A stretch of DNA of 64,000 nucleotides from NCBI GenBank assembly GCA_035288905.1, contig DATDYZ010000001.1:19172-83171 (forward strand), given 5' to 3'. The position numbers were made by a program, and so were the translations under genes. This DNA comes from Candidatus Anderseniibacteriota bacterium (GTDB lineage: Bacteria; Patescibacteriota; Andersenbacteria; UBA10190). A model generated the notes under the pieces. The model saw only the letters and a list, made by a program, of their open reading frames with translations. It did not search any database and had not been told where the DNA came from. Of the stretch, positions 1 to 64,000 are shown piece after piece. How positions within the stretch are numbered: the stretch's first letter is position 1; the number at the start of each line of letters is the position of its first letter.

Positions 1-348
1 ATGGCTGATACTCCACAAAATGACGTAGTAGCTGAGGTAGTACCTCCTCGTATTCGCATAAAGCTGAAGGCGTACGATCATAAGCTTATTGATCAATCTG
101 CCAAGCAGATTATGGAAGCGGTAGAGCGGGACGGCGCAAAAGTCGCCGGCCCCACTCCGCTCCCGACGAGCAAGAAAAAGTACACGGTGAACCGTTCTAC
201 CTTTGTGCATAAAAATGCCAGAGATCAGTACGAGATCCGCGTACACAAGCGCTTGATCGATATTATTACATCAACTCCGCGTACGGTAGATACTCTTATG
301 AGCTTGAATCTCCCTGCAGGCGTGGACGTGTCGATGAAGACGGTGTAA
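1..348 (+). CDS. rpsJ: 30S ribosomal protein S10
   Basis: The protein carries typical S10 segments [11 protein letters not shown]...[19 protein letters not shown] and AGVDV. It sits at the head of the r-protein operon. Confidence 0.9.
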
Positions 349-351
349 GTG

Positions 352-413
352 TGTCATCCCGGGCTTGACCCGGGATCCACGCGTAGATTCCGGCTCACGG
401 GCCGGAATGACAG
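352..413. repeat. Family A palindromic repeat (GTCATCCCGGGCTTGACCCGGGATCC...CCGGAATGACA), MITE/REP-like with imperfect terminal inverted repeats
   Basis: Seen directly. It is near-identical to copies at 13558, 18531, 28450 and 47946, and has two internal GC-rich hairpins. Confidence 0.8.
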
Positions 414-428
414 GTTACTACCACTAAA

Positions 429-455
429 AACCTCGCATTATATGCGGGGTTTTTG
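429..455 (+). terminator. Rho-independent terminator-like hairpin after rpsJ and repeat A
   Basis: CCTCGCA-ttata-TGCGGGG followed by TTTTT. Confidence 0.5.
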
Positions 456-494
456 GCGTATATGACCTTCAGGAACCTACAACAATCTCGCTCT

Positions 495-523
495 TGACAG
501 AAGCGCTACTTTAGGTATATAAT
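495..523 (+). promoter_or_regulatory. Sigma70-like promoter
   Basis: TTGACA, 17-nt spacer, TATAAT. It lies upstream of the small ORFs inserted before rplC. Confidence 0.55.
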
Positions 524-589
524 AGTACGAGTGGCTGGTATAGGTTTACTAGCTTGGACGTTGAAAACCTGTCAAAGGATTAGTGTATC

Positions 590-967
590 ATGTGGGAAAT
601 TCTCCGTTATGTTGCTGTTGCGGCACTCTTGATTCCGATTGTATTTATGCTCTGTGCCATTGAGACCGGCATCAGAGAAAGGGCCTTGAAGTTCCGAGGG
701 TTGCTCGATCTCCCGACCGGGGTCGAGTTCGTCATGATCGACAGGTTCCAGGTTAGAGACACTAAATGTCTTATAACCAGGGCCAAGCGGCGATTATTAG
801 TACAAAATGACTATCTTGTTATCGACTGGGATGCTCTCCAACAAAACGAACATTTCGAGATCGTCAGAACTACAAAAGGAAGGGTGGTTAGAAAGATCGC
901 AGAGCAGCCGAAACAAGCGGTTGAATCCGATCCGTTCGGTCTGCTCGAGCAACTCGAGCGAGTCTAA
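590..967 (+). CDS. Hypothetical small membrane-anchored protein (N-terminal TM helix), inserted between rpsJ and rplC
   Basis: Long ORF with coding-like composition, an AAAGGA motif upstream and an N-terminal hydrophobic helix. I recognise no family for it. Confidence 0.45.
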   Translation: MWEILRYVAVAALLIPIVFMLCAIETGIRERALKFRGLLDLPTGVEFVMIDRFQVRDTKCLITRAKRRLLVQNDYLVIDWDALQQNEHFEIVRTTKGRVVRKIAEQPKQAVESDPFGLLEQLERV

Positions 968-1086
968 ATCCCGCGCAGGAAAAAGTATATTCAGAATTAC
1001 ACCGGCGATCTTTATTGATTGCCGGTTTTTTTATATGTAGAATATGTTGGGGCGGGTTACTGATTGTTTTTTTGAAAGGGATACGT

Positions 1087-1413
1087 ATGATAGTTGTTGG
1101 ATTCTTGTCTGGCTGTTTTATTGCTTTTCTACTCTTGCTCTTTTGGAGATGGTATTTTTACCGGGTGTGGCCTTGGGAAAAACTGCCGTTCGATGAGCGG
1201 TTTATCGTCTTGTGCCAGGAGAATATGGAGCATGTGTACTTGGTTCGACGAGTGGCAGTGAAGATGTTTCGTCGAAACAAGTTCGTAGTCAGGTTATCTG
1301 AAGCTATCCAGGTTGGGGCAGAGATATTGGTGCAGGATTTTCGAGGCATGCCCTGCCTCAAGATTTGTAAAAGGACGGTTGTCTTGGAAGGCTTCTCTGA
1401 TCCCTTTGAGTAG
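1087..1413 (+). CDS. Hypothetical small membrane protein (N-terminal TM, about 80-aa soluble tail)
   Basis: ORF with AAAGGGA 8 nt upstream of the ATG at 1087. The track ORF 1015..1413 is trimmed to the internal start. I recognise no family. Confidence 0.4.
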   Translation: MIVVGFLSGCFIAFLLLLFWRWYFYRVWPWEKLPFDERFIVLCQENMEHVYLVRRVAVKMFRRNKFVVRLSEAIQVGAEILVQDFRGMPCLKICKRTVVLEGFSDPFE

Positions 1414-1545
1414 AATACCGGCGGCGAGATTTTCACCAATCCCCGCCGTTTTATTTGCGTTTTTTGGGGAGATGTTCTATCTTAAGAAATACCCGTGCTC
1501 GGGACTTAAGTTTTTTGTTTATAGGACACATGCTAATTTCGTATT

Positions 1546-2118
1546 ATGAAAGCTCTTCTCGGTCGAAAAGTTGGTATGTCTCAGGTATTTTCTCCTAACG
1601 GAGATGTTGTTCCCGTTACCTTAATTTCTGCTTTTCCGAATACTATTACGATTCGTCGTACTATAGAAAAAGATGGATATGCAGCTGTGCAGCTTGCCCT
1701 TCCCAAAAAAGATGATTCTAAACTATTTGCTGTCCGTAAGGAATTTCATGGGGAAATGCCTGCGGACGTTTCTGTTGTAGGGGTTGATCAGTTTGCAGAA
1801 GGCGATGCAATTGAAGTTACGGGTGTTTCAAAAGGAAAAGGGTATGCCGGAGTGGTGAAGCGTCATCACTTTAAAGGAGGGCCGAAGAGTCACGGCCACA
1901 GGCACGTACTTCGCAGACCCGGTTCTATTGGATCACGATTTCCCCAGCATGTAATGAAAGGTATGCGCATGGCAGGGAGAATGGGGTCTGATCAAGTAAC
2001 GGTGAAGAATTTAGAAATTGTGAAAATAGACACCGAACATAACGTGATTGCGGTAAAAGGAGCTGTGCCTGGGCGCAAGGGCGGCGTTGTTGAGATTCTT
2101 GGCATTGGAAAGAAATAA
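1546..2118 (+). CDS. rplC: 50S ribosomal protein L3
   Basis: L3 motifs: KVGMSQVF at the N-terminus and the FKGGPKSHG loop. Operon position fits. Confidence 0.95.
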   Translation: MKALLGRKVGMSQVFSPNGDVVPVTLISAFPNTITIRRTIEKDGYAAVQLALPKKDDSKLFAVRKEFHGEMPADVSVVGVDQFAEGDAIEVTGVSKGKGYAGVVKRHHFKGGPKSHGHRHVLRRPGSIGSRFPQHVMKGMRMAGRMGSDQVTVKNLEIVKIDTEHNVIAVKGAVPGRKGGVVEILGIGKK

Positions 2119-2121
2119 GCT

Positions 2122-2802
2122 ATGAAAACAGTTTCTGATAAAAAGAACAACCCCGTAAAATCCCGTACTGATGTACGTGATCACGGGGCTACGCTCCCTG
2201 TGCGAACTCTTGATAAAGAGTCTAAAAAAGATGGAGTTGATGTCCCTGCATTTTTTACAGAAGCTCTGCCAATTCTCATTGCTCGCGCTATACACACTAC
2301 GCATAAACGAATGCGTATTCGTCGTGCACACACGAAAGATCGTTCTGAGGTACGAGGTGGCGGTCGCAAGCCATGGAAACAAAAAGGAACCGGTAGGTCT
2401 CGTCATGGTTCTAGTCGTTCACCTCTTTGGGCTGGCGGTGGCATTACGTTTGGGCCACGAAGTCGCAAAACTACTATTAAGAAAACACAGCTGAAAGAAC
2501 GAAGACGTGCTCTTGCTGGTGCATTCGCAATGCATGTAAAAAATAATTCCCTGTCTTTGTTGCAGCTTTCTGAGAAGATGCCCGTAAAGACGAAAGACAT
2601 GGCAAAGCATACAAAAGATGTACGTTCAGTCCTTATTGTCGTTGATGATTCTCATCGCGCTTTAGAAAAAGTAACTGCAAATATCCCAACTATTCGTGTT
2701 CGCTACGCATCAAGTGTTACTCCTAAGGATATTCTAGAAGCGCAGGCAGTGTGGGTCGATATCGCTTCCATGAAGATACTTGAAGTTCGTTGCTCACTCT
2801 AA
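2122..2802 (+). CDS. rplD: 50S ribosomal protein L4
   Basis: GGGRKPWKQKGTGRSRHGS and SPLWAGGGITFGPRSR motifs. Confidence 0.93.
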   Translation: MKTVSDKKNNPVKSRTDVRDHGATLPVRTLDKESKKDGVDVPAFFTEALPILIARAIHTTHKRMRIRRAHTKDRSEVRGGGRKPWKQKGTGRSRHGSSRSPLWAGGGITFGPRSRKTTIKKTQLKERRRALAGAFAMHVKNNSLSLLQLSEKMPVKTKDMAKHTKDVRSVLIVVDDSHRALEKVTANIPTIRVRYASSVTPKDILEAQAVWVDIASMKILEVRCSL

Positions 2803-2809
2803 TATTACT

Positions 2810-3211
2810 ATGTCTTTACTTACACTCTCAAAACGAATACTCGGAAAAAACACAAAATCTTCTGAAGTTAAAAAGAAGAAAATTTCTGCCGCCGCCCTTC
2901 GAAAATCTCAGGGTAAACAACAAGTAGATACACAAGCACTTACGACCGGAGCAATTGGTCTTGCGGAAGTTGTTTCTGAAAAGGGCATTAAGCAGCAATT
3001 GCACGGGACGGTTGTGTTTACGGTGTTGCCCCATGTAACAAAGACGCAGATTTCTGCTGCTATTGAGTCCAGGTTCGGCGTGAAGGTAAAAAGTGTTCGA
3101 ACTTCTCTTTCTCATCCAAAAACGAAGCGACGTGGTGTTACAGAAGGAAAAACAAATCGCTTCAAGAAAGCGTATGTGAGCGTTGATAATGTTCAGAAGC
3201 TTGTAAAGTAA
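2810..3211 (+). CDS. rplW: 50S ribosomal protein L23 (N-terminally extended)
   Basis: L23-like C-terminal region in the correct operon position. The start is trimmed to the ATG after the rplD stop. It is longer than typical bacterial L23. Confidence 0.8.
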   Translation: MSLLTLSKRILGKNTKSSEVKKKKISAAALRKSQGKQQVDTQALTTGAIGLAEVVSEKGIKQQLHGTVVFTVLPHVTKTQISAAIESRFGVKVKSVRTSLSHPKTKRRGVTEGKTNRFKKAYVSVDNVQKLVK

Positions 3212-3219
3212 ATTCTCCT

Positions 3220-4062
3220 ATGCCTATTAAAAACTACAAACCAAATCGCGCAGCACGAAAGAATATGTCTATTGTGGATCGTGCAGAACTATACAAAGGG
3301 GAACCACTCAAGTCTTCTCTTTCTTCTAAGCATGCAACCAGTGGCCGAGGATCCGCAGGAAAAATTACAACGCGTCACCGTGGAGGTGGAGTGAAGCGGC
3401 GTCTTCGTGAGATAGCGTTGGGGCAAGAAAAGATTGGAATTGCTGGTACGGTGGAACATGTTGAATTTGATCCGAATCGCAGTGCGTATTTGGCACGTAT
3501 TGTATATGTTGATGGAGATCGCAATTATGTGTTGGCGTGGCAGGGCGCAAAAGAAGGCGACCAAATCATCACAAATGAAAAGACCATTGAAAAAGAAGGG
3601 AATCGCATGAAGCTTGCAAACATCACTCCTGGAGTATTCGTATTTAACGTTGAGATTAAACCAGGACGTGGCGGGGCATTCTTTAGGTCAGCAGGCTCAT
3701 ATGGCGTTTTAATGGACGTGCAAGGGGAATATGCGCAGCTTCGCATGCCATCAAGCGAGATCCGCTTGATTTCGGGGCAATCGTATGCCACAATAGGCCA
3801 GGTCAGTAACCCCGATTGGCGTCTACAACGCATTGGGTCAGCTGGAAGGAATCGTCGCCTGGGGATGCGTCCTCAAGTTCGCGGTAAAGCAATGAACCCG
3901 GTAGATCATCCGCACGGCGGTGGTGAAGGCAATCAGAGCGTTGGAATGAAATATCCAAAGACTCCTTGGGGTAAACACGCATTGGGAGTGAAAACACGTC
4001 AGCCAGGAAAATATTCAGATATGTTTATCGTAGAGAGAAGGAAGAATAAACGTAAGAAATAA
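3220..4062 (+). CDS. rplB: 50S ribosomal protein L2
   Basis: GRNxxGxITxRHRGGG, PNRSAYLARIVY and HPHGGGEG motifs. Confidence 0.95.
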   Translation: MPIKNYKPNRAARKNMSIVDRAELYKGEPLKSSLSSKHATSGRGSAGKITTRHRGGGVKRRLREIALGQEKIGIAGTVEHVEFDPNRSAYLARIVYVDGDRNYVLAWQGAKEGDQIITNEKTIEKEGNRMKLANITPGVFVFNVEIKPGRGGAFFRSAGSYGVLMDVQGEYAQLRMPSSEIRLISGQSYATIGQVSNPDWRLQRIGSAGRNRRLGMRPQVRGKAMNPVDHPHGGGEGNQSVGMKYPKTPWGKHALGVKTRQPGKYSDMFIVERRKNKRKK

Positions 4063-4074
4063 CATTTTATTAAT

Positions 4075-4404
4075 ATGTCTCGATCACTCAAAAAAGGACC
4101 ATTTATTGACCAGCATCTTCTTGATAAAATCAAGAATCTTGCGAGTGGAAGCAAAACGATTATCAAGACATGGTCTCGTAGATCTACGATCTTTCCTGAG
4201 ATGGTCGGGTTTCGTTTTGGTGTACATAACGGCAAAGATCATATTACTGTTCTTGTAACAGAAGACATGGTTGGTCATAAGCTTGGTGAGTTTGCTTCTA
4301 CTCGAAAATTTGTTCGTCATGGTGGAAAGCTTCAAAAAGAAGTGGAAACAGCGAAGGCTGCCTCCTCCGCTACCACCGCTGATGCTTCGGCGGGTAAAAA
4401 ATAA
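4075..4404 (+). CDS. rpsS: 30S ribosomal protein S19 (with C-terminal Ala/Ser-rich extension)
   Basis: [12 protein letters not shown]..., [25 protein letters not shown]. Confidence 0.92.
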
Positions 4405-4413
4405 AGATTTTTT

Positions 4414-5031
4414 ATGCAAATATCTGCTACACAAAAACATACGCGCATGTCTCCAAGAAAACTGCGTCCGTACGCTCGCATGATTCAGGGTATGTCGGCA
4501 CAAGAGGCACAAAATCAGTTGACTCTGGCAGTAGGGAAGGCACCGGTAATAATTCTTGAAGTACTCAAGAGCGCAATTGCCAACGCTACACACAATGCAA
4601 AAATTCCTGTATCAGATTTAAAGGTTGCAAGTATTCTCGTAAATCAAGGGCTTGTTATGAAGCGTTTTATGCCCGCGGCCAAAGGAATGGCGCATCCTAT
4701 TTTAAAGCGCACGGCGCATGTTACGGTTATAGTTAGTGGCGACCCAGCCGTCGCTAAAGCTAAGGCGGGCAAGGTGCAAAATAAAGATGTAATTAAGACA
4801 GTTACTGCTGACCAGTTTGTAGCTTCGGAGCAAAAAGAAGCTAAGAAAGAAGCAACCCTTCGACAGGCTCAGGGTGAAGAGCTTTCTGAGCAGCATCTAG
4901 AAAAACATGAAACAGAGGAACGAAGTGTTGAAACGACTCTTGATAAGCAAGGTCAGGCATTTCAAAAAATAAAGATGAATCAAAAAGGTGCAGACAAGAA
5001 AAAGACGCATCGAAGAAAGAGTATCGGATAA
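4414..5031 (+). CDS. rplV: 50S ribosomal protein L22 with about 85-aa K/E-rich C-terminal extension
   Basis: L22 core (SPRKLRPYARMIQGMSAQEA...) followed by a low-complexity charged tail. Confidence 0.9.
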   Translation: MQISATQKHTRMSPRKLRPYARMIQGMSAQEAQNQLTLAVGKAPVIILEVLKSAIANATHNAKIPVSDLKVASILVNQGLVMKRFMPAAKGMAHPILKRTAHVTVIVSGDPAVAKAKAGKVQNKDVIKTVTADQFVASEQKEAKKEATLRQAQGEELSEQHLEKHETEERSVETTLDKQGQAFQKIKMNQKGADKKKTHRRKSIG

Positions 5032-5050
5032 TAACAAACACACTATTTCT

Positions 5051-5797
5051 ATGGGACGAAAAACAAATCCAATTATATTACGAGTCGGAAACATCCTCCA
5101 TAACTGGGATGCGAAGTGGTTTTCAGATAGCAAAAAAGATTTTCGTCATAACATTATACAAGATATTAAAATTCGAAATTACTTGAAGAAAAATTTGCGT
5201 GCAGCGTCTATTTCACGTGTTGAATTTGTACGCCAAGCCCGAGAGACCGTTCTTACTATTCATACCTCTCGACCAGCAGTAGTGATTGGACGTGGAGGGT
5301 CTGGGATTGAGAAAATACAGAAAGATTTTCAAAAAATGTTTGGAAAAACGACGAAGTTCCGTATTAACGTACAAGAAATACGCAACCCAGACACTGACGC
5401 CAGCGCAGTTGCAACACAGGTTGCTGACCAAATTGAGCGAAGAATGCCATATAGACGAGTACTGAAGCAATCCGTTCAACGTTCGCTCCAGGCTGGTGCA
5501 CGAGGAATTCGTATTGCAGTTGCAGGACGCCTAAATGGTGCAGATATTGCGCGTAGGGAGTGGCTTGCAGAGGGTAGTGTTCCATTACACACCTTCCGAG
5601 CGGATATTTCGTATGCAGAGCGTACAGCTCATACAACGTTTGGTGCAATTGGTGTGAAGGTATGGATTAATAGGGGGGAATATGAAATTGAAAAGGAAGA
5701 ACGTCCGGGTGAAACGATTGGCGAAACAAAGCAGGCAAAACCAGCTCCAAGACGCCGTGCTTCGCTTTCTGAAAAAGTTGCCCCAAGTGCAACATAA
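5051..5797 (+). CDS. rpsC: 30S ribosomal protein S3
   Basis: MGRKTNPIILRVG N-terminus and a KH domain. Start trimmed from track ORF 4988 to the ATG after the rplV stop. Confidence 0.92.
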   Translation: MGRKTNPIILRVGNILHNWDAKWFSDSKKDFRHNIIQDIKIRNYLKKNLRAASISRVEFVRQARETVLTIHTSRPAVVIGRGGSGIEKIQKDFQKMFGKTTKFRINVQEIRNPDTDASAVATQVADQIERRMPYRRVLKQSVQRSLQAGARGIRIAVAGRLNGADIARREWLAEGSVPLHTFRADISYAERTAHTTFGAIGVKVWINRGEYEIEKEERPGETIGETKQAKPAPRRRASLSEKVAPSAT

Positions 5798-5805
5798 ACC
5801 ATCCT

Positions 5806-6216
5806 ATGTCTTTTATTCCACGCAAAGTAAAACATCGCAAACACCAGAAGGGTTCTGTTCGTGGTGTTTCAAAAGGTGCGCTTACCATTGACTTTGGTCA
5901 GTATGGATTAAAGGCTATGGAAAGCAGATGGGTTTCTGCGCGTCAATTAGAAGCCGCGCGTCGTGCTGTTACTCGCCATGCAAAACGCAATGGAAAAATC
6001 TGGATCCGTGTATTCCCCGATAAGCCAATTACTGCAAAGGGACAGGAACTTCCTATGGGAAAAGGGAAGGGTTCTGTGGATCATTTTGTTGCAGTTGTGC
6101 ACCGTGGAAGAATTATGTTTGAGGTAGACGGTATGGATGAAAAAACTGCTCGGGAGGGGTTGCAATTAGCAGCTCAGAAGCTTCCATTGAAGACAAAATT
6201 TGTTGCTAAAATATAA
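5806..6216 (+). CDS. rplP: 50S ribosomal protein L16
   Basis: PRKVKHRKHQKG...RWVSARQLEAARRA... Confidence 0.95.
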   Translation: MSFIPRKVKHRKHQKGSVRGVSKGALTIDFGQYGLKAMESRWVSARQLEAARRAVTRHAKRNGKIWIRVFPDKPITAKGQELPMGKGKGSVDHFVAVVHRGRIMFEVDGMDEKTAREGLQLAAQKLPLKTKFVAKI

Positions 6217-6222
6217 CGGCCT

Positions 6223-6414
6223 ATGAACATACTTGAACTCAAACAATTATCGAAAGAGGAATTAGCACAGCGGCTCCTGGAGAGTCGTCAGAAACTGCAC
6301 CATGTTCACGAAGAAGTGGCATCCGGTAAAGATAAAAATCATGCGCAAATGGGGGTTCTCCGCAAGGACATTGCTCGGATTAAGACTTGCATTTCTGACA
6401 AAAATAATTCATAG
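6223..6414 (+). CDS. rpmC: 50S ribosomal protein L29
   Basis: Small helical protein (ELKQLSKEELAQRLLESRQKL) in the L29 position. Confidence 0.85.
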   Translation: MNILELKQLSKEELAQRLLESRQKLHHVHEEVASGKDKNHAQMGVLRKDIARIKTCISDKNNS

Positions 6415-6423
6415 TATATTCTT

Positions 6424-6699
6424 ATGAAATCTTCCCAGCCAAATGAGACACCAAGACGCAAGCGAGAGCTTACAGGTGTTGTTGTGCGCAAATCCGGACT
6501 CAAGACGGTTGCTGTTGAGATTGTGCGTGTACTGGCGCATCCATTATATGGAAAGCGCATTAAGCATACGAAGCGGTATTTAGCACACGATGAGAGCAAT
6601 GCGATAGCAGTTGGCGATGCGGTAACAATTCAAGAATCACGCCCTCTTTCAGCTCGGAAGCGTTGGGTTGTTATGCCACAGAAAGGAAAGGCACTATGA
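6424..6699 (+). CDS. rpsQ: 30S ribosomal protein S17
   Basis: [19 protein letters not shown]...HDE.N...GD.V.I.E.RPLS.KRW. Confidence 0.9.
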
Positions 6700-7067
6700 T
6701 TCAGGAAGAATCCAAATTAATGATTGCTGATAACTCGGGAGGCAAAATGATTAAAGTTATTCGTGTACTGGGTTCCACTCACCGCAGATATGCATACATC
6801 GGTGATACCGTTGTGGCTGCTGTAAAAGTTGCAGAGCCTCGAGCAACTGTAAAAAAAGGTGACGTTGTACGCGCCGTTATTGTTCGGGTTCGGAAGGAAC
6901 ATAAGCGTCCAGACGGCACTGCTATTCGGTTTGACGATAACGCAGCAGTGATTGTGGGCAAGGAATCCAAAGAACCCGTTGGTACACGCGTATTTGGCCC
7001 GATAGCACGAGAACTTCGAACAAAGGGATTCCAGAAAATCGTATCTTTAGCATCCGAGGTTTGGTAA
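6696..7067 (+). CDS. rplN: 50S ribosomal protein L14
   Basis: [17 protein letters not shown]... The ATGA start overlaps the rpsQ stop. Trimmed from track ORF 6663. Confidence 0.93.
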
Positions 7068-7072
7068 TTCCT

Positions 7073-7393
7073 ATGGCATCACTACAAAAAATTAAACAAG
7101 GCGATACCGTGCGGATTCTTCGCGGAAAAGATGCGGGCAAAAAGGGTAAGGTTATGGCGGTATTGCCAAAACTTGAAACTCTTGTTGTGGAAGGATTAAA
7201 CATGGTAAAGAAACATGTGAAGGCAAAAAGTGGCGGGCAAAAAGGCCAACGGGTTAGTATTGCAGCTCCGCTTCGTGTTGCGAATGTTCAACTGGTTTGT
7301 ACGCAATGCAAAAAAGGTACTCGTGTTGGTATATCTCGAGAAAACGGCGTTCGAAGCAGAATGTGCAAGCATTGTAAGGCAATAATCGAATAA
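7073..7393 (+). CDS. rplX: 50S ribosomal protein L24
   Basis: KIKQGDTVRILRGKDAGKKGKV KOW motif. Start trimmed to the ATG after the rplN stop. Confidence 0.88.
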   Translation: MASLQKIKQGDTVRILRGKDAGKKGKVMAVLPKLETLVVEGLNMVKKHVKAKSGGQKGQRVSIAAPLRVANVQLVCTQCKKGTRVGISRENGVRSRMCKHCKAIIE

Positions 7394-7403
7394 TACTTAC
7401 TCT

Positions 7404-7946
7404 ATGCCTATTATTACTCCTACAACAAAGAAATTAGCTACATCTCTTGGTATTAAAAATATCCACGCCGTTCCTCGCATTACAAAAGCAATTGTTACGG
7501 TTGGTGTTGGTAAAAATCGGGATAACAAGACGTATATTGAAGCTGTACAAAAAGATCTTGCTGTTATTACCGGACAAAAACCGAGTGAGCGAAGAGCAAA
7601 AAAATCTATTGCTGGTTTTAACGTTCGAGAGGGAAACCTGGTCGGTTATAGCGTGACGCTTCGAGGGAAGCGTATGGAAGACTTTCTCGCTCGATTTGTT
7701 GGTACGGTGCTTCCTCGTATTCGTGACTTCCGTGGTCTTTCCTTGTCTGTATTAGACGGTCAGGGAAATGTAAGTATTGGGCTTACCGAACACTTGGCAT
7801 TTCCTGAAATCCGTGCTGATAAGACAGACGTTATCTTTGGGGTAGGGGTTACATTTGTAACAACTGCTACAGAGAATGAAACAGCTGAAAAGATGTTCCG
7901 GGCGCTCGGGTTCCCGTTCCGATCAGAAGAACTTGAAGAAGAATAA
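7404..7946 (+). CDS. rplE: 50S ribosomal protein L5
   Basis: L5 signature ...[30 protein letters not shown]... Confidence 0.93.
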
Positions 7947-7972
7947 GAACTAGCGTACTCTTCATTACTTAT

Positions 7973-8158
7973 ATGGCAAAAACATCACAAATCGCAAAAA
8001 GCAAACGAGAACCCAAGTTTTCATCTCGGGCAAGGTCTCGCTGCAAGCTGTGTGGGCGCCCAAGGGGCTACATGCGCGCGTTTGATATGTGCCGGATTTG
8101 TTTTAGGGAAAGTGCCGAAAAGGCGCATATTCCAGGTATTAGAAAGTCATCTTGGTAA
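7973..8158 (+). CDS. rpsZ: 30S ribosomal protein S14 type Z (zinc ribbon)
   Basis: 61 aa with CxxC...CxxC (CKLCGRP...CRIC). Confidence 0.88.
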
Positions 8159-8162
8159 TTCT

Positions 8163-8549
8163 ATGGATACTGTAGGAAATACATTAACGATACTGCTCAA
8201 CGGCCAAAGGGTCGGGAAAAAACGGGTTGCTGTTCCTTTTTCGCGCTTCACGCAGAGCTTGCTTTCCTTTATGAAAGAACAAAAGCTTATTGGCGATATT
8301 CGAGTACAGGAAAGTCCGAAGTCTAAGCTTATTGTTTCTCTTGCGTATAACGAAGCAGGGAAGGGTGTAATTAGTGGATCAAACAGAATCAGCAAGCCTG
8401 GCAGGCGGGTGTATGTAGGTGCTGATCGTTTACCTTATTCACGCCAAGAAGCAGGTATGATTATCGTCTCTACTCCGGAAGGATTAATGGATGAGAAGCG
8501 AGCTCGTGGAAAAGGAATCGGCGGCGAACTTATTTGTGCTATTTGGTAA
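8163..8549 (+). CDS. rpsH: 30S ribosomal protein S8
   Basis: MDTVGNTLTILLNG... and a C-terminal STPEG motif. Trimmed from track ORF 8052. Confidence 0.92.
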   Translation: MDTVGNTLTILLNGQRVGKKRVAVPFSRFTQSLLSFMKEQKLIGDIRVQESPKSKLIVSLAYNEAGKGVISGSNRISKPGRRVYVGADRLPYSRQEAGMIIVSTPEGLMDEKRARGKGIGGELICAIW

Positions 8550-8556
8550 CATCTCT

Positions 8557-9099
8557 ATGTCACGTATCGGCAAACAATCTATTGCAATCCCCTCTGGCGT
8601 CACGGCAACCGTGGACGGCGAGCTTGTACACGTAAAAGGCCCAAAAGGCAGTCTTACTATTACGGTGCATCCTGACATTGCAGTTAGTGTTTCCGAAAAC
8701 ATTTTGGAATGTTCTATTGCTCATAAAACAAAAAAATCTGCAGCTCTGTGGGGTACGATGCGTGCTATTCTTGCCAATGCAGTAACAGGTGTGCATGAAG
8801 GGTTTACAAAAAAGCTTGAATTACAAGGGGTTGGGTACCGCGCATCCCTGCAAGGGAAAAACATCCAACTGCTTGTAGGATATTCGCACCCTGTTCTTAT
8901 TGAAGCGCCGGAGGGAATATCGTTTGCAGTAGAAAAAGAAATTATTACTGTTACGGGATTTGACGCGTACGCAGTTGGCCAAGTAGCTGCGAATATTCGC
9001 AAAGTTCGTCCGCCAGAACCGTATAAAGGAAAAGGTATCCGGTACCTTGGTGAGCATGTACGTCGCAAAGTTGGTAAGGTTGTTGGTTCAACGTCATAA
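8557..9099 (+). CDS. rplF: 50S ribosomal protein L6
   Basis: MSRIGKQSIAIPSGV... with two L6 repeats. Trimmed from track ORF 8491. Confidence 0.92.
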   Translation: MSRIGKQSIAIPSGVTATVDGELVHVKGPKGSLTITVHPDIAVSVSENILECSIAHKTKKSAALWGTMRAILANAVTGVHEGFTKKLELQGVGYRASLQGKNIQLLVGYSHPVLIEAPEGISFAVEKEIITVTGFDAYAVGQVAANIRKVRPPEPYKGKGIRYLGEHVRRKVGKVVGSTS

Positions 9100-9114
9100 T
9101 ACTTTTTTACTCCT

Positions 9115-9450
9115 ATGAATCCAGTAAATCGCAAAAAACGTCATAAAAAAATCCGATCCCAAATGATTGGCAGCGCATCTCGTCCACGAGCATGTGTGTT
9201 TCGTAGCGCGCGTGGAATGGAAGTGCAGATTATTGACGACGCAAAAGGAGTTACTATTCTTTCTTCTCATATGATTGCAACAAAAAAGCTGAACAAAACA
9301 CAGCTTGCGCAGGATATGGGAAAGACACTGGCGACAGAAGCAAAAAAGAAAGGCATTACGAGTATTGTCTTTGACCGTGGAGGGTATATGTATCATGGAA
9401 GAGTAAAGGCACTCGCAGAAGCGATGCGTGAGGGTGGACTTTTGTTTTAA
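9115..9450 (+). CDS. rplR: 50S ribosomal protein L18
   Basis: [10 protein letters not shown]...[20 protein letters not shown]. Confidence 0.9.
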
Positions 9451-9467
9451 TACGGAACTATTTATTT

Positions 9468-9920
9468 ATGGCATACGGACCACAATCAATTGAAGATAAC
9501 CAGTTTGCACACGAAGTGCTGGAAATTTCTCGCGTCGTGCGAGTGGTTAAAGGTGGTCGTAGGTTTCGGTTTCGGGCCAGTGTTGTAGTTGGTGATCGCG
9601 CAGGTAAAATAGGATTTGGAATTAGTAAAAGTAAAGACGTTCAACAAGCAATTGCCAAAGCACAGGCGCAAGCCATGAAGAAAATTGTTACAATTCCTAT
9701 TGTTGATGGAACAATTGGCCACGAAGTTATTGCAAAGTTTAAAGGTGCAAAAGTATTGCTGAAGCCAGCAAGACCAGGAACAGGAGTTATTGCAGGTGGA
9801 ATTATCCGTACCGTTGCAGATTTAGCAGGTATTAAGGATTTAGTATCGAAGCGATATGGTTCTGTAAACCGCATTAGCAATGCTCGTGCTACAATTAAGG
9901 CATTAGTTGCCAGCGCATAA
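9468..9920 (+). CDS. rpsE: 30S ribosomal protein S5
   Basis: RVVKGGRRFRFRA.VVVGD..G.IGFG. Confidence 0.93.
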   Translation: MAYGPQSIEDNQFAHEVLEISRVVRVVKGGRRFRFRASVVVGDRAGKIGFGISKSKDVQQAIAKAQAQAMKKIVTIPIVDGTIGHEVIAKFKGAKVLLKPARPGTGVIAGGIIRTVADLAGIKDLVSKRYGSVNRISNARATIKALVASA

Positions 9921-9931
9921 TATATTTTTCT

Positions 9932-10387
9932 ATGTCACTATTTCAATTACCAAAAGTTACCGCAAAGAAGAAAAGCCTTGGAAGAGGACATGCTCGAAAT
10001 GGTGGGAAATCTGGTCGTGGTCAAAAAGGGCAAAAGTCCCGTGCGGGGTACAGCTCAAAGGCAGGATTTGAAGGTGGACAGACTCCTATCTATATGCGGT
10101 TTCCAAAAAATCGTGGAAGCAAGCAAATTAATCCATCCCAAATCGTAAAACCTATTGCTATTACGTTAGGCGTTCTTCGTGCATTTGAAGCAGGAAGTAT
10201 TGTAGGCCCGGGGCAATTGAAAAAACGAGGATACCTTGCAAGTCATATTGATACGGTAAAGCTTATCGGAACTGGCAAGCTTGAAGGCGCATATACGGTG
10301 CGTGTACATGGCGTAACTGCTGGCGCTAGAGCCGCTGTGGAAACTGCAGGTGGTAAAATAGAGCTTATCGCTACTATAAATGGTTGA
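9932..10387 (+). CDS. rplO: 50S ribosomal protein L15 (follows S5 directly, so no L30 gene)
   Basis: GRG.ARNGGKSGRGQKGQKSR. Only 11 nt separate the rpsE stop from this start. Confidence 0.9.
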   Translation: MSLFQLPKVTAKKKSLGRGHARNGGKSGRGQKGQKSRAGYSSKAGFEGGQTPIYMRFPKNRGSKQINPSQIVKPIAITLGVLRAFEAGSIVGPGQLKKRGYLASHIDTVKLIGTGKLEGAYTVRVHGVTAGARAAVETAGGKIELIATING

Positions 10388-11672
10388 TTTTAAAAAATTC
10401 GCAGCAATTATACGCGTACCAGAACTTCGCAAGAAGCTTTTTATGGTACTTTGGCTTATTCTTGTATTCCGTATTGCGGCCATTGTTCCAGTTCCGGGAA
10501 TTCCGCGAGAAAGCTTAGCGCAGATTTTTTCTGGTAATCAGCTTTTTGGTTTACTTGATATATTTTCAGGAGGAGGCCTTTCCCGGCTTTCTGTTGTCAT
10601 GCTTGGGCTTGGTCCGTATATTACGGCCTCAATCGTTATACAACTTTCTACGATGATCTTCCCGAGGTTGGAAGAGATGCAAAAGGAAGAAGGGGAAGCA
10701 GGCAGGCGCAAACTTTCTCAGTGGACACGTCTGTTGGCTGTTCCGTTTGCTGCAATTCAAGGATTTGGATTTTTAAATATTTTACAGCGCGGTGGAGGTG
10801 CTGGTGGCCCAACGCTTACGTTTACTCCGTGGGAAATGATTATGACTCTTATTGCAATTATTGCAGGAACAATATTCCTTATGTGGCTGGGAGAACTTAT
10901 GACCAAGCAAGGATTTGGAAACGGAATATCTCTTATTATTTTTATTGGTATTATTGGACGTTTGCCAGAGGCTATCTTTCAAATTTTAGCAACATTTACA
11001 GCCGATCAGCTATTTACGTATGCTGCATTTTTGGTTGCTTCCGTAGTTGTTATTGCTGGAGTCGTAGTTGTGACGGAAGGTCAGAGGGCAATTCCTATCA
11101 GCTATGCAAAGCAGGTACGAGGCAATAGGATGCTCGGAGGTACTTCAACTCATCTTCCGCTTCGGGTAAACCAAGCAGGAGTGATGCCGATTATTTTTGC
11201 GCTTTCGGTGATGCTGTTTCCCGGAATTATCGCAAACTTTTTCGTTGCATCAAGTAATACCGTGGTTGTTTCTGTTTCGCAGTTTGTTGTTCAGTTGTTT
11301 CAGAATCAATTGTTTTACGGTGCAGTATACTTTGTGCTTGTTGTAGTGTTTACCTATTTTTATACATCTGTAACGTTTGATCCTGCTCAAATTTCAGAGA
11401 ACGTTCAAAAACAGGGCGGGTTTATTCCCGGTATTCGACCTGGTCGTCAAACTATGCTGTATCTTCAGTACGTAGTGCGAAGGATTACGCTTGCAGGTGC
11501 AATATTTTTGGGTGCTATTGCCGTACTGCCGCTTATAGTGCAGGCGTTTTCTGGATTAACTACCCTTACTATTGGTGGTACTGCTCTCTTGATTGTTGTA
11601 TCTGTTGTACTTGAAACATTAAAGCAAATTGAATCGCAGCTTACCATGCGCGAATACGAAGGATTCCTATGA
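10380..11672 (+). CDS. secY: Preprotein translocase subunit SecY
   Basis: 10 TM segments, a GISLIIF.GI motif, and the position after rplO. Confidence 0.95.
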   Translation: MVDFKKFAAIIRVPELRKKLFMVLWLILVFRIAAIVPVPGIPRESLAQIFSGNQLFGLLDIFSGGGLSRLSVVMLGLGPYITASIVIQLSTMIFPRLEEMQKEEGEAGRRKLSQWTRLLAVPFAAIQGFGFLNILQRGGGAGGPTLTFTPWEMIMTLIAIIAGTIFLMWLGELMTKQGFGNGISLIIFIGIIGRLPEAIFQILATFTADQLFTYAAFLVASVVVIAGVVVVTEGQRAIPISYAKQVRGNRMLGGTSTHLPLRVNQAGVMPIIFALSVMLFPGIIANFFVASSNTVVVSVSQFVVQLFQNQLFYGAVYFVLVVVFTYFYTSVTFDPAQISENVQKQGGFIPGIRPGRQTMLYLQYVVRRITLAGAIFLGAIAVLPLIVQAFSGLTTLTIGGTALLIVVSVVLETLKQIESQLTMREYEGFL

Positions 11673-12337
11673 AACTCCCAAAAGTTATTTATGTAATGGG
11701 AATGCCCGGCTCTGGCAAAGGAACACAAGCGGAACTGCTGTCGCATGATATCCGATATAACCAATTTAGTACGGGAAGTGCATTTCGTAGAATTGCACGC
11801 GAAGACTCTGATCTTGGGAGAAAGATGAAACACTTTGTAGATAACGGCTTTCTAACTCCTTCAGACATCGCTGCGCAGGTGGTCTTACAAGCAATCCATG
11901 AACTTATTACAGAAGGGGAAGGAATTGTATTTGATGGTACTCCGCGGACTCTGGAAGAAGCTCAAACGGTCAACTCTCGCCTTCTAGAAGAAGGGTATGG
12001 GGTTCCGCTTGTCATTTACCTTGAAGTAGATAAAGAAACAATGATCGAACGTAATAGTAAGCGCAGACTCTGTTTGGGTGTTGAAAAAGAATTTCCTGTC
12101 ACAACTCATAAAGATGAAATAGTATGCGCACGGCTCGGTGGAAATGTAGGCACTCGTCCTGATGATGAAAAAGAAAAATTTACGACTCGGTATAATCAAT
12201 TTATGGAACTTACGTATCCTGTTATTGTGGCTCATAAAGAAAAACACCCTGAACTCTTTTATCGAGTAAATGGATTACTCGAACCTCATCAAGTACATGC
12301 CTTGGTTATGGATATTACCAAGCAATTTGAAATGTAA
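11669..12337 (+). CDS. adk: Adenylate kinase
   Basis: GMPGSGKGTQAE P-loop and a DGTPRT motif. Confidence 0.93.
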   Translation: MKLPKVIYVMGMPGSGKGTQAELLSHDIRYNQFSTGSAFRRIAREDSDLGRKMKHFVDNGFLTPSDIAAQVVLQAIHELITEGEGIVFDGTPRTLEEAQTVNSRLLEEGYGVPLVIYLEVDKETMIERNSKRRLCLGVEKEFPVTTHKDEIVCARLGGNVGTRPDDEKEKFTTRYNQFMELTYPVIVAHKEKHPELFYRVNGLLEPHQVHALVMDITKQFEM

Positions 12338-12347
12338 AAAATTGAGT

Positions 12348-13106
12348 ATGGTTTCACTCAAAACTTCGCAAGAAATTGAACTCCTTGCAGAGGCGGGTGC
12401 GCTCTTAGGGGCGATACTTGATGTACTTACCAAAAAAGCAGCGGTAGGAGTGACGGGGACAGAATTAAATACCGTAGCTCACGATATGATGCAGCAAGCA
12501 GGCGCAATCCCTGTATTTTTAGGCTACGGCAAACCACCATATCCCGCAGCTATTTGTGTGTCCGTAAACGATCAAGTCGTTCATGGAATTCCAAATGATA
12601 TTCCATTTCAAGATGGGGATATAGTAAGCATAGACGCAGGACTTTCGCTGCATGGCTTAATTGTAGATAGCGCTCGAACTGTTGGCGTAGGCCATCTCAC
12701 TCCTATACAAAAAAAGCTTATGAACGTCACTAAGCAAGCGCTTGCAATTGGCATAGAACAAGCTCAAGTTGGAAACAGAACGGGAGACATTGGCTATGCC
12801 GTGCAATCATATGTCGAAAAAGAAGGATTTGAAGTTGTTCGTGCTTTAGTTGGCCATGGGGTAGGCCATGAATTGCACGAAGAACCACAAGTGCCCAACT
12901 TCGGATCAAAAGGGGCAGGTACGTTACTTACAGAGGGCATGGTACTAGCAATTGAGCCGATGGTAACGCAAGGCAGTCCCCATGTTACTACTTCTCCTGA
13001 TAAATGGAGTATTATTGCAGTCTCGGGAAAAGCATCTGCACACGAAGAACATACGATTGCAATTACAAAACAAGGGCCGAGGATCCTTACTATCGGAAAT
13101 GCATAA
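12348..13106 (+). CDS. map: Methionine aminopeptidase type I
   Basis: Pita-bread fold residues (D...D...H...E...E pattern: IDAG, HGVGHELHE, EPM). Trimmed from track ORF 12270. Confidence 0.92.
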   Translation: MVSLKTSQEIELLAEAGALLGAILDVLTKKAAVGVTGTELNTVAHDMMQQAGAIPVFLGYGKPPYPAAICVSVNDQVVHGIPNDIPFQDGDIVSIDAGLSLHGLIVDSARTVGVGHLTPIQKKLMNVTKQALAIGIEQAQVGNRTGDIGYAVQSYVEKEGFEVVRALVGHGVGHELHEEPQVPNFGSKGAGTLLTEGMVLAIEPMVTQGSPHVTTSPDKWSIIAVSGKASAHEEHTIAITKQGPRILTIGNA

Positions 13107-13632
13107 AATACCCACTAACGTCACCCCCTCCAGCTCCCCCTTGGTAAGGGGGAGAGGCGTCATTGCGTTAGACATCGGGAATCGTTATATTGGCGTTGCG
13201 GCTGCCGACCATGTGGATGCCTCGCTGGCGTATCGCTACACAACTATTGATCGTAAAACACAAGACGCACGAACAGTGCTTGCGGACATTATTACAAAAG
13301 AATCTATTGATACACTTGTGCTTGGTGTGCCGTATCATATACAAGATGGGAGTGAAACGCAGCAGACTAAAAAAACTCGTCAGTTTATAGCGTTACTAAA
13401 AAAAACATTTGACCCTGCTATTTCATACATTGAAGTTGATGAGACATTAACGTCTATGCAAGCAAAAGAAAATTTACAACACGAAGAATCGGATACGAAA
13501 GAAGAGCATGCAGAAGCCGCGCGTATTATGTTGCAAGAATTTCTTAGTTCCGCGACTGTCATGCCGGACTTGATCCGGCATCCAGGCGACGTGGATCCTT
13601 ACGTCAAGCCCGGGATGACAATGCTGTTATGA
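13099..13632 (+). CDS. ruvX: Putative pre-16S rRNA nuclease / Holliday junction resolvase-like RuvX (YqgF). Both termini are encoded by palindromic repeats.
   Basis: ALDIGNRYIGVAAAD, LVLGVP and the AEAARIMLQEFL end are YqgF-like. The first roughly 20 aa overlap repeat B and the last roughly 25 aa (MPDLIRHPGDVDPYVKPGMT) are encoded by repeat A, so the true start and stop are uncertain. Confidence 0.65.
   Translation: MHKIPTNVTPSSSPLVRGRGVIALDIGNRYIGVAAADHVDASLAYRYTTIDRKTQDARTVLADIITKESIDTLVLGVPYHIQDGSETQQTKKTRQFIALLKKTFDPAISYIEVDETLTSMQAKENLQHEESDTKEEHAEAARIMLQEFLSSATVMPDLIRHPGDVDPYVKPGMTMLL
13110..13172. repeat. Family B-variant palindromic repeat (CCCCCTCCAGCTCCCCC...GGGGGAGAGG)
   Basis: It shares its core with the insert inside hldD (59603..59688). 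Confidence 0.6.
13558..13620. repeat. Family A palindromic repeat copy
   Basis: GTCATGCCGGACTTGATCCGGCATCCAGGCGACGTGGATCC...CCCGGGATGACA. Confidence 0.8.
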
Positions 13633-14444
13633 CAAATATCAATACATATCTATCAAATATTCGAGAACGGGTTGATCAAGAACTTGATCGTTTACTTCCG
13701 CGTGCAGATGACTCTCCAAAGCGACTTCATGAGGCTATGCGATATAGCGTATTTGCGGGAGGAAGGCGTTTTCGACCAGCGCTGTGTATTGCGTCGTGTG
13801 AGGCAGTTGGTGGTACGTTTGAACAAGTGTTACTTGCCGCATGTGCAATTGAAGTATTACACACGTATACGTTAATTCATGATGACCTGCCAGCCATGGA
13901 CGATGATGATATGCGTCGTGGAAAGCCCTCAAGCCATAAAGCATTTGATGAGGGCACCGCAATACTTGCCGGCGATGCCTTACTTACGATTGCTTTTGAA
14001 TGGCTCGGGAAAACAGGCAATGCACGACTGGTACAAGAATTAGCGCAAGCAACAGGAAGTCTTGGAACAATAGGTGGACAAGCGGACGACCTTGATGCAA
14101 AAAATACGAGTATCTCTCAAGAAGCCGTACTGTCTATTCATGAAAGAAAGACAGCCGCTCTGTTTCGCGCTTCGTGTAGAATGGGCGGGATCACGGCAGA
14201 TGCATCAGGAAAACAAATAGACATGCTCGGGCAATTTGGCGAGCATCTTGGTATCGCATTCCAATTATTAGATGATATATGCGATACTGATCCAATTACT
14301 ATGAACGCGTATAGCAAAGATGAAGTTATATTGCTTGTGAAAAAATACGAGCAGTTATCGTACGATGCACTGAAAAAAATAAAAGGCGATACTTCGCAGA
14401 TGCAAGCACTTGCTCGTCATACATATGCATCTTTTAATATATGA
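13629..14444 (+). CDS. Polyprenyl diphosphate synthase (FPP/GGPP synthase family, trans-IPPS)
   Basis: Two Asp-rich motifs: LIHDDLPAMDDDDMRRGKP and FQLLDDICD. Confidence 0.85.
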   Translation: MTNINTYLSNIRERVDQELDRLLPRADDSPKRLHEAMRYSVFAGGRRFRPALCIASCEAVGGTFEQVLLAACAIEVLHTYTLIHDDLPAMDDDDMRRGKPSSHKAFDEGTAILAGDALLTIAFEWLGKTGNARLVQELAQATGSLGTIGGQADDLDAKNTSISQEAVLSIHERKTAALFRASCRMGGITADASGKQIDMLGQFGEHLGIAFQLLDDICDTDPITMNAYSKDEVILLVKKYEQLSYDALKKIKGDTSQMQALARHTYASFNI

Positions 14445-15139
14445 CCGAGAATATTCCAACGCATATTGCTATTATTCCTGATGGCAACAGGAGGTGGGCC
14501 ACGTCAAATTCAGCATCCGCTTTAGATGGACATACACAGGGAGCTGAAGTGATGCGGACTATCATGCCCCATGCAGCAGATGCGGGGGTGAAGTATGTTT
14601 CCGTATGGGGAATGTCACTCGATAACTTTACAAAACGAAGCTTGGGTGAAGTTGCTGGCCTGTTGGCACTGTTTCGATCAGAGTTTCTTGACCTCGCTAC
14701 AAGTAACGATATTCACTCACGGGAGGTCAGAATAAACGTCATTGGGCGTTGGAAAGAAAAGTTTCCACTGCCCGTGAGGAATGCAGTGCAAAAAGCAATT
14801 GATGCCACCAGCCACTACACTAATCATTATATGAATTTTTTTCTGGCATACGACGGCGTAGACGAAATGACGCAGGCAATTCAAAGCATTATTGCAAGTG
14901 GAGTGCACACCGTAACACCGGAAATTATTAAGCAGCATTTATTCACAAAAGATTTGCCACCTGTTGATTTAATCGTTCGCACAGGCGGAGAACCGCATTT
15001 ATCCGCAGGGTTTATGATGTGGGATGTAACCGATTCGCAGTTATGGTTTACCGAAAAATTGTGGCCGTCATTTACGACTACAGATTTAGACGATGCAATT
15101 ACAGAATACGCAAAAAGACAAAGAAGAAAAGGCGCATAG
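14441..15139 (+). CDS. uppS: Undecaprenyl diphosphate synthase (cis-prenyltransferase)
   Basis: HIAIIPDGNRRWA motif. The ATGA start overlaps the upstream stop. Confidence 0.9.
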   Translation: MTENIPTHIAIIPDGNRRWATSNSASALDGHTQGAEVMRTIMPHAADAGVKYVSVWGMSLDNFTKRSLGEVAGLLALFRSEFLDLATSNDIHSREVRINVIGRWKEKFPLPVRNAVQKAIDATSHYTNHYMNFFLAYDGVDEMTQAIQSIIASGVHTVTPEIIKQHLFTKDLPPVDLIVRTGGEPHLSAGFMMWDVTDSQLWFTEKLWPSFTTTDLDDAITEYAKRQRRKGA

Positions 15140-15146
15140 TAGTGTT

Positions 15147-15449
15147 CCCCTCTCCCCAATTGGGGAGAGGGTTAGGGTGAGGGCAACATCGATGCAATGC
15201 TCTGCACTACTCCATTAATATTTTTCATCACCTCATCATTCGTAAACCTCACAACTCGTATACCGCACGCATTTAGATATGTAGTACGTTCTGTATCATA
15301 TGCTTGTCCTTTCGTCGCACGGGTGTTGATCGTGCTCTGTTATGTAATACTCCCACAATCATATTCTACACCCAAGTCATATTCCTCTTGGGTTGCCCTC
15401 ACCCTCCCGCCTGTTGGCGAGGAGCCCTCTCCCCAATTGGGGAGAGGGG
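15147..15449. mobile_element. MITE-like composite element. Terminal perfect palindromes CCCTCTCCCCAATTGGGGAGAGGG with inner inverted repeats GGGTGAGGGCAAC / GTTGCCCTCACCC flank about 200 bp.
   Basis: Seen directly. Shorter versions of the same module occur at 29983, 58754, 61430 and 63736. Confidence 0.65.
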
Positions 15450-15490
15450 AACGCTACTTTGTAACTTATCCACAATATATTATTAGGGTG

Positions 15491-15499
15491 TGGTATAAT
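15491..15499 (+). promoter_or_regulatory. Extended -10 element (TGgTATAAT) ending 6 nt before the ATG at 15506, so the transcript may be leaderless
   Basis: TGGTATAAT is followed by tatttcATG. There is no Shine-Dalgarno sequence. Confidence 0.4.
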
Positions 15500-15505
15500 T
15501 ATTTC

Positions 15506-18500
15506 ATGATTAAATTCTTTACATATTTATTTGTTGTATTAAGTTTTTTTGGTGGAACTGTTGCGAATGCACAAGGGCCGTTTGGCAATCGTAGCGGTGC
15601 TGATCTTGACAACGCGTTAAACTCAGATGAAGGGTCATACTCTCCTCCTGCTATTTATATTAGAAATACGAAGGTAAATCCTGCCGATGCTTCGGGTAAG
15701 CTTACTGGTACGTTTACCATGATCAATAAAGATGATGAGACACTCGGAGATTTACGGTACCGCATTGAGCTCCTAGAAACATTGCCACCTGCCGAAAAGA
15801 ACACCTTTGTGTGGGATACTGGCCGCATGTTTGATACATACCTTTCTTCAGAAATATTTGCGCTTACTCCGGGAGAAGAGAAAAATATTTCGTTTACATA
15901 TACTCCCGCCAGTGTTCCTGCAGGAAACTATCGTTTGCAGATTCAGAGCACCACTTCACAGGGGAAGGATTTGGGTTGGGATACCGTACCTGTTACGTTG
16001 CAAGGAAGCGTTACGCAGTTTGTTGATCTTGTACCGGGGACTATTTTACTTCCGGAATTTCCGAATGAACTCATTCCACCGCTGTCTGGTCCAAACGTTT
16101 CCCCTAGTAGTCCTTTTACATTGCGCGCAACTGCAACAAACCCGGGGAATGCTTCTGTCACTGTTACTCCTACTGTTACGGTGTATGACTTTGCAACCTC
16201 AGGAGAAATTGTAAGTACACAGCCTATTGCTAACGTTGAACTTGTGCCTGGTAAAGCAACCGAACTGAGTATTCCTGTTACGGCAAGCGCTACTCCGGGT
16301 GTGTATTATGCAGTGCTTAGCTTGAATTCTGCGAACACAAGAGTTTCTGCGTTAGCAGAATATAGATGGGTAGTTCGAGGGGGTTCCGGAAAAATATTGT
16401 CAGCGAGAATTAAACAATTGCAAACAAAAGCAAACGAGAAAGTTTCTGTATCTGTAGAATATGCCGGCCCTGCAGACGCAGAGACGGAGATACAGGGCAA
16501 GATGACCATTGAAGTTGTAGATACACAAGGTGTTGCGGGAACATTTCAAGTTCCTGAAACGTTGGAACTTTCAGACGGTATTGGTGGCGGAGTTGCAGGA
16601 GTTACGCTTACGCGCGACCTTACCGGAGCTCCTGGTCTTCGCGTAACGCTTACTGATATACATGGAGCGGTACTGGATGTATATGAAGTAGCAATTCCTC
16701 TTTCCGGAGAACAATTACAGACGCTTGCGCAAGAAAATAAAGATATTGTCGCCAGTATAGCCAAGAGCAAAAGTTCTGTTTTATATATCCTTCTCGGTTC
16801 TGTTATACTCGGTGTATTTGCTCTTGTTCTCTATTTGCAGAAGAAAGGAGCCGCTGCGGCAACTGTTCTTGGGCTTTTCCTTGTCATCGCAGCTACGCTT
16901 AATGTGGCTCACGGTCAAAGCGGTGCTGGTAATGGGGTTGGTATTGAAGTTATAAGCCCAAAGATATTTTCTGGCGCTGGGGATAACGGATATGGCGGAT
17001 TGTGGGAGGCGGAGCCGAGCTTAACCGGCAAACCTCTTGTAGAAGTATTTATTAATAGTCCTGATCACGATGCTCCAGGTGGAACGTATGAAATGGATGC
17101 TGTTCTGTTTGGGTATCGGATAGAATATGGTGCTTGTGGAAATACTCCCCCAGAAGCATGGTTGAAGGTGCGCTTTGATCGCAATGGAGGAAAGCATAGT
17201 GACTTATTAGGTTCTGGTACGCCTAACTGGTTTCAGATTATTGACTTAAAATGGACGAACGGTTGTCAGTTTTCGTGGCAGTATTGTCTCCGTTCGGCTC
17301 AAGGGGAAGCGTTGCTGGATCTTTCTTCCTTGTCTCAAGCTGCGACAAGTACGACACTTCAAATAGGTTCATTCTGGGAGAACTTTGATGCAAGTGATGA
17401 AAGTTGTATTACGGGGCATTGCATTCCTGCTACTCCTTCGTTTACCCTCAGCGATTGGTTTGTAGTAAATCGCCATGCGCATATTGTGAACATGTGGATA
17501 AATCCGGTCGCAGTAGCACTACCCCCAAGTGTTGATCTTAAAATTAATGGTTCCGATAATCCTGCAGACGTGGTGGTGAATACAGGAATCACGCTTTCGT
17601 GGACTTCTTCACAAGTAAGCAGTTGTACAGCAACGATTGATTGGACTGGAGCAAAGCCAACGGCAGGTACGGGGAGCGCTACACCTACTCAGGTGAGAAC
17701 CTATACATACACCATTACATGCAGCGGTATTTCAGGCACAGCTACCGACACGGTAAGTATAAATTCTATAGCTGCTCCTCAAGTGGTAACGGTTGATCTT
17801 AAAATTAACGGTACTGATAGCCCTCCGAACGTAGCTTTGGGCAACTCAATCACCTTGTCGTGGACGGCTTCTGCAAATGCAAATACATGTGCTGCTACTG
17901 GTGATTGGGGCGGGTCAAAGAGTGTACCTACGGGGTCTCAAATAGATACTCCAGCACAGGCAAGAACATATACGTATGCAATTACGTGTACAAATACTGC
18001 CAGTGGTGCTACGGGTACAGATACGGTGAATATTGTGGTGGATGCGCCTAGCGGTGTTCCTATAGCAATCGCGAAGATGAGTATTGATGGAATAACGTAT
18101 AGTAACAGCATCACTGTTACGCAAAATGTTCCTTATACGATCTACCTTACTGCCGGAGAACATGGGAATCCTCCCGGAAGCTCTGATCCAGATGGGTGGG
18201 ATCATCCTCTGGCGGGAGTGTCTGAGGGTGGTAATATTAAATGGAATTCTGATCTTAATTTAGGTGCAGCTACGTTTGAAACAACGTATTCAAATCCTCA
18301 ATTTCCTACCGACGCTGATATGAACCTTGGGCAGAAGACATTTACACTTGCTCCAAGTGGTTCTCCGTATACATATAATTTGCTGCAGATAACGGATGCT
18401 ACTGGTAATGTGTCTCCTATCGGAACTGTCAATGTCACGGTTGTGTCTGCAACTCCATCACCAAGCCCTAGCCCGAGTCCATCATTTAATCCGGGCGGAG

Positions 18501-18520
18501 GATTTGAAGAAACAAGATAA
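15506..18520 (+). CDS. Large secreted/surface protein (1004 aa) with a signal peptide, two tandem repeats of about 80 aa (VDLKING.D.P..V......ITLSWT...C.AT.DW.G.K...G.....P.Q.RTYTY.ITC), an internal hydrophobic pair and a C-terminal PSPSPSPS linker
   Basis: Signal peptide MIKFFTYLFVVLSFFGGTVANAQG. The repeats are at about 17521-17760 and 17791-18040. Track ORF 15197 starts inside the MITE and was trimmed. Confidence 0.75.
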   Translation: MIKFFTYLFVVLSFFGGTVANAQGPFGNRSGADLDNALNSDEGSYSPPAIYIRNTKVNPADASGKLTGTFTMINKDDETLGDLRYRIELLETLPPAEKNTFVWDTGRMFDTYLSSEIFALTPGEEKNISFTYTPASVPAGNYRLQIQSTTSQGKDLGWDTVPVTLQGSVTQFVDLVPGTILLPEFPNELIPPLSGPNVSPSSPFTLRATATNPGNASVTVTPTVTVYDFATSGEIVSTQPIANVELVPGKATELSIPVTASATPGVYYAVLSLNSANTRVSALAEYRWVVRGGSGKILSARIKQLQTKANEKVSVSVEYAGPADAETEIQGKMTIEVVDTQGVAGTFQVPETLELSDGIGGGVAGVTLTRDLTGAPGLRVTLTDIHGAVLDVYEVAIPLSGEQLQTLAQENKDIVASIAKSKSSVLYILLGSVILGVFALVLYLQKKGAAAATVLGLFLVIAATLNVAHGQSGAGNGVGIEVISPKIFSGAGDNGYGGLWEAEPSLTGKPLVEVFINSPDHDAPGGTYEMDAVLFGYRIEYGACGNTPPEAWLKVRFDRNGGKHSDLLGSGTPNWFQIIDLKWTNGCQFSWQYCLRSAQGEALLDLSSLSQAATSTTLQIGSFWENFDASDESCITGHCIPATPSFTLSDWFVVNRHAHIVNMWINPVAVALPPSVDLKINGSDNPADVVVNTGITLSWTSSQVSSCTATIDWTGAKPTAGTGSATPTQVRTYTYTITCSGISGTATDTVSINSIAAPQVVTVDLKINGTDSPPNVALGNSITLSWTASANANTCAATGDWGGSKSVPTGSQIDTPAQARTYTYAITCTNTASGATGTDTVNIVVDAPSGVPIAIAKMSIDGITYSNSITVTQNVPYTIYLTAGEHGNPPGSSDPDGWDHPLAGVSEGGNIKWNSDLNLGAATFETTYSNPQFPTDADMNLGQKTFTLAPSGSPYTYNLLQITDATGNVSPIGTVNVTVVSATPSPSPSPSPSFNPGGGFEETR

Positions 18521-18530
18521 CAATTTGTAC

Positions 18531-18595
18531 TGTCATCCCGGGCTTGACCCGGGATCCAGGCGACGTGGATGCCGGCTCGGGGGCCGGCATGACAC
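18531..18595. repeat. Family A palindromic repeat between convergent genes
   Basis: TGTCATCCCGGGCTTGACCCGGGATCCAGGCGACGTGGATGCCGGCTCGGGGGCCGGCATGACAC. Confidence 0.8.
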
Positions 18596-19626
18596 TACAG
18601 AATCGTTTCGGGTAAACTTTGCTCTCGCAAGAACACCGCGGCGTCTTCTGGTAGCATGGTATTTATCTCTATTCCCGTTCCTAGTTCAAAACCTGCATAC
18701 GTAGAAAGACGAGGCATAATGGCGATGTGCCAGCGAAAATGTTGAAAGAGGCTTTTGTCGCATACAAACCCCGTTTCATCACATGGCGCAGAATGAATGT
18801 AGTAGTTATACGGCGGATCATTCAGCCCGGTATACATTTTGCCAAGTACTTGCTGGAGTGCCTGTGCAAGTGCGCTGCGCTCTGATGGGCCAATATCTTC
18901 AAAAAACGGATTAGACTGCCTTGGCATAATCCATGTTTCAAACGGTACTCGGGAAGCGTATGGGCAAAATGCTGTAAAATATTCATTTTCAAAGACTATT
19001 CTTTTTTTATGTTCACGTTCATAATCCAGGATTATAGTAAACGCTTTTTCTCCGTGCTTTTTTGCGTATCTTTCTGTTCCGTGAAGCAAATCTGCAATAT
19101 CGCTGGGGAGTACAGGGACGGAAAATATTTGGTGATGAGGATGTTCGAGCGAGGCACCCGCTTCTCTTCCGTGATTTTTAATGATTTGAATATAGTTTAC
19201 GGCAGGTAATGATTTGAGCTGGCGATACCGAAGCACAAGCGCTTCTAGTTCTAGTTCAATAATGTGCTGATCTACGGTCGCATCGTTTTGATTGTGGTAG
19301 CGGGTGGCAAGTAATTCATGGTGACCCACAGCATTGGTTGCAAGGTACGGACCTTCTTTCCATGAACGAAATTCTTCGCTTGGTATAAATGCAGGGTATT
19401 TGTTTTGGAATATATGCATCTGCCACGTAGCGTCCGCGTCGGGAAGTCGCAAAATATCTGGTTCTTGCGGAAACTTTGCCAGGTTGCAAAACGGACAATC
19501 ATTTTTGTATCGTTCTTGGGAATGGCGAAGAGATTTTTCTTTCGAAAAAGAATCAGGCCGTTTTGCACGCTCTGTAGCAATAGCGACCCATTTTTCCGTT
19601 ATAGGGTTTTGGCGAAGCTCACCCAT
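18595..19626 (-). CDS. galT: Galactose-1-phosphate uridylyltransferase (HIT family)
   Basis: CPFC zinc motif, HPHHQIF (the HxHxQ active site) and two HIT-like halves. Confidence 0.85.
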   Translation of the reverse strand: MGELRQNPITEKWVAIATERAKRPDSFSKEKSLRHSQERYKNDCPFCNLAKFPQEPDILRLPDADATWQMHIFQNKYPAFIPSEEFRSWKEGPYLATNAVGHHELLATRYHNQNDATVDQHIIELELEALVLRYRQLKSLPAVNYIQIIKNHGREAGASLEHPHHQIFSVPVLPSDIADLLHGTERYAKKHGEKAFTIILDYEREHKKRIVFENEYFTAFCPYASRVPFETWIMPRQSNPFFEDIGPSERSALAQALQQVLGKMYTGLNDPPYNYYIHSAPCDETGFVCDKSLFQHFRWHIAIMPRLSTYAGFELGTGIEINTMLPEDAAVFLREQSLPETIL

Positions 19627-20353
19627 TATATATGCCCTTTGTCATATTTAGGCGTACTTGAACCACTTCTTTGAGAACTTCCAGGTATGCGCTTCCTGAT
19701 ACTTTGCTGTTTGGGTCGTTGATCCATCGCACGGGTTGTTCTGAAATTTTATATCCTTTCATTCTGGCAACAGCTAAAGCCTCTACATCAAATCCCCAGC
19801 GGTCTATGGTGAGATACGGGAACACGGCGTCGGACGCTTTTTTTGTAAACAATTTAAAACCAGCCTGGGTGTCTTTAATGCCTGGAACTGCCCAGAACTG
19901 GATCCATATATTACCTAAATCTCCTAACAGTTCTTTCCATTTTGGTTGGTGTACAGAAATTTCCGCTCCAGCAACATCGCGAGAACCTATAACAACATCG
20001 AACCCTTGCGCAACAAGTGGAATAAACTTTTCTGCATGCTCAATGCCAGTGGAATTATCTGCATCCATAAATATACGTATTTCTCCTTGCACGTGGGTCA
20101 TGCCGTATCGTACTGCATAGCCCTTGCCTTTGTTACCCCCATAATGCAAGAGACGAACGCGCGGATCTTCTATACCCATGCTTCGTACAATATCCGCAGT
20201 CTTGTCACTTGATCCGTCATTTACTACAGCAATTTCCCATGTGTACGGCTGCTTTTTTAAATATCCGATTGTTGCTCGCAGCGTGTGAGGTAGTCGCTTC
20301 TCTTCGTTATACGCAGGGATAACAACCGAAAGATACGGTAAGGGATTGTTCAT
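19619..20353 (-). CDS. GT2 family glycosyltransferase (polyprenyl-phosphate hexosyltransferase-like, no TM tail)
   Basis: LSVVIPAYNEE and VVNDGSSDKT..., plus a DAD motif in FMDADNS. Confidence 0.8.
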   Translation of the reverse strand: MNNPLPYLSVVIPAYNEEKRLPHTLRATIGYLKKQPYTWEIAVVNDGSSDKTADIVRSMGIEDPRVRLLHYGGNKGKGYAVRYGMTHVQGEIRIFMDADNSTGIEHAEKFIPLVAQGFDVVIGSRDVAGAEISVHQPKWKELLGDLGNIWIQFWAVPGIKDTQAGFKLFTKKASDAVFPYLTIDRWGFDVEALAVARMKGYKISEQPVRWINDPNSKVSGSAYLEVLKEVVQVRLNMTKGIYNG

Positions 20354-20381
20354 ATCGATAGTATACCATACACTGAAGGAG

Positions 20382-21155
20382 ATGGATAAATTGCCGCTTG
20401 TTATTGGAAATTGGAAGATGGAGCTTTCTCATAAATCTGCTGGTGAGGTTTCAAGTGCGCTAAAAAAGATGATGCTTGCGGTAACATACCGAGCAGACGT
20501 TGTAGTGTGCCCATCGTTTCCGTCCCTTGTGGCCGTATGTGATATGTTACAGGGTTCTCCTGTTGCTGTGGGTGCACAAAACGTGCATCACGAAGAAAAG
20601 GGAGCATTTACTGGAAGTGTTTCGGTAGGTCAGCTGCGTGAATTTATTACGTGGTGTATTGTTGGGCATTCTGAAGTGCGAGCGTCTCAGGGTGATACAG
20701 ATACTCTTGTTGCTCAAAAGGCAAACTTGCTGCTATCGCACGGAATTCGCCCTATTGTATGTATTGGGGAAACACAAGAACAGCACGAGAACGAAAAGAC
20801 GATTTCTACTATTTCTGCTCAGATAGACGTATTACTTGCCAGTCTTGACCGTGTTGCATTACTTAAGACTGCAATTACATATGAACCAATATGGGCAATC
20901 GGGACAGGTAAAATGCCTGAACCAAACGAGGTATACGAAGTCTTACTCTTGATACGCAAGCGTATCGCAGAGCATTTTGATATAGACTTGGCAGATAGAG
21001 TACATTTGCTGTATGGCGGAAGTGTGCAACCCAGTACGGTAAGCCCTTATATTGGGGGGCCAGGGGCAGATGGAGTTCTGGTGGGCGGAGCGTCACTGCA
21101 TCCAAGAGATTTTATCGATATTATTTCTCAAGTTTCTGTTGCATATGCTCGCTAA
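20382..21155 (+). CDS. tpiA: Triosephosphate isomerase
   Basis: IGNWKM, GHSEVR, AYEPIWAIGTG and YGGSV. Confidence 0.9.
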   Translation: MDKLPLVIGNWKMELSHKSAGEVSSALKKMMLAVTYRADVVVCPSFPSLVAVCDMLQGSPVAVGAQNVHHEEKGAFTGSVSVGQLREFITWCIVGHSEVRASQGDTDTLVAQKANLLLSHGIRPIVCIGETQEQHENEKTISTISAQIDVLLASLDRVALLKTAITYEPIWAIGTGKMPEPNEVYEVLLLIRKRIAEHFDIDLADRVHLLYGGSVQPSTVSPYIGGPGADGVLVGGASLHPRDFIDIISQVSVAYAR

Positions 21156-22017
21156 ACCAGACAACATTCTTTTACATGCAATGCAGGCAGAGTATGCTGT
21201 AGGTGCCTTTAATGTTTCTACTATGGAAATTGCACAGGCAGTTGTGCGTGCTGCTGTTGCAAAACAGTCTCCGGTCATTATACAAACATCAGAGGGTGCA
21301 ATAGAATACGCTGGATTGTCTATGATTTCAGGAATCATGCGCATCCTTGCAGAAGAAGCTGCGGTACCAGTTATTATGCATTTAGATCATGGAAAAAAGT
21401 TTGAAACCGTGAAGCGTTGTATTGCATCTGGGTATACGTCAGTAATGATCGATAATTCTAAGCTACCATTTGCGGAAAATATTGCGAAAACGGCGGAAGT
21501 TGTAGCATATGCGCATGAGCACGGAGTATGGGTTGAGGCAGAACTGGGTGCGATAGTTGGAAAAGAAGGTATTAAAGATTTGCACGGTGGCGCAACTCCG
21601 GATGCTTTTTTAACAAATCCGGAACAAGCAGCAGAATTTGTTGAACGTACGAAGATAGATAGTCTTGCAGTTTCTGTTGGAACTATTCATGGAGAGTTTT
21701 CAGGGCAAGAATATATCCGATTTGCATTGCTTGCAGAAGTACAAAAGGCCATACCTCGTACTCCGCTGGTTTTACACGGTGCATCTGGTATTGGCAACGA
21801 GGACTTACGGAAAGCATGTGCGTATCATGTAAGTAAAGTAAATGTAGATACCGAGCTTCGCGTGGCGTTTGAAAAAGCTGTCGGTGAATACTTTACCATT
21901 GCACACGATTCATATGACCCAAGGAGTATTGTGGGCCCGGCACGAGACGCAATGCAAAAGGTAGTAGAAGACAAAATAGATACACTTGGCTCATCTGGCA
22001 CATCTGCGATATACTAA
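21145..22017 (+). CDS. fba: Class II fructose/tagatose-bisphosphate aldolase
   Basis: GAFNV, HLDHG and a LHGASG motif. Trimmed from track ORF 21052. Confidence 0.87.
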   Translation: MLAKPDNILLHAMQAEYAVGAFNVSTMEIAQAVVRAAVAKQSPVIIQTSEGAIEYAGLSMISGIMRILAEEAAVPVIMHLDHGKKFETVKRCIASGYTSVMIDNSKLPFAENIAKTAEVVAYAHEHGVWVEAELGAIVGKEGIKDLHGGATPDAFLTNPEQAAEFVERTKIDSLAVSVGTIHGEFSGQEYIRFALLAEVQKAIPRTPLVLHGASGIGNEDLRKACAYHVSKVNVDTELRVAFEKAVGEYFTIAHDSYDPRSIVGPARDAMQKVVEDKIDTLGSSGTSAIY

Positions 22018-22022
22018 GCAGC

Positions 22023-23003
22023 ATGGACGTACTTGCTATTGGAGATACTACGGAAGATATTTTTCTTCAAATGCATGATGCAAGTTTGCAGTGCAATGTG
22101 GATGGGAAGAAATGTATGATTTGTTTCGATTTCGGTGAAAAAATAGCAGTCGAAGGTAAGATTGTTATTTCTGGGGTTGGAAATGCGGCGAACCATGCAA
22201 TCGGTATTGCTCGTCTTGGACATAGCTCGGGAATATACACCGTTGTCGGAGACGACACAGAGGGGCACGAAGCAAAAAAGATATTAGAAAAAAATGGTGT
22301 AGACGTGTCGAACGTAGTATTTGATACCGAACATGGAACGAATTTATCTGTTGTTATTAATTTTAAGTCTGAGCGTACTATATTGGTGTATCATGAACCC
22401 CGTACGTATGAATTACCGAGCAACGTTTCGCCGAAGTGGCTATATCTTACATCTGCATCTGGAGATGGCGTAAAAAATCTGCATGACCAGGTATTGCAGC
22501 TTTTGGAAAAAAACAAAGAGACAAAACTGGCGTTCAATCCTGGTACTCATCAAATAAATCTTGGAAAAGAAGAGTTATTGCCGCTTCTGAAAAAGACAGA
22601 ACTATTATTTTTAAACCGTGAAGAAGCCGCGCGGGTTTTAGAAATTGAGACAACTGATGTGCATACTCTTATTTATGGTTTTCATGCAATTGGCGTACCG
22701 ACGGTAGTACTCACTGATGGCCCCAAAGGTGCATATGCATCTAATGGAAAAAACATATATTACCTTCCTATTTACCCAGGAAAAGAAGTGGAACGCACGG
22801 GCGCTGGGGACGCATATGGGTCAGGATTTTTAGCAGGAATACTGCACGGCAAGGGAATTTCAGAGGCGATGCAATGGGGTAACGCGAATGCTACGTCTGT
22901 TGTAATGTATGTAGGTGCGCGGGAAGGGTTGCTTGAACAAGAGGCTCTTCTTCATATGATTCAAGAATTTTCAACTATTAAACCAACACATTATGTCAAT
23001 TAA
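22023..23003 (+). CDS. PfkB-family carbohydrate kinase (candidate phosphofructokinase/ribokinase-like), lying within the glycolytic cluster
   Basis: GG..N.A and the C-terminal GAGDAYGSGFLAG anion-hole motif. Confidence 0.75.
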   Translation: MDVLAIGDTTEDIFLQMHDASLQCNVDGKKCMICFDFGEKIAVEGKIVISGVGNAANHAIGIARLGHSSGIYTVVGDDTEGHEAKKILEKNGVDVSNVVFDTEHGTNLSVVINFKSERTILVYHEPRTYELPSNVSPKWLYLTSASGDGVKNLHDQVLQLLEKNKETKLAFNPGTHQINLGKEELLPLLKKTELLFLNREEAARVLEIETTDVHTLIYGFHAIGVPTVVLTDGPKGAYASNGKNIYYLPIYPGKEVERTGAGDAYGSGFLAGILHGKGISEAMQWGNANATSVVMYVGAREGLLEQEALLHMIQEFSTIKPTHYVN

Positions 23004-24000
23004 GATTGCAATTAATGGATTTGGAAGAATCGGGCGCGCAGCGTGTAAGATAGCGCTTGCTCATGACGATGCTCATATTGTGGCTATTAACGACTTAGGC
23101 GATATCGATAACCTTGCGTATCTGCTCAAGTATGATTCTGTATATGGCAGGTATGGAAGCACCGTAACAGTAGAGGGTCGTGAACTGGTGATTGGGAAAA
23201 AACGCATTACGGTATTGCAAGAAAAAGACCCCCTCAATTTGCCATGGAAAGATATGGGAATTGATGTTGTTATTGAATCTACTGGATTTTTTACTGATAA
23301 AGAAGGGGCGGAAAAACATATTACTGCAGGCGCAAAGCACGTTGTTATATCTGCTCCTACAAAAAGTGATGATGTGCCAACCGTTGTAATGGGGGTAAAC
23401 GACCATAAACTCAAAGGCGCAGGGATTGTATCGAATGCATCGTGTACTACAAATTCCGCTGCTCCGGTAATGGCAGTTCTCCACAGCGTATTTGGAGTTG
23501 AAAAGGCTTTACTTACAACTGCACATGCATATACTGCAACTCAAAGTATTGTGGACGGCCCTGGTGGAAAAGGAGATTTTCGAAGAGGCAGAGCTGCAGC
23601 TCAGAATATCGTACCTGCTTCGACTGGCGCGGCTATAGCAGCAACGCTCGCAATTCCGGAACTACAAGGAAAATTTGATGGCATATCGCTTCGCGTTCCA
23701 GTTCCGGTGGTTTCCATATCTGACATAACGTGTGTGCTTTCTAGGAATGTAACAGTTGAAGAAGTGAATCAGGCATTTACAGATGCGGTGGATAATCCAG
23801 CGTACCAGGGTATTATTGCGGTTACGGAAGACCCGGTAGTCTCAAGCGATTTTATCGGTGATCCGCATTCTGCAATTATCGATTTGCCACTCACGCGCGT
23901 AGTGGGGGGCAATTTGATAAAAGTCTTGGCATGGTACGATAACGAGTGGGGATATTCTAATCGACTTGTTGAGCAGGTGCTTGGAATAGGCAACATGTAA
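22993..24000 (+). CDS. gap: Glyceraldehyde-3-phosphate dehydrogenase
   Basis: INGFGRIGR, SNASCTTN and WYDNEWGYS. Confidence 0.95.
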   Translation: MSIKIAINGFGRIGRAACKIALAHDDAHIVAINDLGDIDNLAYLLKYDSVYGRYGSTVTVEGRELVIGKKRITVLQEKDPLNLPWKDMGIDVVIESTGFFTDKEGAEKHITAGAKHVVISAPTKSDDVPTVVMGVNDHKLKGAGIVSNASCTTNSAAPVMAVLHSVFGVEKALLTTAHAYTATQSIVDGPGGKGDFRRGRAAAQNIVPASTGAAIAATLAIPELQGKFDGISLRVPVPVVSISDITCVLSRNVTVEEVNQAFTDAVDNPAYQGIIAVTEDPVVSSDFIGDPHSAIIDLPLTRVVGGNLIKVLAWYDNEWGYSNRLVEQVLGIGNM

Positions 24001-24003
24001 TAT

Positions 24004-25179
24004 ATGAGTCCTCTTCGAACCATGGACGACGTATTACTTGACGGCAAGCGCGTGATTGTGCGTGTGGATTTTAATGTCACGGCAGGTGAAGACGGCAAAG
24101 TTGATGATTCGGAAGATTATCGGATACAAGCCGCACTTCCTACTATCCAGGAACTGAGACAAAAGCGATGCAAGGTGCTCTTACTCGCACACTTGGGTCG
24201 CCCCGGAGAAGAGGAGAGTATCCTTTCTATGGATGAGGTTCATAGACGTTTACAAGATCTTCTTCATGACGATGTTCGCATGCTTCCAAAGCTCTACGGA
24301 TCGCAAGTGGAATCTATTGTGCAAGGAATGGAACAAGGAGATATTGCCTTGTTCCCTAATGTTCGTCTTGATGATCGAGAGGTTACGTTAAATCAAAAAT
24401 TTGCAGAAGAACTCGCTGCTATGGGCGATGCGTATGTAAATGAAGCATTTAGCGCCAGCCACCGTGCACACACTTCTATTGTATTGCTTCCTCAACTCCT
24501 CACCAGCGCTGCAGGTCGACGGACAGTTCAAGAGGTAGATGTATTAACTTCGCTTCGTGTAACAGCAGAACGGCCCTATGTTGCCATCGTTAGCGGTGGG
24601 AAAATTACTACAAAAATTGGTATTTTAGAATATTTACTTTCAACGGTTGACAAGATGTGCTTGGGTGGAAAAATTGGAAACGTATTTTTGGCATCTCAAG
24701 GCAAATGGCCCGACACGATGTTTACTCCAGATGAACTAGCCGTTGCGAAACACATTGTAGAAAAATATGGAGAAAAAATAGTGTTGCCAATCGACGTGGT
24801 TGTCGGAAATGATGATGGAACATATACCCAAATCATAGACGTTTCATATGTTCCCGAACATGTTGGTGGGGTGTGGGATATTGGTCCGAAATCTGTGGCT
24901 GCTTTTTTAAAAACATGTGAAGGTGCCAAGACAATTGTTTGGAATGGGCCTGTGGGGCGTGTGGAAACACGTGCATACGCCGTTGGGAGCGCAGCTCTTG
25001 TAGAAGGACTTGCAACACATTCAGGCAATCGTATTGTTGGTGGAGGAGATACGGTTAATATGCTAGAAAAAATGAAAAAAGTTGATTCATTCAACCATGT
25101 TTCCATCGGAGGCGGAGCGATGCTGGAATTTTTGGAAGGAAAGCGACTGCCTGGGCTTGTTGCACTTGCTGCGCCGTAA
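24004..25179 (+). CDS. pgk: Phosphoglycerate kinase
   Basis: RVDFNVP-like N-terminus, and GGGDT and NGPVG motifs. Confidence 0.95.
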   Translation: MSPLRTMDDVLLDGKRVIVRVDFNVTAGEDGKVDDSEDYRIQAALPTIQELRQKRCKVLLLAHLGRPGEEESILSMDEVHRRLQDLLHDDVRMLPKLYGSQVESIVQGMEQGDIALFPNVRLDDREVTLNQKFAEELAAMGDAYVNEAFSASHRAHTSIVLLPQLLTSAAGRRTVQEVDVLTSLRVTAERPYVAIVSGGKITTKIGILEYLLSTVDKMCLGGKIGNVFLASQGKWPDTMFTPDELAVAKHIVEKYGEKIVLPIDVVVGNDDGTYTQIIDVSYVPEHVGGVWDIGPKSVAAFLKTCEGAKTIVWNGPVGRVETRAYAVGSAALVEGLATHSGNRIVGGGDTVNMLEKMKKVDSFNHVSIGGGAMLEFLEGKRLPGLVALAAP

Positions 25180-25192
25180 TAGGTTTTTTCGC

Positions 25193-26545
25193 ATGGCAAA
25201 AATACAAAAAGTTATTGGCAGGGAGGTTATAGATTCTCGCGGGATGCCTACGGTGCAGGCTACGGTGCTATGTGAAGGGGGAATACAAGGGTCGGCAATG
25301 GTTCCTTCCGGCGCTTCTACAGGAACGCATGAGGCAGTTGAACTGCGGGATGGTGATGAAAAACGATACAACGGCAAAGGAGTATTAACTGCAGTGTCTC
25401 ATGTAAATACGGAAATTAATGCGGCACTATTTGGGCAAGATACAGCGAACCAATCCAAAATAGATAGGCGTATGATGGAGCTCGATGGAACACCAAGTAA
25501 GGGAAAACTGGGTGCAAACGCAATTCTTGCAGTGTCGCTCGCATGTGCTCGGGCTGAAGCGCGCTCTCAAGGGTTACCACTCTATCTATACCTTACCCAG
25601 CTGTTTCCAAAACGAAAACCTTTGATGCCAGTACCGCAAATGAATCTCATTAATGGTGGAAGGCATGCAAGTAACGGACTTTCTGTTCAAGAATTTCATA
25701 TCTTGCCGGTTGGAGCGCAAAGTTTTGCTATTGCTCTTCGGATGGGAGTTGAAATACATCACGCACTCAAGGCGTTACTAGTTTCAGAAGGGTTCCAAAC
25801 AGAAGTTGGAGATGAGGGAGGTTTTGCACCAAAACTTTCAAAGAGCGAGGATGTATTTATGTTTATGATCCGTGCCATTGAGGATGCGGGGTATATTCCG
25901 GGGGTAGATGTATATCTTGGTCTCGATGTTGCTGCCTCAGAATTTTATGATTCGGAACGGGAAGGGTACATGATCGACAAAGCATTTCTTCAAGTTAATG
26001 ATTTAGCTTTTCAATATAAGACGTGGAGAGAGCGCTACCCTATTATTTCTATTGAAGATCCATTTGAGCAAGACGCTTTTTCTGATTGGAAGGAGTTTTT
26101 AGCAGGAAGTAAAAATGCATTGCAAGTAGTTGGCGATGATCTCTACGCTACAAATACCACGAGAATTAAGCAAGGTATCGTAAACGAGGCTGCAAATTCC
26201 GTGCTTATAAAGCCAAATCAAATTGGGACACTTACGGAAACATTGCAAGCTATATTGATTACACAAGAAGCAGGACACAACGTCGTTATCTCACATCGTT
26301 CAGGAGAAACGGAAGATACTTTTATAGCTGATTTGGCAGTTGCTGTTGGTGCTGGACAAATAAAAACAGGTGCGCCTTCTAGGTCAGATAGGACAAGCAA
26401 ATATAATAGGCTTCTGCAAATAGAGGATGAAATCCATCCGCAAATGGGACACATGTTACAACGGTTTTTAGAAAATCAAACGTATCACTACAAACGCGCC
26501 GCAGAAGCTGTAACATTTACGCCGAGCAGAAATGTAGTCTTGTAG
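25193..26545 (+). CDS. eno: Enolase
   Basis: SGASTG.HEA.ELRDGD and IKPNQIGT, SHRSGETED. Trimmed from track ORF 25082. Confidence 0.95.
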   Translation: MAKIQKVIGREVIDSRGMPTVQATVLCEGGIQGSAMVPSGASTGTHEAVELRDGDEKRYNGKGVLTAVSHVNTEINAALFGQDTANQSKIDRRMMELDGTPSKGKLGANAILAVSLACARAEARSQGLPLYLYLTQLFPKRKPLMPVPQMNLINGGRHASNGLSVQEFHILPVGAQSFAIALRMGVEIHHALKALLVSEGFQTEVGDEGGFAPKLSKSEDVFMFMIRAIEDAGYIPGVDVYLGLDVAASEFYDSEREGYMIDKAFLQVNDLAFQYKTWRERYPIISIEDPFEQDAFSDWKEFLAGSKNALQVVGDDLYATNTTRIKQGIVNEAANSVLIKPNQIGTLTETLQAILITQEAGHNVVISHRSGETEDTFIADLAVAVGAGQIKTGAPSRSDRTSKYNRLLQIEDEIHPQMGHMLQRFLENQTYHYKRAAEAVTFTPSRNVVL

Positions 26546-26552
26546 GTACAAT

Positions 26553-28220
26553 ATGAAAAATGGGATTTGGAATATAGTTGCAGGGGATACTGTTATTGAG
26601 GATCAGGATGAATTGATTCGTGTGCTACTTCATAATCGCAACATCACCTCTGAGGGCAGCGAAGCTTTTTTTTCTTCTTCGTATATTCGTGATATTCATG
26701 ATCCATATGATTTGTATGATATGGAAAAAGCAGTGGAGCGCGTATATCGCGCAATAAAAAAGCAAGAAAGAATAGTTGTATATGGCGATTATGATGCAGA
26801 TGGTGTTACATCTACGGCAATTATGGTAGAAACACTTACTGCACTTGGTGCTCATGTATTTCCGTATTTGCCGCACAGGTACGATGATGGATACGGTTTA
26901 CATGGGAAAGTGTTGGAACAAATGCTCTCTGAATTTGAATTAGTAATCACTGTTGATTGTGGAGTGAGCAACCGGGAAGAAATAGCTATGCTACAAGCAG
27001 CTAAAAAAGACGTTATTATTGTTGACCATCACGAAATTCCTGAACAGCTTCCAGTTGCCTATGCAATTTTGCACCCACGGCATCCGAAAGGATTATATAG
27101 TTTTGGGCATCTGTGTGGGGCTGGTATGGCGTGGAAGTTTGCACAGGCATTGTTTCGCCATGCAGATTCTCTGTTTGCATCAGATCCTGATCGAGAAAAG
27201 TGGTTGCTTGATATTGTAATGATTGGGACTATTGCGGATGTAATGCCACTTGTTGGAGAAAATCGTGCCATTGTTCGATTTGGTAAAGATGTGTTACTAC
27301 GTACAAAGCATCCAGGAATTGCAGCACTACTGAAAGAATCTCGCATTAACGTATCAACGATAACTGCGGAAGATATTGCGTTTCGAATAGTGCCTTTGTT
27401 AAATGCCGCTGGGAGAATTGGCCACCCACAATCGGCTCTCAATGCGCTTATTGCGAAAACAAGCGATCAAGCAGATGCTGCAGTAAAAAAGCTAGTGCAG
27501 ATGAATAATGAGAGGCGGACACTGACAAAGAAAATGATGGATGAGGCGAATATCGAAATAGATCATAGTCTGCCGTTTGTGTTTATAGCTAATAGTAATT
27601 GGCCAGCAGGCATTGTTGGGCTTGTGGCTGGCCGCTTGGCTTCGCAGTTTGGAAAACCTGCATTTGTGGTAGGGGGGCATAGCTCACTATCACACTCTGT
27701 AGGGTCTGCACGGGGAGGCGGCAAAATAAACATTATGTCTGCGTTAGAAACAGTTCGCCACCATACTCTTAAGTTGGGCGGGCATAAGGCAGCAGCAGGG
27801 TTTTCTGTATTGCCCGAATATATAGATCGTATGAAACATGGGTTACGAGAGTATTTTGAATCTCAAGTATTAGAGCAGTCTCCGGTAGTTCATGAAGCCG
27901 ATGCTGTTATTTCTTCGCAACTTGTGTCGTGGGATACGGCGCGGGCACTTACAAAGTTTGAGCCGTTTGGTGAAGCGAACACAAGGCCATCTTTTGTTTT
28001 AAAGGGTTTGCGGCTTTTAGAGCGCAGAACGGTTGGGAAATCAAACGATCATATAAAGGCAAAACTTCTGGTAGGCGACCGTGAAATAGATGCAATAGGG
28101 TTTGGGCTCGGGGGGCAGGTACGTGTTCTTAAAAACACTGTAGACGTCTTGGCAAGTATAGGCGTAAATGAATTTCGTGGGCGAGAAAGCCTAGAGCTTC
28201 GTCTTACGGATATACGCTAA
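26553..28220 (+). CDS. recJ: Single-stranded-DNA-specific exonuclease RecJ (DHH/DHHA1)
   Basis: VYGDYDADGVTS, VDCG and DHH motifs. Confidence 0.87.
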   Translation: MKNGIWNIVAGDTVIEDQDELIRVLLHNRNITSEGSEAFFSSSYIRDIHDPYDLYDMEKAVERVYRAIKKQERIVVYGDYDADGVTSTAIMVETLTALGAHVFPYLPHRYDDGYGLHGKVLEQMLSEFELVITVDCGVSNREEIAMLQAAKKDVIIVDHHEIPEQLPVAYAILHPRHPKGLYSFGHLCGAGMAWKFAQALFRHADSLFASDPDREKWLLDIVMIGTIADVMPLVGENRAIVRFGKDVLLRTKHPGIAALLKESRINVSTITAEDIAFRIVPLLNAAGRIGHPQSALNALIAKTSDQADAAVKKLVQMNNERRTLTKKMMDEANIEIDHSLPFVFIANSNWPAGIVGLVAGRLASQFGKPAFVVGGHSSLSHSVGSARGGGKINIMSALETVRHHTLKLGGHKAAAGFSVLPEYIDRMKHGLREYFESQVLEQSPVVHEADAVISSQLVSWDTARALTKFEPFGEANTRPSFVLKGLRLLERRTVGKSNDHIKAKLLVGDREIDAIGFGLGGQVRVLKNTVDVLASIGVNEFRGRESLELRLTDIR

Positions 28221-28830
28221 TCATCATCAGGCCTGTCCCAATTGCAAGTCGTATTGCATGAGCGCGTGGTTCTTTTTGCACTACTGTAAAAAATTCAGTG
28301 AGTTTTTTGGCATGTGATAGGGTATTGTCCGCGATGATAATTCCATGCGGTGTAATTATTTGCATGGCATACTGAAAGTAGAGGGCATATTCTTCTTTGT
28401 TTGCATCGAGAAAAATGAAGTCGAAAGACGGAGGCTGTTTGTTTAGGTTGTCATTCCGGGCTTGCTTGCCGGCCATAGCCTTGGCGTCGGCTGGACCCGG
28501 AATCCACGCGCCTGGATCCCGGCTCGGGGGCCGGGATGACACTGCTAATTGCGACATGATTTCCACCGCATCTCCTTGTATCACCTCGATAGTTTCTGAT
28601 AATCCTTCTGTTGCAATATTTTCTTTTGCTAATTTCACTCGTTCGTCAAAAAATTCTATTGTCGTTATGTTTCCACCATAGAGAGATGCAACGTTTCCCA
28701 TAAGAATTGCTGAATATCCATTTGATGTACCAACCTCTAAAATATTCTTCGGTTTTTGTGCATGAATGAGAGCCTGGAGCACAGCGCCAGAATTTGGGTC
28801 AATATTCCAGTACTCATCTTGTGGTTTCAT
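28204..28830 (-). CDS. Class I SAM-dependent O-methyltransferase (CCoAOMT/YrrM-like) carrying an in-frame Family A repeat insertion
   Basis: ILEVGTSNGYS motif I and FDFIFLDANKEEY. Between them is VSSRPPSRDPGAWIPGPADAKAMAGKQARNDN, encoded by repeat A at 28450..28552. Confidence 0.8.
   Translation of the reverse strand: MKPQDEYWNIDPNSGAVLQALIHAQKPKNILEVGTSNGYSAILMGNVASLYGGNITTIEFFDERVKLAKENIATEGLSETIEVIQGDAVEIMSQLAVSSRPPSRDPGAWIPGPADAKAMAGKQARNDNLNKQPPSFDFIFLDANKEEYALYFQYAMQIITPHGIIIADNTLSHAKKLTEFFTVVQKEPRAHAIRLAIGTGLMMISVYP
28450..28552. repeat. Family A palindromic repeat (long form) inside the O-methyltransferase CDS
   Basis: GTCATTCCGGGC...CCGGCTCGGGGGCCGGGATGACAC. Confidence 0.8.
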
Positions 28831-28849
28831 TTGGTATACTACAAAGAAT

Positions 28850-29680
28850 ATGAATATTATTATTCGACTTTTTCTTTCTCTTATAAGTATATTGGCATTG
28901 TTTTATGTGGTTTTGCAATACCTGTTTCCTATACCTTGTAGCCAAATAATTTCGTATTCCATTGGAAATGTGGACAAGAAGTTCGGTCTTTCTCGGGATG
29001 ATTTTTTACGATCGATTCAGGGTGCAGAAAACGCATGGGAAAAGCCATTTGGTGCTCAGCTTTTCGCATATGATCCAAATGCTGCGTTTACCATAAACCT
29101 CTTATATGATAGTCGACAAAAAAGAACAGACCTAGTAAGGGTAGCTAAAAGTACTCTCAATGAAACATCAAAAACTCGCGAGGGCATCAAGCAGCAATAT
29201 GACAGTGCATACGAAAAATATTCACGAGCACTGAAGGTATATAATACACACGTTCAAGAGTATAAAAATGGTGCTTTTGTATGGGAAACACTCAAACAAG
29301 AAGAAGCAAATCTTAATACTCTTGGCGATCAGGTAAATAAGCTCGTAGATGACGAAAATAAAATTGTAAGAACATACAATACAAAGGTGGAGAAATTTCA
29401 AGATGAATTTTCTGAAGACAGTGAGTTTGCACAGGGCGAATATAACGGCAAGGCGGTTACTATTTATGAATTTACTAATTCGAAGGATTTACTGCTCGTA
29501 CTGGAACATGAACTTGGTCATGTGCTAGGGTTAGATCACGTACAAGATCCTTTCTCTATCATGTATTATCTTGGTCATAGCAACAATACGACACAGAGTG
29601 GCCCGACGGTCGATGATATTTCTATGCTTGCAGCGCAATGTAAGAAGACGTCATTTGGTGTCTTCCTTGATTGGCTATAA
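28850..29680 (+). CDS. Membrane-anchored matrixin/metzincin-like zinc metalloprotease (M10-like)
   Basis: N-terminal TM helix, the HELGHVLGLDHV zinc site (HExxHxxGxxH) and a Met-turn SIMYY. Trimmed from track ORF 28766. Confidence 0.75.
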   Translation: MNIIIRLFLSLISILALFYVVLQYLFPIPCSQIISYSIGNVDKKFGLSRDDFLRSIQGAENAWEKPFGAQLFAYDPNAAFTINLLYDSRQKRTDLVRVAKSTLNETSKTREGIKQQYDSAYEKYSRALKVYNTHVQEYKNGAFVWETLKQEEANLNTLGDQVNKLVDDENKIVRTYNTKVEKFQDEFSEDSEFAQGEYNGKAVTIYEFTNSKDLLLVLEHELGHVLGLDHVQDPFSIMYYLGHSNNTTQSGPTVDDISMLAAQCKKTSFGVFLDWL

Positions 29681-29726
29681 AAAAGGAGTACAATAAACGT
29701 ATTATTACTTTTTAATACATATCTCT

Positions 29727-29972
29727 ATGGAAAACAGTCCAATGGAAAAGAATTGCGAGTCATGCGGATCCGGAACATGTTCTGGAAATTGCGCTGCATG
29801 TAATTGCCCTCACCACAAGGCGATTCCAGTATTTATTATCTTAATTGCTGCAACATTCTTACTCGGAGAATGGGGAATGCTCGCACCATCTTCGGTAGGG
29901 GTTATCTGGCCTATTTTGCTCGGAGCAATTGGAGTTACAAAGCTTATGAAGAGCAAGTGTACCTGCTGCTAA
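29727..29972 (+). CDS. Small Cys-rich membrane protein: N-terminal CxxCxxxxCxxxCxxCxCxHH, two TM helices, C-terminal CTCC
   Basis: ORF of 81 aa. I recognise no family for it. Confidence 0.5.
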   Translation: MENSPMEKNCESCGSGTCSGNCAACNCPHHKAIPVFIILIAATFLLGEWGMLAPSSVGVIWPILLGAIGVTKLMKSKCTCC

Positions 29973-29982
29973 ATCCTTCTAC

Positions 29983-30022
29983 CGCCCTCTCCCTCGACGG
30001 GGAGAGGGATGGGGTGAGGGGT
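29983..30022. repeat. Family B palindromic repeat variant (CCCTCTCCCTCGACGGGGAGAGGG + GGGGTGAGGGG)
   Basis: Seen directly. Confidence 0.7.
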
Positions 30023-30030
30023 ATCGCGTT

Positions 30031-30444
30031 ATGAAACGAGCGACGTTATTCACAGACGGCGGGGCGAGGGGTAACCCGGGTCCCGCCGCAATCGGTTTTG
30101 TGCTTACTGGTATTGGAAGCGCGCCTATTTTATATAAAGAATATATTGGGAAAGGCACGAACAACCAGGCAGAGTATCGTGCGTTATTAGCGGGTATTAC
30201 TCGTGCAAAAAAAGAGGGAGTAAAAGATTTGTTGTGCTATTTAGATAGCGAATTAGTGGTAAAGCAGGTGCGAGGAGAATACAGAGTTAAAAATGAAGAG
30301 CTAAAACTTTTGCTTACAGAAATAAAAAAACTACTACCCGTTTTTGATTCTATAACATTCCAACACGTTCCGCGCGCTAAAAACGCTATTGCGGATAAGC
30401 TGGTGAATGAGGCGTTGGACTCCAATTTTGCAGATGGACTATAA
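30031..30444 (+). CDS. rnhA: Ribonuclease HI
   Basis: FTDGGARGNPGPAA, NNQAEYRAL and the DSELVVKQ catalytic DEDD pattern. Confidence 0.9.
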   Translation: MKRATLFTDGGARGNPGPAAIGFVLTGIGSAPILYKEYIGKGTNNQAEYRALLAGITRAKKEGVKDLLCYLDSELVVKQVRGEYRVKNEELKLLLTEIKKLLPVFDSITFQHVPRAKNAIADKLVNEALDSNFADGL

Positions 30445-30782
30445 GCCGGATTCTGTTAAAGGCAATCATCTGTCTTGTTCTGCTATCGCTAGCAGAATCT
30501 TTGCCCTCTACCTGCCCCGTTATTCACGAAGCGACTTGAGGTTGCACTCGGTGGGGTTTGCACCCTCGCCGTATTACTACGGCGCGGCGTGGGCTCTTAC
30601 CCCACGATTTCACCATTGCTAATAAAAGCTGTTTGTTTCTGTTGCGCTCTTCGCCCTGCAAGCAGGGTCCCTAGGCTTGCGCCTGGCAGACGTTATCTGC
30701 CACTGTTTTCTTGAGTGTCCGGACTTTCCTCTCAGGCCCTTCGATTTCTCTCAGGGTAAAGCGATTGCCCATCCATCTGCGT
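30425..30782 (-). ncRNA. rnpB: RNase P RNA (bacterial type), antisense to the last about 20 nt of rnhA
   Basis: The minus strand reads GAGGAAAGUCCGGAC (P4 5' strand), GGUAAGAGCCCAC, and ACAGAAUCCGGCUUAUAG near the 3' end. The P1 helix GCAGAUGGA / UCCAUCUGC defines the ends. Confidence 0.75.
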
Positions 30783-30844
30783 ACTCTATGCTACGGTAAA
30801 ATTTCTATTTGTCAATTATACAAGAAAAGCGTACGCTATAAGGC

Positions 30845-32266
30845 ATGAAACGTTCTGAGTTGTTTTTTGGTGCGCTCCTTGTGCCTATCGACTTTATCGC
30901 TCTTTTATCTGCTGCTGCATCGGCATATTTCTTGCGTTTGAGTAACGTTGCACAAGGACTACGGCCCGCAGTGTTTGCCTTCGATTTGCCATTTGCAGAA
31001 TATATGCAACTTGCAAGCATTGTATCGTTTGTGATTATTTTTGTATTTTCTTTACACGGGTTATATGCCATGCGAGTAACCCGCAGGGCACTCGATGAAG
31101 TAACGCAAATATTTTCTGGAATTTCTATCGGAATCATGATTATTATTTTATATATCTTTTTACGCGCTGAACTATTTCAATCTCGTTTTATTATTATCAC
31201 CGCGTACGTATTAGCATTTCTCTTTGTTTCGTTTGGACGTATGCTTGTGCGCCAAATGCAGCATGCCCTGCTGCGTCGCGGAATGGGAGTACATCGGGTG
31301 GTGCTTGCAGGTAATGGGCCATTCGCTCTAGAGCTTGATTCTATTTTTAAGCGGCGTCTCGATCTTGGATACGAAGTAGTAGGAAAAGCAGATGCTATAT
31401 CTTGGGATGCACTGCAAAATATATATAATCAATACGGGATAGATGAAATTATTCAAACAAATCCATCTCTTTCTGATGCGGATAATTTAATTCTTCTTGA
31501 TTTTTCTGAGCAGTATAAAATCGATTATCGATATGTTCCAAATATTTTTGAAACACACGCAATCAACGTTCGATATCGTCAGATAGGTATTGTCCCACTA
31601 CTAGAACTTTCTCGAACACCGCTTGATGGATGGGGAAGGATTGTAAAGCGGGTGATTGATATTGGTGGAGCGCTGTTTGGTGTTGTTCTGTTATCTCCGC
31701 TTTTGTTGATAACGGTATATAGTATTAAACGTAATTCTACCGGGTTAGTGATTTATCGACAAATACGGGCAGGGAGAAACATGATTCCCTTTGAAATCAT
31801 GAAATTCAGAAGTATGTATAGCGAGTTTTGTGTTGGTCCGCGGTATGGAGGGAAGCAAGCAGAAGAGAAGTATAAAGAATTGAAGCAAAATGGAAATGAA
31901 CGAACAGGGCCTCTCTTTAAAATGAAAAAAGATCCGAGGGTAACAAGTGTCGGTCGTGTTATACGTCGCTTGCGTATAGACGAATTGCCGCAGCTTTTTA
32001 ATGTTCTGCGGGGGGAGATGAGTTTGGTTGGCCCACGACCTCACTTATTAGAAGAAATAGCTCAATACGATAAATACCATCGCAAGCTTTTTGCTATTAA
32101 ACCAGGAATGTCGGGCATGGCCCAAGTTGCCGGTAATGCAGGACTTTCGTTTGAAGAAGAGGCAAAATTAGATATTGCGTACATAGAGAACTGGTCACTG
32201 TGGCTTGATATTGTCATTATATTAAAAACCATTGGTATTTTATTTCGAGACAAAAATGCTGTGTAG
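30845..32266 (+). CDS. Polyprenyl-phosphate glycosyl-1-phosphate transferase (WbaP/CpsE-type 'bacterial sugar transferase')
   Basis: Multi-TM N-terminus. The C-terminal domain carries [43 protein letters not shown]. Confidence 0.87.
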
Positions 32267-32272
32267 GGTAGT

Positions 32273-33367
32273 ATGCGTATTTGTATCATCCATGATTACT
32301 TAACGCACATGGGAGGAGGGGAGCATGTATTAGAAGCGCTTGCAGAGGCGTTTCCTTCTGCTCCTGTGTATACGCTTGTGTATGACCAAAATCAAGTTCA
32401 TGTTTCATTTGATAATAGTAGGATTCGGACTTCTTTTCTACAAAAATTCCCGGGTGCAGCGCGTGCGCATCGATATTTTCCGCTTGCGCTTATGCCACTT
32501 GCTATCGAGCAGTTTAATTTGTCGCAGTTCGATGTAATTATCTCTAATGCGCATAGTTTTGGTAAGGGAGTTCTTGTTTCTCCTGGTACGCTTCATATTT
32601 CCTATTGCATGACGCCTACCAGGTATGCGTGGGATGACAGTCATCGATATGTTCGTGAATTTTCTGGAAGTCGTTGGTTTCAGAAATTCGCACCATTTGC
32701 AATTTCCTATATTCGCATGTGGGATTTTTTAGCATCGCAGCGGGTAGATGCATATGTCACGCTGTCAAGGTATGTTTCGAGAAGAATTCAGAAATACTAT
32801 AATCGCTCGTCACATGTTATTTATCCGCCAGTTGATATCGGAAAGTTTTCTTCTACTGCAAATGAAGGACAATACTATCTTGTAGTTTCAAGGCTTGTTC
32901 CGTATAAACGGATAGAGATTGCAATTGCTGCAGCAGAAAACTTAGGGAAAAGACTCAAGATTGCAGGCACCGGGCCAGAGTTGGCAGCGTTACAGCGTAT
33001 CGCTGGGCCTATGACGGAATTTTTAGGGTTTGTTCCTGATGCGTTGTTGCCAGAACTCTATCGCAATGCAAAAGCGCTTCTCTTCCCACAGGAAGAAGAT
33101 TTTGGGTTGACTCCCATTGAAGCTGCTGCAAGTGGAGTGCCCACCATTGCATATGGGGCTGGCGGAGCACTTGAGACAATTATAGATGGCACAACAGGGC
33201 TGTTTTTCCCCGAGCAAGCGACGTGGAGTTTAATGCAGGCGATGCAAGTGTTTGAAGGCAAGACATGGAATAAACAGGTACTCGTTGCGCATGCAGCGCA
33301 GTTTTCCAAACAGCGCTTTATGGCTGAAATACAACAATTTGTACAAAAGGCATACGCGCGTGCATAA
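32273..33367 (+). CDS. GT4 family glycosyltransferase
   Basis: EDFGLTPIEAAASGVPTIA motif. Confidence 0.85.
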   Translation: MRICIIHDYLTHMGGGEHVLEALAEAFPSAPVYTLVYDQNQVHVSFDNSRIRTSFLQKFPGAARAHRYFPLALMPLAIEQFNLSQFDVIISNAHSFGKGVLVSPGTLHISYCMTPTRYAWDDSHRYVREFSGSRWFQKFAPFAISYIRMWDFLASQRVDAYVTLSRYVSRRIQKYYNRSSHVIYPPVDIGKFSSTANEGQYYLVVSRLVPYKRIEIAIAAAENLGKRLKIAGTGPELAALQRIAGPMTEFLGFVPDALLPELYRNAKALLFPQEEDFGLTPIEAAASGVPTIAYGAGGALETIIDGTTGLFFPEQATWSLMQAMQVFEGKTWNKQVLVAHAAQFSKQRFMAEIQQFVQKAYARA

Positions 33368-33376
33368 TCATATGAT

Positions 33377-34012
33377 ATGCAAGAAGATCCAAGAGACGCT
33401 ATTCTTTCTTCACTGAGTGCACTTTCCCGTGCTTTTTTTCTTATTTTGAGCCTAAGTTTAATTGTTGCTTTTATTGCCTATGGGGTTGTAAAAAAAATTC
33501 CTGGCACCTATGAAGTGCATTTTTCATATATGGTTTCCATAGAGCAACACGATGTCGCACTCGGGTTTCGGTACGACGGGTATTATGCCCTTTCTTCCAC
33601 GGATTTATTTTCTGCAACGCTTGCAAGTATTGCATCTGCTCCTGAAACAATTATCGCTGCCTACATTGCATCTGGTATACAACCTCCAACGCAAGATGCA
33701 ATTCGTCTTGTTCGTGTAGTTACTGCAAAAAAGACAGCACCCGCGTTAGTTCAAATTACTGTTACGGACGCATCTCAAAAGAATGCAGAACAGCTGACGA
33801 GTGGGCTCATGACAGTTCTCGCAAAAACAATCGATGAATATAATACAAAAGGTCCCGCTTCTCTTATTTTTCATGGAGTTTCTACTACACCATGGACATC
33901 CGTTCATGCTCCTCTGCCACTACCAATTGCGGCATCTATGTTTATGCTTGTTTTTTTGGGTGGAAATATGATTGTCTTGGTTCGGCAGGCGCTTAAGCGA
34001 GGGCATCACTAG
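33377..34012 (+). CDS. Hypothetical two-TM membrane protein (possible Wzz-like chain-length regulator)
   Basis: N- and C-terminal TM helices around a soluble domain, lying within the polysaccharide cluster. I recognise no motif. Confidence 0.4.
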   Translation: MQEDPRDAILSSLSALSRAFFLILSLSLIVAFIAYGVVKKIPGTYEVHFSYMVSIEQHDVALGFRYDGYYALSSTDLFSATLASIASAPETIIAAYIASGIQPPTQDAIRLVRVVTAKKTAPALVQITVTDASQKNAEQLTSGLMTVLAKTIDEYNTKGPASLIFHGVSTTPWTSVHAPLPLPIAASMFMLVFLGGNMIVLVRQALKRGHH

Positions 34013-34019
34013 CAGTTGT

Positions 34020-35141
34020 ATGCATATAGCTATTGATGTCCGCTCGCTTATAGGGCTTCGGCATAGTGGGGTAGAGGAATATACAATCCAAATTATCCGC
34101 GCCATGTCGGTAGTTGCGCCGCAGCACACGTATCATTTGTTTTACAGCTCATTTAAAAAAGTAGAGATGCCGTCATTTCGAGAAAATGTGGTTGTGCACC
34201 CATTTCATTATCCCAATAAGCTCATTCATACTTCCCAGTGGTTGTTTTCTCGGCCGCGGTGGGACGTAATGCTTCCGGTTGCTCCTGATGTAGTGTTTGT
34301 TCCAAATCCACACCGAATTCCACTTTCGTATACTGTGCCCCTTGTCTCCGTTGTTCATGATTTGGCTTTTGAGCGGTTTCCAGAGTTTTTAACATTTCGG
34401 AAAAAAGTATCTCATCGGTTTATGCGTAATCCGAAATTTCTTCTGAAAAACTCTAGTCAGGTAATAGCAGTATCTGATTATACAAAAGAAGATGTAGTAG
34501 AACTCTATGAGGTAGATCCTTCTCATATTAGTGTGGTGTATTCAGGAATTAGTGCGAGTAGAACGAGCGCAACTCCATTCCAGGTACAAAACGTGAAACG
34601 AAAGTATACGTTGCCAGAAAAGTTTTTGCTGTTTGTAGGAACAATGGAACCAAGAAAAAATATTTCAGGAGTTGTTTCTGCATTTTCTGCAATAGCAAAT
34701 AGAGTATCACAAGATTTGGTAATTGCGGGGGAGCAAGGGTGGAAAATACGCGAGTTGATGTCTCATATTGCATCTTCGCCGTATTCTGACCGTATTCATC
34801 TTGTAGGGTTTGTTGCAGAAGAAGATAAGAATGCTCTATACGCAGCAGCGGACGTGTTTTTGTACCCGAGTTTTTATGAGGGTTTTGGCTTTCCGCCACT
34901 TGAAGCAATGGTTAATGGTACTCCAGCTGTTGTGTCGTTTAATTCTTCGCTTCCCGAAGTAGTTGGAGAGTGGGCGACATTAGTAGACCCGTATAACACT
35001 TCGCAAATTGCTGCTGTGTTAGAAGAATTATTAGTATCGCCAACAAGGGTGCCAGCAAGTGTCCAAAAAGAAATTAGGGAGAAGTACTCGTGGGAACGCG
35101 CCGCAAAAGAGACGGTGAAAATACTGGAGAGCGTTGTATAG
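34020..35141 (+). CDS. GT4 family glycosyltransferase
   Basis: EGFGFPPLEAMVNGTPAV. Trimmed from track ORF 33972. Confidence 0.85.
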   Translation: MHIAIDVRSLIGLRHSGVEEYTIQIIRAMSVVAPQHTYHLFYSSFKKVEMPSFRENVVVHPFHYPNKLIHTSQWLFSRPRWDVMLPVAPDVVFVPNPHRIPLSYTVPLVSVVHDLAFERFPEFLTFRKKVSHRFMRNPKFLLKNSSQVIAVSDYTKEDVVELYEVDPSHISVVYSGISASRTSATPFQVQNVKRKYTLPEKFLLFVGTMEPRKNISGVVSAFSAIANRVSQDLVIAGEQGWKIRELMSHIASSPYSDRIHLVGFVAEEDKNALYAAADVFLYPSFYEGFGFPPLEAMVNGTPAVVSFNSSLPEVVGEWATLVDPYNTSQIAAVLEELLVSPTRVPASVQKEIREKYSWERAAKETVKILESVV

Positions 35142-35149
35142 TTTACTGT

Positions 35150-36268
35150 ATGCGCATAGCAATCGATGCACGAGCGTTTTATTGGACTGGGATTGGCCGG
35201 TATATTCGCAATATTGCGTCAGAGTTTTTGCGTAATTCTTACGGGCACACGTTTACACTTTTAGTTCCTGAGGGTAAAGAAGATGACGTTAAAAAAGAAC
35301 TCCGGGATGACGGGCACTTTCGATATGTCGGCGTTGAGCCGTCCTATTATTCATTAAAAGAACAAACACGCTTTTTGTTTCAATTAAACAAACTAGACGT
35401 TGATCTCGTGCATTTTGCACATTTTAATGTCCCGTATTTCTATCGAAGACCATATGTGGTAACAATTCACGACATAACCCGGTTTATTTTTCCCGGGCAA
35501 AAGCGGCAGTCGTTCATTCAGCAAATTGCGTATGAAACGGTTTTTAGTAATGCAATAGCAAACGCATGGCAAGTCATTGCTGTTTCAAATACAACCAAGC
35601 ACGATATGCAGATGTTGCCGTTTAGGCACATGGCGCCAATTACGTCTATTTACGAAGGGGTAGATCCTGAATTCTCTCAGCCAGTATCACTTATATCTCG
35701 CCAAAAAACGAGGCTTCTTCTTGGTACTGATCGGCCTTTTTTCTTATTTGTTGGTGTTTGGATGAGTCATAAAAACTTGGTACGTCTTCTCGCTGCATAT
35801 CAAATGGTTCAGAAAAAATTTCCTGAAGTAGCGTTAGTGATAACAGGGAAGCCAGTGCCCGGGTATAGCAATCTCATTGCCTATGTACAAAAAAATAACC
35901 TAGAAAAAGACGTTATATTCCCTGGTTTTGTTCCCCACGCCCTCTTGCCTGCACTATATAGTGAAGCACAAGCGTTTGTATTTCCGAGTCTTTACGAGGG
36001 GTTTGGGCTACCTCCACTTGAAGCCATGACGTGCGGAGCACCAGTTATTGCGTCAAATAGTTCCAGTATTCCTGAGCTGTTGGGGAACGCCGCAGAATAC
36101 ATCAATCCAGAATCGGTGGATGATATTGCACATGGCATGACGAAGATTTTACAAAACCCTACATATGTCAATCAATTAGCCAAAAAAGGCAGAGAATATG
36201 CGAAACAATACCGCTGGGACGTTTGTGCAAAGCAGCATATACAAGTATACGAAAAAGCGCTTGAATAA
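35150..36268 (+). CDS. GT4 family glycosyltransferase
   Basis: [20 protein letters not shown]. Trimmed from track ORF 35090. Confidence 0.85.
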
Positions 36269-36269
36269 C

Positions 36270-36295
36270 TTATTCCAAGGCAAAGCCTTGGAATT
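36270..36295. repeat. REP-C palindrome TTCCAAGGCAAAGCCTTGGAA (inverted orientation relative to the two other copies)
   Basis: Perfect hairpin. Confidence 0.8.
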
Positions 36296-36322
36296 GCTTA
36301 TGAATTTGCTAGATATGCTAGA

Positions 36323-36961
36323 ATGATTGGGATTATATCTATGAACTGTAACGAATATCACATAATCGGAATGAGTCCTGGTAATAGCTATTTTAAGGAT
36401 GAAGAAATTCTTTACCTGCTCAAAACTACAATTGATCGTTTTGGTAAGGTAGCTATTTTAATTGCGGATATTCCTGCAATATCTACATACATAGCTTTGG
36501 GGTATCCAGAAAATCGAGCACGGCGTGATAAGGCCATACCAAAAGGCAATGCGTTAAAAAATCGCGTACGAAAAATAATGGCCAAGCTTGGTTATTCTGA
36601 GGATATTGTCAGAATTATTGATTGGGAACATGAAGTAGAAAATAATTCCGAGTATCAGAAAAGCTATCAAAATGTACTTGAATTATACAAGCAGAATCGA
36701 GCGTTTCATAGCGCTGCAGATACTACTACCTACTTAGTGCTTGAAAGCTCAAAAAAGGATTTTGATGACATTGAACTCGCCACTGGTATTGCGGTTCATT
36801 ATCTTTTATCAGAGTTTGCTTTTTTGGAGTTTGCGCCGAGCTTTTTGGAAGCAACAAAAGTTATTTATGTTTATCATAAAAACTGGCAAGTATACGAAGA
36901 TTATATCGCAGGTAAATTTGATCATGTCGTACGTCCAAATTTAGGTTTTCTATTACTATAG
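36323..36961 (+). CDS. Cyclodipeptide synthase (CDPS, AlbC/YvmC family)-like protein
   Basis: HIIGMSPGNSYF aligns with the AlbC HALIGISAGNSYF region (catalytic Ser). TYLVLE gives a Y..x3..E pair, and a later VYHKN gives a YH. Length (212 aa) is in the CDPS range. Confidence 0.55.
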   Translation: MIGIISMNCNEYHIIGMSPGNSYFKDEEILYLLKTTIDRFGKVAILIADIPAISTYIALGYPENRARRDKAIPKGNALKNRVRKIMAKLGYSEDIVRIIDWEHEVENNSEYQKSYQNVLELYKQNRAFHSAADTTTYLVLESSKKDFDDIELATGIAVHYLLSEFAFLEFAPSFLEATKVIYVYHKNWQVYEDYIAGKFDHVVRPNLGFLLL

Positions 36962-36980
36962 AATCCCTATGAAACGTAAG

Positions 36981-37010
36981 CTTATTCCAAGGCTTTGCCT
37001 TGGAATATAG
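36981..37010. repeat. REP-C palindrome TTCCAAGGCTTTGCCTTGGAA
   Basis: Perfect hairpin. Confidence 0.8.
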
Positions 37011-37035
37011 TCTATTTTGCGTATAATTACATTAT

Positions 37036-37701
37036 ATGAGTTATCGGCATGTGGGCTTTGCACCAGGTGAGATATATCACATATTCACTCGTGGCGTTGA
37101 GAAAAGAAAGATCTTTCTCTATGATGCTGATCGAATCCGTTTTCTTTCGCTCCTTGTGCATTGTTTACCACAAGGTCCAATCCAAAGTTTTTCTGTCGCG
37201 CAAAAACTCAAGCGAAAAACTGAGATTACCGCTTCTGGCGAAGGGCTAGTAGATATTCTCTGTTACTGCCTTATGAATAATCATATTCACCTGCTCCTGA
37301 AAGAAAATGTCGAAAAAGGTATTTCTATATACATGCAACGACTGCTCACTAGCTACGCTATGTATTTTAACAGAAGATCTGAGCGTTCAGGATCCTTATT
37401 TGTAAATCCGTTTAAGGCGGTTGTAGTTGATGCTGACGATCAATTCCTGCACGTCACTCGATATATTCATCTAAATCCGTTTGTTGCGCATCTGGTTGAA
37501 GACCCCTTTGGATATATTTGGTCTTCTTTACATGAATACACAGCTGCTTCACAAGAAAGTAAAATTTGTCACCCTGAATTACTCCGAGGAATAATGGGAC
37601 AACAGGAGTATCACCGTTTTGTGCTAGATCATGCCGACTATTCGCAGTCGCTTGTAGATAATTATCACCTTCTTATCGACATTGATGAAGAAGTGTCATA
37701 A
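37036..37701 (+). CDS. IS200/IS605-like HuH Y1 transposase (REP-associated tyrosine transposase, RAYT-like)
   Basis: HuH motif NNHIHLLL and the conserved tyrosine region TRYIHLNP. Flanked by REP-C copies. Confidence 0.8.
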   Translation: MSYRHVGFAPGEIYHIFTRGVEKRKIFLYDADRIRFLSLLVHCLPQGPIQSFSVAQKLKRKTEITASGEGLVDILCYCLMNNHIHLLLKENVEKGISIYMQRLLTSYAMYFNRRSERSGSLFVNPFKAVVVDADDQFLHVTRYIHLNPFVAHLVEDPFGYIWSSLHEYTAASQESKICHPELLRGIMGQQEYHRFVLDHADYSQSLVDNYHLLIDIDEEVS

Positions 37702-37705
37702 AGGC

Positions 37706-37735
37706 GTTATTCCAAGGCTTTGCCTTGGAATGCGT
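37706..37735. repeat. REP-C palindrome copy
   Basis: TTCCAAGGCTTTGCCTTGGAA. Confidence 0.8.
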
Positions 37736-37770
37736 TTGCTCACAACTTTTTCTGGGCGTATCATTTTTGT

Positions 37771-38364
37771 ATGAACGCATACAAAAGAATTGCTAACTTT
37801 TTATTCGAAATAGGGACGATGCGGAAGTTGCCTCGTATGCATCGGCAGATGCTGCTAACGGATGATGATTCTGATACTATTGCTTCTCATTCATACAGAG
37901 TTGCCATTATCGCGTGGATACTTGCTAAACAAGAGGGTGCAGATCCGTACAGATCCGTAATGATGGCGTTGCTTCACGATATTGCGGAAGCTCGAACAGG
38001 AGATCATAATTGGGTTCACAAAAAGTATGTAAAAATATTTGAAGATGAAGTGCACAAAGAACAGTTGAACGGCTTGCCTTTTCCGGAGCTGAAAGAATTT
38101 ATTGACGAGTATGTGAAGAGGGAAAGTAAAGAAGCCGTGGTTGCAAAGCATGCTGATCTTCTGGATCAAGTTTTGTTGCTTCGAGAATACGAATGGCAGG
38201 GAAATAAAGAGGCAACGGTGTGGCTACATGGCAAAGGAAAGACGAAAGGAAATGCACAGCTCAAGAAGCTAACTTTGAAACGGGCAAAGGAACTAGGAAA
38301 GGCAATATACAAAACATCTCCGTCTGCTTGGTGGGACGATTTGTGGACGAGCAAAAATCGGTAA
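37771..38364 (+). CDS. HD-domain phosphohydrolase (YfbR-like 5'-deoxynucleotidase family)
   Basis: H..R......LLHDIAE....D metal-binding pattern. Trimmed from track ORF 37720, which starts in the REP. Confidence 0.72.
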   Translation: MNAYKRIANFLFEIGTMRKLPRMHRQMLLTDDDSDTIASHSYRVAIIAWILAKQEGADPYRSVMMALLHDIAEARTGDHNWVHKKYVKIFEDEVHKEQLNGLPFPELKEFIDEYVKRESKEAVVAKHADLLDQVLLLREYEWQGNKEATVWLHGKGKTKGNAQLKKLTLKRAKELGKAIYKTSPSAWWDDLWTSKNR

Positions 38365-38382
38365 ATAGGATACAATGAATAC

Positions 38383-40758
38383 GTGAAAGATGTTATTCCT
38401 TCAGGAAAAGACCATACGATTCGTATTGACTGGAAATTGCCGGCTAGGCTTCGTAAACGAACGAGTAGGCCGCACTCAAAGCAGCAAAGTAAAAAACACG
38501 CTGAAAAATCGACACCTCATTTTGCCGCGAAAAAAATCATAACAGAAGCTCCTGGTCAACACATTTCACTTCCGGCACATCATTTTTTTGACCATGCAGC
38601 TCATCCTACAACTGCGGACATTACAATACCAGCTGCAACATTTTCAAAGCCAGTGTTACGGGCAAAGCCGCCGAAAAAGCGTGTAGACCCAGTTCTTATT
38701 ATACAAGAGCGTGATGTAGCGTATCATTTTCCCGAAGTGCGGGTTATACAACCGCAGGCAAAGCCGGCGATGAGCGCATTGTTTTTACTCATTGGACTCG
38801 GAATTGTTTCATTTTTTGTTTGGAATTTGCAGGGGGCGGGGAGGGGAACGGCTGTACTTTCAACGATACAAACAAAGGCTGCAAATGCATTTAGTCATGT
38901 AATACAAGCTCAGGCTGCTCTTGCTATCACGAACACTGTGGAAAGCGAGCGTCAGTTTTCAGCAGCTTCACAAGAATTACTATCTGCAAAAGCAGATATG
39001 GATGAAGCACTCGCTGCATCCAAAAATATTCTTCAAATCCTTGATGTAACAGGCACGGTAAAATCAGGGAGGGACATGCTTGATGTGGGTACTGCGCTTG
39101 CGGATGCAGGGGTTCATATGTCTCGTGCAGTTACACCGTTTCTTTCTGTAACGCTCGATACTTCTTTGGTTGATGCAATTATTGCATCTCGTCCTCATTT
39201 GGAAAATGCACAGCAGGCTATGGATGTTGCAGAAGAAAAGATTCGTGGCGTTGAGACTGCGCTCATGCCAGAAGATATTGCGAGCGATATCGAGAAACTG
39301 CAAGACATTATTCCTCAGGCAAAAAATACTCTTCATCACTTACTTCAAGAAAGCGATACATTGCTTGCTCTTCTAGGCGCGTCGCGAGATCGGCAGTATC
39401 TTATATTGTTTGCAAATAGCGATGAAATGCGTCCCGTAGGAGGGTTTATTGGTACTGTAGGGTTGGTGAATATTTCTCGAGGTAAAGTGGAAAATATTGA
39501 TGTACGGAGTGTATATGACGGTGATGGGCAGCTTAAAAAGTTTCTTGCGCCTCCCAATCCTCTCCTTCCAATCGTAAACAGGTGGTTTTTACGGGATTCA
39601 AATTGGTTTGTTGATTATGAGGTAAGTGCGCGCAAAGCTGCGGAATTATTTGAAAAAGAGGGCGGCCCAACGGTGGATGGGGTTATTACGCTTACTCCAA
39701 AAGTGATACAAAACCTATTAGCGGTTACAGGCCCCATACAAGTTCCTGGGTATGACAGGGTGGTAACCGCTGAAAACTTTATTCAGGTAACTCAGGCGGA
39801 GGTTACATACGAATACGATCGAGAGATTAATAAGCCCAAGCAGTTTTTATCAGACTTAACTCCTCTTTTGCTTACCAAACTTTTTTCATCTACCGGTGAC
39901 ACTACCGCAGGAAGCGGGAAGTTAAAAACACTCCAAGCGCTTACGCAATCGTTAACGCAGAAGGATCTTCTACTATATTTTGTGGATGATGATGCACAAG
40001 AAGAAGCGATGCGGCTGGGCTGGGCTGGTACATTACCTCAAGGTGCGGATGGTTTTTTAATGGTGAATAATGCGAACATTGGTGGGCATAAAAGTGACCA
40101 ATTTATTGAACAGGAGATTGATTATCGGGCAACTATTTTAGAAAATGGAGATGCGGACGTGGTGCTTACGGTGAGGCGTGAACATCATGGACCAGAAGAG
40201 AAAATCGATTATGAGTATCGGGAAGAAGGAGACCCGGCACTCAAGGATAATATTATATACCAACGTACTCTTGTGCCGCTTGGAGCAACGTTTATTGAAG
40301 CAAAAGGATTCACTGCAGAATCAGACGTGCCTCGCCCTTTACTTACAACCAGTACATTGCAGCTAGAGGCAGATCCTGATGTAGCTGCTTGGCAACAAGG
40401 GCAGCATCGTTTACCTGATGGGACAGTTATGGGGACTGAATCGGGGTACACGTTTTTTGCAAATTGGGTTGTTACCAAGCCGGGGCAAACATCGATGACG
40501 CTCTATCATTATCTCATTCCAAACGCAGTTTCAATGCCGAACATATTGCATAATGCATCTTCGTTTGCGCTTTCCCTTTCAAAGCAGCCAGGGCAGCGTC
40601 GCAGTAGTATACGCGCTTCTATTCAATTGCCTTCTGGAATGAGGATTCTTCGTAGCGTTCCAAGCTCTGGAGTAACAATTGAGTCAGATACTACGTTTGT
40701 ATACCGTGGGCAATTGACTTCTGATACCGTGCCAGGCATTGTGTTTGAAAAGCGATAA
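38383..40758 (+). CDS. Large N-terminally membrane-anchored protein, DUF4012-like
   Basis: NSDEMRPVGGFIGTVG matches the DUF4012 N.ELR.TGG.IGS motif. There is one TM helix near residue 130. Confidence 0.55.
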   Translation: MKDVIPSGKDHTIRIDWKLPARLRKRTSRPHSKQQSKKHAEKSTPHFAAKKIITEAPGQHISLPAHHFFDHAAHPTTADITIPAATFSKPVLRAKPPKKRVDPVLIIQERDVAYHFPEVRVIQPQAKPAMSALFLLIGLGIVSFFVWNLQGAGRGTAVLSTIQTKAANAFSHVIQAQAALAITNTVESERQFSAASQELLSAKADMDEALAASKNILQILDVTGTVKSGRDMLDVGTALADAGVHMSRAVTPFLSVTLDTSLVDAIIASRPHLENAQQAMDVAEEKIRGVETALMPEDIASDIEKLQDIIPQAKNTLHHLLQESDTLLALLGASRDRQYLILFANSDEMRPVGGFIGTVGLVNISRGKVENIDVRSVYDGDGQLKKFLAPPNPLLPIVNRWFLRDSNWFVDYEVSARKAAELFEKEGGPTVDGVITLTPKVIQNLLAVTGPIQVPGYDRVVTAENFIQVTQAEVTYEYDREINKPKQFLSDLTPLLLTKLFSSTGDTTAGSGKLKTLQALTQSLTQKDLLLYFVDDDAQEEAMRLGWAGTLPQGADGFLMVNNANIGGHKSDQFIEQEIDYRATILENGDADVVLTVRREHHGPEEKIDYEYREEGDPALKDNIIYQRTLVPLGATFIEAKGFTAESDVPRPLLTTSTLQLEADPDVAAWQQGQHRLPDGTVMGTESGYTFFANWVVTKPGQTSMTLYHYLIPNAVSMPNILHNASSFALSLSKQPGQRRSSIRASIQLPSGMRILRSVPSSGVTIESDTTFVYRGQLTSDTVPGIVFEKR

Positions 40759-42371
40759 TGTTGAAATACCCTGCAAACGGATCCATTATATCGGCGGCGC
40801 TCATTCTAGGCGCCTCTTCTCTTGTGAGTAGAATAATTGGGCTCCTGCGAGATAGAACATTTACTACGTTATTTGGAGCGGGAGATACGTTTGATGCGTT
40901 TATTGCCGCCTTTAGAATTCCCGATTTGATTTTTAATCTTATTGTTATAGGCGCTCTTTCTGCAGCGTTTATCCCGATGTTTACGGAAAAGATGGTGGCA
41001 GGAAAAGACGGAAAAAAAGAAGCGTATCGATTTGCGCTTTCTGTTTTAAATGTCATGTGTTTTGGAGTGAGTGTGTTAAGCTTGATATATATTACGTTTG
41101 CACCAGCTATTGTTTCTTTAATTACCCCAGGGTTTTCAGGGGAAAAACTTTCGTTAACAATTGAACTTTCGCGTATTATGGCGCTTCAGCCATTACTTCT
41201 TTCTGTGAGTTTTGTTTTTTCTGGAATTTTGAATTCGTACAAGCGCTTTGTGGCGTATGCGTTTGCTCCTATTGTATATAATCTTGGTATTATTGCAGGG
41301 GCAATATATTTTGTGCCGTACATCGGCATACGGGGACTGGCATGGGGAGTTGTATTTGGCGCACTATTGCATGTGCTCATACAAGTACCGAGCGTACTTC
41401 GCGTGGGATTTCGCTGGGATATTATTTTGTTTTCGTCTTTTGCTGATTGGAAAAAGCTATGGAGTATGATGCTCCCGCGCGTATTTGGTCTTGCCGCTCA
41501 GCAGACTAATTTGCTTATTGTAACTATTTTGGGTTCGGGGTTTTTATCTGGCAGTATTTCTGCATTTCACCTTGCAAACAATGCACAATATATTCCCGTT
41601 GGAATTTTTGGGATTGCGTTTGCGCAAGCTGCGTTCCCTACACTTTCTGAGCAGATTGCTCGCAAACAGAAGAGAGCGTTTCGCCATACGCTCACCAAAT
41701 CATTTCGATATATTATGTTTCTTGTTGTGCCAATATCTGTTCTGTTTTATCTCCTTCGTGCGCAAATTATTCGTGTGCTTTTTGGAGACGGGGCATTTAG
41801 TTGGGACGATACAACAATTACATACGATACATTTGGTTTTTTAGTTGTGAGTATTTTTGCTCAGGCAACTATTCCATTACTTACCCGTGCATTTTATGCA
41901 AAACAAAATACAAAAACACCCGTTATTGTTTCTCTTATTAGTATTGTGTTAAACATAGCTCTTGCACTCGCACTCTCGGAGCGCTTCGGGGTGCAAGGAC
42001 TCGCAATTGCGTTTTCTGTTTCCGCAATTGTTCAACTCGCGCTCTTGCTCGGAGTGCTCCACTGGCAGCTGGATGGATTTGATGACAAGGTTGTTTTAAA
42101 AAGTACATGCAAAGTAGTTATAGCAACTCTCGCAGCTGCAATTGTGGCACAGGCGTTGAAAACACCAATCGCATATATGGTCGATATGCAGCGGTTTTGG
42201 GGTATTGCCACACAATTAATTGGAGTGTTTACTGGTGGAATGATAATGTATATCTTTGTTTGTATGATACTTAAGAGTGAGGAGCTAGAAATCATCAAGA
42301 AATATATTCCTCGCAAATTGAAATTCACCGCAGGCTCAGACACCCCGCGCTTTTCAGGGTTTATGGAATGA
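40758..42371 (+). CDS. murJ: Lipid II flippase MurJ (MviN)
   Basis: N-terminal LLRDR..T..FGAG...DAF..AFRIPD signature and 14 TM helices. Confidence 0.87.
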   Translation: MLKYPANGSIISAALILGASSLVSRIIGLLRDRTFTTLFGAGDTFDAFIAAFRIPDLIFNLIVIGALSAAFIPMFTEKMVAGKDGKKEAYRFALSVLNVMCFGVSVLSLIYITFAPAIVSLITPGFSGEKLSLTIELSRIMALQPLLLSVSFVFSGILNSYKRFVAYAFAPIVYNLGIIAGAIYFVPYIGIRGLAWGVVFGALLHVLIQVPSVLRVGFRWDIILFSSFADWKKLWSMMLPRVFGLAAQQTNLLIVTILGSGFLSGSISAFHLANNAQYIPVGIFGIAFAQAAFPTLSEQIARKQKRAFRHTLTKSFRYIMFLVVPISVLFYLLRAQIIRVLFGDGAFSWDDTTITYDTFGFLVVSIFAQATIPLLTRAFYAKQNTKTPVIVSLISIVLNIALALALSERFGVQGLAIAFSVSAIVQLALLLGVLHWQLDGFDDKVVLKSTCKVVIATLAAAIVAQALKTPIAYMVDMQRFWGIATQLIGVFTGGMIMYIFVCMILKSEELEIIKKYIPRKLKFTAGSDTPRFSGFME

Positions 42372-43804
42372 AGTACGCGTTCAAGAAAAGTGGTTCGATA
42401 TTCTTACTTGGAGTTTGCCTCTTTCTTTTTACTATTCTACTTTGGCCGCTTCGGTATTCTACATCAGACACCGAGCAGCTGTCTGACCCGGTTGGCTCAA
42501 TTTCTGTTACTCCGGACAAGCCAGTCGTGAATGTACAAATTTACCCTTCTCGTTCATTGGTTGGGGTTTCTTTCTGGACCGCAGAAAAGCAAAAAGTTCA
42601 AGGTGATACTCTCTTGGAACTGGTAATAACTAATTCAAACACAGGAGAGGTAGCTATATCTCGCGAGATGCAGTTTTCTCACGTGTTCCAAAAGAAAAAA
42701 AACATGATCATGTTTACATTTCCATCGATACGTAGTTCTCCATATCTCGTCTCGCTACGAATACCAGATGCGTCCGCAGGGCAATCTCTTACGCTTCGGG
42801 GGCCACTCAAGATTATTGATGATAAAACGAGCGCGCAGACTGTTGTTCAAGTGCTTGAAAAGCGTTCGCTCTATTCTATATTTTATACACATTTATTCAG
42901 CGCTACCGCCGAGGGGGAAGATATTTACTATTATTGGTTGAGAGGAGGGGAAATTGTAAAAGGGGAAAACCCATATGTATGCTCTTTGGACGATACGTGT
43001 ATAAATCATAAGAACCCAGGGCACTTCCCAGTATTTTACTGGTTGTCAGCCTTATCGCAACAGGCAGGATTCCATGACTTTCATGATTGGATTGTGTTTT
43101 GGCGAACGATATTTTTATTGTGCTATTTAGCAACTGGTGCTGTGCTATTTTGGACGCTTTATAAGCGCAAACAATATGAGCTGGCTGTTTTTGCGTTATT
43201 CTTTTGGTTATTTAATAGATGGTCACTATATGTAATTCGTGTTGCGCATGTAGATTTTGTGGCTATATTTTTCTTGACTGCTTCGTTGGTGCTATTTGAG
43301 AAGAAGCGCTTTTTATCTTTATTGGCATTTGGAGTTTCTTTGGGAATTAAACAGGTTGCCATCTTTTTAGTACCTTTGTATATTATTTTTATTTGGGTGC
43401 AAGCGGAAAAAGGCAAACGAGTTACAGCAACTCTCAAGGGTATTCTAGTCATGGCAATTGTTCCGCTTATTTCCTTAATCCCGTTTGTAATTGATAGCCC
43501 CAAAAGTGTGGCAACGGGACTTTTGTTTTCTGCTACTCGAAATTCGCAGGCCAATATTGGGGCAGCACCTCTGGTGTCGCTTCTGAAGATTGATGGTGCT
43601 ATAGGGGTCGCTCCGATGGTATTCCTAATGCTACTTGTATTCATGGCTGCATACAGAAAAAAGCTTTCTCTCGCTATGAGTGGGCTTGCTATTATGCTGA
43701 CATTTATTGCGTTTAATACGGTTTTGTTTAACCAATATTTCCTATGGTTTGTACCGTTTCTGCCACTCGCCGCGTCGGAAATAAAAAAAGTACGGTTGCA
43801 GTAA
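42368..43804 (+). CDS. Polytopic membrane protein with a large extracytoplasmic N-terminal domain (possible GT-C-like glycosyltransferase)
   Basis: N-terminal TM, a soluble domain of about 200 aa, then a C-terminal region of about 8 TM. I have no firm family assignment. Confidence 0.45.
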   Translation: MKYAFKKSGSIFLLGVCLFLFTILLWPLRYSTSDTEQLSDPVGSISVTPDKPVVNVQIYPSRSLVGVSFWTAEKQKVQGDTLLELVITNSNTGEVAISREMQFSHVFQKKKNMIMFTFPSIRSSPYLVSLRIPDASAGQSLTLRGPLKIIDDKTSAQTVVQVLEKRSLYSIFYTHLFSATAEGEDIYYYWLRGGEIVKGENPYVCSLDDTCINHKNPGHFPVFYWLSALSQQAGFHDFHDWIVFWRTIFLLCYLATGAVLFWTLYKRKQYELAVFALFFWLFNRWSLYVIRVAHVDFVAIFFLTASLVLFEKKRFLSLLAFGVSLGIKQVAIFLVPLYIIFIWVQAEKGKRVTATLKGILVMAIVPLISLIPFVIDSPKSVATGLLFSATRNSQANIGAAPLVSLLKIDGAIGVAPMVFLMLLVFMAAYRKKLSLAMSGLAIMLTFIAFNTVLFNQYFLWFVPFLPLAASEIKKVRLQ

Positions 43805-43814
43805 GCTAAAAACA

Positions 43815-43847
43815 GGAATCATTCCGACACCTGGTGTCGGAATCTTG
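43815..43847. repeat. REP-D palindrome TTCCGACACCTGGTGTCGGAA
   Basis: Perfect hairpin. Confidence 0.8.
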
Positions 43848-43863
43848 TGATAGAATATTTACT

Positions 43864-44523
43864 ATGGGGTATCGAATAAATGGGTTTGAGCGGGGCGGTG
43901 TATACCACATATTTACGCGCGGTGTGGAGAAGAGGGAAATTTTTATGGATCATTCCGATCGTGTACGGTTTATCTCGCAAATGATTCATTGCTTGCCCGA
44001 TGAGCCTATTCTGAATTTTTCGCATGCACAAAAACTAAAACGAAAGTTGATAATAACCAGCGAAGGGGAGGGGTTAGCGGATATTCTTTGTTATTGCTTA
44101 ATGAATAATCATGTTCATTTTTTGCTCCGAGAAAATGTTGATGGTGGTATTTCGCGCTATATGCAACGGCTGCTCAATAGCTTCGCTCGGTATTTTAATG
44201 TTAAATACGAGCGCACTGGGGCGTTATTTGCGGGTCCGTTTCGGTCTGTTCCTGTGGTAAGTGATGATCAGCTTTTGCACGTAAGTAGGTATATTCATCT
44301 TAATCCTCATGCTGCGCATATAGTAAAGGATGTCTTCGCATATCCCTGGTCCTCGTTACGTGCATACTTAAACGACGAAGATTCGAAACTTTATTGCCAC
44401 GCTGACTTTCTTGCGTCATTAATGGATAAAAAAGAATATAAAAAATTCGTTTTCGATCAAGTGAGTTACGAACAATCCTTAGCTGCTTTTCCTGAACTTC
44501 TTTTAGATGATGACTATACTTAA
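43864..44523 (+). CDS. HuH Y1 transposase (RAYT-like), second paralog
   Basis: VYHIFTRGVEKREIF, NNHVHFLL and SRYIHLNPH. Trimmed from track ORF 43834, which starts in the REP. Confidence 0.8.
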   Translation: MGYRINGFERGGVYHIFTRGVEKREIFMDHSDRVRFISQMIHCLPDEPILNFSHAQKLKRKLIITSEGEGLADILCYCLMNNHVHFLLRENVDGGISRYMQRLLNSFARYFNVKYERTGALFAGPFRSVPVVSDDQLLHVSRYIHLNPHAAHIVKDVFAYPWSSLRAYLNDEDSKLYCHADFLASLMDKKEYKKFVFDQVSYEQSLAAFPELLLDDDYT

Positions 44524-44570
44524 TTCCGACACCTGGTGTCGGAATAAGTTCCCTGGTGTCGGAATAAGTT
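44521..44570. repeat. REP-D palindrome plus tandem half-copy
   Basis: TTCCGACACCTGGTGTCGGAATAAGTTCCCTGGTGTCGGAATAAGTT. Confidence 0.75.
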
Positions 44571-44572
44571 CT

Positions 44573-44865
44573 TTTCTGGCCCGTTTCGTGCTGTAGCTGT
44601 TGTACGTGATGAGCAATTTCTTCACGTAAGTAGGTATATTCACTTGAATCCATATGCGGCCCATATGACAAAGGATCCGCTTACATATAAATGGTCTTCT
44701 CTTGGCGAGTACTTTTTAGATGAAAGCAATAAAACAGCTTCTTGCCACACGAACTTTCTATTATCGTTAATAAGCTCTAAAGAATACAGAAGTTTTGTTG
44801 CAGACTACGCAGAGTATGCTCAGTCTCTCGCAAGCTACCCAGAATTGCTTATAGACGATGAATAA
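44573..44865 (+). pseudogene. C-terminal fragment of a third RAYT paralog (lacks the HuH N-terminal half)
   Basis: It translates to FSGPFRAVAVVRDEQFLHVSRYIHLNPYAAHM..., which parallels residues about 125-229 of the upstream transposase. There is no N-terminal domain. Confidence 0.65.
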
Positions 44866-44870
44866 TTTGT

Positions 44871-44893
44871 ATTCCAACACCTGGTGTTGGAAT
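44871..44893. repeat. REP-D variant TTCCAACACCTGGTGTTGGAA
   Basis: Hairpin. Confidence 0.75.
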
Positions 44894-44935
44894 GAGGATT
44901 TGTTTCGTTTGAATAAAATCTGATACTATTTACTT

Positions 44936-45685
44936 GTGAATGAATTATTAGGAAAGTTGGAAATTGATGATGCCTTCGGTCAAGAAGTTTGGGATCATTT
45001 TAAGGGTGAGCGACACTTTGAGATTGTTGAGCGAGATGATGGATTTATTGATGCTGGTAGTTTTGGTGGGCTAGTTTATTTTGCGAAATTCGATGATTGG
45101 GAAAATATAGATAAAGAAGCAATAAAATATGCGAAGGGCAAAACCTTAGATATAGGATGTGGTGCTGGTCGTCATGCTCTATATCTTCAAAATAAAAAAT
45201 TTGACGTAACAGGTATTGATAACTCGCCATTGGCAATTAAAGTTTGTAAAGAGCGTGGACTAGAAAAAGCATTTGTATTGCCCATAGTCGAAGTTGAGAC
45301 ACTTCTGCCAGAAAAATTTGATAGTATATTACTGCTCGGTCATAACTTCGGTTTATTTGGAAGTTTTCAAGAGGCTCGATCATTGCTCGCTAAAATAGGG
45401 AATGTAACAAATCCTGGTGCAATTATTATTTCTACTACTCGGGATCCATATCAAAGCACTGAGGCAGTTCATGAAGAATATCAACAAAAGAATCTAGCAG
45501 AAGGGCGCATGGGCGGACAACTTAGACTTCGTATTCGCCACAAAAAATTAATAGGTTCTTGGTTTAATTATCTTTTTGTGTCCAAAGAAGAGCTTAAACA
45601 TATTGTGGAAGGTTCTGGTTGGAAAGTTAAAGAATTTATTGGTAATGAAGAGCCAGAATACGGTGTTATTTTGGAAAAGGAGTGA
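44936..45685 (+). CDS. Class I SAM-dependent methyltransferase
   Basis: Motif I LDIGCGAGRHALYL and motif post-I DVTGIDNS. Confidence 0.75.
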   Translation: MNELLGKLEIDDAFGQEVWDHFKGERHFEIVERDDGFIDAGSFGGLVYFAKFDDWENIDKEAIKYAKGKTLDIGCGAGRHALYLQNKKFDVTGIDNSPLAIKVCKERGLEKAFVLPIVEVETLLPEKFDSILLLGHNFGLFGSFQEARSLLAKIGNVTNPGAIIISTTRDPYQSTEAVHEEYQQKNLAEGRMGGQLRLRIRHKKLIGSWFNYLFVSKEELKHIVEGSGWKVKEFIGNEEPEYGVILEKE

Positions 45686-45727
45686 TTTATTGAATGAAAA
45701 CTGTAGGGTGTACAGGTTTTTGTGCCG

Positions 45728-45750
45728 ATTCTAACACCAGGTGTTAGAAT
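45728..45750. repeat. REP-D variant TTCTAACACCAGGTGTTAGAA
   Basis: Hairpin. Confidence 0.7.
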
Positions 45751-46079
45751 GGATAGTGGTTTGTACCGTTTCTCCCGCTTGCGCTATCGGAATTTTCCAA
45801 AAAACGTGGTATGCTCAATGTATGAAAAAGAAACATCAAAATGGTGACACTCCAGCTACACAGCACGATCTTGAGATACTTGGTGGACATTTGTCTTCAA
45901 GAATTGATGACGTAGAGGCAAGTATTTCTAGTCTTAGGTATGTAGTAGAATCTATTTTAAGCGTTGTACAATCAATTGAAGGAAGGTTTCAAGAAACTAA
46001 GGGAGATCATGAACGAGTTGAAAGGCACGAAGAACGCATCACGGCGGTTGAGGTTCAAGTGAGAATGCTCCAGAAATAA
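45741..46079 (+). CDS. Hypothetical small coiled-coil protein
   Basis: The ORF's listed start lies inside the REP, so the real start may be the later MKKKHQ (about 45819). I recognise no family. Confidence 0.35.
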   Translation: MLEWIVVCTVSPACAIGIFQKTWYAQCMKKKHQNGDTPATQHDLEILGGHLSSRIDDVEASISSLRYVVESILSVVQSIEGRFQETKGDHERVERHEERITAVEVQVRMLQK

Positions 46080-46123
46080 AAGATTGAAATAATTAGAAAA
46101 CCGTGGTATTTTCATGGAATTGT

Positions 46124-47938
46124 ATGGAAATACGCAATTTTTGTATTATCGCGCATATTGATCATGGAAAGAGCACACTGGCAGACCGGATGCTCGAGTT
46201 AACGCATACCGTCGAAATGAGAGATATGCAGGCGCAGCTACTAGACTCTATGGAGCTGGAGCGAGAAAAAGGAATAACCATTAAGCTTCAACCAGTACGC
46301 ATGGAGCATAAAGGCTTTGTATTAAATTTAATAGATACTCCCGGGCATGTAGATTTCCAGTACGAAGTATCAAGAAGTCTGAAAGCAGTTGAAGGGGCTA
46401 TTTTACTTGTAGATGCTACGCAAGGTGTGCAAGCACAGACGGTTTCTAATTTATATTTTGCACTCGAAAAAAATCTGGAAATAATTCCTGTTATTAATAA
46501 AATAGACTTACCAGCTGCAGACGTTGAGGGCGTATCTCAAGAAATTATTAATCTTTTGGGTGCAAAAAAAGAAGATATACTTCATATATCTGCGAAGACG
46601 GGACAGGGGGTTCCGGAATTATTGGATGCAGTGATTGCGCGGGTGCCGGCGGCCACGCGCCCCTCACCCCCTGCCACGGCAGGGCCCTCTCCCAGAACGG
46701 GAGAGGGGAGCGAAAACCTGCGGGCGCTTATATTTGATTCGGTGTACGACGACTACAAGGGTGTGGTTGCATATGTGCGGGTTATGGAAGGAAGCGTTTC
46801 GCAAGGCGATGCGATTACGTTTTTAGGGACAGATGTTGATGATAGGGTAGTTGAAGTGGGCGTATTTAAACCACAATTTACTTCGCGTGAAAAAATTGGA
46901 GCGGGAGAAATTGGATATATTGCAACTGGCTTAAAAAATATTCGACAGGCTCGCGTGGGCGATACAATTACAAAAACAGTAGAAAAACATGAAGTGGAGC
47001 AACTCCCCGGCTTTGCAATTCCTCAACCGAAAGTCTTTGCTGGATTATACCCTGTAGATGGAAGCGACTTCCCTGTATTGCGCGAAGCAATGAGCCGACT
47101 GCAACTCAATGATTCTAGTTTAACTGCTCATATGGAGCGAAGCCATGCACTCGGGCAAGGTTTTCGATGTGGGTTTTTAGGAATGCTCCATTTAGAAATT
47201 GTGCAAGAGAGGCTGCGAAGAGAATTCGACGTAGAGTTGGTAGTCACGACTCCGAGCGTGCTCTACCACGTGGTGTTAACCTCCGGCGAGAAAAAAGATA
47301 TTCATACACCAGATGCGTTTCCGGATCCGAGTTTTGTCACATCTATGGAAGAGCAATGGTGTAAGGCAGATATATTACTTCCTCAGAAGTATCTCGGAGC
47401 CGTATTTGAAGTTATGGCACAACATGAAGGGAATTTAATTTCGCAAGAAGTATTGGGAACAGACCGCATGCTATTGCATTATGAATTGCCACTTCGAGAA
47501 CTTGTTGTCGATTTGTATGATCAACTAAAATCTATAACAAGTGGATATGGTTCGTTAAGTTATGATGTGATTGGTTGGAGGTCGGCAGACGTGGTGAAGC
47601 TGACAATCTTAATGAATCATGAAGTTGCTGAAGCGTTGTCATTAATTATTCCACGTACCAAAGCAGAAGCAATCGGGCGCCGAGTAGTCGATAAGCTAAA
47701 GGATCTTGTGCCGCGACAACAATTCGCAGTGCCTATTCAAGCAGCAATCGGTGGCAAAGTTGTAGCTCGCGAGACGGTACCCGCGCTTCGAAAAGACGTG
47801 ACGGCAAAGCTGTATGGAGGAGACGTAACTCGAAAACGAAAACTCTTAGATAAGCAGAAAAAAGGAAAAAAACGCCTTTCCACGAAAGGGTCTATCAATT
47901 TACCCCCAGAAGCATATATTCAGTTGCTCAAAAGGTGA
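46124..47938 (+). CDS. lepA: Translation elongation factor 4 (LepA), carrying an in-frame Family B repeat insertion
   Basis: IIAHIDHGKSTLADR and DTPGHVDF G-motifs, and the C-terminal LepA domain. The extra segment ATRPSPPATAGPSPRTGEGSE lies before the conserved LRALIFDS. Confidence 0.92.
   Translation: MEIRNFCIIAHIDHGKSTLADRMLELTHTVEMRDMQAQLLDSMELEREKGITIKLQPVRMEHKGFVLNLIDTPGHVDFQYEVSRSLKAVEGAILLVDATQGVQAQTVSNLYFALEKNLEIIPVINKIDLPAADVEGVSQEIINLLGAKKEDILHISAKTGQGVPELLDAVIARVPAATRPSPPATAGPSPRTGEGSENLRALIFDSVYDDYKGVVAYVRVMEGSVSQGDAITFLGTDVDDRVVEVGVFKPQFTSREKIGAGEIGYIATGLKNIRQARVGDTITKTVEKHEVEQLPGFAIPQPKVFAGLYPVDGSDFPVLREAMSRLQLNDSSLTAHMERSHALGQGFRCGFLGMLHLEIVQERLRREFDVELVVTTPSVLYHVVLTSGEKKDIHTPDAFPDPSFVTSMEEQWCKADILLPQKYLGAVFEVMAQHEGNLISQEVLGTDRMLLHYELPLRELVVDLYDQLKSITSGYGSLSYDVIGWRSADVVKLTILMNHEVAEALSLIIPRTKAEAIGRRVVDKLKDLVPRQQFAVPIQAAIGGKVVARETVPALRKDVTAKLYGGDVTRKRKLLDKQKKGKKRLSTKGSINLPPEAYIQLLKR
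46659..46712. repeat. Family B-type palindrome (CCCTCTCCCAGAACGGGAGAGGGG with GC-rich flanks) inside the lepA CDS
   Basis: Seen directly. It sits in-frame. Confidence 0.7.
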
Positions 47939-47945
47939 CACCACG

Positions 47946-47977
47946 CTGTCATCCCGGGCTTGACCCGGGATCCAGGT
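47946..47977. repeat. Family A repeat, half copy
   Basis: TGTCATCCCGGGCTTGACCCGGGATCCAGG. Confidence 0.7.
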
Positions 47978-48086
47978 TGTATTAATATACTGAGCAACTT
48001 TCTTGAGATGCCATGAACAATCTCAAGAGGCCAGGTGCATAACCGTAGAGGAAGAATAAGGCAGCCTACACCCTGTCACTGACCTC

Positions 48087-48130
48087 CTTTTATGTGTCGC
48101 CCGGCTTAGCTCAACGATTGAGTGATGCCG
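48087..48130 (+). terminator. Terminator-like stem-loop GCCCGGC...GCCGGG followed by TTTTTTCTTTTTTT
   Basis: Seen directly. Confidence 0.45.
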
Positions 48131-48266
48131 GGTTTTTTCTTTTTTTATTCTCCTATATACTTTCATATATGCAACAAGACCAAGAAATTCTACCTCCAGA
48201 ACAGGCCAGAGAGTGGCTGAATGAATTTCTGGTAGAGCAGCAAGAAGAAAGTAAGTAGTTTTTCCT

Positions 48267-48809
48267 ATGCCATTTGATTTTCAAAAAACAAAACTAGTAG
48301 GGGTAGTTCATATAACCCCCAAAATATTCCCAGATGAACGAGGTGAGTTTACGGAGCTCTATAAAGATTCTGCGTTTACTGAGGCGGGAATTGATGCCCA
48401 CTTCGTGCAAGTAAATCATTCTAAAAGTAAAAAGCATGTAATACGAGCGTTACACTACCAACTCCCGCCAAAAGCTCAAGGAAAATTAGTACAAGTAAGC
48501 CATGGAAGTGTATTTGATGTCGCAGTTGATATTCGAAAAGACTCAGTAACATATGGCAAATGGGTAGGAGTAACACTTACTGCGAGAGAAAAAAATATGC
48601 TGTATATTCCGCCCGGCTTTGCGCATGGATTTTGCACGCTAGAAGATGACACCGAGCTTGTGTATTTCTGCACGGACGAATATTCGAAAGAGCACGAGAG
48701 GGGAATTGTATGGAACGACCCTGCAATTGGAATTGAGTGGCCCGTACAAGATCCCATAATTTCCGACCGAGATGCCAATTTCCCGGTATTGGCGGACGCG
48801 GAACACTAG
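48267..48809 (+). CDS. rfbC: dTDP-4-dehydrorhamnose 3,5-epimerase
   Basis: RmlC cupin motifs: LHYQ, FDVAVDIRK.S.TYGKW, YIPPGFAHGF. Confidence 0.87.
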   Translation: MPFDFQKTKLVGVVHITPKIFPDERGEFTELYKDSAFTEAGIDAHFVQVNHSKSKKHVIRALHYQLPPKAQGKLVQVSHGSVFDVAVDIRKDSVTYGKWVGVTLTAREKNMLYIPPGFAHGFCTLEDDTELVYFCTDEYSKEHERGIVWNDPAIGIEWPVQDPIISDRDANFPVLADAEH

Positions 48810-48817
48810 GATTCTAC

Positions 48818-48846
48818 TTGACAAAGTAACACTATGACAGTAATAT
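48818..48846 (+). promoter_or_regulatory. Sigma70-like promoter TTGACA-17-TAATAT
   Basis: Seen directly. Confidence 0.5.
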
Positions 48847-48965
48847 GTCCGTAGTGTTCTTTACAATTTAGTGTTGTGAAGACCCATGGCACCGGGAAGG
48901 GCCAATTTCGAATGAAGGTCCCCGCAATTTTCATCCATTGAATTTACGATGAAAGGTATTGAACG

Positions 48966-49253
48966 ATGAACAAGAAACAAACTGAAAAAGGAGAGTTTGT
49001 TCAGGATCAGTCAGGTCTTTGGCACTACACTCCCACGGATCATGTATCGGCATACATCACACGTTGGATTGTAGACGCCCTCGCTAATATGCCCGATGGA
49101 CCAGCATGGTTTTGGTTTAATAATCTGCCAGCTCCAATTGTTCCAAACGATACCCCAGAAACACTGGAGAGGCGTTGGTATAAGGTCAATAATCCGTATA
49201 AAGATCAAGTACCATTTTTGAAAAGCCTCTTGGAGTTTATAAGTGAGGCATGA
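48966..49253 (+). CDS. Hypothetical small protein
   Basis: ORF of 95 aa with its own promoter and a leader of about 110 nt. I recognise no family. Confidence 0.4.
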   Translation: MNKKQTEKGEFVQDQSGLWHYTPTDHVSAYITRWIVDALANMPDGPAWFWFNNLPAPIVPNDTPETLERRWYKVNNPYKDQVPFLKSLLEFISEA

Positions 49254-49283
49254 CAATATGTATGCTACGGTCAGAAACACGCA

Positions 49284-49320
49284 GCCCCTCGACGCAATCG
49301 CGACGAGGGGTTTTTATTTT
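49284..49320 (+). terminator. Rho-independent terminator (CCCCTCG...CGAGGGG followed by a T-run)
   Basis: Seen directly. Confidence 0.55.
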
Positions 49321-49335
49321 TCTGACCCGACGCTC

Positions 49336-49365
49336 TTGACAGATAGTATTCTTACACTGTATATT
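49336..49365 (+). promoter_or_regulatory. Sigma70-like promoter TTGACA-18-TATATT
   Basis: Seen directly. Confidence 0.5.
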
Positions 49366-49437
49366 GCGCATCAGGAAAAGGACAGCATCGTAGCTATTCT
49401 TTTTTGTTTCGTTGACAACTTGTGCGAGGTCTCAAAG

Positions 49438-50253
49438 ATGTCAAATATTCAATATGATTTTACTGGCAAGGTAGCAATCGTAACCGGCGGAGCGTCTGGT
49501 ATTGGCAAGGCTACAGTGAAGATGTTTGCCGAAGCCGGCGCGAATGTTGTGCTGGTGGATGTTAATAAGGGTCGTGGTGAAACAGTAGCGGAGGAGCTCG
49601 GTGAGAGAGTTTGTTTTGTCTTTGCAGACGTAGCAAGAACCCGGCATGCCGAAGAGGTGGCGCAAAGGGCGATGCTTGCCTTCGGGAAGATTGATATTCT
49701 CGTGAACAATGCGGGTATCGAGTACAACGACCGAGGAAATCTTGTCACGATGCCACACGATGACATGATGCGCATTATCCAAGTGAACCTCTTCGGATAT
49801 ATCCATATGGTTCGCGCGTGCCTGCCTCATATGAATTTCGGCGGGCGTGTGGTGAACGTGAGTTCCCTGCAAGGTCTTGCAGCGGCTCTTCCAGGTACAA
49901 GTTATCAGTCTACCAAGGCAGCTATTCTTGGGATGACGAGGGCTCTGGCTATCGAATATGCGCTTGAGGGGATAACCTTCAACAGTGTTTGTCCTGGTGC
50001 TATATGTACTGAAGGAATGGGTGCGGCGCGGGCAGGAGGATCGGCATCGCTTGACCCAACTCGCAGGCGTATTCCTATGGGGCGCAGAGGGTGGCCACAT
50101 GAGGTTGCTGCGTTGATCGCCTTCTTGGCTTCAGATGCAGCTAGTTATATGACCGGTGGCGATTATGTCGTGGACGGTGGGTTGCTTATAAGCCTCAGTG
50201 CAGACGACCCGTCCAAGCCAACGCCAAATGTTTCAAACGATCCGGATCGGTAA
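49438..50253 (+). CDS. Short-chain dehydrogenase/reductase (SDR)
   Basis: TGGASGIGKA, NNAGI and S...Y...K catalytic residues. Trimmed from track ORF 49243. GC is visibly higher than in neighbouring genes. Confidence 0.85.
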   Translation: MSNIQYDFTGKVAIVTGGASGIGKATVKMFAEAGANVVLVDVNKGRGETVAEELGERVCFVFADVARTRHAEEVAQRAMLAFGKIDILVNNAGIEYNDRGNLVTMPHDDMMRIIQVNLFGYIHMVRACLPHMNFGGRVVNVSSLQGLAAALPGTSYQSTKAAILGMTRALAIEYALEGITFNSVCPGAICTEGMGAARAGGSASLDPTRRRIPMGRRGWPHEVAALIAFLASDAASYMTGGDYVVDGGLLISLSADDPSKPTPNVSNDPDR

Positions 50254-50321
50254 GCACAGTAACAAGGTGCTCTCAAAGGGCTCATTGCGGAATTCAATTC
50301 TGCGTGGGCCCTCTTTTTTAT

Positions 50322-50351
50322 TTGACAAAGTTGGCTGTATATGTATATAAT
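50322..50351 (+). promoter_or_regulatory. Sigma70 consensus promoter TTGACA-18-TATAAT, followed by a structured leader of about 128 nt
   Basis: Seen directly. Confidence 0.55.
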
Positions 50352-50479
50352 GCGAAATCGTTTGAGACCAGTGTTTTGCCTTATATATGGTGTTTTATAG
50401 GCAAAACAGTGTTCTCAAGGTGAGACCACTATGTCCCGAAACGGACATGAACGGATCTTTGACAAACAGGATAACGTAC

Positions 50480-51385
50480 ATGAAGCTCAGAAATACGGAA
50501 TTTGCGGATGTGATAGCCAGGTTTATATCAGTCCGAACAGGACTATTGGAGGACTGGGAAAAGTTCGCTGGAATCCAGGGATCAAAACAGCAGCGCGAAG
50601 GCGCAAGCACTGTATTGAAAGCAGACCTGTGGGCCGAGCAGCGGTTGGTTCCCGTTCTTCGTTACTTGTGGCCAGGTGTGCCTTTTCTCTGCGAAGAGGC
50701 AGGAAATTCCGGTCTCGCAACGCTCGTCCCAGGCATTGAACTGCTTTCGTGGGATGATGATGTCACCAACCTGCCCGACAATTTCGTCAGTGTTGATGGA
50801 GTTGACGGATCGGCACTCTATGCCAATCAGTGCTTTGAGCTCGTTGCGATGATGGCCGGTCTTGTTAAGGACGGTCGTCCAAGCGCTGGTATTGTCACGA
50901 TGCTTGATGATGGAGCAATGTATCACACTGGTGTCAACGGGCAGCCAGGTGTATTTAAGGGAGATAAGCCCCATGAAGAATGGCTTGTCCCGGTACGTCC
51001 GCTCAACAAGTGCTTGATCTGCGTCGATGACTGTGGAAGTGTGGATGAGGACTTCCGCAAACTCGTGACAAACATGTTGACGGGAACGAAAGATTTTGCG
51101 TATCCGATGAATACCCCGTCGGGCGCCGGCCCAATCAATGTGCTCAGAGGAAGAGCAGCTGCCTATGTCTCGAGTAACGCTCGAAACTGGGACCAGGTTG
51201 CAACTGCAGCTCTTTTGGGGGCGGCTGGCATGATTGTTCGGTGTTTGGACGGATCTGAAGTACCCTGGAAGCAGACTCGAATGCCGGCAGTGGTATTCGC
51301 TCGGGACGAGGAAACTTTCTGCTATATTCAGAAGCAGGCCAAGGAGTACCTCGAACTGCAGAAAAAGAAGCAGTCTGCCGCGTAA
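50480..51385 (+). CDS. Inositol monophosphatase-family phosphatase (IMPase/CysQ/FBPase superfamily), higher-GC paralog
   Basis: LCEEAG, SVDGVDGS (DPIDGT-like) and NWDQVATAALLGAAG (the WD.AAG motif). Start chosen by alignment with the paralog at 53159. Confidence 0.72.
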   Translation: MKLRNTEFADVIARFISVRTGLLEDWEKFAGIQGSKQQREGASTVLKADLWAEQRLVPVLRYLWPGVPFLCEEAGNSGLATLVPGIELLSWDDDVTNLPDNFVSVDGVDGSALYANQCFELVAMMAGLVKDGRPSAGIVTMLDDGAMYHTGVNGQPGVFKGDKPHEEWLVPVRPLNKCLICVDDCGSVDEDFRKLVTNMLTGTKDFAYPMNTPSGAGPINVLRGRAAAYVSSNARNWDQVATAALLGAAGMIVRCLDGSEVPWKQTRMPAVVFARDEETFCYIQKQAKEYLELQKKKQSAA

Positions 51386-51412
51386 GTAAAAGCGCTTTAT
51401 GCGCCAACAACA

Positions 51413-51447
51413 AGCCGATTAGATTCACCTCTAATCGGCTTTTTTCT
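51413..51447 (+). terminator. Rho-independent terminator AGCCGATTAG...CTAATCGGCT followed by TTTTTT
   Basis: Seen directly. Confidence 0.6.
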
Positions 51448-51453
51448 TGCCCT

Positions 51454-51483
51454 TGACAAGTATAGTGTTTTAGATATACAATG
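51454..51483 (+). promoter_or_regulatory. Sigma70-like promoter TTGACA-16/18-TATACAAT, followed by a structured leader of about 125 nt
   Basis: Seen directly. Confidence 0.5.
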
Positions 51484-51610
51484 CATAGTTCTTTTAAGGG
51501 TCATGAGGGTGGCGTTTTGTCTCGTATTTCGGGCTAAAACGGTGCTCTCACGGTGAGAATACCAGATTTCAGAAATATGATCGTTCGTTACAAATTGATG
51601 GAGTACAGTT

Positions 51611-52309
51611 ATGCGCAAGGTGATTTCTTTGAGTGACATGAATGTTTTGGGAAAAGGCGGTTGGCTCAGCCTTTACAAGCTGAGTCCAGAACAGACGGGA
51701 TTGAAGTTCAATTCTGAAATCGCCGCGAGAAATAACCAGAAGTATGGCGCAGCAAAATGTCTGCGCCTGGTTACAAACCAGTCGCTAGAGAGGCGGGAAG
51801 ATACGGATATTCAGAGCCTCTGTGCAACGCTTCGGGAAATTGGATTGGCAAACATCGCGGTTCAATTCTTGGCTGCGATCCGACCATTCACATTTTTTGA
51901 CGGACCGGGGTTGGAGCGGCTGGAGGTGAACTACCAAATCGAGTTGCCCGGTGGAATCATTGAACCCGATGAAGACGCTCGGCTGGGTGCTTTGCGGGAA
52001 GCCATGGAAGAAGGCGGAAAAGCGAAGACCATTCAGTGTGCGTCTCTTATGGTGTATAGCTCTCCGTTTGATGCGGGAAGCCATGTTGAGATGTACTCCA
52101 TTGAAACAGCGCTTGTGTATGCGGAAACACTTGCGCCACCGGCTCGAGAAGGTGTCATTCCCGAAAAGTGCGCGCTCGTTCCTTTGCTTGAAGTGCAGCA
52201 ATGGCTTCTTGGAAAAGAATGTCAGGGTATCCCGATTGAGGGATACGCCAAGACTGCGCTTGCTTTGCTCGGACTGGAACTCCACGGAGGATGGAGAGCT
52301 TTGAGCTAA
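51611..52309 (+). CDS. Nudix hydrolase
   Basis: The Nudix box GIIEPDEDARLGALREAMEEGG matches Gx5Ex7REUxEExGU. Confidence 0.78.
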   Translation: MRKVISLSDMNVLGKGGWLSLYKLSPEQTGLKFNSEIAARNNQKYGAAKCLRLVTNQSLERREDTDIQSLCATLREIGLANIAVQFLAAIRPFTFFDGPGLERLEVNYQIELPGGIIEPDEDARLGALREAMEEGGKAKTIQCASLMVYSSPFDAGSHVEMYSIETALVYAETLAPPAREGVIPEKCALVPLLEVQQWLLGKECQGIPIEGYAKTALALLGLELHGGWRALS

Positions 52310-52343
52310 CGAGACATTCTCGTTCGTTCACATCTTTCACAAT

Positions 52344-52377
52344 AGGCGACAGATTCAAACCCTGTCGCCTTTTTTTA
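52344..52377 (+). terminator. Rho-independent terminator AGGCGACAG...CTGTCGCCT followed by TTTTTTT
   Basis: Seen directly. Confidence 0.6.
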
Positions 52378-52407
52378 TTGACAAAATAGATGACATCTTG
52401 TTAATAT
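52378..52407 (+). promoter_or_regulatory. Sigma70-like promoter TTGACA-17-TTAATA, abutting the terminator
   Basis: Seen directly. Confidence 0.5.
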
Positions 52408-52454
52408 GCTAAGTTGGTCTTTGCCAATTTACGTTACTTGATTTAGGGCTCTTT

Positions 52455-53063
52455 TTGAGAGAAAATGAAAGCATGATTACAAAACTCATGGTGTTAGACC
52501 GCGACGGATTGCTCAACGTAGACGTTGGGTATACCTACAAAGTGGAAGATTTGAAACTTGCCCCAGGCGTTATTGAAGGCCTTACGCTTCTCAAGAGTCT
52601 TGGGTTTCGGTTTGCCATTGCAACCGGCCAGTCTGGAATTGGGAAGGGTAAGTACACCGAAGCAGACATGGACGCGTTCAATATCGCATTGCTTGCCGAG
52701 CTTGCAAAAAGCGACATTCAGGTCGACGCCGTTGCATTTTGCCCACACGACAAGGGCGAAGGGTGCAAGTGCAGGAAGCCGGGAGTTGGTATGCTTGAGC
52801 AAATTGAAGCAAAGCTTGGTCCGATCGACTGGTCAAAAGCATGGGGAAGTGGCGACAAGCCTGCAGACTCAAAGATGATTCTCGCGATGGGAGGTTCTGC
52901 GGTTCTGGTAGAAAGCGGACCACACAATAACTCGGCTGGGAAAGCGTACTGGGATGAAGAACCAGAACTTCTGAAAGAAGTCATGGGAAACCCAAGAAAC
53001 TTCGTGGCGCACGATCTTGGCGCAGCTGCGTTGGTTATTCAACAGCAGTTGGCAGCATCGTAA
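52455..53063 (+). CDS. HAD-IIIA phosphatase, GmhB-like (D,D-heptose 1,7-bisphosphate phosphatase family), second copy
   Basis: VLDRDGLLN and the zinc motif CPHDKGEGCKCRKP. Confidence 0.78.
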   Translation: MRENESMITKLMVLDRDGLLNVDVGYTYKVEDLKLAPGVIEGLTLLKSLGFRFAIATGQSGIGKGKYTEADMDAFNIALLAELAKSDIQVDAVAFCPHDKGEGCKCRKPGVGMLEQIEAKLGPIDWSKAWGSGDKPADSKMILAMGGSAVLVESGPHNNSAGKAYWDEEPELLKEVMGNPRNFVAHDLGAAALVIQQQLAAS

Positions 53064-53086
53064 TTCCAACACCAGTTGTTGGAAAA
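53061..53086. repeat. Degenerate REP-D-like palindrome TTCCAACACCAGTTGTTGGAA
   Basis: Hairpin. Confidence 0.55.
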
Positions 53087-53158
53087 TGAAGAACAGTACG
53101 ACCGTTTGGGATTTCCCAGGCGGTCGATTTTATATTTAAATGACTATATACTAAACGT

Positions 53159-54028
53159 ATGGAATTACAGAAAATAACAACATTATTTCAGACAACGGGA
53201 CAATTATTAATTGACGATTGGGGAAGACTTACAGGTATAGTTAGTGAAAAAGAAATACTTGAAGGATCAAGTTCCGTTTTACATGCAGATTGGATTGCAG
53301 AAAAGGCATATGTGCCTCTTGCAACAAAGTTGTGGCCTAACGTGCCAGTTTTGTGCGAAGAAGCTGGAACATCCGGAGTCGCAGATTTAATTTCAGGAGT
53401 TTCTTTGCTTCCACATGAAGATAATGTTATTGATTTGCCGTCAGACTTCATTAGTGCAGATGGAGTGGACGGTTCGGCGCTGTATGCAAATGGTATGTTT
53501 ACGTTAGTTTCTATGATGGCAGGGCTTATAAAAGACGGAAAACCTCACGCTGGGGTACTGATGGTGCTTGGTGAGAAGAAGCTGTATCACACAGGGATTG
53601 ATGGAAAGCCAGGTGTGTTTTATGGAGATCTCTCATATAATGAGTGGCGTTTGCCTGCTCGTCCTCTGAAACAGTCTTTGATAGGAACGGACGACAATAA
53701 GTCTGTTGATGCCAATTTTCGCAATCTTGTGATTAATAAATTAATGGGCAGTTCTGGTTTTAGATATCCTCTCAATATGCCCTCAGGCGCAGGGGCTCTC
53801 GCAGTTTTAAAGGGTAATCTTGCGGTATACGTAACGAGTAATGCGCGAAACTGGGACTTGGCTACCACGTCAGCACTTTGCATGGCTGCTGGTCAGGTTG
53901 TTCGTTGTTTGGACGGTTCCGAAGTGCCCTGGAATGTAGTGCGAATGCCGCCTGTCGTATTTGCTCGCGACGAAGAAACATTTTTATACGTGCACACATT
54001 AGCAAAAAACTGGCTTAACACTGTATAA
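53159..54028 (+). CDS. Inositol monophosphatase-family phosphatase, native-GC paralog of 50480..51385
   Basis: About half the residues are identical to the upstream paralog, with the same motifs (LCEEAG, SADGVDGS, NWDLATTSALCMAAG). Confidence 0.72.
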   Translation: MELQKITTLFQTTGQLLIDDWGRLTGIVSEKEILEGSSSVLHADWIAEKAYVPLATKLWPNVPVLCEEAGTSGVADLISGVSLLPHEDNVIDLPSDFISADGVDGSALYANGMFTLVSMMAGLIKDGKPHAGVLMVLGEKKLYHTGIDGKPGVFYGDLSYNEWRLPARPLKQSLIGTDDNKSVDANFRNLVINKLMGSSGFRYPLNMPSGAGALAVLKGNLAVYVTSNARNWDLATTSALCMAAGQVVRCLDGSEVPWNVVRMPPVVFARDEETFLYVHTLAKNWLNTV

Positions 54029-54048
54029 GGTCCTAGAATAGATGGTAC

Positions 54049-54077
54049 TTGACAATAGTACAATATAGGTATATAAT
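54049..54077 (+). promoter_or_regulatory. Sigma70 consensus promoter TTGACA-17-TATAAT
   Basis: Seen directly. Confidence 0.55.
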
Positions 54078-54137
54078 GAACCAAGTGCTGATTTTTGGCT
54101 GTTTTTTGGCAATTTCCCTCTGAAGGAGGAAAGAGTA

Positions 54138-54770
54138 ATGACAAATCGAATTACCGATCATGTGTTTGACGCTCGAAGGGTGATGAAGTGCGTACCTGGA
54201 CTTGTCCGAACGCAATACACCGAAGCTGATGTTTGTAAGCTGCTTTCAGACGAAACGCTTGCGAGGTTGCTTCCGTCGGTTCGACAGCAGCCGGAAGTGT
54301 TGCCGCCTATTCATGTGATTCGATGCGGTAAGGAGCCAGCGATGCCTGGGGGCATCATAATTGGGGCTTCGTGGAAGATTGAACAACACCTACATTGTGA
54401 GGATTTGACATGGAGCGCTGACTCTGTGCGATTGGAAGAATTTCCTGAAAAAAAGATGATCAGGGATGATCGTCCTTGGGTTTTTCTACCATTGCCTAAA
54501 AAACCATTTGCGAACGCCAATGTTGCAAATTACCTTTTACGGCACACTCACCTGATTCCGGATTCATGGAAGATGAAAAATGACGGTGAACCTGTGGAGA
54601 TTCTGTTTCTCGGAACTCTTTTTGGGAAACATTCGGCAGCTCAACATGATGAGATGTCTACTACCTTCCACGTTCAGACGTTGTACTTTTCGCGTCGAAA
54701 GTGGAGAAGGGGGTTGATGAATTTGACTTCCTGGCGATGCGGGGCAAGTCGCGTTGCCGTCCTCACATAA
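54138..54770 (+). CDS. Hypothetical protein (210 aa) preceded by a strong GGAGGA ribosome-binding site
   Basis: ORF with a Shine-Dalgarno sequence. I recognise no family. Confidence 0.5.
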   Translation: MTNRITDHVFDARRVMKCVPGLVRTQYTEADVCKLLSDETLARLLPSVRQQPEVLPPIHVIRCGKEPAMPGGIIIGASWKIEQHLHCEDLTWSADSVRLEEFPEKKMIRDDRPWVFLPLPKKPFANANVANYLLRHTHLIPDSWKMKNDGEPVEILFLGTLFGKHSAAQHDEMSTTFHVQTLYFSRRKWRRGLMNLTSWRCGASRVAVLT

Positions 54771-54799
54771 CGTCTTCGTGCAAACAAACGCCGATCGTG

Positions 54800-54846
54800 A
54801 TTGAATTATTCAATCAGGGTCGGCTTTTTTCTTTTTGTTTTGCTTT
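54800..54846 (+). terminator. Rho-independent terminator (GCCGATCGTGATTGAAT...ATTCAATCAGGGTCGGC followed by TTTTTT)
   Basis: Seen directly. Confidence 0.55.
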
Positions 54847-54932
54847 TGCAAAATAACCCCGCACTGCGCCCCGCGAAGCTTTAGCGTAGTGGGGTGTTCC
54901 CTTTTGAGTCCGAACACCTATATAATCAATAT

Positions 54933-55757
54933 ATGAACCTCGTAATTGTCGGCGCGAAGGGAATGTTGGGAAGTATGCTTTCTACCGTATTTTCGGAATA
55001 TAAGCCGTTGCTTGTTGATAGGGATGAAATAGATATTACTAATATAGATAGTGTGCGCAGTGTGCTTCGAGAAGCAAATGCTACGCTTATTATAAACGCA
55101 GCAGCATATACAAATGTTGACGATGCAGAAACTCATACAGAAGATGCTTTTTTGGTAAATGAAACCGGGGTAAAAAATCTTGCGGAAGTTGCAAAAGAAC
55201 TTTCTGCAACGCTCGTTCACTTTAGTACGGATTACGTGTTCCCTGGTACAAATTCGGATGGCTACTTGGAAACAGATTCTCCAGGCCCTGCAGTAAATCA
55301 ATATGGCAATTCTAAACTTGCGGGCGAACGTGCACTGAAAGAAAGTGGATGTAATTTTTATTTAATTCGTACGGCGTGGTTGTACGGGTCAAATGGCAAA
55401 AACTTTGTTGATACTATGTTGAAACTAGCCGAAACAAAGAAAAACTTACAAGTGGTTGAAGATCAAGTTGGATGCCCGACGTATACGAAAGACGTTGCAA
55501 TGTATGTGAAAGTGTTACTTGATGAAAAATATCCGTTTGGAATTTACCATGCCGTAAATAGCGGGAAGGCGTCGTGGTTTGCATTTGCACAAAAGATTTT
55601 TGAATACAAAGATAACTTGCCCGTGGTAGTGAAGCCAGTTTCTTCGTCGCAGTTTCCTCGCCCTGCAAAACGCCCGGCGTATAGTATTTTGAAAAACACC
55701 AAAGGGCCAGGTATAAGAGCGTGGCAAGAAGCACTACGAGAATACTTGACGAAATAA
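54933..55757 (+). CDS. rfbD: dTDP-4-dehydrorhamnose reductase
   Basis: RmlD-like: N-terminal GAKGMLG Rossmann motif and Y...K. Trimmed from track ORF 54894. Confidence 0.85.
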   Translation: MNLVIVGAKGMLGSMLSTVFSEYKPLLVDRDEIDITNIDSVRSVLREANATLIINAAAYTNVDDAETHTEDAFLVNETGVKNLAEVAKELSATLVHFSTDYVFPGTNSDGYLETDSPGPAVNQYGNSKLAGERALKESGCNFYLIRTAWLYGSNGKNFVDTMLKLAETKKNLQVVEDQVGCPTYTKDVAMYVKVLLDEKYPFGIYHAVNSGKASWFAFAQKIFEYKDNLPVVVKPVSSSQFPRPAKRPAYSILKNTKGPGIRAWQEALREYLTK

Positions 55758-55840
55758 CGTAGTTATACTAGTGTAGCAACTAGAAATTTGTTCGTTGTCA
55801 TTTTGAAGTTTCCGTAAAAAAATAGAGAGGGAAAAAAGTC

Positions 55841-56542
55841 ATGAGCCGAAAAATTAGGGGCATCGTGTTTGATTTGGAAGGAACAATCGTTTCAGTGGAA
55901 GAGTGCCATACGGGCGGGTTCTCAGCTGCTGCGCTTTCGTATGGCATTGAGATTACTCCCCAGGAACTTCTCGAAATACCAGGGTACGTCGGCGCGGGCG
56001 ACAAGAGGGCCATTGATATGATCCTCGAGAAATTCCGCCGAGCAGACGTTGACGCTGAGGAGTTTCGCATTCGAAAGATGGAGCGCTACAACGAGCTGCT
56101 GAACGTGGCAGACATTGCATTGCGACCAGGGTTCGCCGACTTCTGTTGCCAAGCGAGCAGGCATTGGCTTCAAATTGCTATTGCGTCATTGACCCCAAGA
56201 GTTCAGGCTAACCCTTTGATTAAGAGGATTGGGCTTGAGCAACTTGTTCCAATCGAAAGGATTGTCCTTCGTGAGGACGTCACAAATGTGAAGCCAAATC
56301 CGGAAGTATTTTTGGAGGCAGCAGCACGGATCAACGTTCATCCGCGGAGCGTACTTGTGTTCGGGGATTCGGTGCATGACATGACGGCAGCAGTTGCGGC
56401 CGGTTCCGTTCCTATCGGAATGCCGTGCAATTTCAGAGATCCATTCATCGGAGACTTACTGAAAGCCGGCGCCGTAGATGTTTTTAAAGATTGGCGAAGC
56501 ATCAGATTAGAGGGATTGCTCAAAATTGTTCAGGGTTTGTAA
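55841..56542 (+). CDS. HAD-IA family hydrolase (beta-phosphoglucomutase/phosphatase-like)
   Basis: Motif I VFDLEGTIV and motif IV FGDSVHDMTAA. Higher GC. Confidence 0.75.
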   Translation: MSRKIRGIVFDLEGTIVSVEECHTGGFSAAALSYGIEITPQELLEIPGYVGAGDKRAIDMILEKFRRADVDAEEFRIRKMERYNELLNVADIALRPGFADFCCQASRHWLQIAIASLTPRVQANPLIKRIGLEQLVPIERIVLREDVTNVKPNPEVFLEAAARINVHPRSVLVFGDSVHDMTAAVAAGSVPIGMPCNFRDPFIGDLLKAGAVDVFKDWRSIRLEGLLKIVQGL

Positions 56543-56568
56543 CAGCATTGCTGCAACTAACTCTCCTA

Positions 56569-56602
56569 AAGCCCCAACGTACATACGTTGTGGGCTTTTT
56601 TA
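56569..56602 (+). terminator. Rho-independent terminator AAGCCCCAACGT...ACGTTGTGGGCTT followed by TTTTT
   Basis: Seen directly. Confidence 0.55.
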
Positions 56603-56644
56603 TTGATCTTGCGAGGTATGAAAAAAGGCGGTACCGTTATTGAC

Positions 56645-57214
56645 ATGAAATATGAAAAATTATTTAAAGATCATACTCAAGAATTGCGAGAAACCATTGA
56701 TCGGTTGGATCAATACTACGAACAAGTTATAGAGGTTGCGAAGCAATTTAAAAAGGCATTTGATAGCGGAAATAAAATCTTAATTGCCGGTAATGGCGGA
56801 TCTGGCGCACAGGCGCTGCATTTATCAGATGAAATGGTGGGGCGGTATAGAAATGATAGGCAGGCGTATCCTGCAATATCGCTTACCGCAGATGGAGCGG
56901 TAATTACTTGTATTGGGAACGATTTTGGATACGACAATGTGTTCGGGAGGCAAGTCGCTGCCTTTGGACAACCAGGCGATATTTTTGTTGGCCTCACGAC
57001 TTCCGGAGCATCGGAAAATATTTTAAAAGCAGCAGCAGTCGCACGAGAGAGAGGAATGCTGATTATCGGATTTATGGGTGAAGGTGGAGTGTTTCAGGAG
57101 TTGTGTGATTTTGTGTTACAGGCGCCATCAAAGAAAAGCGCTGTTGTACAGGAAATGCATTTACACGCGATTCACTTGCTGTGTGAATTATTTGAAGAGC
57201 CAATATCAATTTAA
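56645..57214 (+). CDS. gmhA: Phosphoheptose isomerase (SIS domain)
   Basis: GNGGSGAQALHLSDE and TTSG. Trimmed from track ORF 56588. Confidence 0.85.
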   Translation: MKYEKLFKDHTQELRETIDRLDQYYEQVIEVAKQFKKAFDSGNKILIAGNGGSGAQALHLSDEMVGRYRNDRQAYPAISLTADGAVITCIGNDFGYDNVFGRQVAAFGQPGDIFVGLTTSGASENILKAAAVARERGMLIIGFMGEGGVFQELCDFVLQAPSKKSAVVQEMHLHAIHLLCELFEEPISI

Positions 57215-57224
57215 CAACTATTCT

Positions 57225-58217
57225 ATGAAACATATTTCACTAAAACGAGCGAAAGAAATTACCTCAAAGTTTAGCAGTCAAAAAGTTTTGGTCATTGGAG
57301 ATGCAATGATTGATCACTATGTGCTAGGGGTGGTACAGCGGGTGAACCCCGAAGCCCCTGTATCTCTGTTGAATGTGAAAGAAAAACGTGACATGAGCGG
57401 AGGTGCGGGTAATGCAGCGAAAAACGTTGCAACACTTGGTGCTGCCACTACCCTCCTTACGATTACCGGAGATGACCCGGCAGCATTTCGACTGAAGGAA
57501 ATTGCAGAAGCGGAACTGTATAAAGTGTACCCAATTCGAGATGGTTCTCGTCCAACTATTCAAAAGAGTAGGTATATGGCAAATCACCAACAACTGTTGC
57601 GGGTAGACGAAGAGGAAAAGCACCCGGTATCTCCTGAAATTGAAAAGCAAATAATAGCAGATATGGAGAAGTTGCAAGAAGGAATAACTGCGATTGTTGT
57701 TTCTGATTACGACAAGGGATTTATTACGCCCAATGTTGCTTCTGCTATTATTGCTATTGCTCATGATCGTTCTCTGCCGATTATTGCTGACTTGAAGGCG
57801 AATCACGTTCCGTTGTTTAAAGGAGTTACGGCTATTACTCCAAATCGAAAAGAAGCACATGAATTTCTTTCGCTTAATTGGCCAGATGAAAAAAAGCCAC
57901 CTGAATATTTAGCACAAGAACTTTCAAAGATGATGAAAAGCGATGTATTTGTAACGCTCGGAGATGAAGGTATTTACCTGCGGGATCGTGAAGGAGAAGA
58001 GTTCCATATTAATCCCGCGCGAAAAATTGAAGTGTTTGATGTGTCTGGGGCTGGCGATACGGTAGTTGCAACGTTAGCGTTATCGTATGCTTCGGGCGCT
58101 ACTGCATTTGAGGCTGGGGAATTAGCAAATGCAGCAGGTGCTGTTGTGGTAGGCAAGGTTGGAAGCGTTGCTCCTACTGTGGAAGAGATTTTAGAAATGG
58201 TTGAGTCTGAGGAATAG
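57225..58217 (+). CDS. hldA: D-glycero-beta-D-manno-heptose-7-phosphate kinase (stand-alone HldE kinase domain, PfkB family)
   Basis: VLVIGDAMIDHY, GGAGN and the C-terminal GAGDTVVA. Trimmed from track ORF 57078. Confidence 0.83.
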   Translation: MKHISLKRAKEITSKFSSQKVLVIGDAMIDHYVLGVVQRVNPEAPVSLLNVKEKRDMSGGAGNAAKNVATLGAATTLLTITGDDPAAFRLKEIAEAELYKVYPIRDGSRPTIQKSRYMANHQQLLRVDEEEKHPVSPEIEKQIIADMEKLQEGITAIVVSDYDKGFITPNVASAIIAIAHDRSLPIIADLKANHVPLFKGVTAITPNRKEAHEFLSLNWPDEKKPPEYLAQELSKMMKSDVFVTLGDEGIYLRDREGEEFHINPARKIEVFDVSGAGDTVVATLALSYASGATAFEAGELANAAGAVVVGKVGSVAPTVEEILEMVESEE

Positions 58218-58788
58218 TCCTTCTCGTATGCTTAAGCGCGTCATCTTTTTAGATCGCGATGGAACGCTGAACGTTGACCATGGATATGTGCACTCACGCG
58301 AACAGTGGGAGTGGGTGCCTGGTGCACTGGATGCATGTAAACAACTCCAAGATGCAGGGTATACGCTTGCAGTGATAACGAATCAATCCGGCATTGCCCA
58401 TGGCTTATATACAGAAGAAGCGATGCATGAGTTGCATCGATATATGAGATTGGAATTGGATCAGTATGGCGTGCATCTTGCGATGATTGCATTTTGTCCG
58501 CATGCTAGAAGCCAGACAGATTGCGATTGCAGAAAACCTCATATAGGGATGGCAAAACAAATTGAGGCAAAAATTGGTGAAATTGACTATGCAAATAGTT
58601 GGACAGTAGGTGATAAAGAAGCTGATTTGTTATTTGGCAAAACTGCAGGAACAAAAACGGCATTGATACGAAGTAAGTATTGGGAAGAAGGCAAACTAAC
58701 GGTACAACCTGATATGGTTGTTGATTCTCTGGAACAGGCGGCAGTTAGTATCACCTCTTCCCAATTGGGGAGAGGTCGCTCTGTATGA
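58201..58788 (+). CDS. gmhB: D,D-heptose 1,7-bisphosphate phosphatase
   Basis: IFLDRDGTLN and CPHARSQTDCDCRKP. The start could instead be the internal ATG at 58228. The C-terminal roughly 10 aa run into repeat B. Confidence 0.83.
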   Translation: MSLRNSPSRMLKRVIFLDRDGTLNVDHGYVHSREQWEWVPGALDACKQLQDAGYTLAVITNQSGIAHGLYTEEAMHELHRYMRLELDQYGVHLAMIAFCPHARSQTDCDCRKPHIGMAKQIEAKIGEIDYANSWTVGDKEADLLFGKTAGTKTALIRSKYWEEGKLTVQPDMVVDSLEQAAVSITSSQLGRGRSV

Positions 58789-58850
58789 GCGAAGCGAATT
58801 AAAGAGCGGGAGAGGGCAACCCAAAGCGCAACGACAGCCCTCCAGCCTTC
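58754..58850. repeat. Family B composite repeat (CCTCTTCCCAATTGGGGAGAGG ... GGGAGAGGGCAAC..CAACGACAGCCCTCC)
   Basis: Seen directly. Confidence 0.7.
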
Positions 58851-58980
58851 GCTGAAGCTATGGCCGGCAAAGCACCCTTTTACCCCACTGCGTCCCGCGT
58901 AGCTCGCAAGCGAAGTGGGATATGGGTAGAGGGGAACTATGCACTTCCCTATATTTTATTTTTTATATACTATTATATCT

Positions 58981-59493
58981 ATGGAACTTCCACATCATTG
59001 GAGAAAAGAGAAAATTTTAACCCTGGAAGAAGCAGCAAAAAAGTCTGCGGAACTTCGAGCACAAGGAAAGACAATCGTAAGCCATAACGGGTCTTATGAC
59101 CTACTTCACGGCGGGCATTTAGACATGCTTGAAGAAGCAAAGCAACAGGGCGATATTCTTATTGTTGGAATAAACACGGACGTTTCTATCCGTGATGCAA
59201 AGGGCCCTACTCGTCCTATTATTGGTGTAGAAAATCGTGCGGCTATGCTTGCTGCACTTATTTGCGTCGATTATGTAACAGTGATGGATGGGGCGTACAA
59301 CGAGGAGCCACAAGGTTCGTTTATACCTGCTATTAAGCCGCACATTCATGTGAATGGTGAAGAATACGGGCCAGAAGAAAAGTGGATTGAATACGGTGCA
59401 ATGCAAGCATGTGGAGCGAAGGGATACTCGGTAGGACGCAGACCAAACCTTTCAACCTCAGACATCATCAAGAAGATTCAATCGGAAGTATGA
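58981..59493 (+). CDS. hldC: D-beta-D-heptose-1-phosphate adenylyltransferase (stand-alone HldE C-terminal domain)
   Basis: Cytidylyltransferase motif SHNGSYDLLHGGH. Trimmed from track ORF 58939. Confidence 0.83.
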   Translation: MELPHHWRKEKILTLEEAAKKSAELRAQGKTIVSHNGSYDLLHGGHLDMLEEAKQQGDILIVGINTDVSIRDAKGPTRPIIGVENRAAMLAALICVDYVTVMDGAYNEEPQGSFIPAIKPHIHVNGEEYGPEEKWIEYGAMQACGAKGYSVGRRPNLSTSDIIKKIQSEV

Positions 59494-60551
59494 TTGTCGT
59501 AACTGGCGCAGCAGGGTTCATTGGAAGTGCTACGGTGTGGGCACTTAATCAAAAAGGCCGAGAAGATATTATTATTGTGGATGAGATAATTGATAACCCG
59601 ATTCTCCCACCCCCTCCAGCTCCCCCTCGGGCAGGGGGAGAGAACGCGGCGGACGCTTCGCCGAGTAGCGACTCGGCTCGCGAAAAGGAACACAATATCG
59701 GGCATTTGAAGTATGATCAAATGATGGGTATTGCCGATTTTCGAAAGCAATTACTATCAGGAGAACTGGATAGCTTAGGTATAGAAGCAATTATTCATTT
59801 GGGTGCATGCAGCGCAACTACAGAAACAAATTGGGACTATTTGCTGGATAACAACGTGGAGTATACCAAAGATATGATCCGCTGGTGCCAAACGAATAAC
59901 GCTCGGTGCGTGTATGCATCCAGTGCGGCAACATATGGTGATGGAGAGGTAGGGTATGACGATAATCACGACCTATTTGACTCGCTGGTACCGATGAACC
60001 TCTACGGCAAATCAAAGCTGTTAGTTGATATATGGGCGCGAGATGGCGGCTATTTAGATGGGGCAGTTGGTCTTCGATACTTTAACGTATTTGGTCCGAA
60101 TGAATGGCATAAAGGCTCTATGATGAGCGTAGTTGCAAAAAAGTACCCTGAAATTGCCTCTGGCAAACCCATTACGTTGTTTAAGTCGTATGAAAAGGAC
60201 TATGGTGATGGTGAACAAAAACGAGACTTCGTGTATGTAAAAGATGCAGTGAGAGCCACTCTCTTTTTTATGGATAACATGCAACATAATGGAGTGTATA
60301 ACGTGGGTATGGGAATTGCCCGTTCCTGGCTTGATGTTGCCCGCGCCATGTTTGCAGCATCTAGTATTCCAGAAAAGGTAGAGTTTATCGAGATGCCAGA
60401 TAATCTCAAAAACCAATATCAATACTTTACGCAGGCAAATATTAAAAAGTTAGAAGCAACAGGATTTGATATGAGTCAAAATTATTCTTTAGAGAAAGCA
60501 GTGACAGAATATATCCAAGAACATTTAGCTCCTCATAAACACTTAGTATGA
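59490..60551 (+). CDS. hldD: ADP-L-glycero-D-manno-heptose 6-epimerase, carrying an in-frame Family B repeat insertion
   Basis: [22 protein letters not shown] and the YxxxK catalytic pattern. The ATGA start overlaps the hldC stop. Trimmed from track ORF 59409. The extra segment [29 protein letters not shown] lies in the first variable loop. Confidence 0.88.
59603..59688. repeat. Family B-variant repeat inside the hldD CDS
   Basis: CCCCCTCCAGCTCCCCCTCGGGCAGGGGGAGAG plus the CGAGTAGCGACTCG palindrome. Confidence 0.7.
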
Positions 60552-61423
60552 AAGGTATTATTTTAGCTGGTGGATCAGGGACAAGATTGTATCCATTAAC
60601 ACGAGCGGTGAGTAAACAATTGCTTCCAGTATACGATAAGCCAATGGTGTATTATCCGCTTTCTACACTGATGCTTTCAGGCATTACGGAGATTTTATTT
60701 ATTTCAACCCCGAAAGATTTGCCTATTTTTGAATCGTTGTTTGGTGATGGATCTAATTTGGGGATGAAATTTAGCTACAAAGTGCAAGAAAAACCAAATG
60801 GTTTACCAGAAGCATTTATATTGGGCGAGGATTTTATCGGGGACGATAGTGTTGCGATGATGCTTGGCGATAATATTTTATATGGAAGTGGGCTCTCGGG
60901 TATTTTAAAGGATGCAAAAGAAAAAGTTGAAACAGACGGCGGGCACATGCTGTTTGGGTATCATGTACCTGATCCAGAGCGTTCTGGAGTGATAGAGTTT
61001 GATGCTGCTGAAACCGTTGTTTCTATTGAAGAAAAACCAAAGAATCCGAAATCGCCTTATGCAATTTTAGGGTTATACTTTTTCGATAACAAGGTTGTTG
61101 AAGTAGCAAAGGGGCTTACGCCGTCTGCCCGTGGAGAACTAGAAATGGTCGATTTGCATAATCACTATTTAGCTGCAGGCAATTTATACGCTACAAAATT
61201 ACCTCGAGGGGTAGCCTGGCTAGATGCGGGGTTGCACTCTTCACTATTGCAGGCGGGTAATTTTGTTCAGATTGTTGAACAGCGCCAAGGATTAAAAATA
61301 GGGTGCATTGAAGAAGTCGCATACCGAATGGGGTATATTACGGCGCAGCAGCTTACTGAAATAGCGCAGGGGTTACTAAAAAGTGGATATGGACAGTATT
61401 TGTTGGATGTCGCTAATGAATAG
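60548..61423 (+). CDS. rfbA: Glucose-1-phosphate thymidylyltransferase
   Basis: [17 protein letters not shown]. Confidence 0.92.
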
Positions 61424-61429
61424 CAGCGA

Positions 61430-61541
61430 TCCCCTCTCCCCAATTGGGGAGAGGGTTAGGGAGAGGGCAACCCACGACGCAACGACAGCCCTCACCCCTG
61501 CCTGCGGGCTAGGCCCTCTCCCCCATATGGGTAGAGGGGAA
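61430..61541. repeat. Family B composite repeat (two palindromes flanking GGGCAAC..ACGACAGCCCTCACCCC)
   Basis: Seen directly. Confidence 0.75.
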
Positions 61542-61588
61542 CTAACCATTATTGACAATAACAATATAATAGAACATAATATAGCCAT

Positions 61589-62554
61589 ATGGATTACTCA
61601 ATAGTAGTACCCGCTCGTAACGAAGAAGGATCTATTAACGCGTTGTATGAGGCTACAAAGCGTATTTTTGATGCAATGGGAGGTACTTGGGAATTGATTG
61701 TTGTAGATGATGGTAGTACTGATTCTACGTATCAAATTCTTTCCGATATTTGTGACAAGGATGCAAATGTAAAAATAGTTCGGCTTCGCAGAAGTTTTGG
61801 CCAAACCGCAGGATGGTCTGCTGGGTTTTCTGCTGCATCAGGAGATATTGTGATTGTGATGGATGCTGATTTACAAAACGACCCGGAAGACATTCCCGCA
61901 ATGATTAAAAAACTCAAGGATGAAAATTACGATGTTATTTCCGGCTGGAGAAAAGATAGAAAAGATGCCAGTATGTTAAAGGTTGGAAGCAAAATTGGAA
62001 ACTGGGTACGGAGAAAAGTTACGGGAGAAAAAATTCATGATCAAGGGTGCAGCTTAAAAGTATATCGTAAGGAAGCGCTGGAGGATTTAGAACTCTACGG
62101 AGAAATGCATCGCTATATTACCGCGTTGTTAACGTGGAAAGGCTTTAGGGTTGGAGAAATGGTTGTGCGCCATCATGCACGTGCACACGGAAAAACAAAC
62201 TATACTATCCGAAAAAAGTTGAAAGGCTTTTTAGATCTGCTTATTGTAAAGTTTTGGATTCAGTACTCTGCACGGCCGATGCATCTCTTTGGTGCAATTG
62301 GAGTAATTTTTATTGGTGCAGGTTTTTTGCTTGGGAGCACGTTGGGCACTCTGTGGCTGTTTCGCCTTATTTCACTTGCGGGTAGATCAACACCGTTGCT
62401 CGCAGTACTGCTCGTACTCTTAGGGTTTCAGTTTTTACTAGCTGGAGTGCTCGCAGATATAGTTGCGCATACGTATTACGCACAAAAAAAGCCCTACTCT
62501 ATTAAAGAAACAAAAGGGTTTCAGTCTTCGACGGGTTCGACAAGCTCACCGTAA
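61589..62554 (+). CDS. GT2 polyprenyl-phosphate glycosyltransferase (ArnC/GtrB/DPM1-like) with C-terminal TM helices
   Basis: SIVVPARNEE, VVDDGSTDST and a DAD motif. Two C-terminal TM segments. Confidence 0.85.
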   Translation: MDYSIVVPARNEEGSINALYEATKRIFDAMGGTWELIVVDDGSTDSTYQILSDICDKDANVKIVRLRRSFGQTAGWSAGFSAASGDIVIVMDADLQNDPEDIPAMIKKLKDENYDVISGWRKDRKDASMLKVGSKIGNWVRRKVTGEKIHDQGCSLKVYRKEALEDLELYGEMHRYITALLTWKGFRVGEMVVRHHARAHGKTNYTIRKKLKGFLDLLIVKFWIQYSARPMHLFGAIGVIFIGAGFLLGSTLGTLWLFRLISLAGRSTPLLAVLLVLLGFQFLLAGVLADIVAHTYYAQKKPYSIKETKGFQSSTGSTSSP

Positions 62555-62574
62555 ACAGCTCAGGATAAATAATT

Positions 62575-63723
62575 ATGAATTTATTGCTGATAAATAACGA
62601 ATTTCCTCCTATTGGCGGAGGCGGCTCTACGGTTACAAAATATGCAATCCGCTATCTTGTTCAAATGGGACATACCGTAACCCTTATTACGTCTAGGTAC
62701 GGTAATTTGCCTCATCGAGAAGTTATTGATGGTGCTGCGGTAATTCGTATCCCTGCACTTCGAAGATATAAAGATTATAGTTCTGTGTTTGAGCTTGTGA
62801 TTTTTGGTATATCTGCACTTCTGTATTCTTTTTTCTTTACCCTCAAGTATAAAACTGATTTTACATTTGCTTTTTTTGCCGTGCCCGCAGGTTGGGTAGC
62901 GTGGATACTTTCGTATGTACGAGGTATTCCGTATGGAGTGTATTTTGGAGGGTCGGATATTCCAGGCGCAAACCCGTCTCGTTTTCGTCAGATATATCCG
63001 TTTATTACACCTCTTTTAAAAACGATTTGGAAGCGTGCGTCGTTTCGGTCAGTATGTTCAAAAGATTTACAAGATATTGCACGCCGTCTTGATCCGGCAT
63101 CCGAGTTTCACTATATTCCTAATGGCGTAGAGACAGATAGATTTATGCCAATAGACCGACCAGAAAACCCTAAAGTAAAAATAGTTTTTATTGGTAGGCT
63201 TATTCCACGCAAGGGATTTCATCGAGTGGTACGCGCGCTTCCTAAAGTTCTTACGCTAACACATGTCCCTTTTGAAATTGAAGTGGTGGGTACGGGTGCT
63301 CATCGTGCAGAGTTGGACGACCTTGCAGAGCAATTAGGCGTAAGCCAATTTATTTCCTATATTGGCATGGTGCCATATGACCAATTAGAAAAGTCATACC
63401 AGTATGCAGATATATTTGTGCTGACGTCACTTTCTGAGGGTATGCCTTCTGTAATACTAGAGGCAATGGGTGCTGGGCTTCCTATTATTGCCAGCAATGT
63501 AGGGGGTAATAACGAAATTGTGAAAGAAGGCGAAAATGGATTCCTCATTATGGGTGACGATATTGATTTATTAGCAGATAAAATGGCAGTATTAATTAAC
63601 GACAGTGCTCTGCGCAAACAGATGGGAGCTAAAAGTCGGGAATATGCGATGCAGTACGATTGGAAACATATTATGAACAGGTATAATGAACTGATAATGC
63701 AATATGGCAAAAAACAGCAATAA
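62575..63723 (+). CDS. GT4 family glycosyltransferase
   Basis: EGMPSVILEAMGAGLPIIASNVGG. Confidence 0.85.
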   Translation: MNLLLINNEFPPIGGGGSTVTKYAIRYLVQMGHTVTLITSRYGNLPHREVIDGAAVIRIPALRRYKDYSSVFELVIFGISALLYSFFFTLKYKTDFTFAFFAVPAGWVAWILSYVRGIPYGVYFGGSDIPGANPSRFRQIYPFITPLLKTIWKRASFRSVCSKDLQDIARRLDPASEFHYIPNGVETDRFMPIDRPENPKVKIVFIGRLIPRKGFHRVVRALPKVLTLTHVPFEIEVVGTGAHRAELDDLAEQLGVSQFISYIGMVPYDQLEKSYQYADIFVLTSLSEGMPSVILEAMGAGLPIIASNVGGNNEIVKEGENGFLIMGDDIDLLADKMAVLINDSALRKQMGAKSREYAMQYDWKHIMNRYNELIMQYGKKQQ

Positions 63724-63735
63724 AAGCGTAGACGT

Positions 63736-63848
63736 TCCCTTCTCCCCAATTGGGGAGAAGGTGCCTCGCCAGAGCGGGCGGATGAGGGCAGGACACAACG
63801 CTACAACAGCCCTCACCCCAACCCTCTCCCCCCATGGGGAGAGGGGGT
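63736..63848. repeat. Family B composite repeat
   Basis: CCCTTCTCCCCAATTGGGGAGAAGG ... ACAACAGCCCTCACCCC ... CCCTCTCCCCCCATGGGGAGAGGGGG. Confidence 0.75.
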
Positions 63849-63862
63849 CTCGTGATTACTTT

Positions 63863-64000
63863 ACCGGCAAAAAAGTATTAATCACCGGCGGTGCTGGATT
63901 TTTGGGTAGTTCTCTTGCGCAAGTTCTTGTTCTGCTGGGCGCAGAAATTACGATACTAGATGCCATGTTGCCATTGTACGGCGGAAATTTGTTCAACCTA
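63863..64000 (+). CDS. N-terminus of an NAD-dependent epimerase/dehydratase (possibly dTDP-glucose 4,6-dehydratase or UDP-sugar epimerase), partial
   Basis: TGKKVLITGGAGFLGS Rossmann motif. The start codon is unclear because the ORF emerges from the repeat, and the gene runs off the window. Confidence 0.45.

Follow-up and report, generated by a model that had tools for sequence, protein, structure and literature searches.

A probable ADP-heptose operon with separate kinase and nucleotidyltransferase genes in a dTDP-rhamnose cluster of Andersenbacteria

ADP-heptose is best known as a building block of lipopolysaccharide (LPS), and it is also an innate-immune agonist. In Escherichia coli it is the product of HldE, in which kinase and adenylyltransferase are fused, and HldD, and it enters the LPS inner core via the GT9 enzymes WaaC and WaaF. 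In the known split-gene version of the pathway, the kinase and the nucleotidyltransferase are separate proteins. CPR bacteria are generally considered to have no outer membrane. Polyprenyl-phosphate sugar synthases of the GtrB/ArnC/PgfS type work with GT-C transferases in glycosylation outside the membrane, and we know of none that uses ADP-heptose. Monodomain heptose nucleotidyltransferases are a recognized enzyme type across kingdoms (Tang et al., summarized in PMC11573728). The ADP-heptose pathway was inferred in a 2022 paper from genomes of another CPR class in the same superphylum; that paper does not mention Andersenbacteria, and its accessible part has no description of a locus, no detail on split genes, and no proposed transferases.

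Here we describe five heptose genes in a 64-kb stretch of DNA (the window). It is quite probable that they are an intact unit for ADP-heptose synthesis, likely one operon, whose product most likely goes to a glycan of the cell surface that contains rhamnose and heptose. The unit has the same five enzyme families, the same division of kinase from nucleotidyltransferase, and the same checked motifs as the known split-gene system, and HldC is, like the monodomain enzymes, a stand-alone protein of ∼170 residues (PMC11573728). It differs from the split-gene system in its CPR host, in having no LPS genes in view and no GT9 gene nearby, and in its arrangement, in which the five genes adjoin one another in the order of the pathway within a dTDP-rhamnose/GT2/GT4 cluster; in addition, three of the enzymes score below curated cut-offs, and HldD and GmhB carry extra residues derived from repeats. 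The pathway is predicted to end in the same product as that of E. coli HldE and HldD, but kinase and adenylyltransferase are unfused here, and we saw no genes for GT9, Kdo, or lipid A. Among named homologues, the closest come from Candidatus Andersenbacteria/Anderseniibacteriota. The genes for ribosomal proteins S5 (positions 9468-9920) and L15 (9932-10387) are separated by 11 nt, and the L30 gene, looked for between them, is missing. By these sequence features the genome is that of a CPR bacterium, as a preliminary description of this DNA had suggested.

Table 1. Features of the window discussed in the text. Cut-off, NCBI curated equivalog cut-off in bits.
Feature	Position	Strand	Description	Match or remark
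Bac_transf	30845		polyprenyl glycosylphosphotransferase	
further GT4s	32273, 33972, 35090			
cyclodipeptide synthase gene	36323-36961			
MurJ-like flippase	40758			
ALG3/PIG-M-like	42368		GT-C-like membrane protein	
rmlC	48267-48809	+	dTDP-4-dehydrorhamnose 3,5-epimerase	TIGR01221, 240 bits (cut-off 156)
IMPase/CysQ-like paralogue 1	50387-51385	+	phosphatase	PF00459, E 3e-16; weak CysQ match
NUDIX	51611-52309	+	hydrolase	PF00293, E 6e-6; faint NudE (ADP-compounds hydrolase) match, E 2e-4
GmhB2	52473-53063	+	second GmhB-like HAD-IIIA phosphatase	NF006506, 134 bits (cut-off 178)
IMPase/CysQ-like paralogue 2	53159-54028	+	phosphatase	PF00459, E 6e-12
rmlD	54894-55757	+	dTDP-4-dehydrorhamnose reductase	TIGR01214, 305 bits (cut-off 224)
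HAD-IA	55841-56542	+	hydrolase, beta-phosphoglucomutase-like	TIGR02009, 83 bits, below cut-off
gmhA	56645-57214	+	sedoheptulose-7-phosphate isomerase, SIS fold	TIGR00441, 185 bits, E 9e-55 (cut-off 209)
hldA	57225-58217	+	pfkB-type heptose-7-phosphate kinase	TIGR02198, 311 bits, E 8e-93, profile positions 3-314 of 315 (cut-off 345)
gmhB	58228-58788	+	heptose 1,7-bisphosphate 7-phosphatase	NF006506 (beta-specific model), 180.5 bits (cut-off 178)
gmhB-hldC spacer	58789-58980	.		contains repeat copies
hldC	58981-59493	+	stand-alone heptose-1-phosphate nucleotidyltransferase, presumably adenylyltransferase	TIGR02199, 125 bits, E 2e-36 (cut-off 181.5)
hldD	59490-60551	+	ADP-heptose 6-epimerase	TIGR02197, 341 bits, E 6e-102 (cut-off 274.6)
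in-frame hldD insertion	59595-59702	+	residues 36-71, ∼28 more than E. coli	palindromic repeat sequence
rmlA	60548-61423	+	glucose-1-phosphate thymidylyltransferase	TIGR01207, 425 bits (cut-off 361)
GT2	61589-62554	+	polyprenyl-phosphate sugar synthase-like (ArnC/PgfS/AglJ-like)	NF007986, 169 bits; NF047588, 144 bits
GT4	62575-63723	+	glycosyltransferase	PF00534, 138 bits

The ORF positions and family models bear out the earlier claim that gmhA, hldA, gmhB, hldC, and hldD are adjacent and co-oriented; all five are on the plus strand and full-length (Table 1). Gaps of 10 nt separate gmhA from hldA and hldA from gmhB, and there are 4-nt overlaps between hldC and hldD and between hldD and rmlA. 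The sole larger spacer within the unit is a repeat-filled gap of 192 nt between gmhB and hldC. For each of the five proteins the best NCBIfam match was by far a heptose family (E values from 1e-36 to 1e-102), and all the alignments spanned essentially the whole profile; thus, none of the genes is truncated. GmhB and HldD scored above their equivalog cut-offs. GmhA, HldA, and HldC scored below theirs and are therefore divergent members of their families, for which the exact substrate specificity is not guaranteed. The five genes probably constitute an intact unit and a single operon.

Four of the five proteins have an enzyme of the heptose pathway as their best solved homologue. GmhA matched the phosphoheptose isomerase 2xbl (147 bits), with which its metal-binding and catalytic His/Glu (HLSDE) and Gln/Glu/His (QEMHLHAIH) residues align and are conserved. 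HldA matched the D-beta-D-heptose 7-phosphate kinase 4e84 (157 bits) and has the GAGD motif, as DVSGAGDT; by Pfam it is a pfkB kinase (PF00294), not a GHMP kinase. GmhB matched the D,D-heptose 1,7-bisphosphate phosphatase 3l8e (113 bits), to which its DxDGT motif (DRDGT) and its Cys/His zinc loop (CPH...CDC) align. HldD aligned along its length with 1eq2 (190 bits); the SDR Ser/Tyr/Lys residues and a second catalytic Lys are conserved, and the HKGSM motif is kept. HldC matched 5x9q (76 bits), which was deposited as a putative cytidylyltransferase and which we take to be Burkholderia pseudomallei HldC; its HxGH motif is present as LHGGH. Together with the family models, these structures and motifs confirm the split of kinase and adenylyltransferase that had been proposed. 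The dN/dS values (0.035 to 0.066 across hldC and hldD, 0.05 to 0.07 for hldD) indicate strong purifying selection on these two genes. In the pathway that we infer from sequence, the stand-alone kinase HldA would phosphorylate C1 in the beta configuration, GmhB would remove the 7-phosphate, and the stand-alone nucleotidyltransferase HldC would add AMP, with ATP as the predicted nucleotide donor.

The genes for dTDP-rhamnose synthesis flank the unit as the preliminary description had it, with rmlD (rfbD) upstream, rmlA (rfbA) downstream, and rmlC (rfbC) at a greater distance, and the GT2 and GT4 genes and second GmhB-like phosphatase that it mentioned were also recovered. In all relatives rmlC is directly 3′ of lepA. 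Six other Andersenbacteria loci (L004, L007, L021, L022, L024, and L026, the last of which ends within rmlA) share the order rmlC-rmlD-gmhA/cupin-hldA-gmhB-hldC-hldD-rmlA-GT2-GT4. In a further locus, L023, hldD-rmlA-GT2-GT4 are still together and the other heptose genes are elsewhere. In two relatives a mannose-6-phosphate-isomerase-like cupin takes the place of gmhA. In each of the seven related loci that reach this point, GT2 comes after rmlA; GT4 is always behind GT2 and is 71 to 89% identical in more distant relatives. Both GT2 matches in Table 1 are full-length, and the protein has a hydrophobic C-terminal part. Thus far it resembles ArnC and PgfS, and GT-C-like proteins are nearby (the ALG3-like protein here and a faint YfhO-like match in L004), but its scores are far below the equivalog cut-offs.

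Paralogue 1 of the IMPase-like genes belongs to a block of ∼6 kb between rmlC and rmlD, and the repeat family D5 connects it with paralogue 2. The GmhB2 ORF has a TTG start at 52455. GmhB2 is 38 to 40% identical to the operon GmhB, and its family is small (27 proteins, the few named ones being from Patescibacteria). In L024 and L026 it and an IMPase-like gene form a pair that lies between rmlC and rmlD, and paralogue 2 is 49% identical to the gene adjoining GmhB2 in L024. Among the compared loci the HAD-IA hydrolase is present only here and in L024.

Palindromic repeats occur in frame inside hldD, lepA, and gmhB; these, like the cupin that takes the place of gmhA in two relatives, may be of greater interest than the pathway itself. 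Nucleotides 59608-59642 of the hldD insertion share 91% identity with a copy between genes at 13122-13156. The last 13 residues of GmhB are encoded by a repeat copy; this C-terminal tail, SITSSQLGRGRSV, overlaps the copy at 58749-58777 and is not present in relatives. The gmhB-hldC spacer has the copies D6 (58799-58847) and I13 (58841-58870). This junction is variable: it is 24 to 87 nt in L021, L004, and L024, has an extra ORF in L022, and is ∼2.3 kb in L007.

The cluster could be a decaying relic, with hldD inactivated by the repeat insertion, as the preliminary description had allowed, or with gmhB broken. The loop after strand beta2 is 28 residues longer than in E. coli HldD and is close to the cofactor-binding region, and on two closely related contigs the gmhB call is a fragment of 79 residues. 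However, the short gmhB calls are due to a run of N in scaffold L002 and to a contig end in L003. The HldD insertion is in frame, and in an AlphaFold2 model with a mean pLDDT of 91.1 it is a disordered loop (pLDDT <50 for residues 36-55) in an otherwise confident fold. The catalytic motifs are retained, HldD orthologues 70 to 79% identical have an insertion at the same site (it is variable there in P0001, P0002, P0003, P0007, and P0016), and hldD has a dN/dS of ∼0.06 versus a relative with the same insertion. Sequence and model thus indicate that HldD is not inactivated, and decay is very improbable. We give almost no credence to the GDP-D-glycero-alpha-D-manno-heptose route of S-layer and capsule glycans. 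That route is found in organisms without LPS, and Aneurinibacillus uses it in S-layer glycan biosynthesis. But the kinase here is of the pfkB/HldA type, not the GHMP/HddA type, and domain scans of the window ORFs found no GHMP kinase (HddA). In addition, GmhB fits the beta-specific model better (180.5 versus 112.5 bits), the sole protein with the NTP_transferase fold is RmlA (425 bits versus 38 bits to HddC), and an ADP-heptose epimerase is present. On these family assignments the route was rejected, and with it the refuting possibility, raised earlier, that kinase or adenylyltransferase might have another sugar specificity, such as that of this route. It is also unlikely, less strongly so, that the pathway is real but that HldC makes mainly CDP- or UDP-heptose. 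HldC is below the adenylyltransferase cut-off, its best solved homologue carries the cytidylyltransferase label, and some heptose nucleotidyltransferases accept CTP and UTP (PMC11573728). In that commentary, which does not mention CPR members, such promiscuous enzymes are marked by the STTR5 motif, (F/L)xxGRSTT with Arg at the fifth position. The motif is absent from HldC of the window and of three relatives, all of which read RRPNLST(S/T) at this place; in the C terminus found here, RRPNLSTS, it is Leu that aligns with the Arg of FEHDRSTT in 5x9q. Moreover, hldC overlaps the gene for HldD, whose score above the ADP-heptose epimerase cut-off argues for an ADP-linked product.

If ADP-heptose is made, its most likely destination, judging from synteny, is a cell-surface glycan containing rhamnose and heptose, because dTDP-rhamnose genes lie on both sides of the heptose genes, GT2 and GT4 are constant downstream, and the region has glycan-assembly genes. 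The heptose- and rhamnose-containing surface glycan or S-layer glycosylation proposed previously is thus plausible. Among the larger ORFs between 11.7 and 63.7 kb of the window, Pfam scans found no Lpx, Kds, Waa, or GT9 domain, in agreement with the earlier statement that LPS genes are not visible. Neither GT9 (PF01075) nor another known ADP-heptose-using transferase was found in the scanned window ORFs or, for the relatives, in the precomputed Pfam lists of genes up to 10 kb away. Consequently, the heptosyltransferase would be either a local non-GT9 enzyme, GT4 being a candidate for heptose or rhamnose transfer, or encoded elsewhere. The absence of a recognized heptosyltransferase from the cluster would also fit a use in direct protein heptosylation, in a small-molecule natural product, or as a released metabolite; ADP-heptose is a known precursor in protein glycosylation and for natural products, septacidin among them (PMC11573728), and the window has a cyclodipeptide synthase gene. 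We consider such a use fairly unlikely, given the tight linkage to the dTDP-rhamnose genes, GT2, and GT4 that is conserved over seven loci; in addition, neither an autotransporter-type heptosyltransferase nor a natural-product cluster was seen adjoining the operon. Returning to the surface glycan, it is a tentative possibility, more doubtful than probable, that Andersenbacteria build an L,D-heptose/rhamnose surface polymer or glycoprotein with heptosyltransferases outside GT9. In one version, ADP-heptose would be the direct donor for the conserved neighboring GT4; in the other, the ArnC/PgfS-like GT2 would form polyprenyl-phosphate-heptose, which a GT-C enzyme would then take as its donor. We know of no GT2 or GT4 enzyme with demonstrated use of ADP-heptose, and either version, if true, would add a new kind of transferase that acts on this sugar nucleotide.

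The novelty is modest: homologues are already named in NCBI records, and the 2022 paper reports the pathway in another CPR class. The enzymes are conventional, and the value of the locus is mainly as a well-defined start for biochemistry rather than as a surprise. What it provides is a gene-by-gene record of an apparently complete ADP-heptose pathway in a CPR lineage for which no LPS genes are visible. The pathway is under strong purifying selection, and its genes are physically linked to those for rhamnose synthesis and for two conserved glycosyltransferases. The locus offers specific candidates for heptosyltransferases outside GT9 and for a use of ADP-heptose other than in LPS, and CPR bacteria join the possible environmental producers of ADP-heptose.

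Each of the five proteins encoded by gmhA through hldD had a heptose family as its top NCBIfam match, with nearly the whole profile covered, E values of 1e-36 to 1e-102, and no rival family. Because GmhA, HldA, and HldC scored below the curated cutoffs, these three of the five are divergent members. For four proteins the best solved homologue was the corresponding heptose enzyme. GmhA matched the phosphoheptose isomerase 2xbl (147 bits; His/Glu and Gln/Glu/His positions kept), HldA the D-beta-D-heptose 7-phosphate kinase 4e84 (157 bits; GAGD motif present), GmhB the D,D-heptose 1,7-bisphosphate phosphatase 3l8e (113 bits; DRDGT and CPH...CxC loop present), and HldD the ADP-L-glycero-D-mannoheptose 6-epimerase 1eq2 (190 bits; HKGSM present). 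HldC, in which LHGGH is present, matched 5x9q (76 bits), deposited as a putative cytidylyltransferase, which we take to be Burkholderia pseudomallei HldC. The family matches and solved homologues bear out the preliminary description of a five-gene ADP-heptose cluster with separate kinase and nucleotidyltransferase genes. The genes of the cluster are separated by 10-nt gaps or overlap by 4 nt, except for a 192-nt gmhB-hldC spacer that contains repeat copies. There were no Rfam matches at 46 to 64 kb. Promoter counts were at the level of shuffled sequence, and terminator-like sites numbered 22 versus 9.4 in shuffles; operon boundaries could not be drawn from either.

Positions of the glycan and heptose genes and of selected repeats in the window
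Feature	Position	Strand	Match or associated feature
rmlD	54894-55757	+	
HAD-IA hydrolase	55841-56542	+	
gmhA	56645-57214	+	TIGR00441, 185 bits (curated cutoff 209)
hldA	57225-58217	+	TIGR02198, 311 bits (curated cutoff 345)
gmhB	58228-58788	+	NF006506, 180.5 bits (curated cutoff 178)
hldC	58981-59493	+	TIGR02199, 125 bits (curated cutoff 181.5)
hldD	59490-60551	+	TIGR02197, 341 bits (curated cutoff 274.6)
rmlA	60548-61423	+	
GT2	61589-62554	+	
GT4	62575-63723	+	
In-frame palindromic repeat in hldD	59595-59702		
In-frame palindromic repeat in lepA	46652-46720		Perfect hairpin 46685-46707
In-frame palindromic repeat, gmhB 3' end	58749-58777		
Palindromic repeat within 1,107-residue ORF	15425-15448		
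Y1 transposase gene 1	37036-37701		Palindromes 36982-37006 and 37707-37731
Y1 transposase gene 2	43834-44523		Palindromes 43809-43844 and 44491-44548

Another sugar specificity, such as the GDP-heptose route, had been named as a reading that would overturn the assignment. That route is excluded because the kinase is of the pfkB type, not the GHMP type, and because the sole enzyme with an NTP_transferase fold is unambiguously RmlA. A broader nucleotide choice was also considered. According to a commentary by the authors of a 2024 cross-kingdom study (PMC11573728), the STTR5 motif, (F/L)xxGRSTT, distinguishes those heptose nucleotidyltransferases that take CTP and UTP as well. The site reads RRPNLST(S/T) in the window HldC and three Andersenbacteria orthologues, with Leu at the Arg position. 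With the motif absent, CDP/UDP promiscuity was rejected on this measure, and the lack of the motif, together with the overlapping gene for an equivalog-grade ADP-heptose epimerase, favors ADP-heptose as the predicted HldC product.

The preliminary description also raised the possibility that hldD is inactivated by a repeat insertion. In the alignment, HldD residues 36 to 71 stand in for E. coli residues 36 to 43, and nt 59608 to 59642 share 91% identity with a palindrome lying between genes at 13122 to 13156. The AlphaFold2 model had a mean pLDDT of 91.1 and a pTM of 0.89; because pLDDT fell below 50 only at residues 36 to 55, the insertion is modeled as a disordered loop, running from strand beta2 to the conserved EKEHN helix. 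Insertions of varying length occur at the same site in four HldD relatives (P0002, P0003, P0007, and P0016; 70 to 79% identity; P0001, 98% identical, was the stand-in for the window HldD, for which there was no exact database match), and other relatives have independent insertions close by. For hldD, dN/dS was 0.060 in the comparison with a 98% identical relative that also carries this insertion, and 0.066 in that with the Andersenbacteria locus L024. Purifying selection acts on hldD, which is no pseudogene. The loop in an otherwise confident model, the insertions in orthologues, the kept motifs, and dN/dS all led us to reject inactivation. The L024 insertion shares the second hairpin with the window and lacks the first, which suggests two successive insertions.

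Across the window, G+C-rich palindromic repeats (e.g., CCCTCTCCCC..GGGGAGAGGG and CTCCCCCT..AGGGGGAG) are mostly intergenic. In-frame copies add Pro/Ala/Gly/Ser-rich loops or a new C terminus to proteins, and LepA relatives have variable insertions at the same LepA site. In Rickettsia, palindromic elements are found in frame within genes, and the window's in-frame repeats may be likened to these. There are also two genes for IS200-like Y1 transposases (PF01797; E about 2e-7), each lying between copies of its own palindrome family, an arrangement typical of REP-associated tyrosine transposases. At 44568 to 44896, the 3' end of one of these genes is partly duplicated together with its palindrome.

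Gene order is conserved as lepA-rmlC-(variable)-rmlD-(gmhA or cupin)-hldA-gmhB-hldC-hldD-rmlA in six Andersenbacteria loci (L004, L007, L021, L022, L024, and L026). GT2 and GT4 come next in five of the six, L026 stopping within rmlA, and an SDR follows GT4 in the related loci that reach that far. The more distant locus L023 has hldD-rmlA-GT2-GT4-SDR together, and the other heptose genes are absent from the 10 kb upstream.

Identity along the cluster is uneven. Between the window and L004 it was 94% for HldC, 92% for GT2, 89% for rmlA, and 78% for GmhB, and only 41% for HldA. Across L004, L007, L021, and L022, the ranges were 63 to 94% for HldC, 66 to 78% for GmhB, 82 to 92% for GT2, and 78 to 89% for GT4, with 40 to 45% for HldA and about 50% for GmhA. 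The window's gmhA-hldA type was shared with L024 alone among the compared loci (75 to 78%). Both HldA lineages match TIGR02198 (275 to 311 bits), and the window HldA belongs to a small subclade at 73 to 84% identity, beyond which identity drops to 45 to 56%. This mosaic and the HldA drop to about 50% indicate either exchange or rapid divergence at the gmhA-hldA end of the operon. We found no support for a recent transfer of this end out of a Gram-negative donor: the named HldA relatives at 45 to 56% are Andersenbacteria, and those from Fusobacteria, Omnitrophica, and Proteobacteria are lower, at about 39 to 43%.

In L004 (7499 to 7873) and L026 (11713 to 12087), a 124-residue cupin stands in gmhA's place. 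The cupins of the two loci share 94% identity, and their matches to Cupin_2, lyxose isomerase, and mannose-6-phosphate isomerase are weak. The cupin could be a nonorthologous replacement of the SIS-type heptose isomerase, which is conceivable given the analogy between that isomerase's reaction and fructose-6-P/mannose-6-P isomerization. Some Andersenbacteria encode a fused GmhA-HldA (P0187, 531 residues; P0178, P0188, and P0197), matching TIGR00441 at 180 bits and TIGR02198 at 290 bits; such a gene probably lies elsewhere on the 492,073-base contig of L023. This isomerase/kinase fusion is unlike the three nucleotidyltransferase-containing enzyme types of PMC11573728. Breakage of gmhB in close relatives, considered because of a 79-residue call, was rejected; the call reflects a run of N in L002 and the contig end in L003.

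The variable region between rmlC and rmlD is a block of about 6 kb in the window (49243 to 54770) that encodes an SDR, two IMPase/CysQ-like paralogues, a NUDIX protein, a second GmhB-like phosphatase (GmhB2; 52473 to 53063), and an unknown 210-residue ORF. Its G+C content is 0.50 versus about 0.44. The block is missing in L004, L021, and L022; L024 and L026 share just the adjoining GmhB2 and IMPase-like genes, likewise between rmlC and rmlD. GmhB2 is 38 to 40% identical to the operon's GmhB, and its family has only 27 proteins, the few named members being from Patescibacteria. Another CPR contig (L025, 10001 to 11903) has a phosphatase gene of the GmhB2 type (58% identical) and, about 700 nt away, an HldC-like gene that stands alone (TIGR02199, 111 bits), with no kinase, isomerase, or epimerase gene near the pair.

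GT2 has full-length matches to ArnC and PgfS, which are of the polyprenyl-phosphate sugar synthase type. Upstream in the window are genes for a polyprenyl glycosylphosphotransferase, three further GT4s, a DUF4012 protein, a MurJ-like flippase, and an ALG3/PIG-M-like membrane protein. The gene neighborhood favors a surface glycan as the predicted destination of both rhamnose and heptose. The SDR after GT4 (about 63704 to 64000, running off the window end; 5216 to 6343 in the related locus L001) has RmlB as its best match, but a score of only 182 bits against a cutoff of 365 leaves the identification of rmlB insecure. The called N terminus of the window SDR overlaps palindromic repeats at 63734 to 63846. 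Inside the glycan cluster, between GT4 and Y1 transposase genes, is a cyclodipeptide synthase homologue (36323 to 36961; PF16715, 101 bits). A 1,107-residue ORF (15197 to 18520) has no Pfam or NCBIfam match, internal repeats spaced 261 nt apart (17531 and 17792), and a 46-nt inverted repeat pair around its start (15126 to 15171 and 15425 to 15470); its product might be a surface protein and possibly a glycosylation target.

The genome had been described as CPR-like, with no LPS genes visible in the window, and the results are in line with both statements. Named HldD relatives are from Candidatus Andersenbacteria, and a 67% identical genome-collection locus is from Candidatus Anderseniibacteriota, which NCBI taxonomy lists under the Parcubacteria group, itself part of the Patescibacteria group. 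The S5 and L15 genes (9468 to 10387) are separated by an 11-nt gap with no L30 gene, a CPR hallmark and consistent with such a genome. No Lpx, Kds, Waa, or GT9 domains were found among the larger ORFs at 11.7 to 63.7 kb. The genome-collection scan returned two CPR loci and 13 others (Ignavibacteria, Bacteroidota, Omnitrophota, etc.; ≤47% identity), which has little bearing on distribution.

Stand-alone heptose nucleotidyltransferases are a recognized type (PMC11573728), and NCBI and JGI records already name homologues as ADP-glyceromanno-heptose 6-epimerase and heptose-7-phosphate kinase. Our literature search found nothing pairing ADP-heptose with the Candidate Phyla Radiation or heptose with Andersenbacteria; two papers came up for heptose with Parcubacteria. 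A 2022 paper reporting the pathway in another CPR class does not mention Andersenbacteria. The window cluster is a new, well-resolved case of a known pathway, previously noted in this lineage only in passing.

Follow-up and report, generated by a model that had tools for sequence, protein, structure and literature searches.

An insert of about 84 nt in the hldD gene of a Candidatus Anderseniibacteriota bacterium is very probably a layered remnant of small, GC-rich, palindromic non-coding elements of the REP/REPIN or RPE kind, persisting inside the gene as a frame-preserving, stop-free sequence in a tolerant, exposed loop of the enzyme. In what follows, the window denotes the whole 64-kb stretch of DNA that was analysed.

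Results

An intact epimerase with a surplus loop

The hldD coding sequence (59490 to 60551, + strand) encodes a protein of 353 aa, which we assigned as ADP-glyceromanno-heptose 6-epimerase based on the open reading frame, the TIGR02197 model and the structures 1eq2 and 2x6t. Its ATG at 59490 overlaps the stop codon of the upstream adenylyltransferase gene (ATGA), and from there the frame runs uninterrupted to the stop at 60551. The whole protein scored 340.9 bits against TIGR02197 (equivalog cut-off 274.6) and matched 1eq2/2x6t with an E value of about 5e-55. The E. coli enzyme (HldD/AGME; 1eq2, 2x6t) belongs to the same family and fold with 37% identity, and its Rossmann GxxGxxG and catalytic S..YxxxK motifs are likewise found in the window protein. 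An AlphaFold2 model (mean pLDDT 87.7) superimposed on 2x6t/1eq2 with a TM-score, normalised to the target, of 0.91 and an rmsd of 2.2-2.3 Å, as expected for an extended SDR fold. The operon context of hldD is conserved among relatives. Judged by its sequence, hldD is an intact gene and not a pseudogene.

Most of 120 homologs are 324-331 aa long, with 325-328 aa typical of the orthologs, and the surplus of the window protein could be placed by alignment with 1eq2, which proceeded in two blocks: HldD residues 1-35 matched chain residues 1-35, and residues 72-342 matched 44-303, leaving about 28 surplus residues in between. The beta2-alpha2 loop of E. coli AGME has 8 residues (36-43), whereas that of window HldD has 36. 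In the model, pLDDT fell below 50 solely at residues 35-58, which lie between beta2 (27-30) and a helix at 60-70, so that the insert is predicted to form a disordered surface loop compatible with the fold. The initial annotation had recognised the additional segment correctly but had located it after the first beta-alpha unit; it follows beta1-alpha1-beta2 and occupies the beta2-alpha2 loop.

The insert is composite

Protein and DNA alignments with orthologs that carry or lack the insert delimited it to 59603-59686 (+ strand), a net gain of about 84 nt or 28 aa with ends accurate to about ±3 nt. It forms an island of high GC content (0.71 at 59600-59679; the flanks have 0.35-0.50 and the window as a whole has 0.438), contains no stop codon and preserves the frame. 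Its 28-residue, proline-rich peptide (LPPPPAPP...) is placed between the motifs VDxxDH and EKEHN. The insert had been described as repeat-derived DNA placed in frame, and this description held: most HldD orthologs lack it, its left part belongs to a repeat family, and the frame is undisturbed in a protein that scores above the family cut-off. The further claim that all 84 nt are one "Family B-variant" repeat was borne out for the left 39-45 nt, to which membership of a multi-copy family is limited. Nucleotide alignment with orthologs showed that the right part is an older hairpin module instead, single-copy and common to orthologs of 72-80% identity.

The two parts are joined by a spacer, AACGCGGCGGACGCTTC (59643-59659, + strand). 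Its opening bases (AGAACG..) are seen again behind other B hairpins, in the flanks of copies in four related sequences (L024, L045, L093 and L126), and from 59651 onward it is part of the older module. Neither a target-site duplication nor a clean junction was seen in hldD.

The left part is a dispersed 39-nt hairpin element

We refer to the left part as the B element. Its solo core, CTCCCACCCCCTCCAGCTCCCCCTCGGGCAGGGGGAGAG (59604-59642, + strand), is 39 nt long and encodes 13 aa in the hldD frame, including four consecutive prolines, and all six of its frames are free of stop codons. Consecutive prolines cause EF-P-dependent stalling, which could slow hldD translation. The B hairpin as read from the sequence (59620-59640, + strand) consists of arms CTCCCCCT (59620-59627) and AGGGGGAG (59633-59640) around the loop CGGGC, that is an 8-bp stem and a 5-nt loop, and it folds as RNA and, on both strands, as DNA. 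With up to 3 mismatches allowed, the 27-mer CCAGCTCCCCCTCGGGCAGGGGGAGAG matched the window at 59616 and 13130 alone, where shuffled sequences gave an expectation of 0.00. The match between these sites grew to 35 nt at 91% identity (59608-59642 against 13122-13156).

The second copy (13122-13156, + strand) lies at the 5' end of ruvX (13099-13632). A copy of the same variant had been proposed there over 13110-13172; the copy is present, but it covers the shorter interval. Window RuvX has 177 aa, and orthologs of 134-135 aa begin with MKxLALDIG. The only in-frame starts upstream of ALDIG are the ATG at 13099 and a TTG at 13141, the latter in the hairpin loop. The 35-nt copy supplies the start of ruvX. 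Repeat-derived coding sequence was found in the window in lepA, an O-methyltransferase gene (28207-28830, - strand), hldD, both ends of ruvX and the C-terminus of gmhB, which bears out and exceeds the original count of at least four genes.

Copies of the B core in related, Andersenbacteria-like genomes were identical at 39 of 39 positions in L019 (two copies, pheT), L056 (uvrC) and L126 (glycosyltransferase), and at 38 of 39 in L108 (pheT) and L006 (lepA, in reverse orientation). Within hldD, the 39-nt element is confined to the window lineage and its 98% relatives. Comparison of a filled with an empty pheT site gave a gap of exactly 39 nt with no duplication, a test whose power is limited by flank divergence. 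As a singlet without long terminal inverted repeats (15-30 bp) and without a target-site duplication in the pheT pair, B does not resemble a classical MITE. The occurrence both as singlets (39 nt) and as inverted doublets (81-87 nt; L024, L030, L045, L118 and Gallionella) is that of a REP/REPIN element.

Intragenic copies are widespread. Of 39 B-type copies from Patescibacteria-group loci, considered together with the window's two, 13 are situated 40 codons or more inside ORFs of 200 codons or longer, and Pfam assigned the host ORFs to PheT, class-I aaRS, UvrA, a TrmA-like methyltransferase, FtsK and Wzy. These copies are read in five of the six frames, which argues that no particular peptide is favoured. 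Beyond Patescibacteria, the B-type hairpin motif was found in Gallionellaceae, Bacteroidota (Odoribacter, Butyricimonas), Planctomycetota and Chloroflexota, and also in Gammaproteobacteria (Alcanivorax, Marinomonas, Cellvibrio). Genome-scan matches in Clostridia and Asticcacaulis were rejected as terminator-like chance matches, as they lacked the CCCCCT head and had trailing T-runs or unrelated flanks.

The older right module and possible selection on the hairpins

Hairpin 2 (59660-59677, + strand) has the arms GCCGAGT (59660-59666) and ACTCGGC (59671-59677) around the loop AGCG and contains CGAGTAGCGACTCG. It lies within a 45-nt run (59651-59695, + strand) identical to the hldD of ortholog P0002, the longest such run between two genes of 76% overall identity, the second longest measuring 24 nt. 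In the orthologs that share it, the right module is preceded by a different repeat, CCAGCCTTCGCC..GGCTACGGCGGGC, here called C-type. Relative to P0002, 27 nt have given way to 57 nt in the window, a net gain of 30 nt, so the event resembles a replacement and not a simple insertion. The CGAGTAGCGACTCG palindrome has no second copy in the window, and blastn-short searches of about 1 Mb of related DNA returned hairpin 2 and the composite of C-type repeat and hairpin 2 at orthologous sites alone; in this DNA hairpin 2 did not behave as a member of a dispersed repeat family.

Two observations sit uneasily with a translated spacer that is purely neutral. The first is covariation in hairpin 2. Among orthologs, five of the 7 bp of the stem are altered on both sides, yet all 28 of 28 cells are Watson-Crick pairs with no G-U, where slid control positions were 21-39% paired; this result comes from four distinct sequences. 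The stem is thus fully compensated while the peptide changes (SPSSDSA, SLHGDAA or APESVQA). The second is an orthologous pheT site, at which the B element is identical at 46 of 47 nt in genes that are 66.9% identical. We therefore considered that the hairpins are themselves selected or self-maintaining at the DNA or RNA level, the peptide being a by-product. As candidate roles, a recombinase or transposase might recognise the DNA hairpin, or an mRNA structure might modulate translation or stability of the heptose operon; alternatively, intrastrand template switching might keep the palindromes perfect while gene conversion from other copies overwrites them. The position of the 45-nt run across hairpin 2 and the use of five frames by intragenic copies also speak for this explanation. 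Folding energies, however, did not stand out from those of GC-matched shuffles (z = -0.58 for the entire insert and about -2 for hairpin 2), a measure that does not discriminate because GC-rich shuffles fold almost equally well and that was given no weight as evidence, and no Rfam family was matched: at gathering and permissive thresholds, Rfam returned RNase P in the window and, within 59400-59900, nothing credible beyond one sub-threshold lncRNA chance match. The near-identity of B copies could just as well stem from separate, recent insertions into a hot spot, comparable with the turnover in lepA. We regard selection or self-maintenance of the hairpins as possible, if on balance doubtful; it supplements an origin from palindromic elements and does not exclude it.

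The same loop has been occupied repeatedly

An insert in this loop was found in 11 of 121 homologs and derives from at least three unrelated elements. The insert lengths in orthologs (+17, +18, +21, +23 and +28 aa) correspond in every case to a multiple of three nucleotides without a stop codon. The insert of P0060 is a C-type element alone, and that of P0064 is another imperfect palindrome. Ortholog P0004, 82% identical to window HldD, has no insert but still carries the ancestral DHD codons, so that a precise excision is unlikely. In a neighbor-joining tree, P0004 falls inside the insert-bearing clade and P0007 and P0016 elsewhere. A single ancient insertion, for which the insert common to P0007/P0016 and the window clade might be taken as proof, was set aside as unproven, as the tree interleaves insert-free lineages and the codons of P0004 speak against excision. 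Window HldD had no exact match in the assembly index, and its 98% relative P0001 was used in its place. A metagenome scan with HldD recovered relatives of 40-47% identity alone and added nothing. A comparable turnover was observed in the lepA linker, where three different elements or orientations occupy one site, including within a protein pair of 94% identity.

Could the loop instead be an adaptive, lineage-specific feature under selection at the protein level, for example a proline-rich loop that binds a partner or gates the cofactor near the NADP site? In the SDR fold, the beta2-alpha2 loop contacts the adenosine ribose or 2'-phosphate of the cofactor, the insert sits directly before EKEHN, which is invariant in the clade, and it is unchanged in 98% relatives from three samples. 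Against this, insert-bearing orthologs do not conserve the peptide, which is predicted to be disordered, and unrelated proteins contain the same DNA element in different frames and orientations. Most orthologs, including P0004, do without an insert. We consider an adaptive loop very unlikely, and any role of the insert in the enzyme is hypothetical.

Hardly any credence is due to a decaying pseudogene or an assembly artefact at a repeat: repeats can yield chimeric joins in metagenomes and GC-rich foreign DNA within a gene is typical of disruption, but the 353-codon frame is open with its motifs and operon context kept, the same insert sequence occurs in three independent metagenome assemblies (L001-L003), and related inserts occur in four more distant hldD orthologs. 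Equally improbable is an insert that remains untranslated, skipped by bypassing or removed in the manner of an intron or intein; mitochondrial byp elements, which are reportedly GC-rich and passed over by translational bypassing, resemble this palindromic insert in its AT-richer gene, but bypassing would not need the frame-preserving, stop-free lengths seen in orthologs, no intron or ribozyme was matched, and 28 aa are far too short for an intein.

Discussion

We propose that remnants of palindromic elements accumulated in hldD in two steps. An ancestral allele would have gained the C-type repeat together with hairpin 2 between VDxxDH and EKEHN. After the split from the P0002 lineage, the 39-nt solo B element would then have overwritten the C-type part in the window lineage. 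Ordinary read-through translation of the resulting composite would yield the disordered 28-residue loop. We infer this order of events, as well as the mobility of B by transposition or gene conversion and the neutrality of the insert.

Our leading guess for the mobiliser, held with low confidence, is a Y1 (HUH) transposase that works on single-stranded hairpins, since target duplications are not visible and Y1 genes are present. The Y1_Tnp genes of the window (43834-44523 and 37036-37701) have ATTCCGACACCTGGTGTCGGAAT and TTATTCCAAGGCTTTGCCTTGGAAT as flanking sequences, a different and AT-richer palindrome, so that these particular enzymes are at best a weak guess as mobilisers of B. A cognate Y1 (RAYT) gene flanked by B elements was not found within the 64-kb window.

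In-frame palindromic repeats in many genes are known from Rickettsia as RPEs (Ogata et al. 2000, summarised in PMC10969869 and PMC3733652), and the hldD insert is a counterpart of such intragenic selfish DNA in an uncultured CPR bacterium. As there, short palindromic repeats here are found both between genes and in frame within unrelated housekeeping genes (uvr, aaRS-type), host proteins accommodate the peptide in loops, the genome is of a small, reduced type, and there is no known dedicated transposase. The hosts differ (Alphaproteobacteria and Patescibacteria), the sequence families are unrelated as far as is visible, and RPE-1 measures about 100-150 bp, whereas B measures 39 nt as a singlet and 81-87 nt as a doublet. 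From the difference in size and host, homology to RPE-1 to RPE-10 is unlikely. In contrast to Rickettsia RPEs, B elements are GC-rich although their genome is AT-richer, elements are layered in hldD, and the hairpin motif recurs across many phyla.

The second known system is REP/REPIN with RAYT (Bertels & Rainey 2011, PMC3116915; Di Nocera et al. 2013, PMC3733652), whose 20-40-nt hairpins are found, as here, either singly or paired in inverted doublets around a spacer. The counterpart of the REPIN is seen in relatives as doublets encoding 27-29 aa (TPSSSPLVRGR..PLLTKEGLGEV). Intragenic REPs are documented (PMC3733652), and palindrome-flanked Y1 genes lie in the same window as the B copies. B differs in that another palindrome (ATTCCGACACCTGGTGTCGGAAT), and not a B element, borders the RAYT-like genes here, and in an unusually large intragenic share. 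A GTAG head was not found in B; CGTC brackets the ruvX copy and is missing from the hldD copy, and in the family the stem is preceded by CCTC, a variant permitted by Di Nocera et al. (PMC3733652). Intragenic enterobacterial MITEs (Delihas 2007, PMC2759123) are likewise small non-autonomous repeats that give genes new peptide segments; those are TIR elements of 100-170 bp, whereas B is a 39-nt hairpin with neither TIR nor TSD signature. In-frame insertion of REP- or RPE-like elements is thus already a known kind of event. Literature searches with motif strings and for palindromic insertions in CPR returned no description of the B family or of such insertions in CPR/Patescibacteria.

Repeat-derived coding sequence touches at least six genes in the 64-kb window, and start codons and C-termini are sometimes supplied by repeats (ruvX, gmhB). 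B copies are found inside pheT, uvrA, uvrC, ftsK, aaRS and methyltransferase genes of related genomes. For CPR marker genes such as lepA, pheT and those of aaRS, repeat-encoded segments should therefore be masked where protein lengths, alignments and phylogenies are concerned. Close relatives with filled, empty or overwritten sites lend themselves to studying how small palindromes move without a visible transposase and to separating selection from mutation bias as the force that keeps the hairpins.

A broader and speculative proposal, which we think rather improbable as a whole, is that the CCCCCTCCAGCTCCCCCT-loop-AGGGGGAGAG hairpins form one widespread REP-like superfamily. In CPR it would have become a 39-nt, 13-codon, six-frame stop-free and hence "coding-compatible" unit that can integrate into a gene in any phase and that homes to existing palindromic inserts or overwrites them. 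Compensatory evolution or gene conversion would preserve its hairpins as nucleic-acid structures, within coding sequence too. If this were true, essential proteins of reduced genomes would keep acquiring new disordered loops from the element.

Position and reading frame of the HldD insert

The hldD gene reads open on the forward strand from the ATG at 59490 to the stop codon at 60551 (353 aa), its start codon sharing an ATGA with the TGA stop of the adenylyltransferase gene just upstream. The gene is intact: the frame is open, the product scored 340.9 bits against the ADP-glyceromanno-heptose 6-epimerase equivalog TIGR02197 (cut-off 274.6), and the GxxGxxG and YxxxK motifs were invariant in the HldD alignment. 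Homologs came from Patescibacteria, the named ones from Candidatus Andersenbacteria, and were mostly 324-331 aa long. The neighbours in the window were gmhB, an HldE-domain-II-like adenylyltransferase gene and rfbA, and relatives also carried SIS (GmhA-like) and PfkB kinase genes upstream; hldD thus belongs to a complete nucleotide-heptose operon. At about 55800-61423 the window holds a full ADP-heptose pathway in a CPR bacterium (SIS isomerase, separate PfkB kinase, GmhB, separate adenylyltransferase and HldD, with HldE split in two genes), adjoining rfbA and glycosyltransferases.

GC content was 71% at 59600-59679, against 43.8% for the window and 35-50% for the flanks in the same gene. Escherichia coli HldD (1eq2) aligned in two blocks, residues 1-35 with chain residues 1-35 and residues 72-342 with chain residues 44-303, so that 36 residues of window HldD take the place of 8 in E. 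coli. An AlphaFold2 model made from 30 orthologs had a mean pLDDT of 87.7, with values below 50 only at residues 35-58, between strand 27-30 and helix 60-70, and superimposed on solved AGME structures with a TM of 0.91 and an rmsd of 2.2-2.3 A. On this model the extra segment, which directly precedes an EKEHN motif invariant in the clade, is a predicted disordered excursion of the beta2-alpha2 loop. The insert (about 59603-59686) was base-for-base the same in three independent metagenome assemblies (loci L001-L003, 97.6-98.8% identical to the window), which ruled out an assembly artefact. The initial annotation, which had read the segment as repeat-derived and in frame, was right in this core, and the finding is real.

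The insert would be translated as part of HldD, since ortholog inserts of +17, +18, +21, +23 and +28 aa were all multiples of three and stop-free. Bypassing or splicing of the insert would not demand either property, and the insert showed no signature of an RNA family, an intron or an intein.

A dispersed 39-nt unit layered on an older insert

We compared insert-bearing orthologs (P0001, P0002, P0003, P0007 and P0016) and an insert-free one (P0004) in a DNA alignment. A right-hand module, GACGCTTCGCCGAGTAGCGACTCGGCTCGCG in the window, was common to all insert-bearing orthologs. The left-hand module in P0002, P0003, P0007 and P0016 was a C-type repeat, CCAGCCTTCGCC..GGCTACGGCGGGC, with relatives at 58846 in an intergenic mosaic of the window and in other genes, while the window and its 98% relatives had CTCCCACCCCCTCCAGCTCCCCCTCGGGCAGGGGGAGAG and then AACGCGGCGG there (57 nt, versus 27 in P0002). 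The insert had been described as one repeat shared with the 5' end of ruvX; its left 39 nt did prove to be a dispersed repeat in frame, but the ortholog alignment resolved the whole as a layered composite with a separate right module. A palindromic element that is dispersed and fixed in length stands in frame in a loop that tolerates it, where it took over part of an earlier palindromic insert.

With up to 3 mismatches allowed, a 27-mer round the first hairpin matched in the window only at 59616 and 13130 (0.00 expected from shuffles), and this match lengthened to 35 nt at 91% identity. In other Andersenbacteria-like genomes, the core at 59604-59642 recurred as 39/39 copies inside pheT (two sites), uvrC and a glycosyltransferase gene, as a 38/39 copy in another pheT, and as a 38/39 copy in opposite orientation in the lepA of a genome whose hldD site is empty. 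The second pheT site held the element in one genome and a gap of exactly 39 nt in the other, so the B unit is 13 codons long; no target duplication was visible in this one pair. Direct reading found no stop codon in any of its six frames, which at 77% GC is not surprising in itself. At the orthologous site in the pheT B5 domain (L019 945-2786 versus L108 4868-6748), the B element was 46/47 nt identical in genes only 66.9% identical and was their most conserved stretch.

The B element would have arrived by transposition or gene conversion from another copy. The lack of a visible target duplication would fit single-strand transposition of the HUH/Y1 kind as one possible route. The window encodes two full IS200-like Y1 transposases (PF01797; 43834-44523 and 37036-37701) and a fragment (44569-44862), 58-70% identical to the Y1 gene adjoining lepA in L008. 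Perfect palindromes richer in AT, ATTCCGACACCTGGTGTCGGAAT or TTATTCCAAGGCTTTGCCTTGGAAT (43821, 44523, 44543, 44871, 45728 and 53063; 36270, 36982 and 37707), flank each of them, an arrangement like that of RAYT and REP, but with a hairpin family different from the GC-rich repeats.

Covariation in the right-hand hairpin

The palindrome noted initially is part of an 18-nt hairpin (59660-59677) with a 7-bp stem and an AGCG loop; no further copies were found in the window or in about 1 Mb of related DNA, so it has no assigned repeat family. Its stems across orthologs were GCCGAGT/ACTCGGC, GCTGCAT/ATGCAGC and GCCTGAA/TTCAGGC. Both sides changed in 5/7 pairs, and all 28 of 28 cells were Watson-Crick with zero G-U, versus only 21-39% pairing when the partner was slid by 1-3 columns. 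The encoded peptide changed alongside (SPSSDSA, SLHGDAA, APESVQA). Window and P0002 hldD are 76% identical; their longest identical run, 45 nt, covered this hairpin, and the next was 24 nt. Because only four distinct sequences exist, the covariation is suggestive rather than conclusive. Selection may act on the hairpin as DNA or RNA, or template switching, a mutational process known to 'correct' palindromes, may have produced the pattern.

Repeated use of the same sites

The HldD loop is an insertion hot spot, as is a linker in lepA. Loop inserts occurred in 11/121 HldD sequences, 8 of these 11 being the related composite. In P0060 the insert was just a C-type element (ACCCCAGCCTTCGCCCCCGCCAGCCGGCGGGGCTCCGGCGGGCGA, 15 aa), and in P0064 and P0070 a different imperfect palindrome, CCCGTAAAATCGCCTGGCGGTGATCACGGGGCA. 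In a neighbour-joining tree, insert-free P0004, which retains ancestral 'DHD' codons, fell inside the window clade and P0007/P0016 elsewhere, a pattern that would fit either recurrent gains at a single site or a gain with later loss. In lepA (46103..47938), the linker joining the G domain to domain II carries an A-type element in the window (46655-46712), a B-type element in opposite orientation in L006 (4700-4750; protein 94% identical), and a shorter remnant in L008 (about 2050-2100; protein 81% identical), which indicates rapid element turnover at one fixed site. Together with the overwriting in hldD, this suggests that sites once colonised are re-colonised repeatedly, possibly because selection spares only insertions in such loops, or because palindromes already in place draw in new copies or recombine with them.

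Other repeat-derived sequence in the window

An O-methyltransferase gene (28207-28830, reverse strand) has a 96-nt in-frame insert (28450-28545) that splits its PF01596 match in two, combines the GTCATxCCGGG..CCCGGxATGAC family with a C-type module and encodes ..SRPPSRDPGAWIPGPADAKAMAGKQARND.. RuvX, 100% identical to an NCBI Candidatus Andersenbacteria protein, is 177 aa long, whereas orthologs have 134-135 aa and begin MKxLALDIG. The only in-frame starts 5' of its catalytic ALDIG motif are ATG 13099 and TTG 13141, the latter in the hairpin loop, and with either one the 5' end comes from the repeat, as first proposed. The C-terminus and stop codon lie inside repeat elements in ruvX (13555-13612) and gmhB (58749-58777). 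RuvX orthologs P0122, P0123 and P0125 had a similar repeat-encoded tail; most others ended about 40 residues sooner. Repeats possibly supply the N-termini of two further ORFs. Intergenic blocks in the heptose/rhamnose cluster (58789-58938, 61424-61588 and 63734-63850) are mosaics that recall BIME-like clusters and combine an A hairpin, CCCTCTCCCCAATTGGGGAGAGGG, with GCCCTCACCCC, GAGCGAAGCGAAT and C-type units; the third block may form the N-terminus of an epimerase ORF starting at 63704. A class A bacterial RNase P RNA (30426-30780, reverse strand, 211.5 bits) covers, and so explains, the GC-rich islands at 30544-30596 and 30643-30693.

Distribution and relation to known elements

Our census covered Patescibacteria-group loci among the matches listed by the genome scan plus the window's two copies. 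Among these, 13/39 B-type copies stood 40 or more codons inside ORFs of 200 codons or longer, in 5 of 6 frames, with Pfam domains of the ORF on either side (PheT B5, class-I aaRS, UvrA, TrmA-like methyltransferase, FtsK, Wzy_C). Many were doublets, with the second hairpin inverted after a 10-15-nt spacer, encoding 27-29 aa (e.g. TPSSSPLVRGR...PLLTKEGLGEV) and matching REPIN architecture (PMC3116915).

We scanned a single genome of each species for CCAGCTCCCCCT-N4-6-AGGGGGAG and obtained at least 119 loci. The motif CCCCCTCCAGCTCCCCCT-loop-AGGGGGAGAG was spread over many phyla, frequently in inverted doublets (L009-L127, e.g. L010, L084, L032 and L053), and among the matches listed the six bases upstream, absent from the query, were CCCCCT in 98/127. 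Carriers among these matches were many Gallionellaceae, with dozens of copies per genome and doublets ending GGGAGGGGT; Bacteroidota (Odoribacter, Butyricimonas); Gammaproteobacteria (Alcanivorax, Marinomonas, Cellvibrio); Planctomycetota; SAR202; and several Patescibacteria/CPR classes. Three are cultured isolates, which ruled out a binning artefact. In Clostridia and Asticcacaulis, a few hits resemble terminators of the ordinary kind. We found no published name for this family in the literature searched.

The B element has the hairpin and doublet of REPs and REPINs; it has no GTAG head, and no cognate RAYT flanked by the same REP was found within 64 kb. It has neither long TIRs nor a visible target duplication and so is not a classical MITE. 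The hldD element works like the Rickettsia palindromic elements, which occupy dozens of metabolic genes in frame (PMC10969869), in being a dispersed family that keeps the frame, sits in a loop and is absent from some orthologs. It likewise resembles the intragenic REPs of Di Nocera et al., found in uvrA and uvrB among other genes and coding, as dimers, for 20-30 aa (PMC3733652).

The B element at 59609-59620 gives LPPPPAPP in the hldD frame. Four prolines in a row are a ribosome-stalling motif that depends on EF-P, and translation of hldD could be affected as a result. As far as our literature searches go, in-frame palindromic inserts have no earlier description in this phylum, and the hldD insert is a known kind of element behaviour in a phylum where it is apparently undescribed. 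What goes beyond the routine is the hairpin covariation inside coding sequence, the near-identity that element copies keep between diverged genes, and a motif that crosses phyla.
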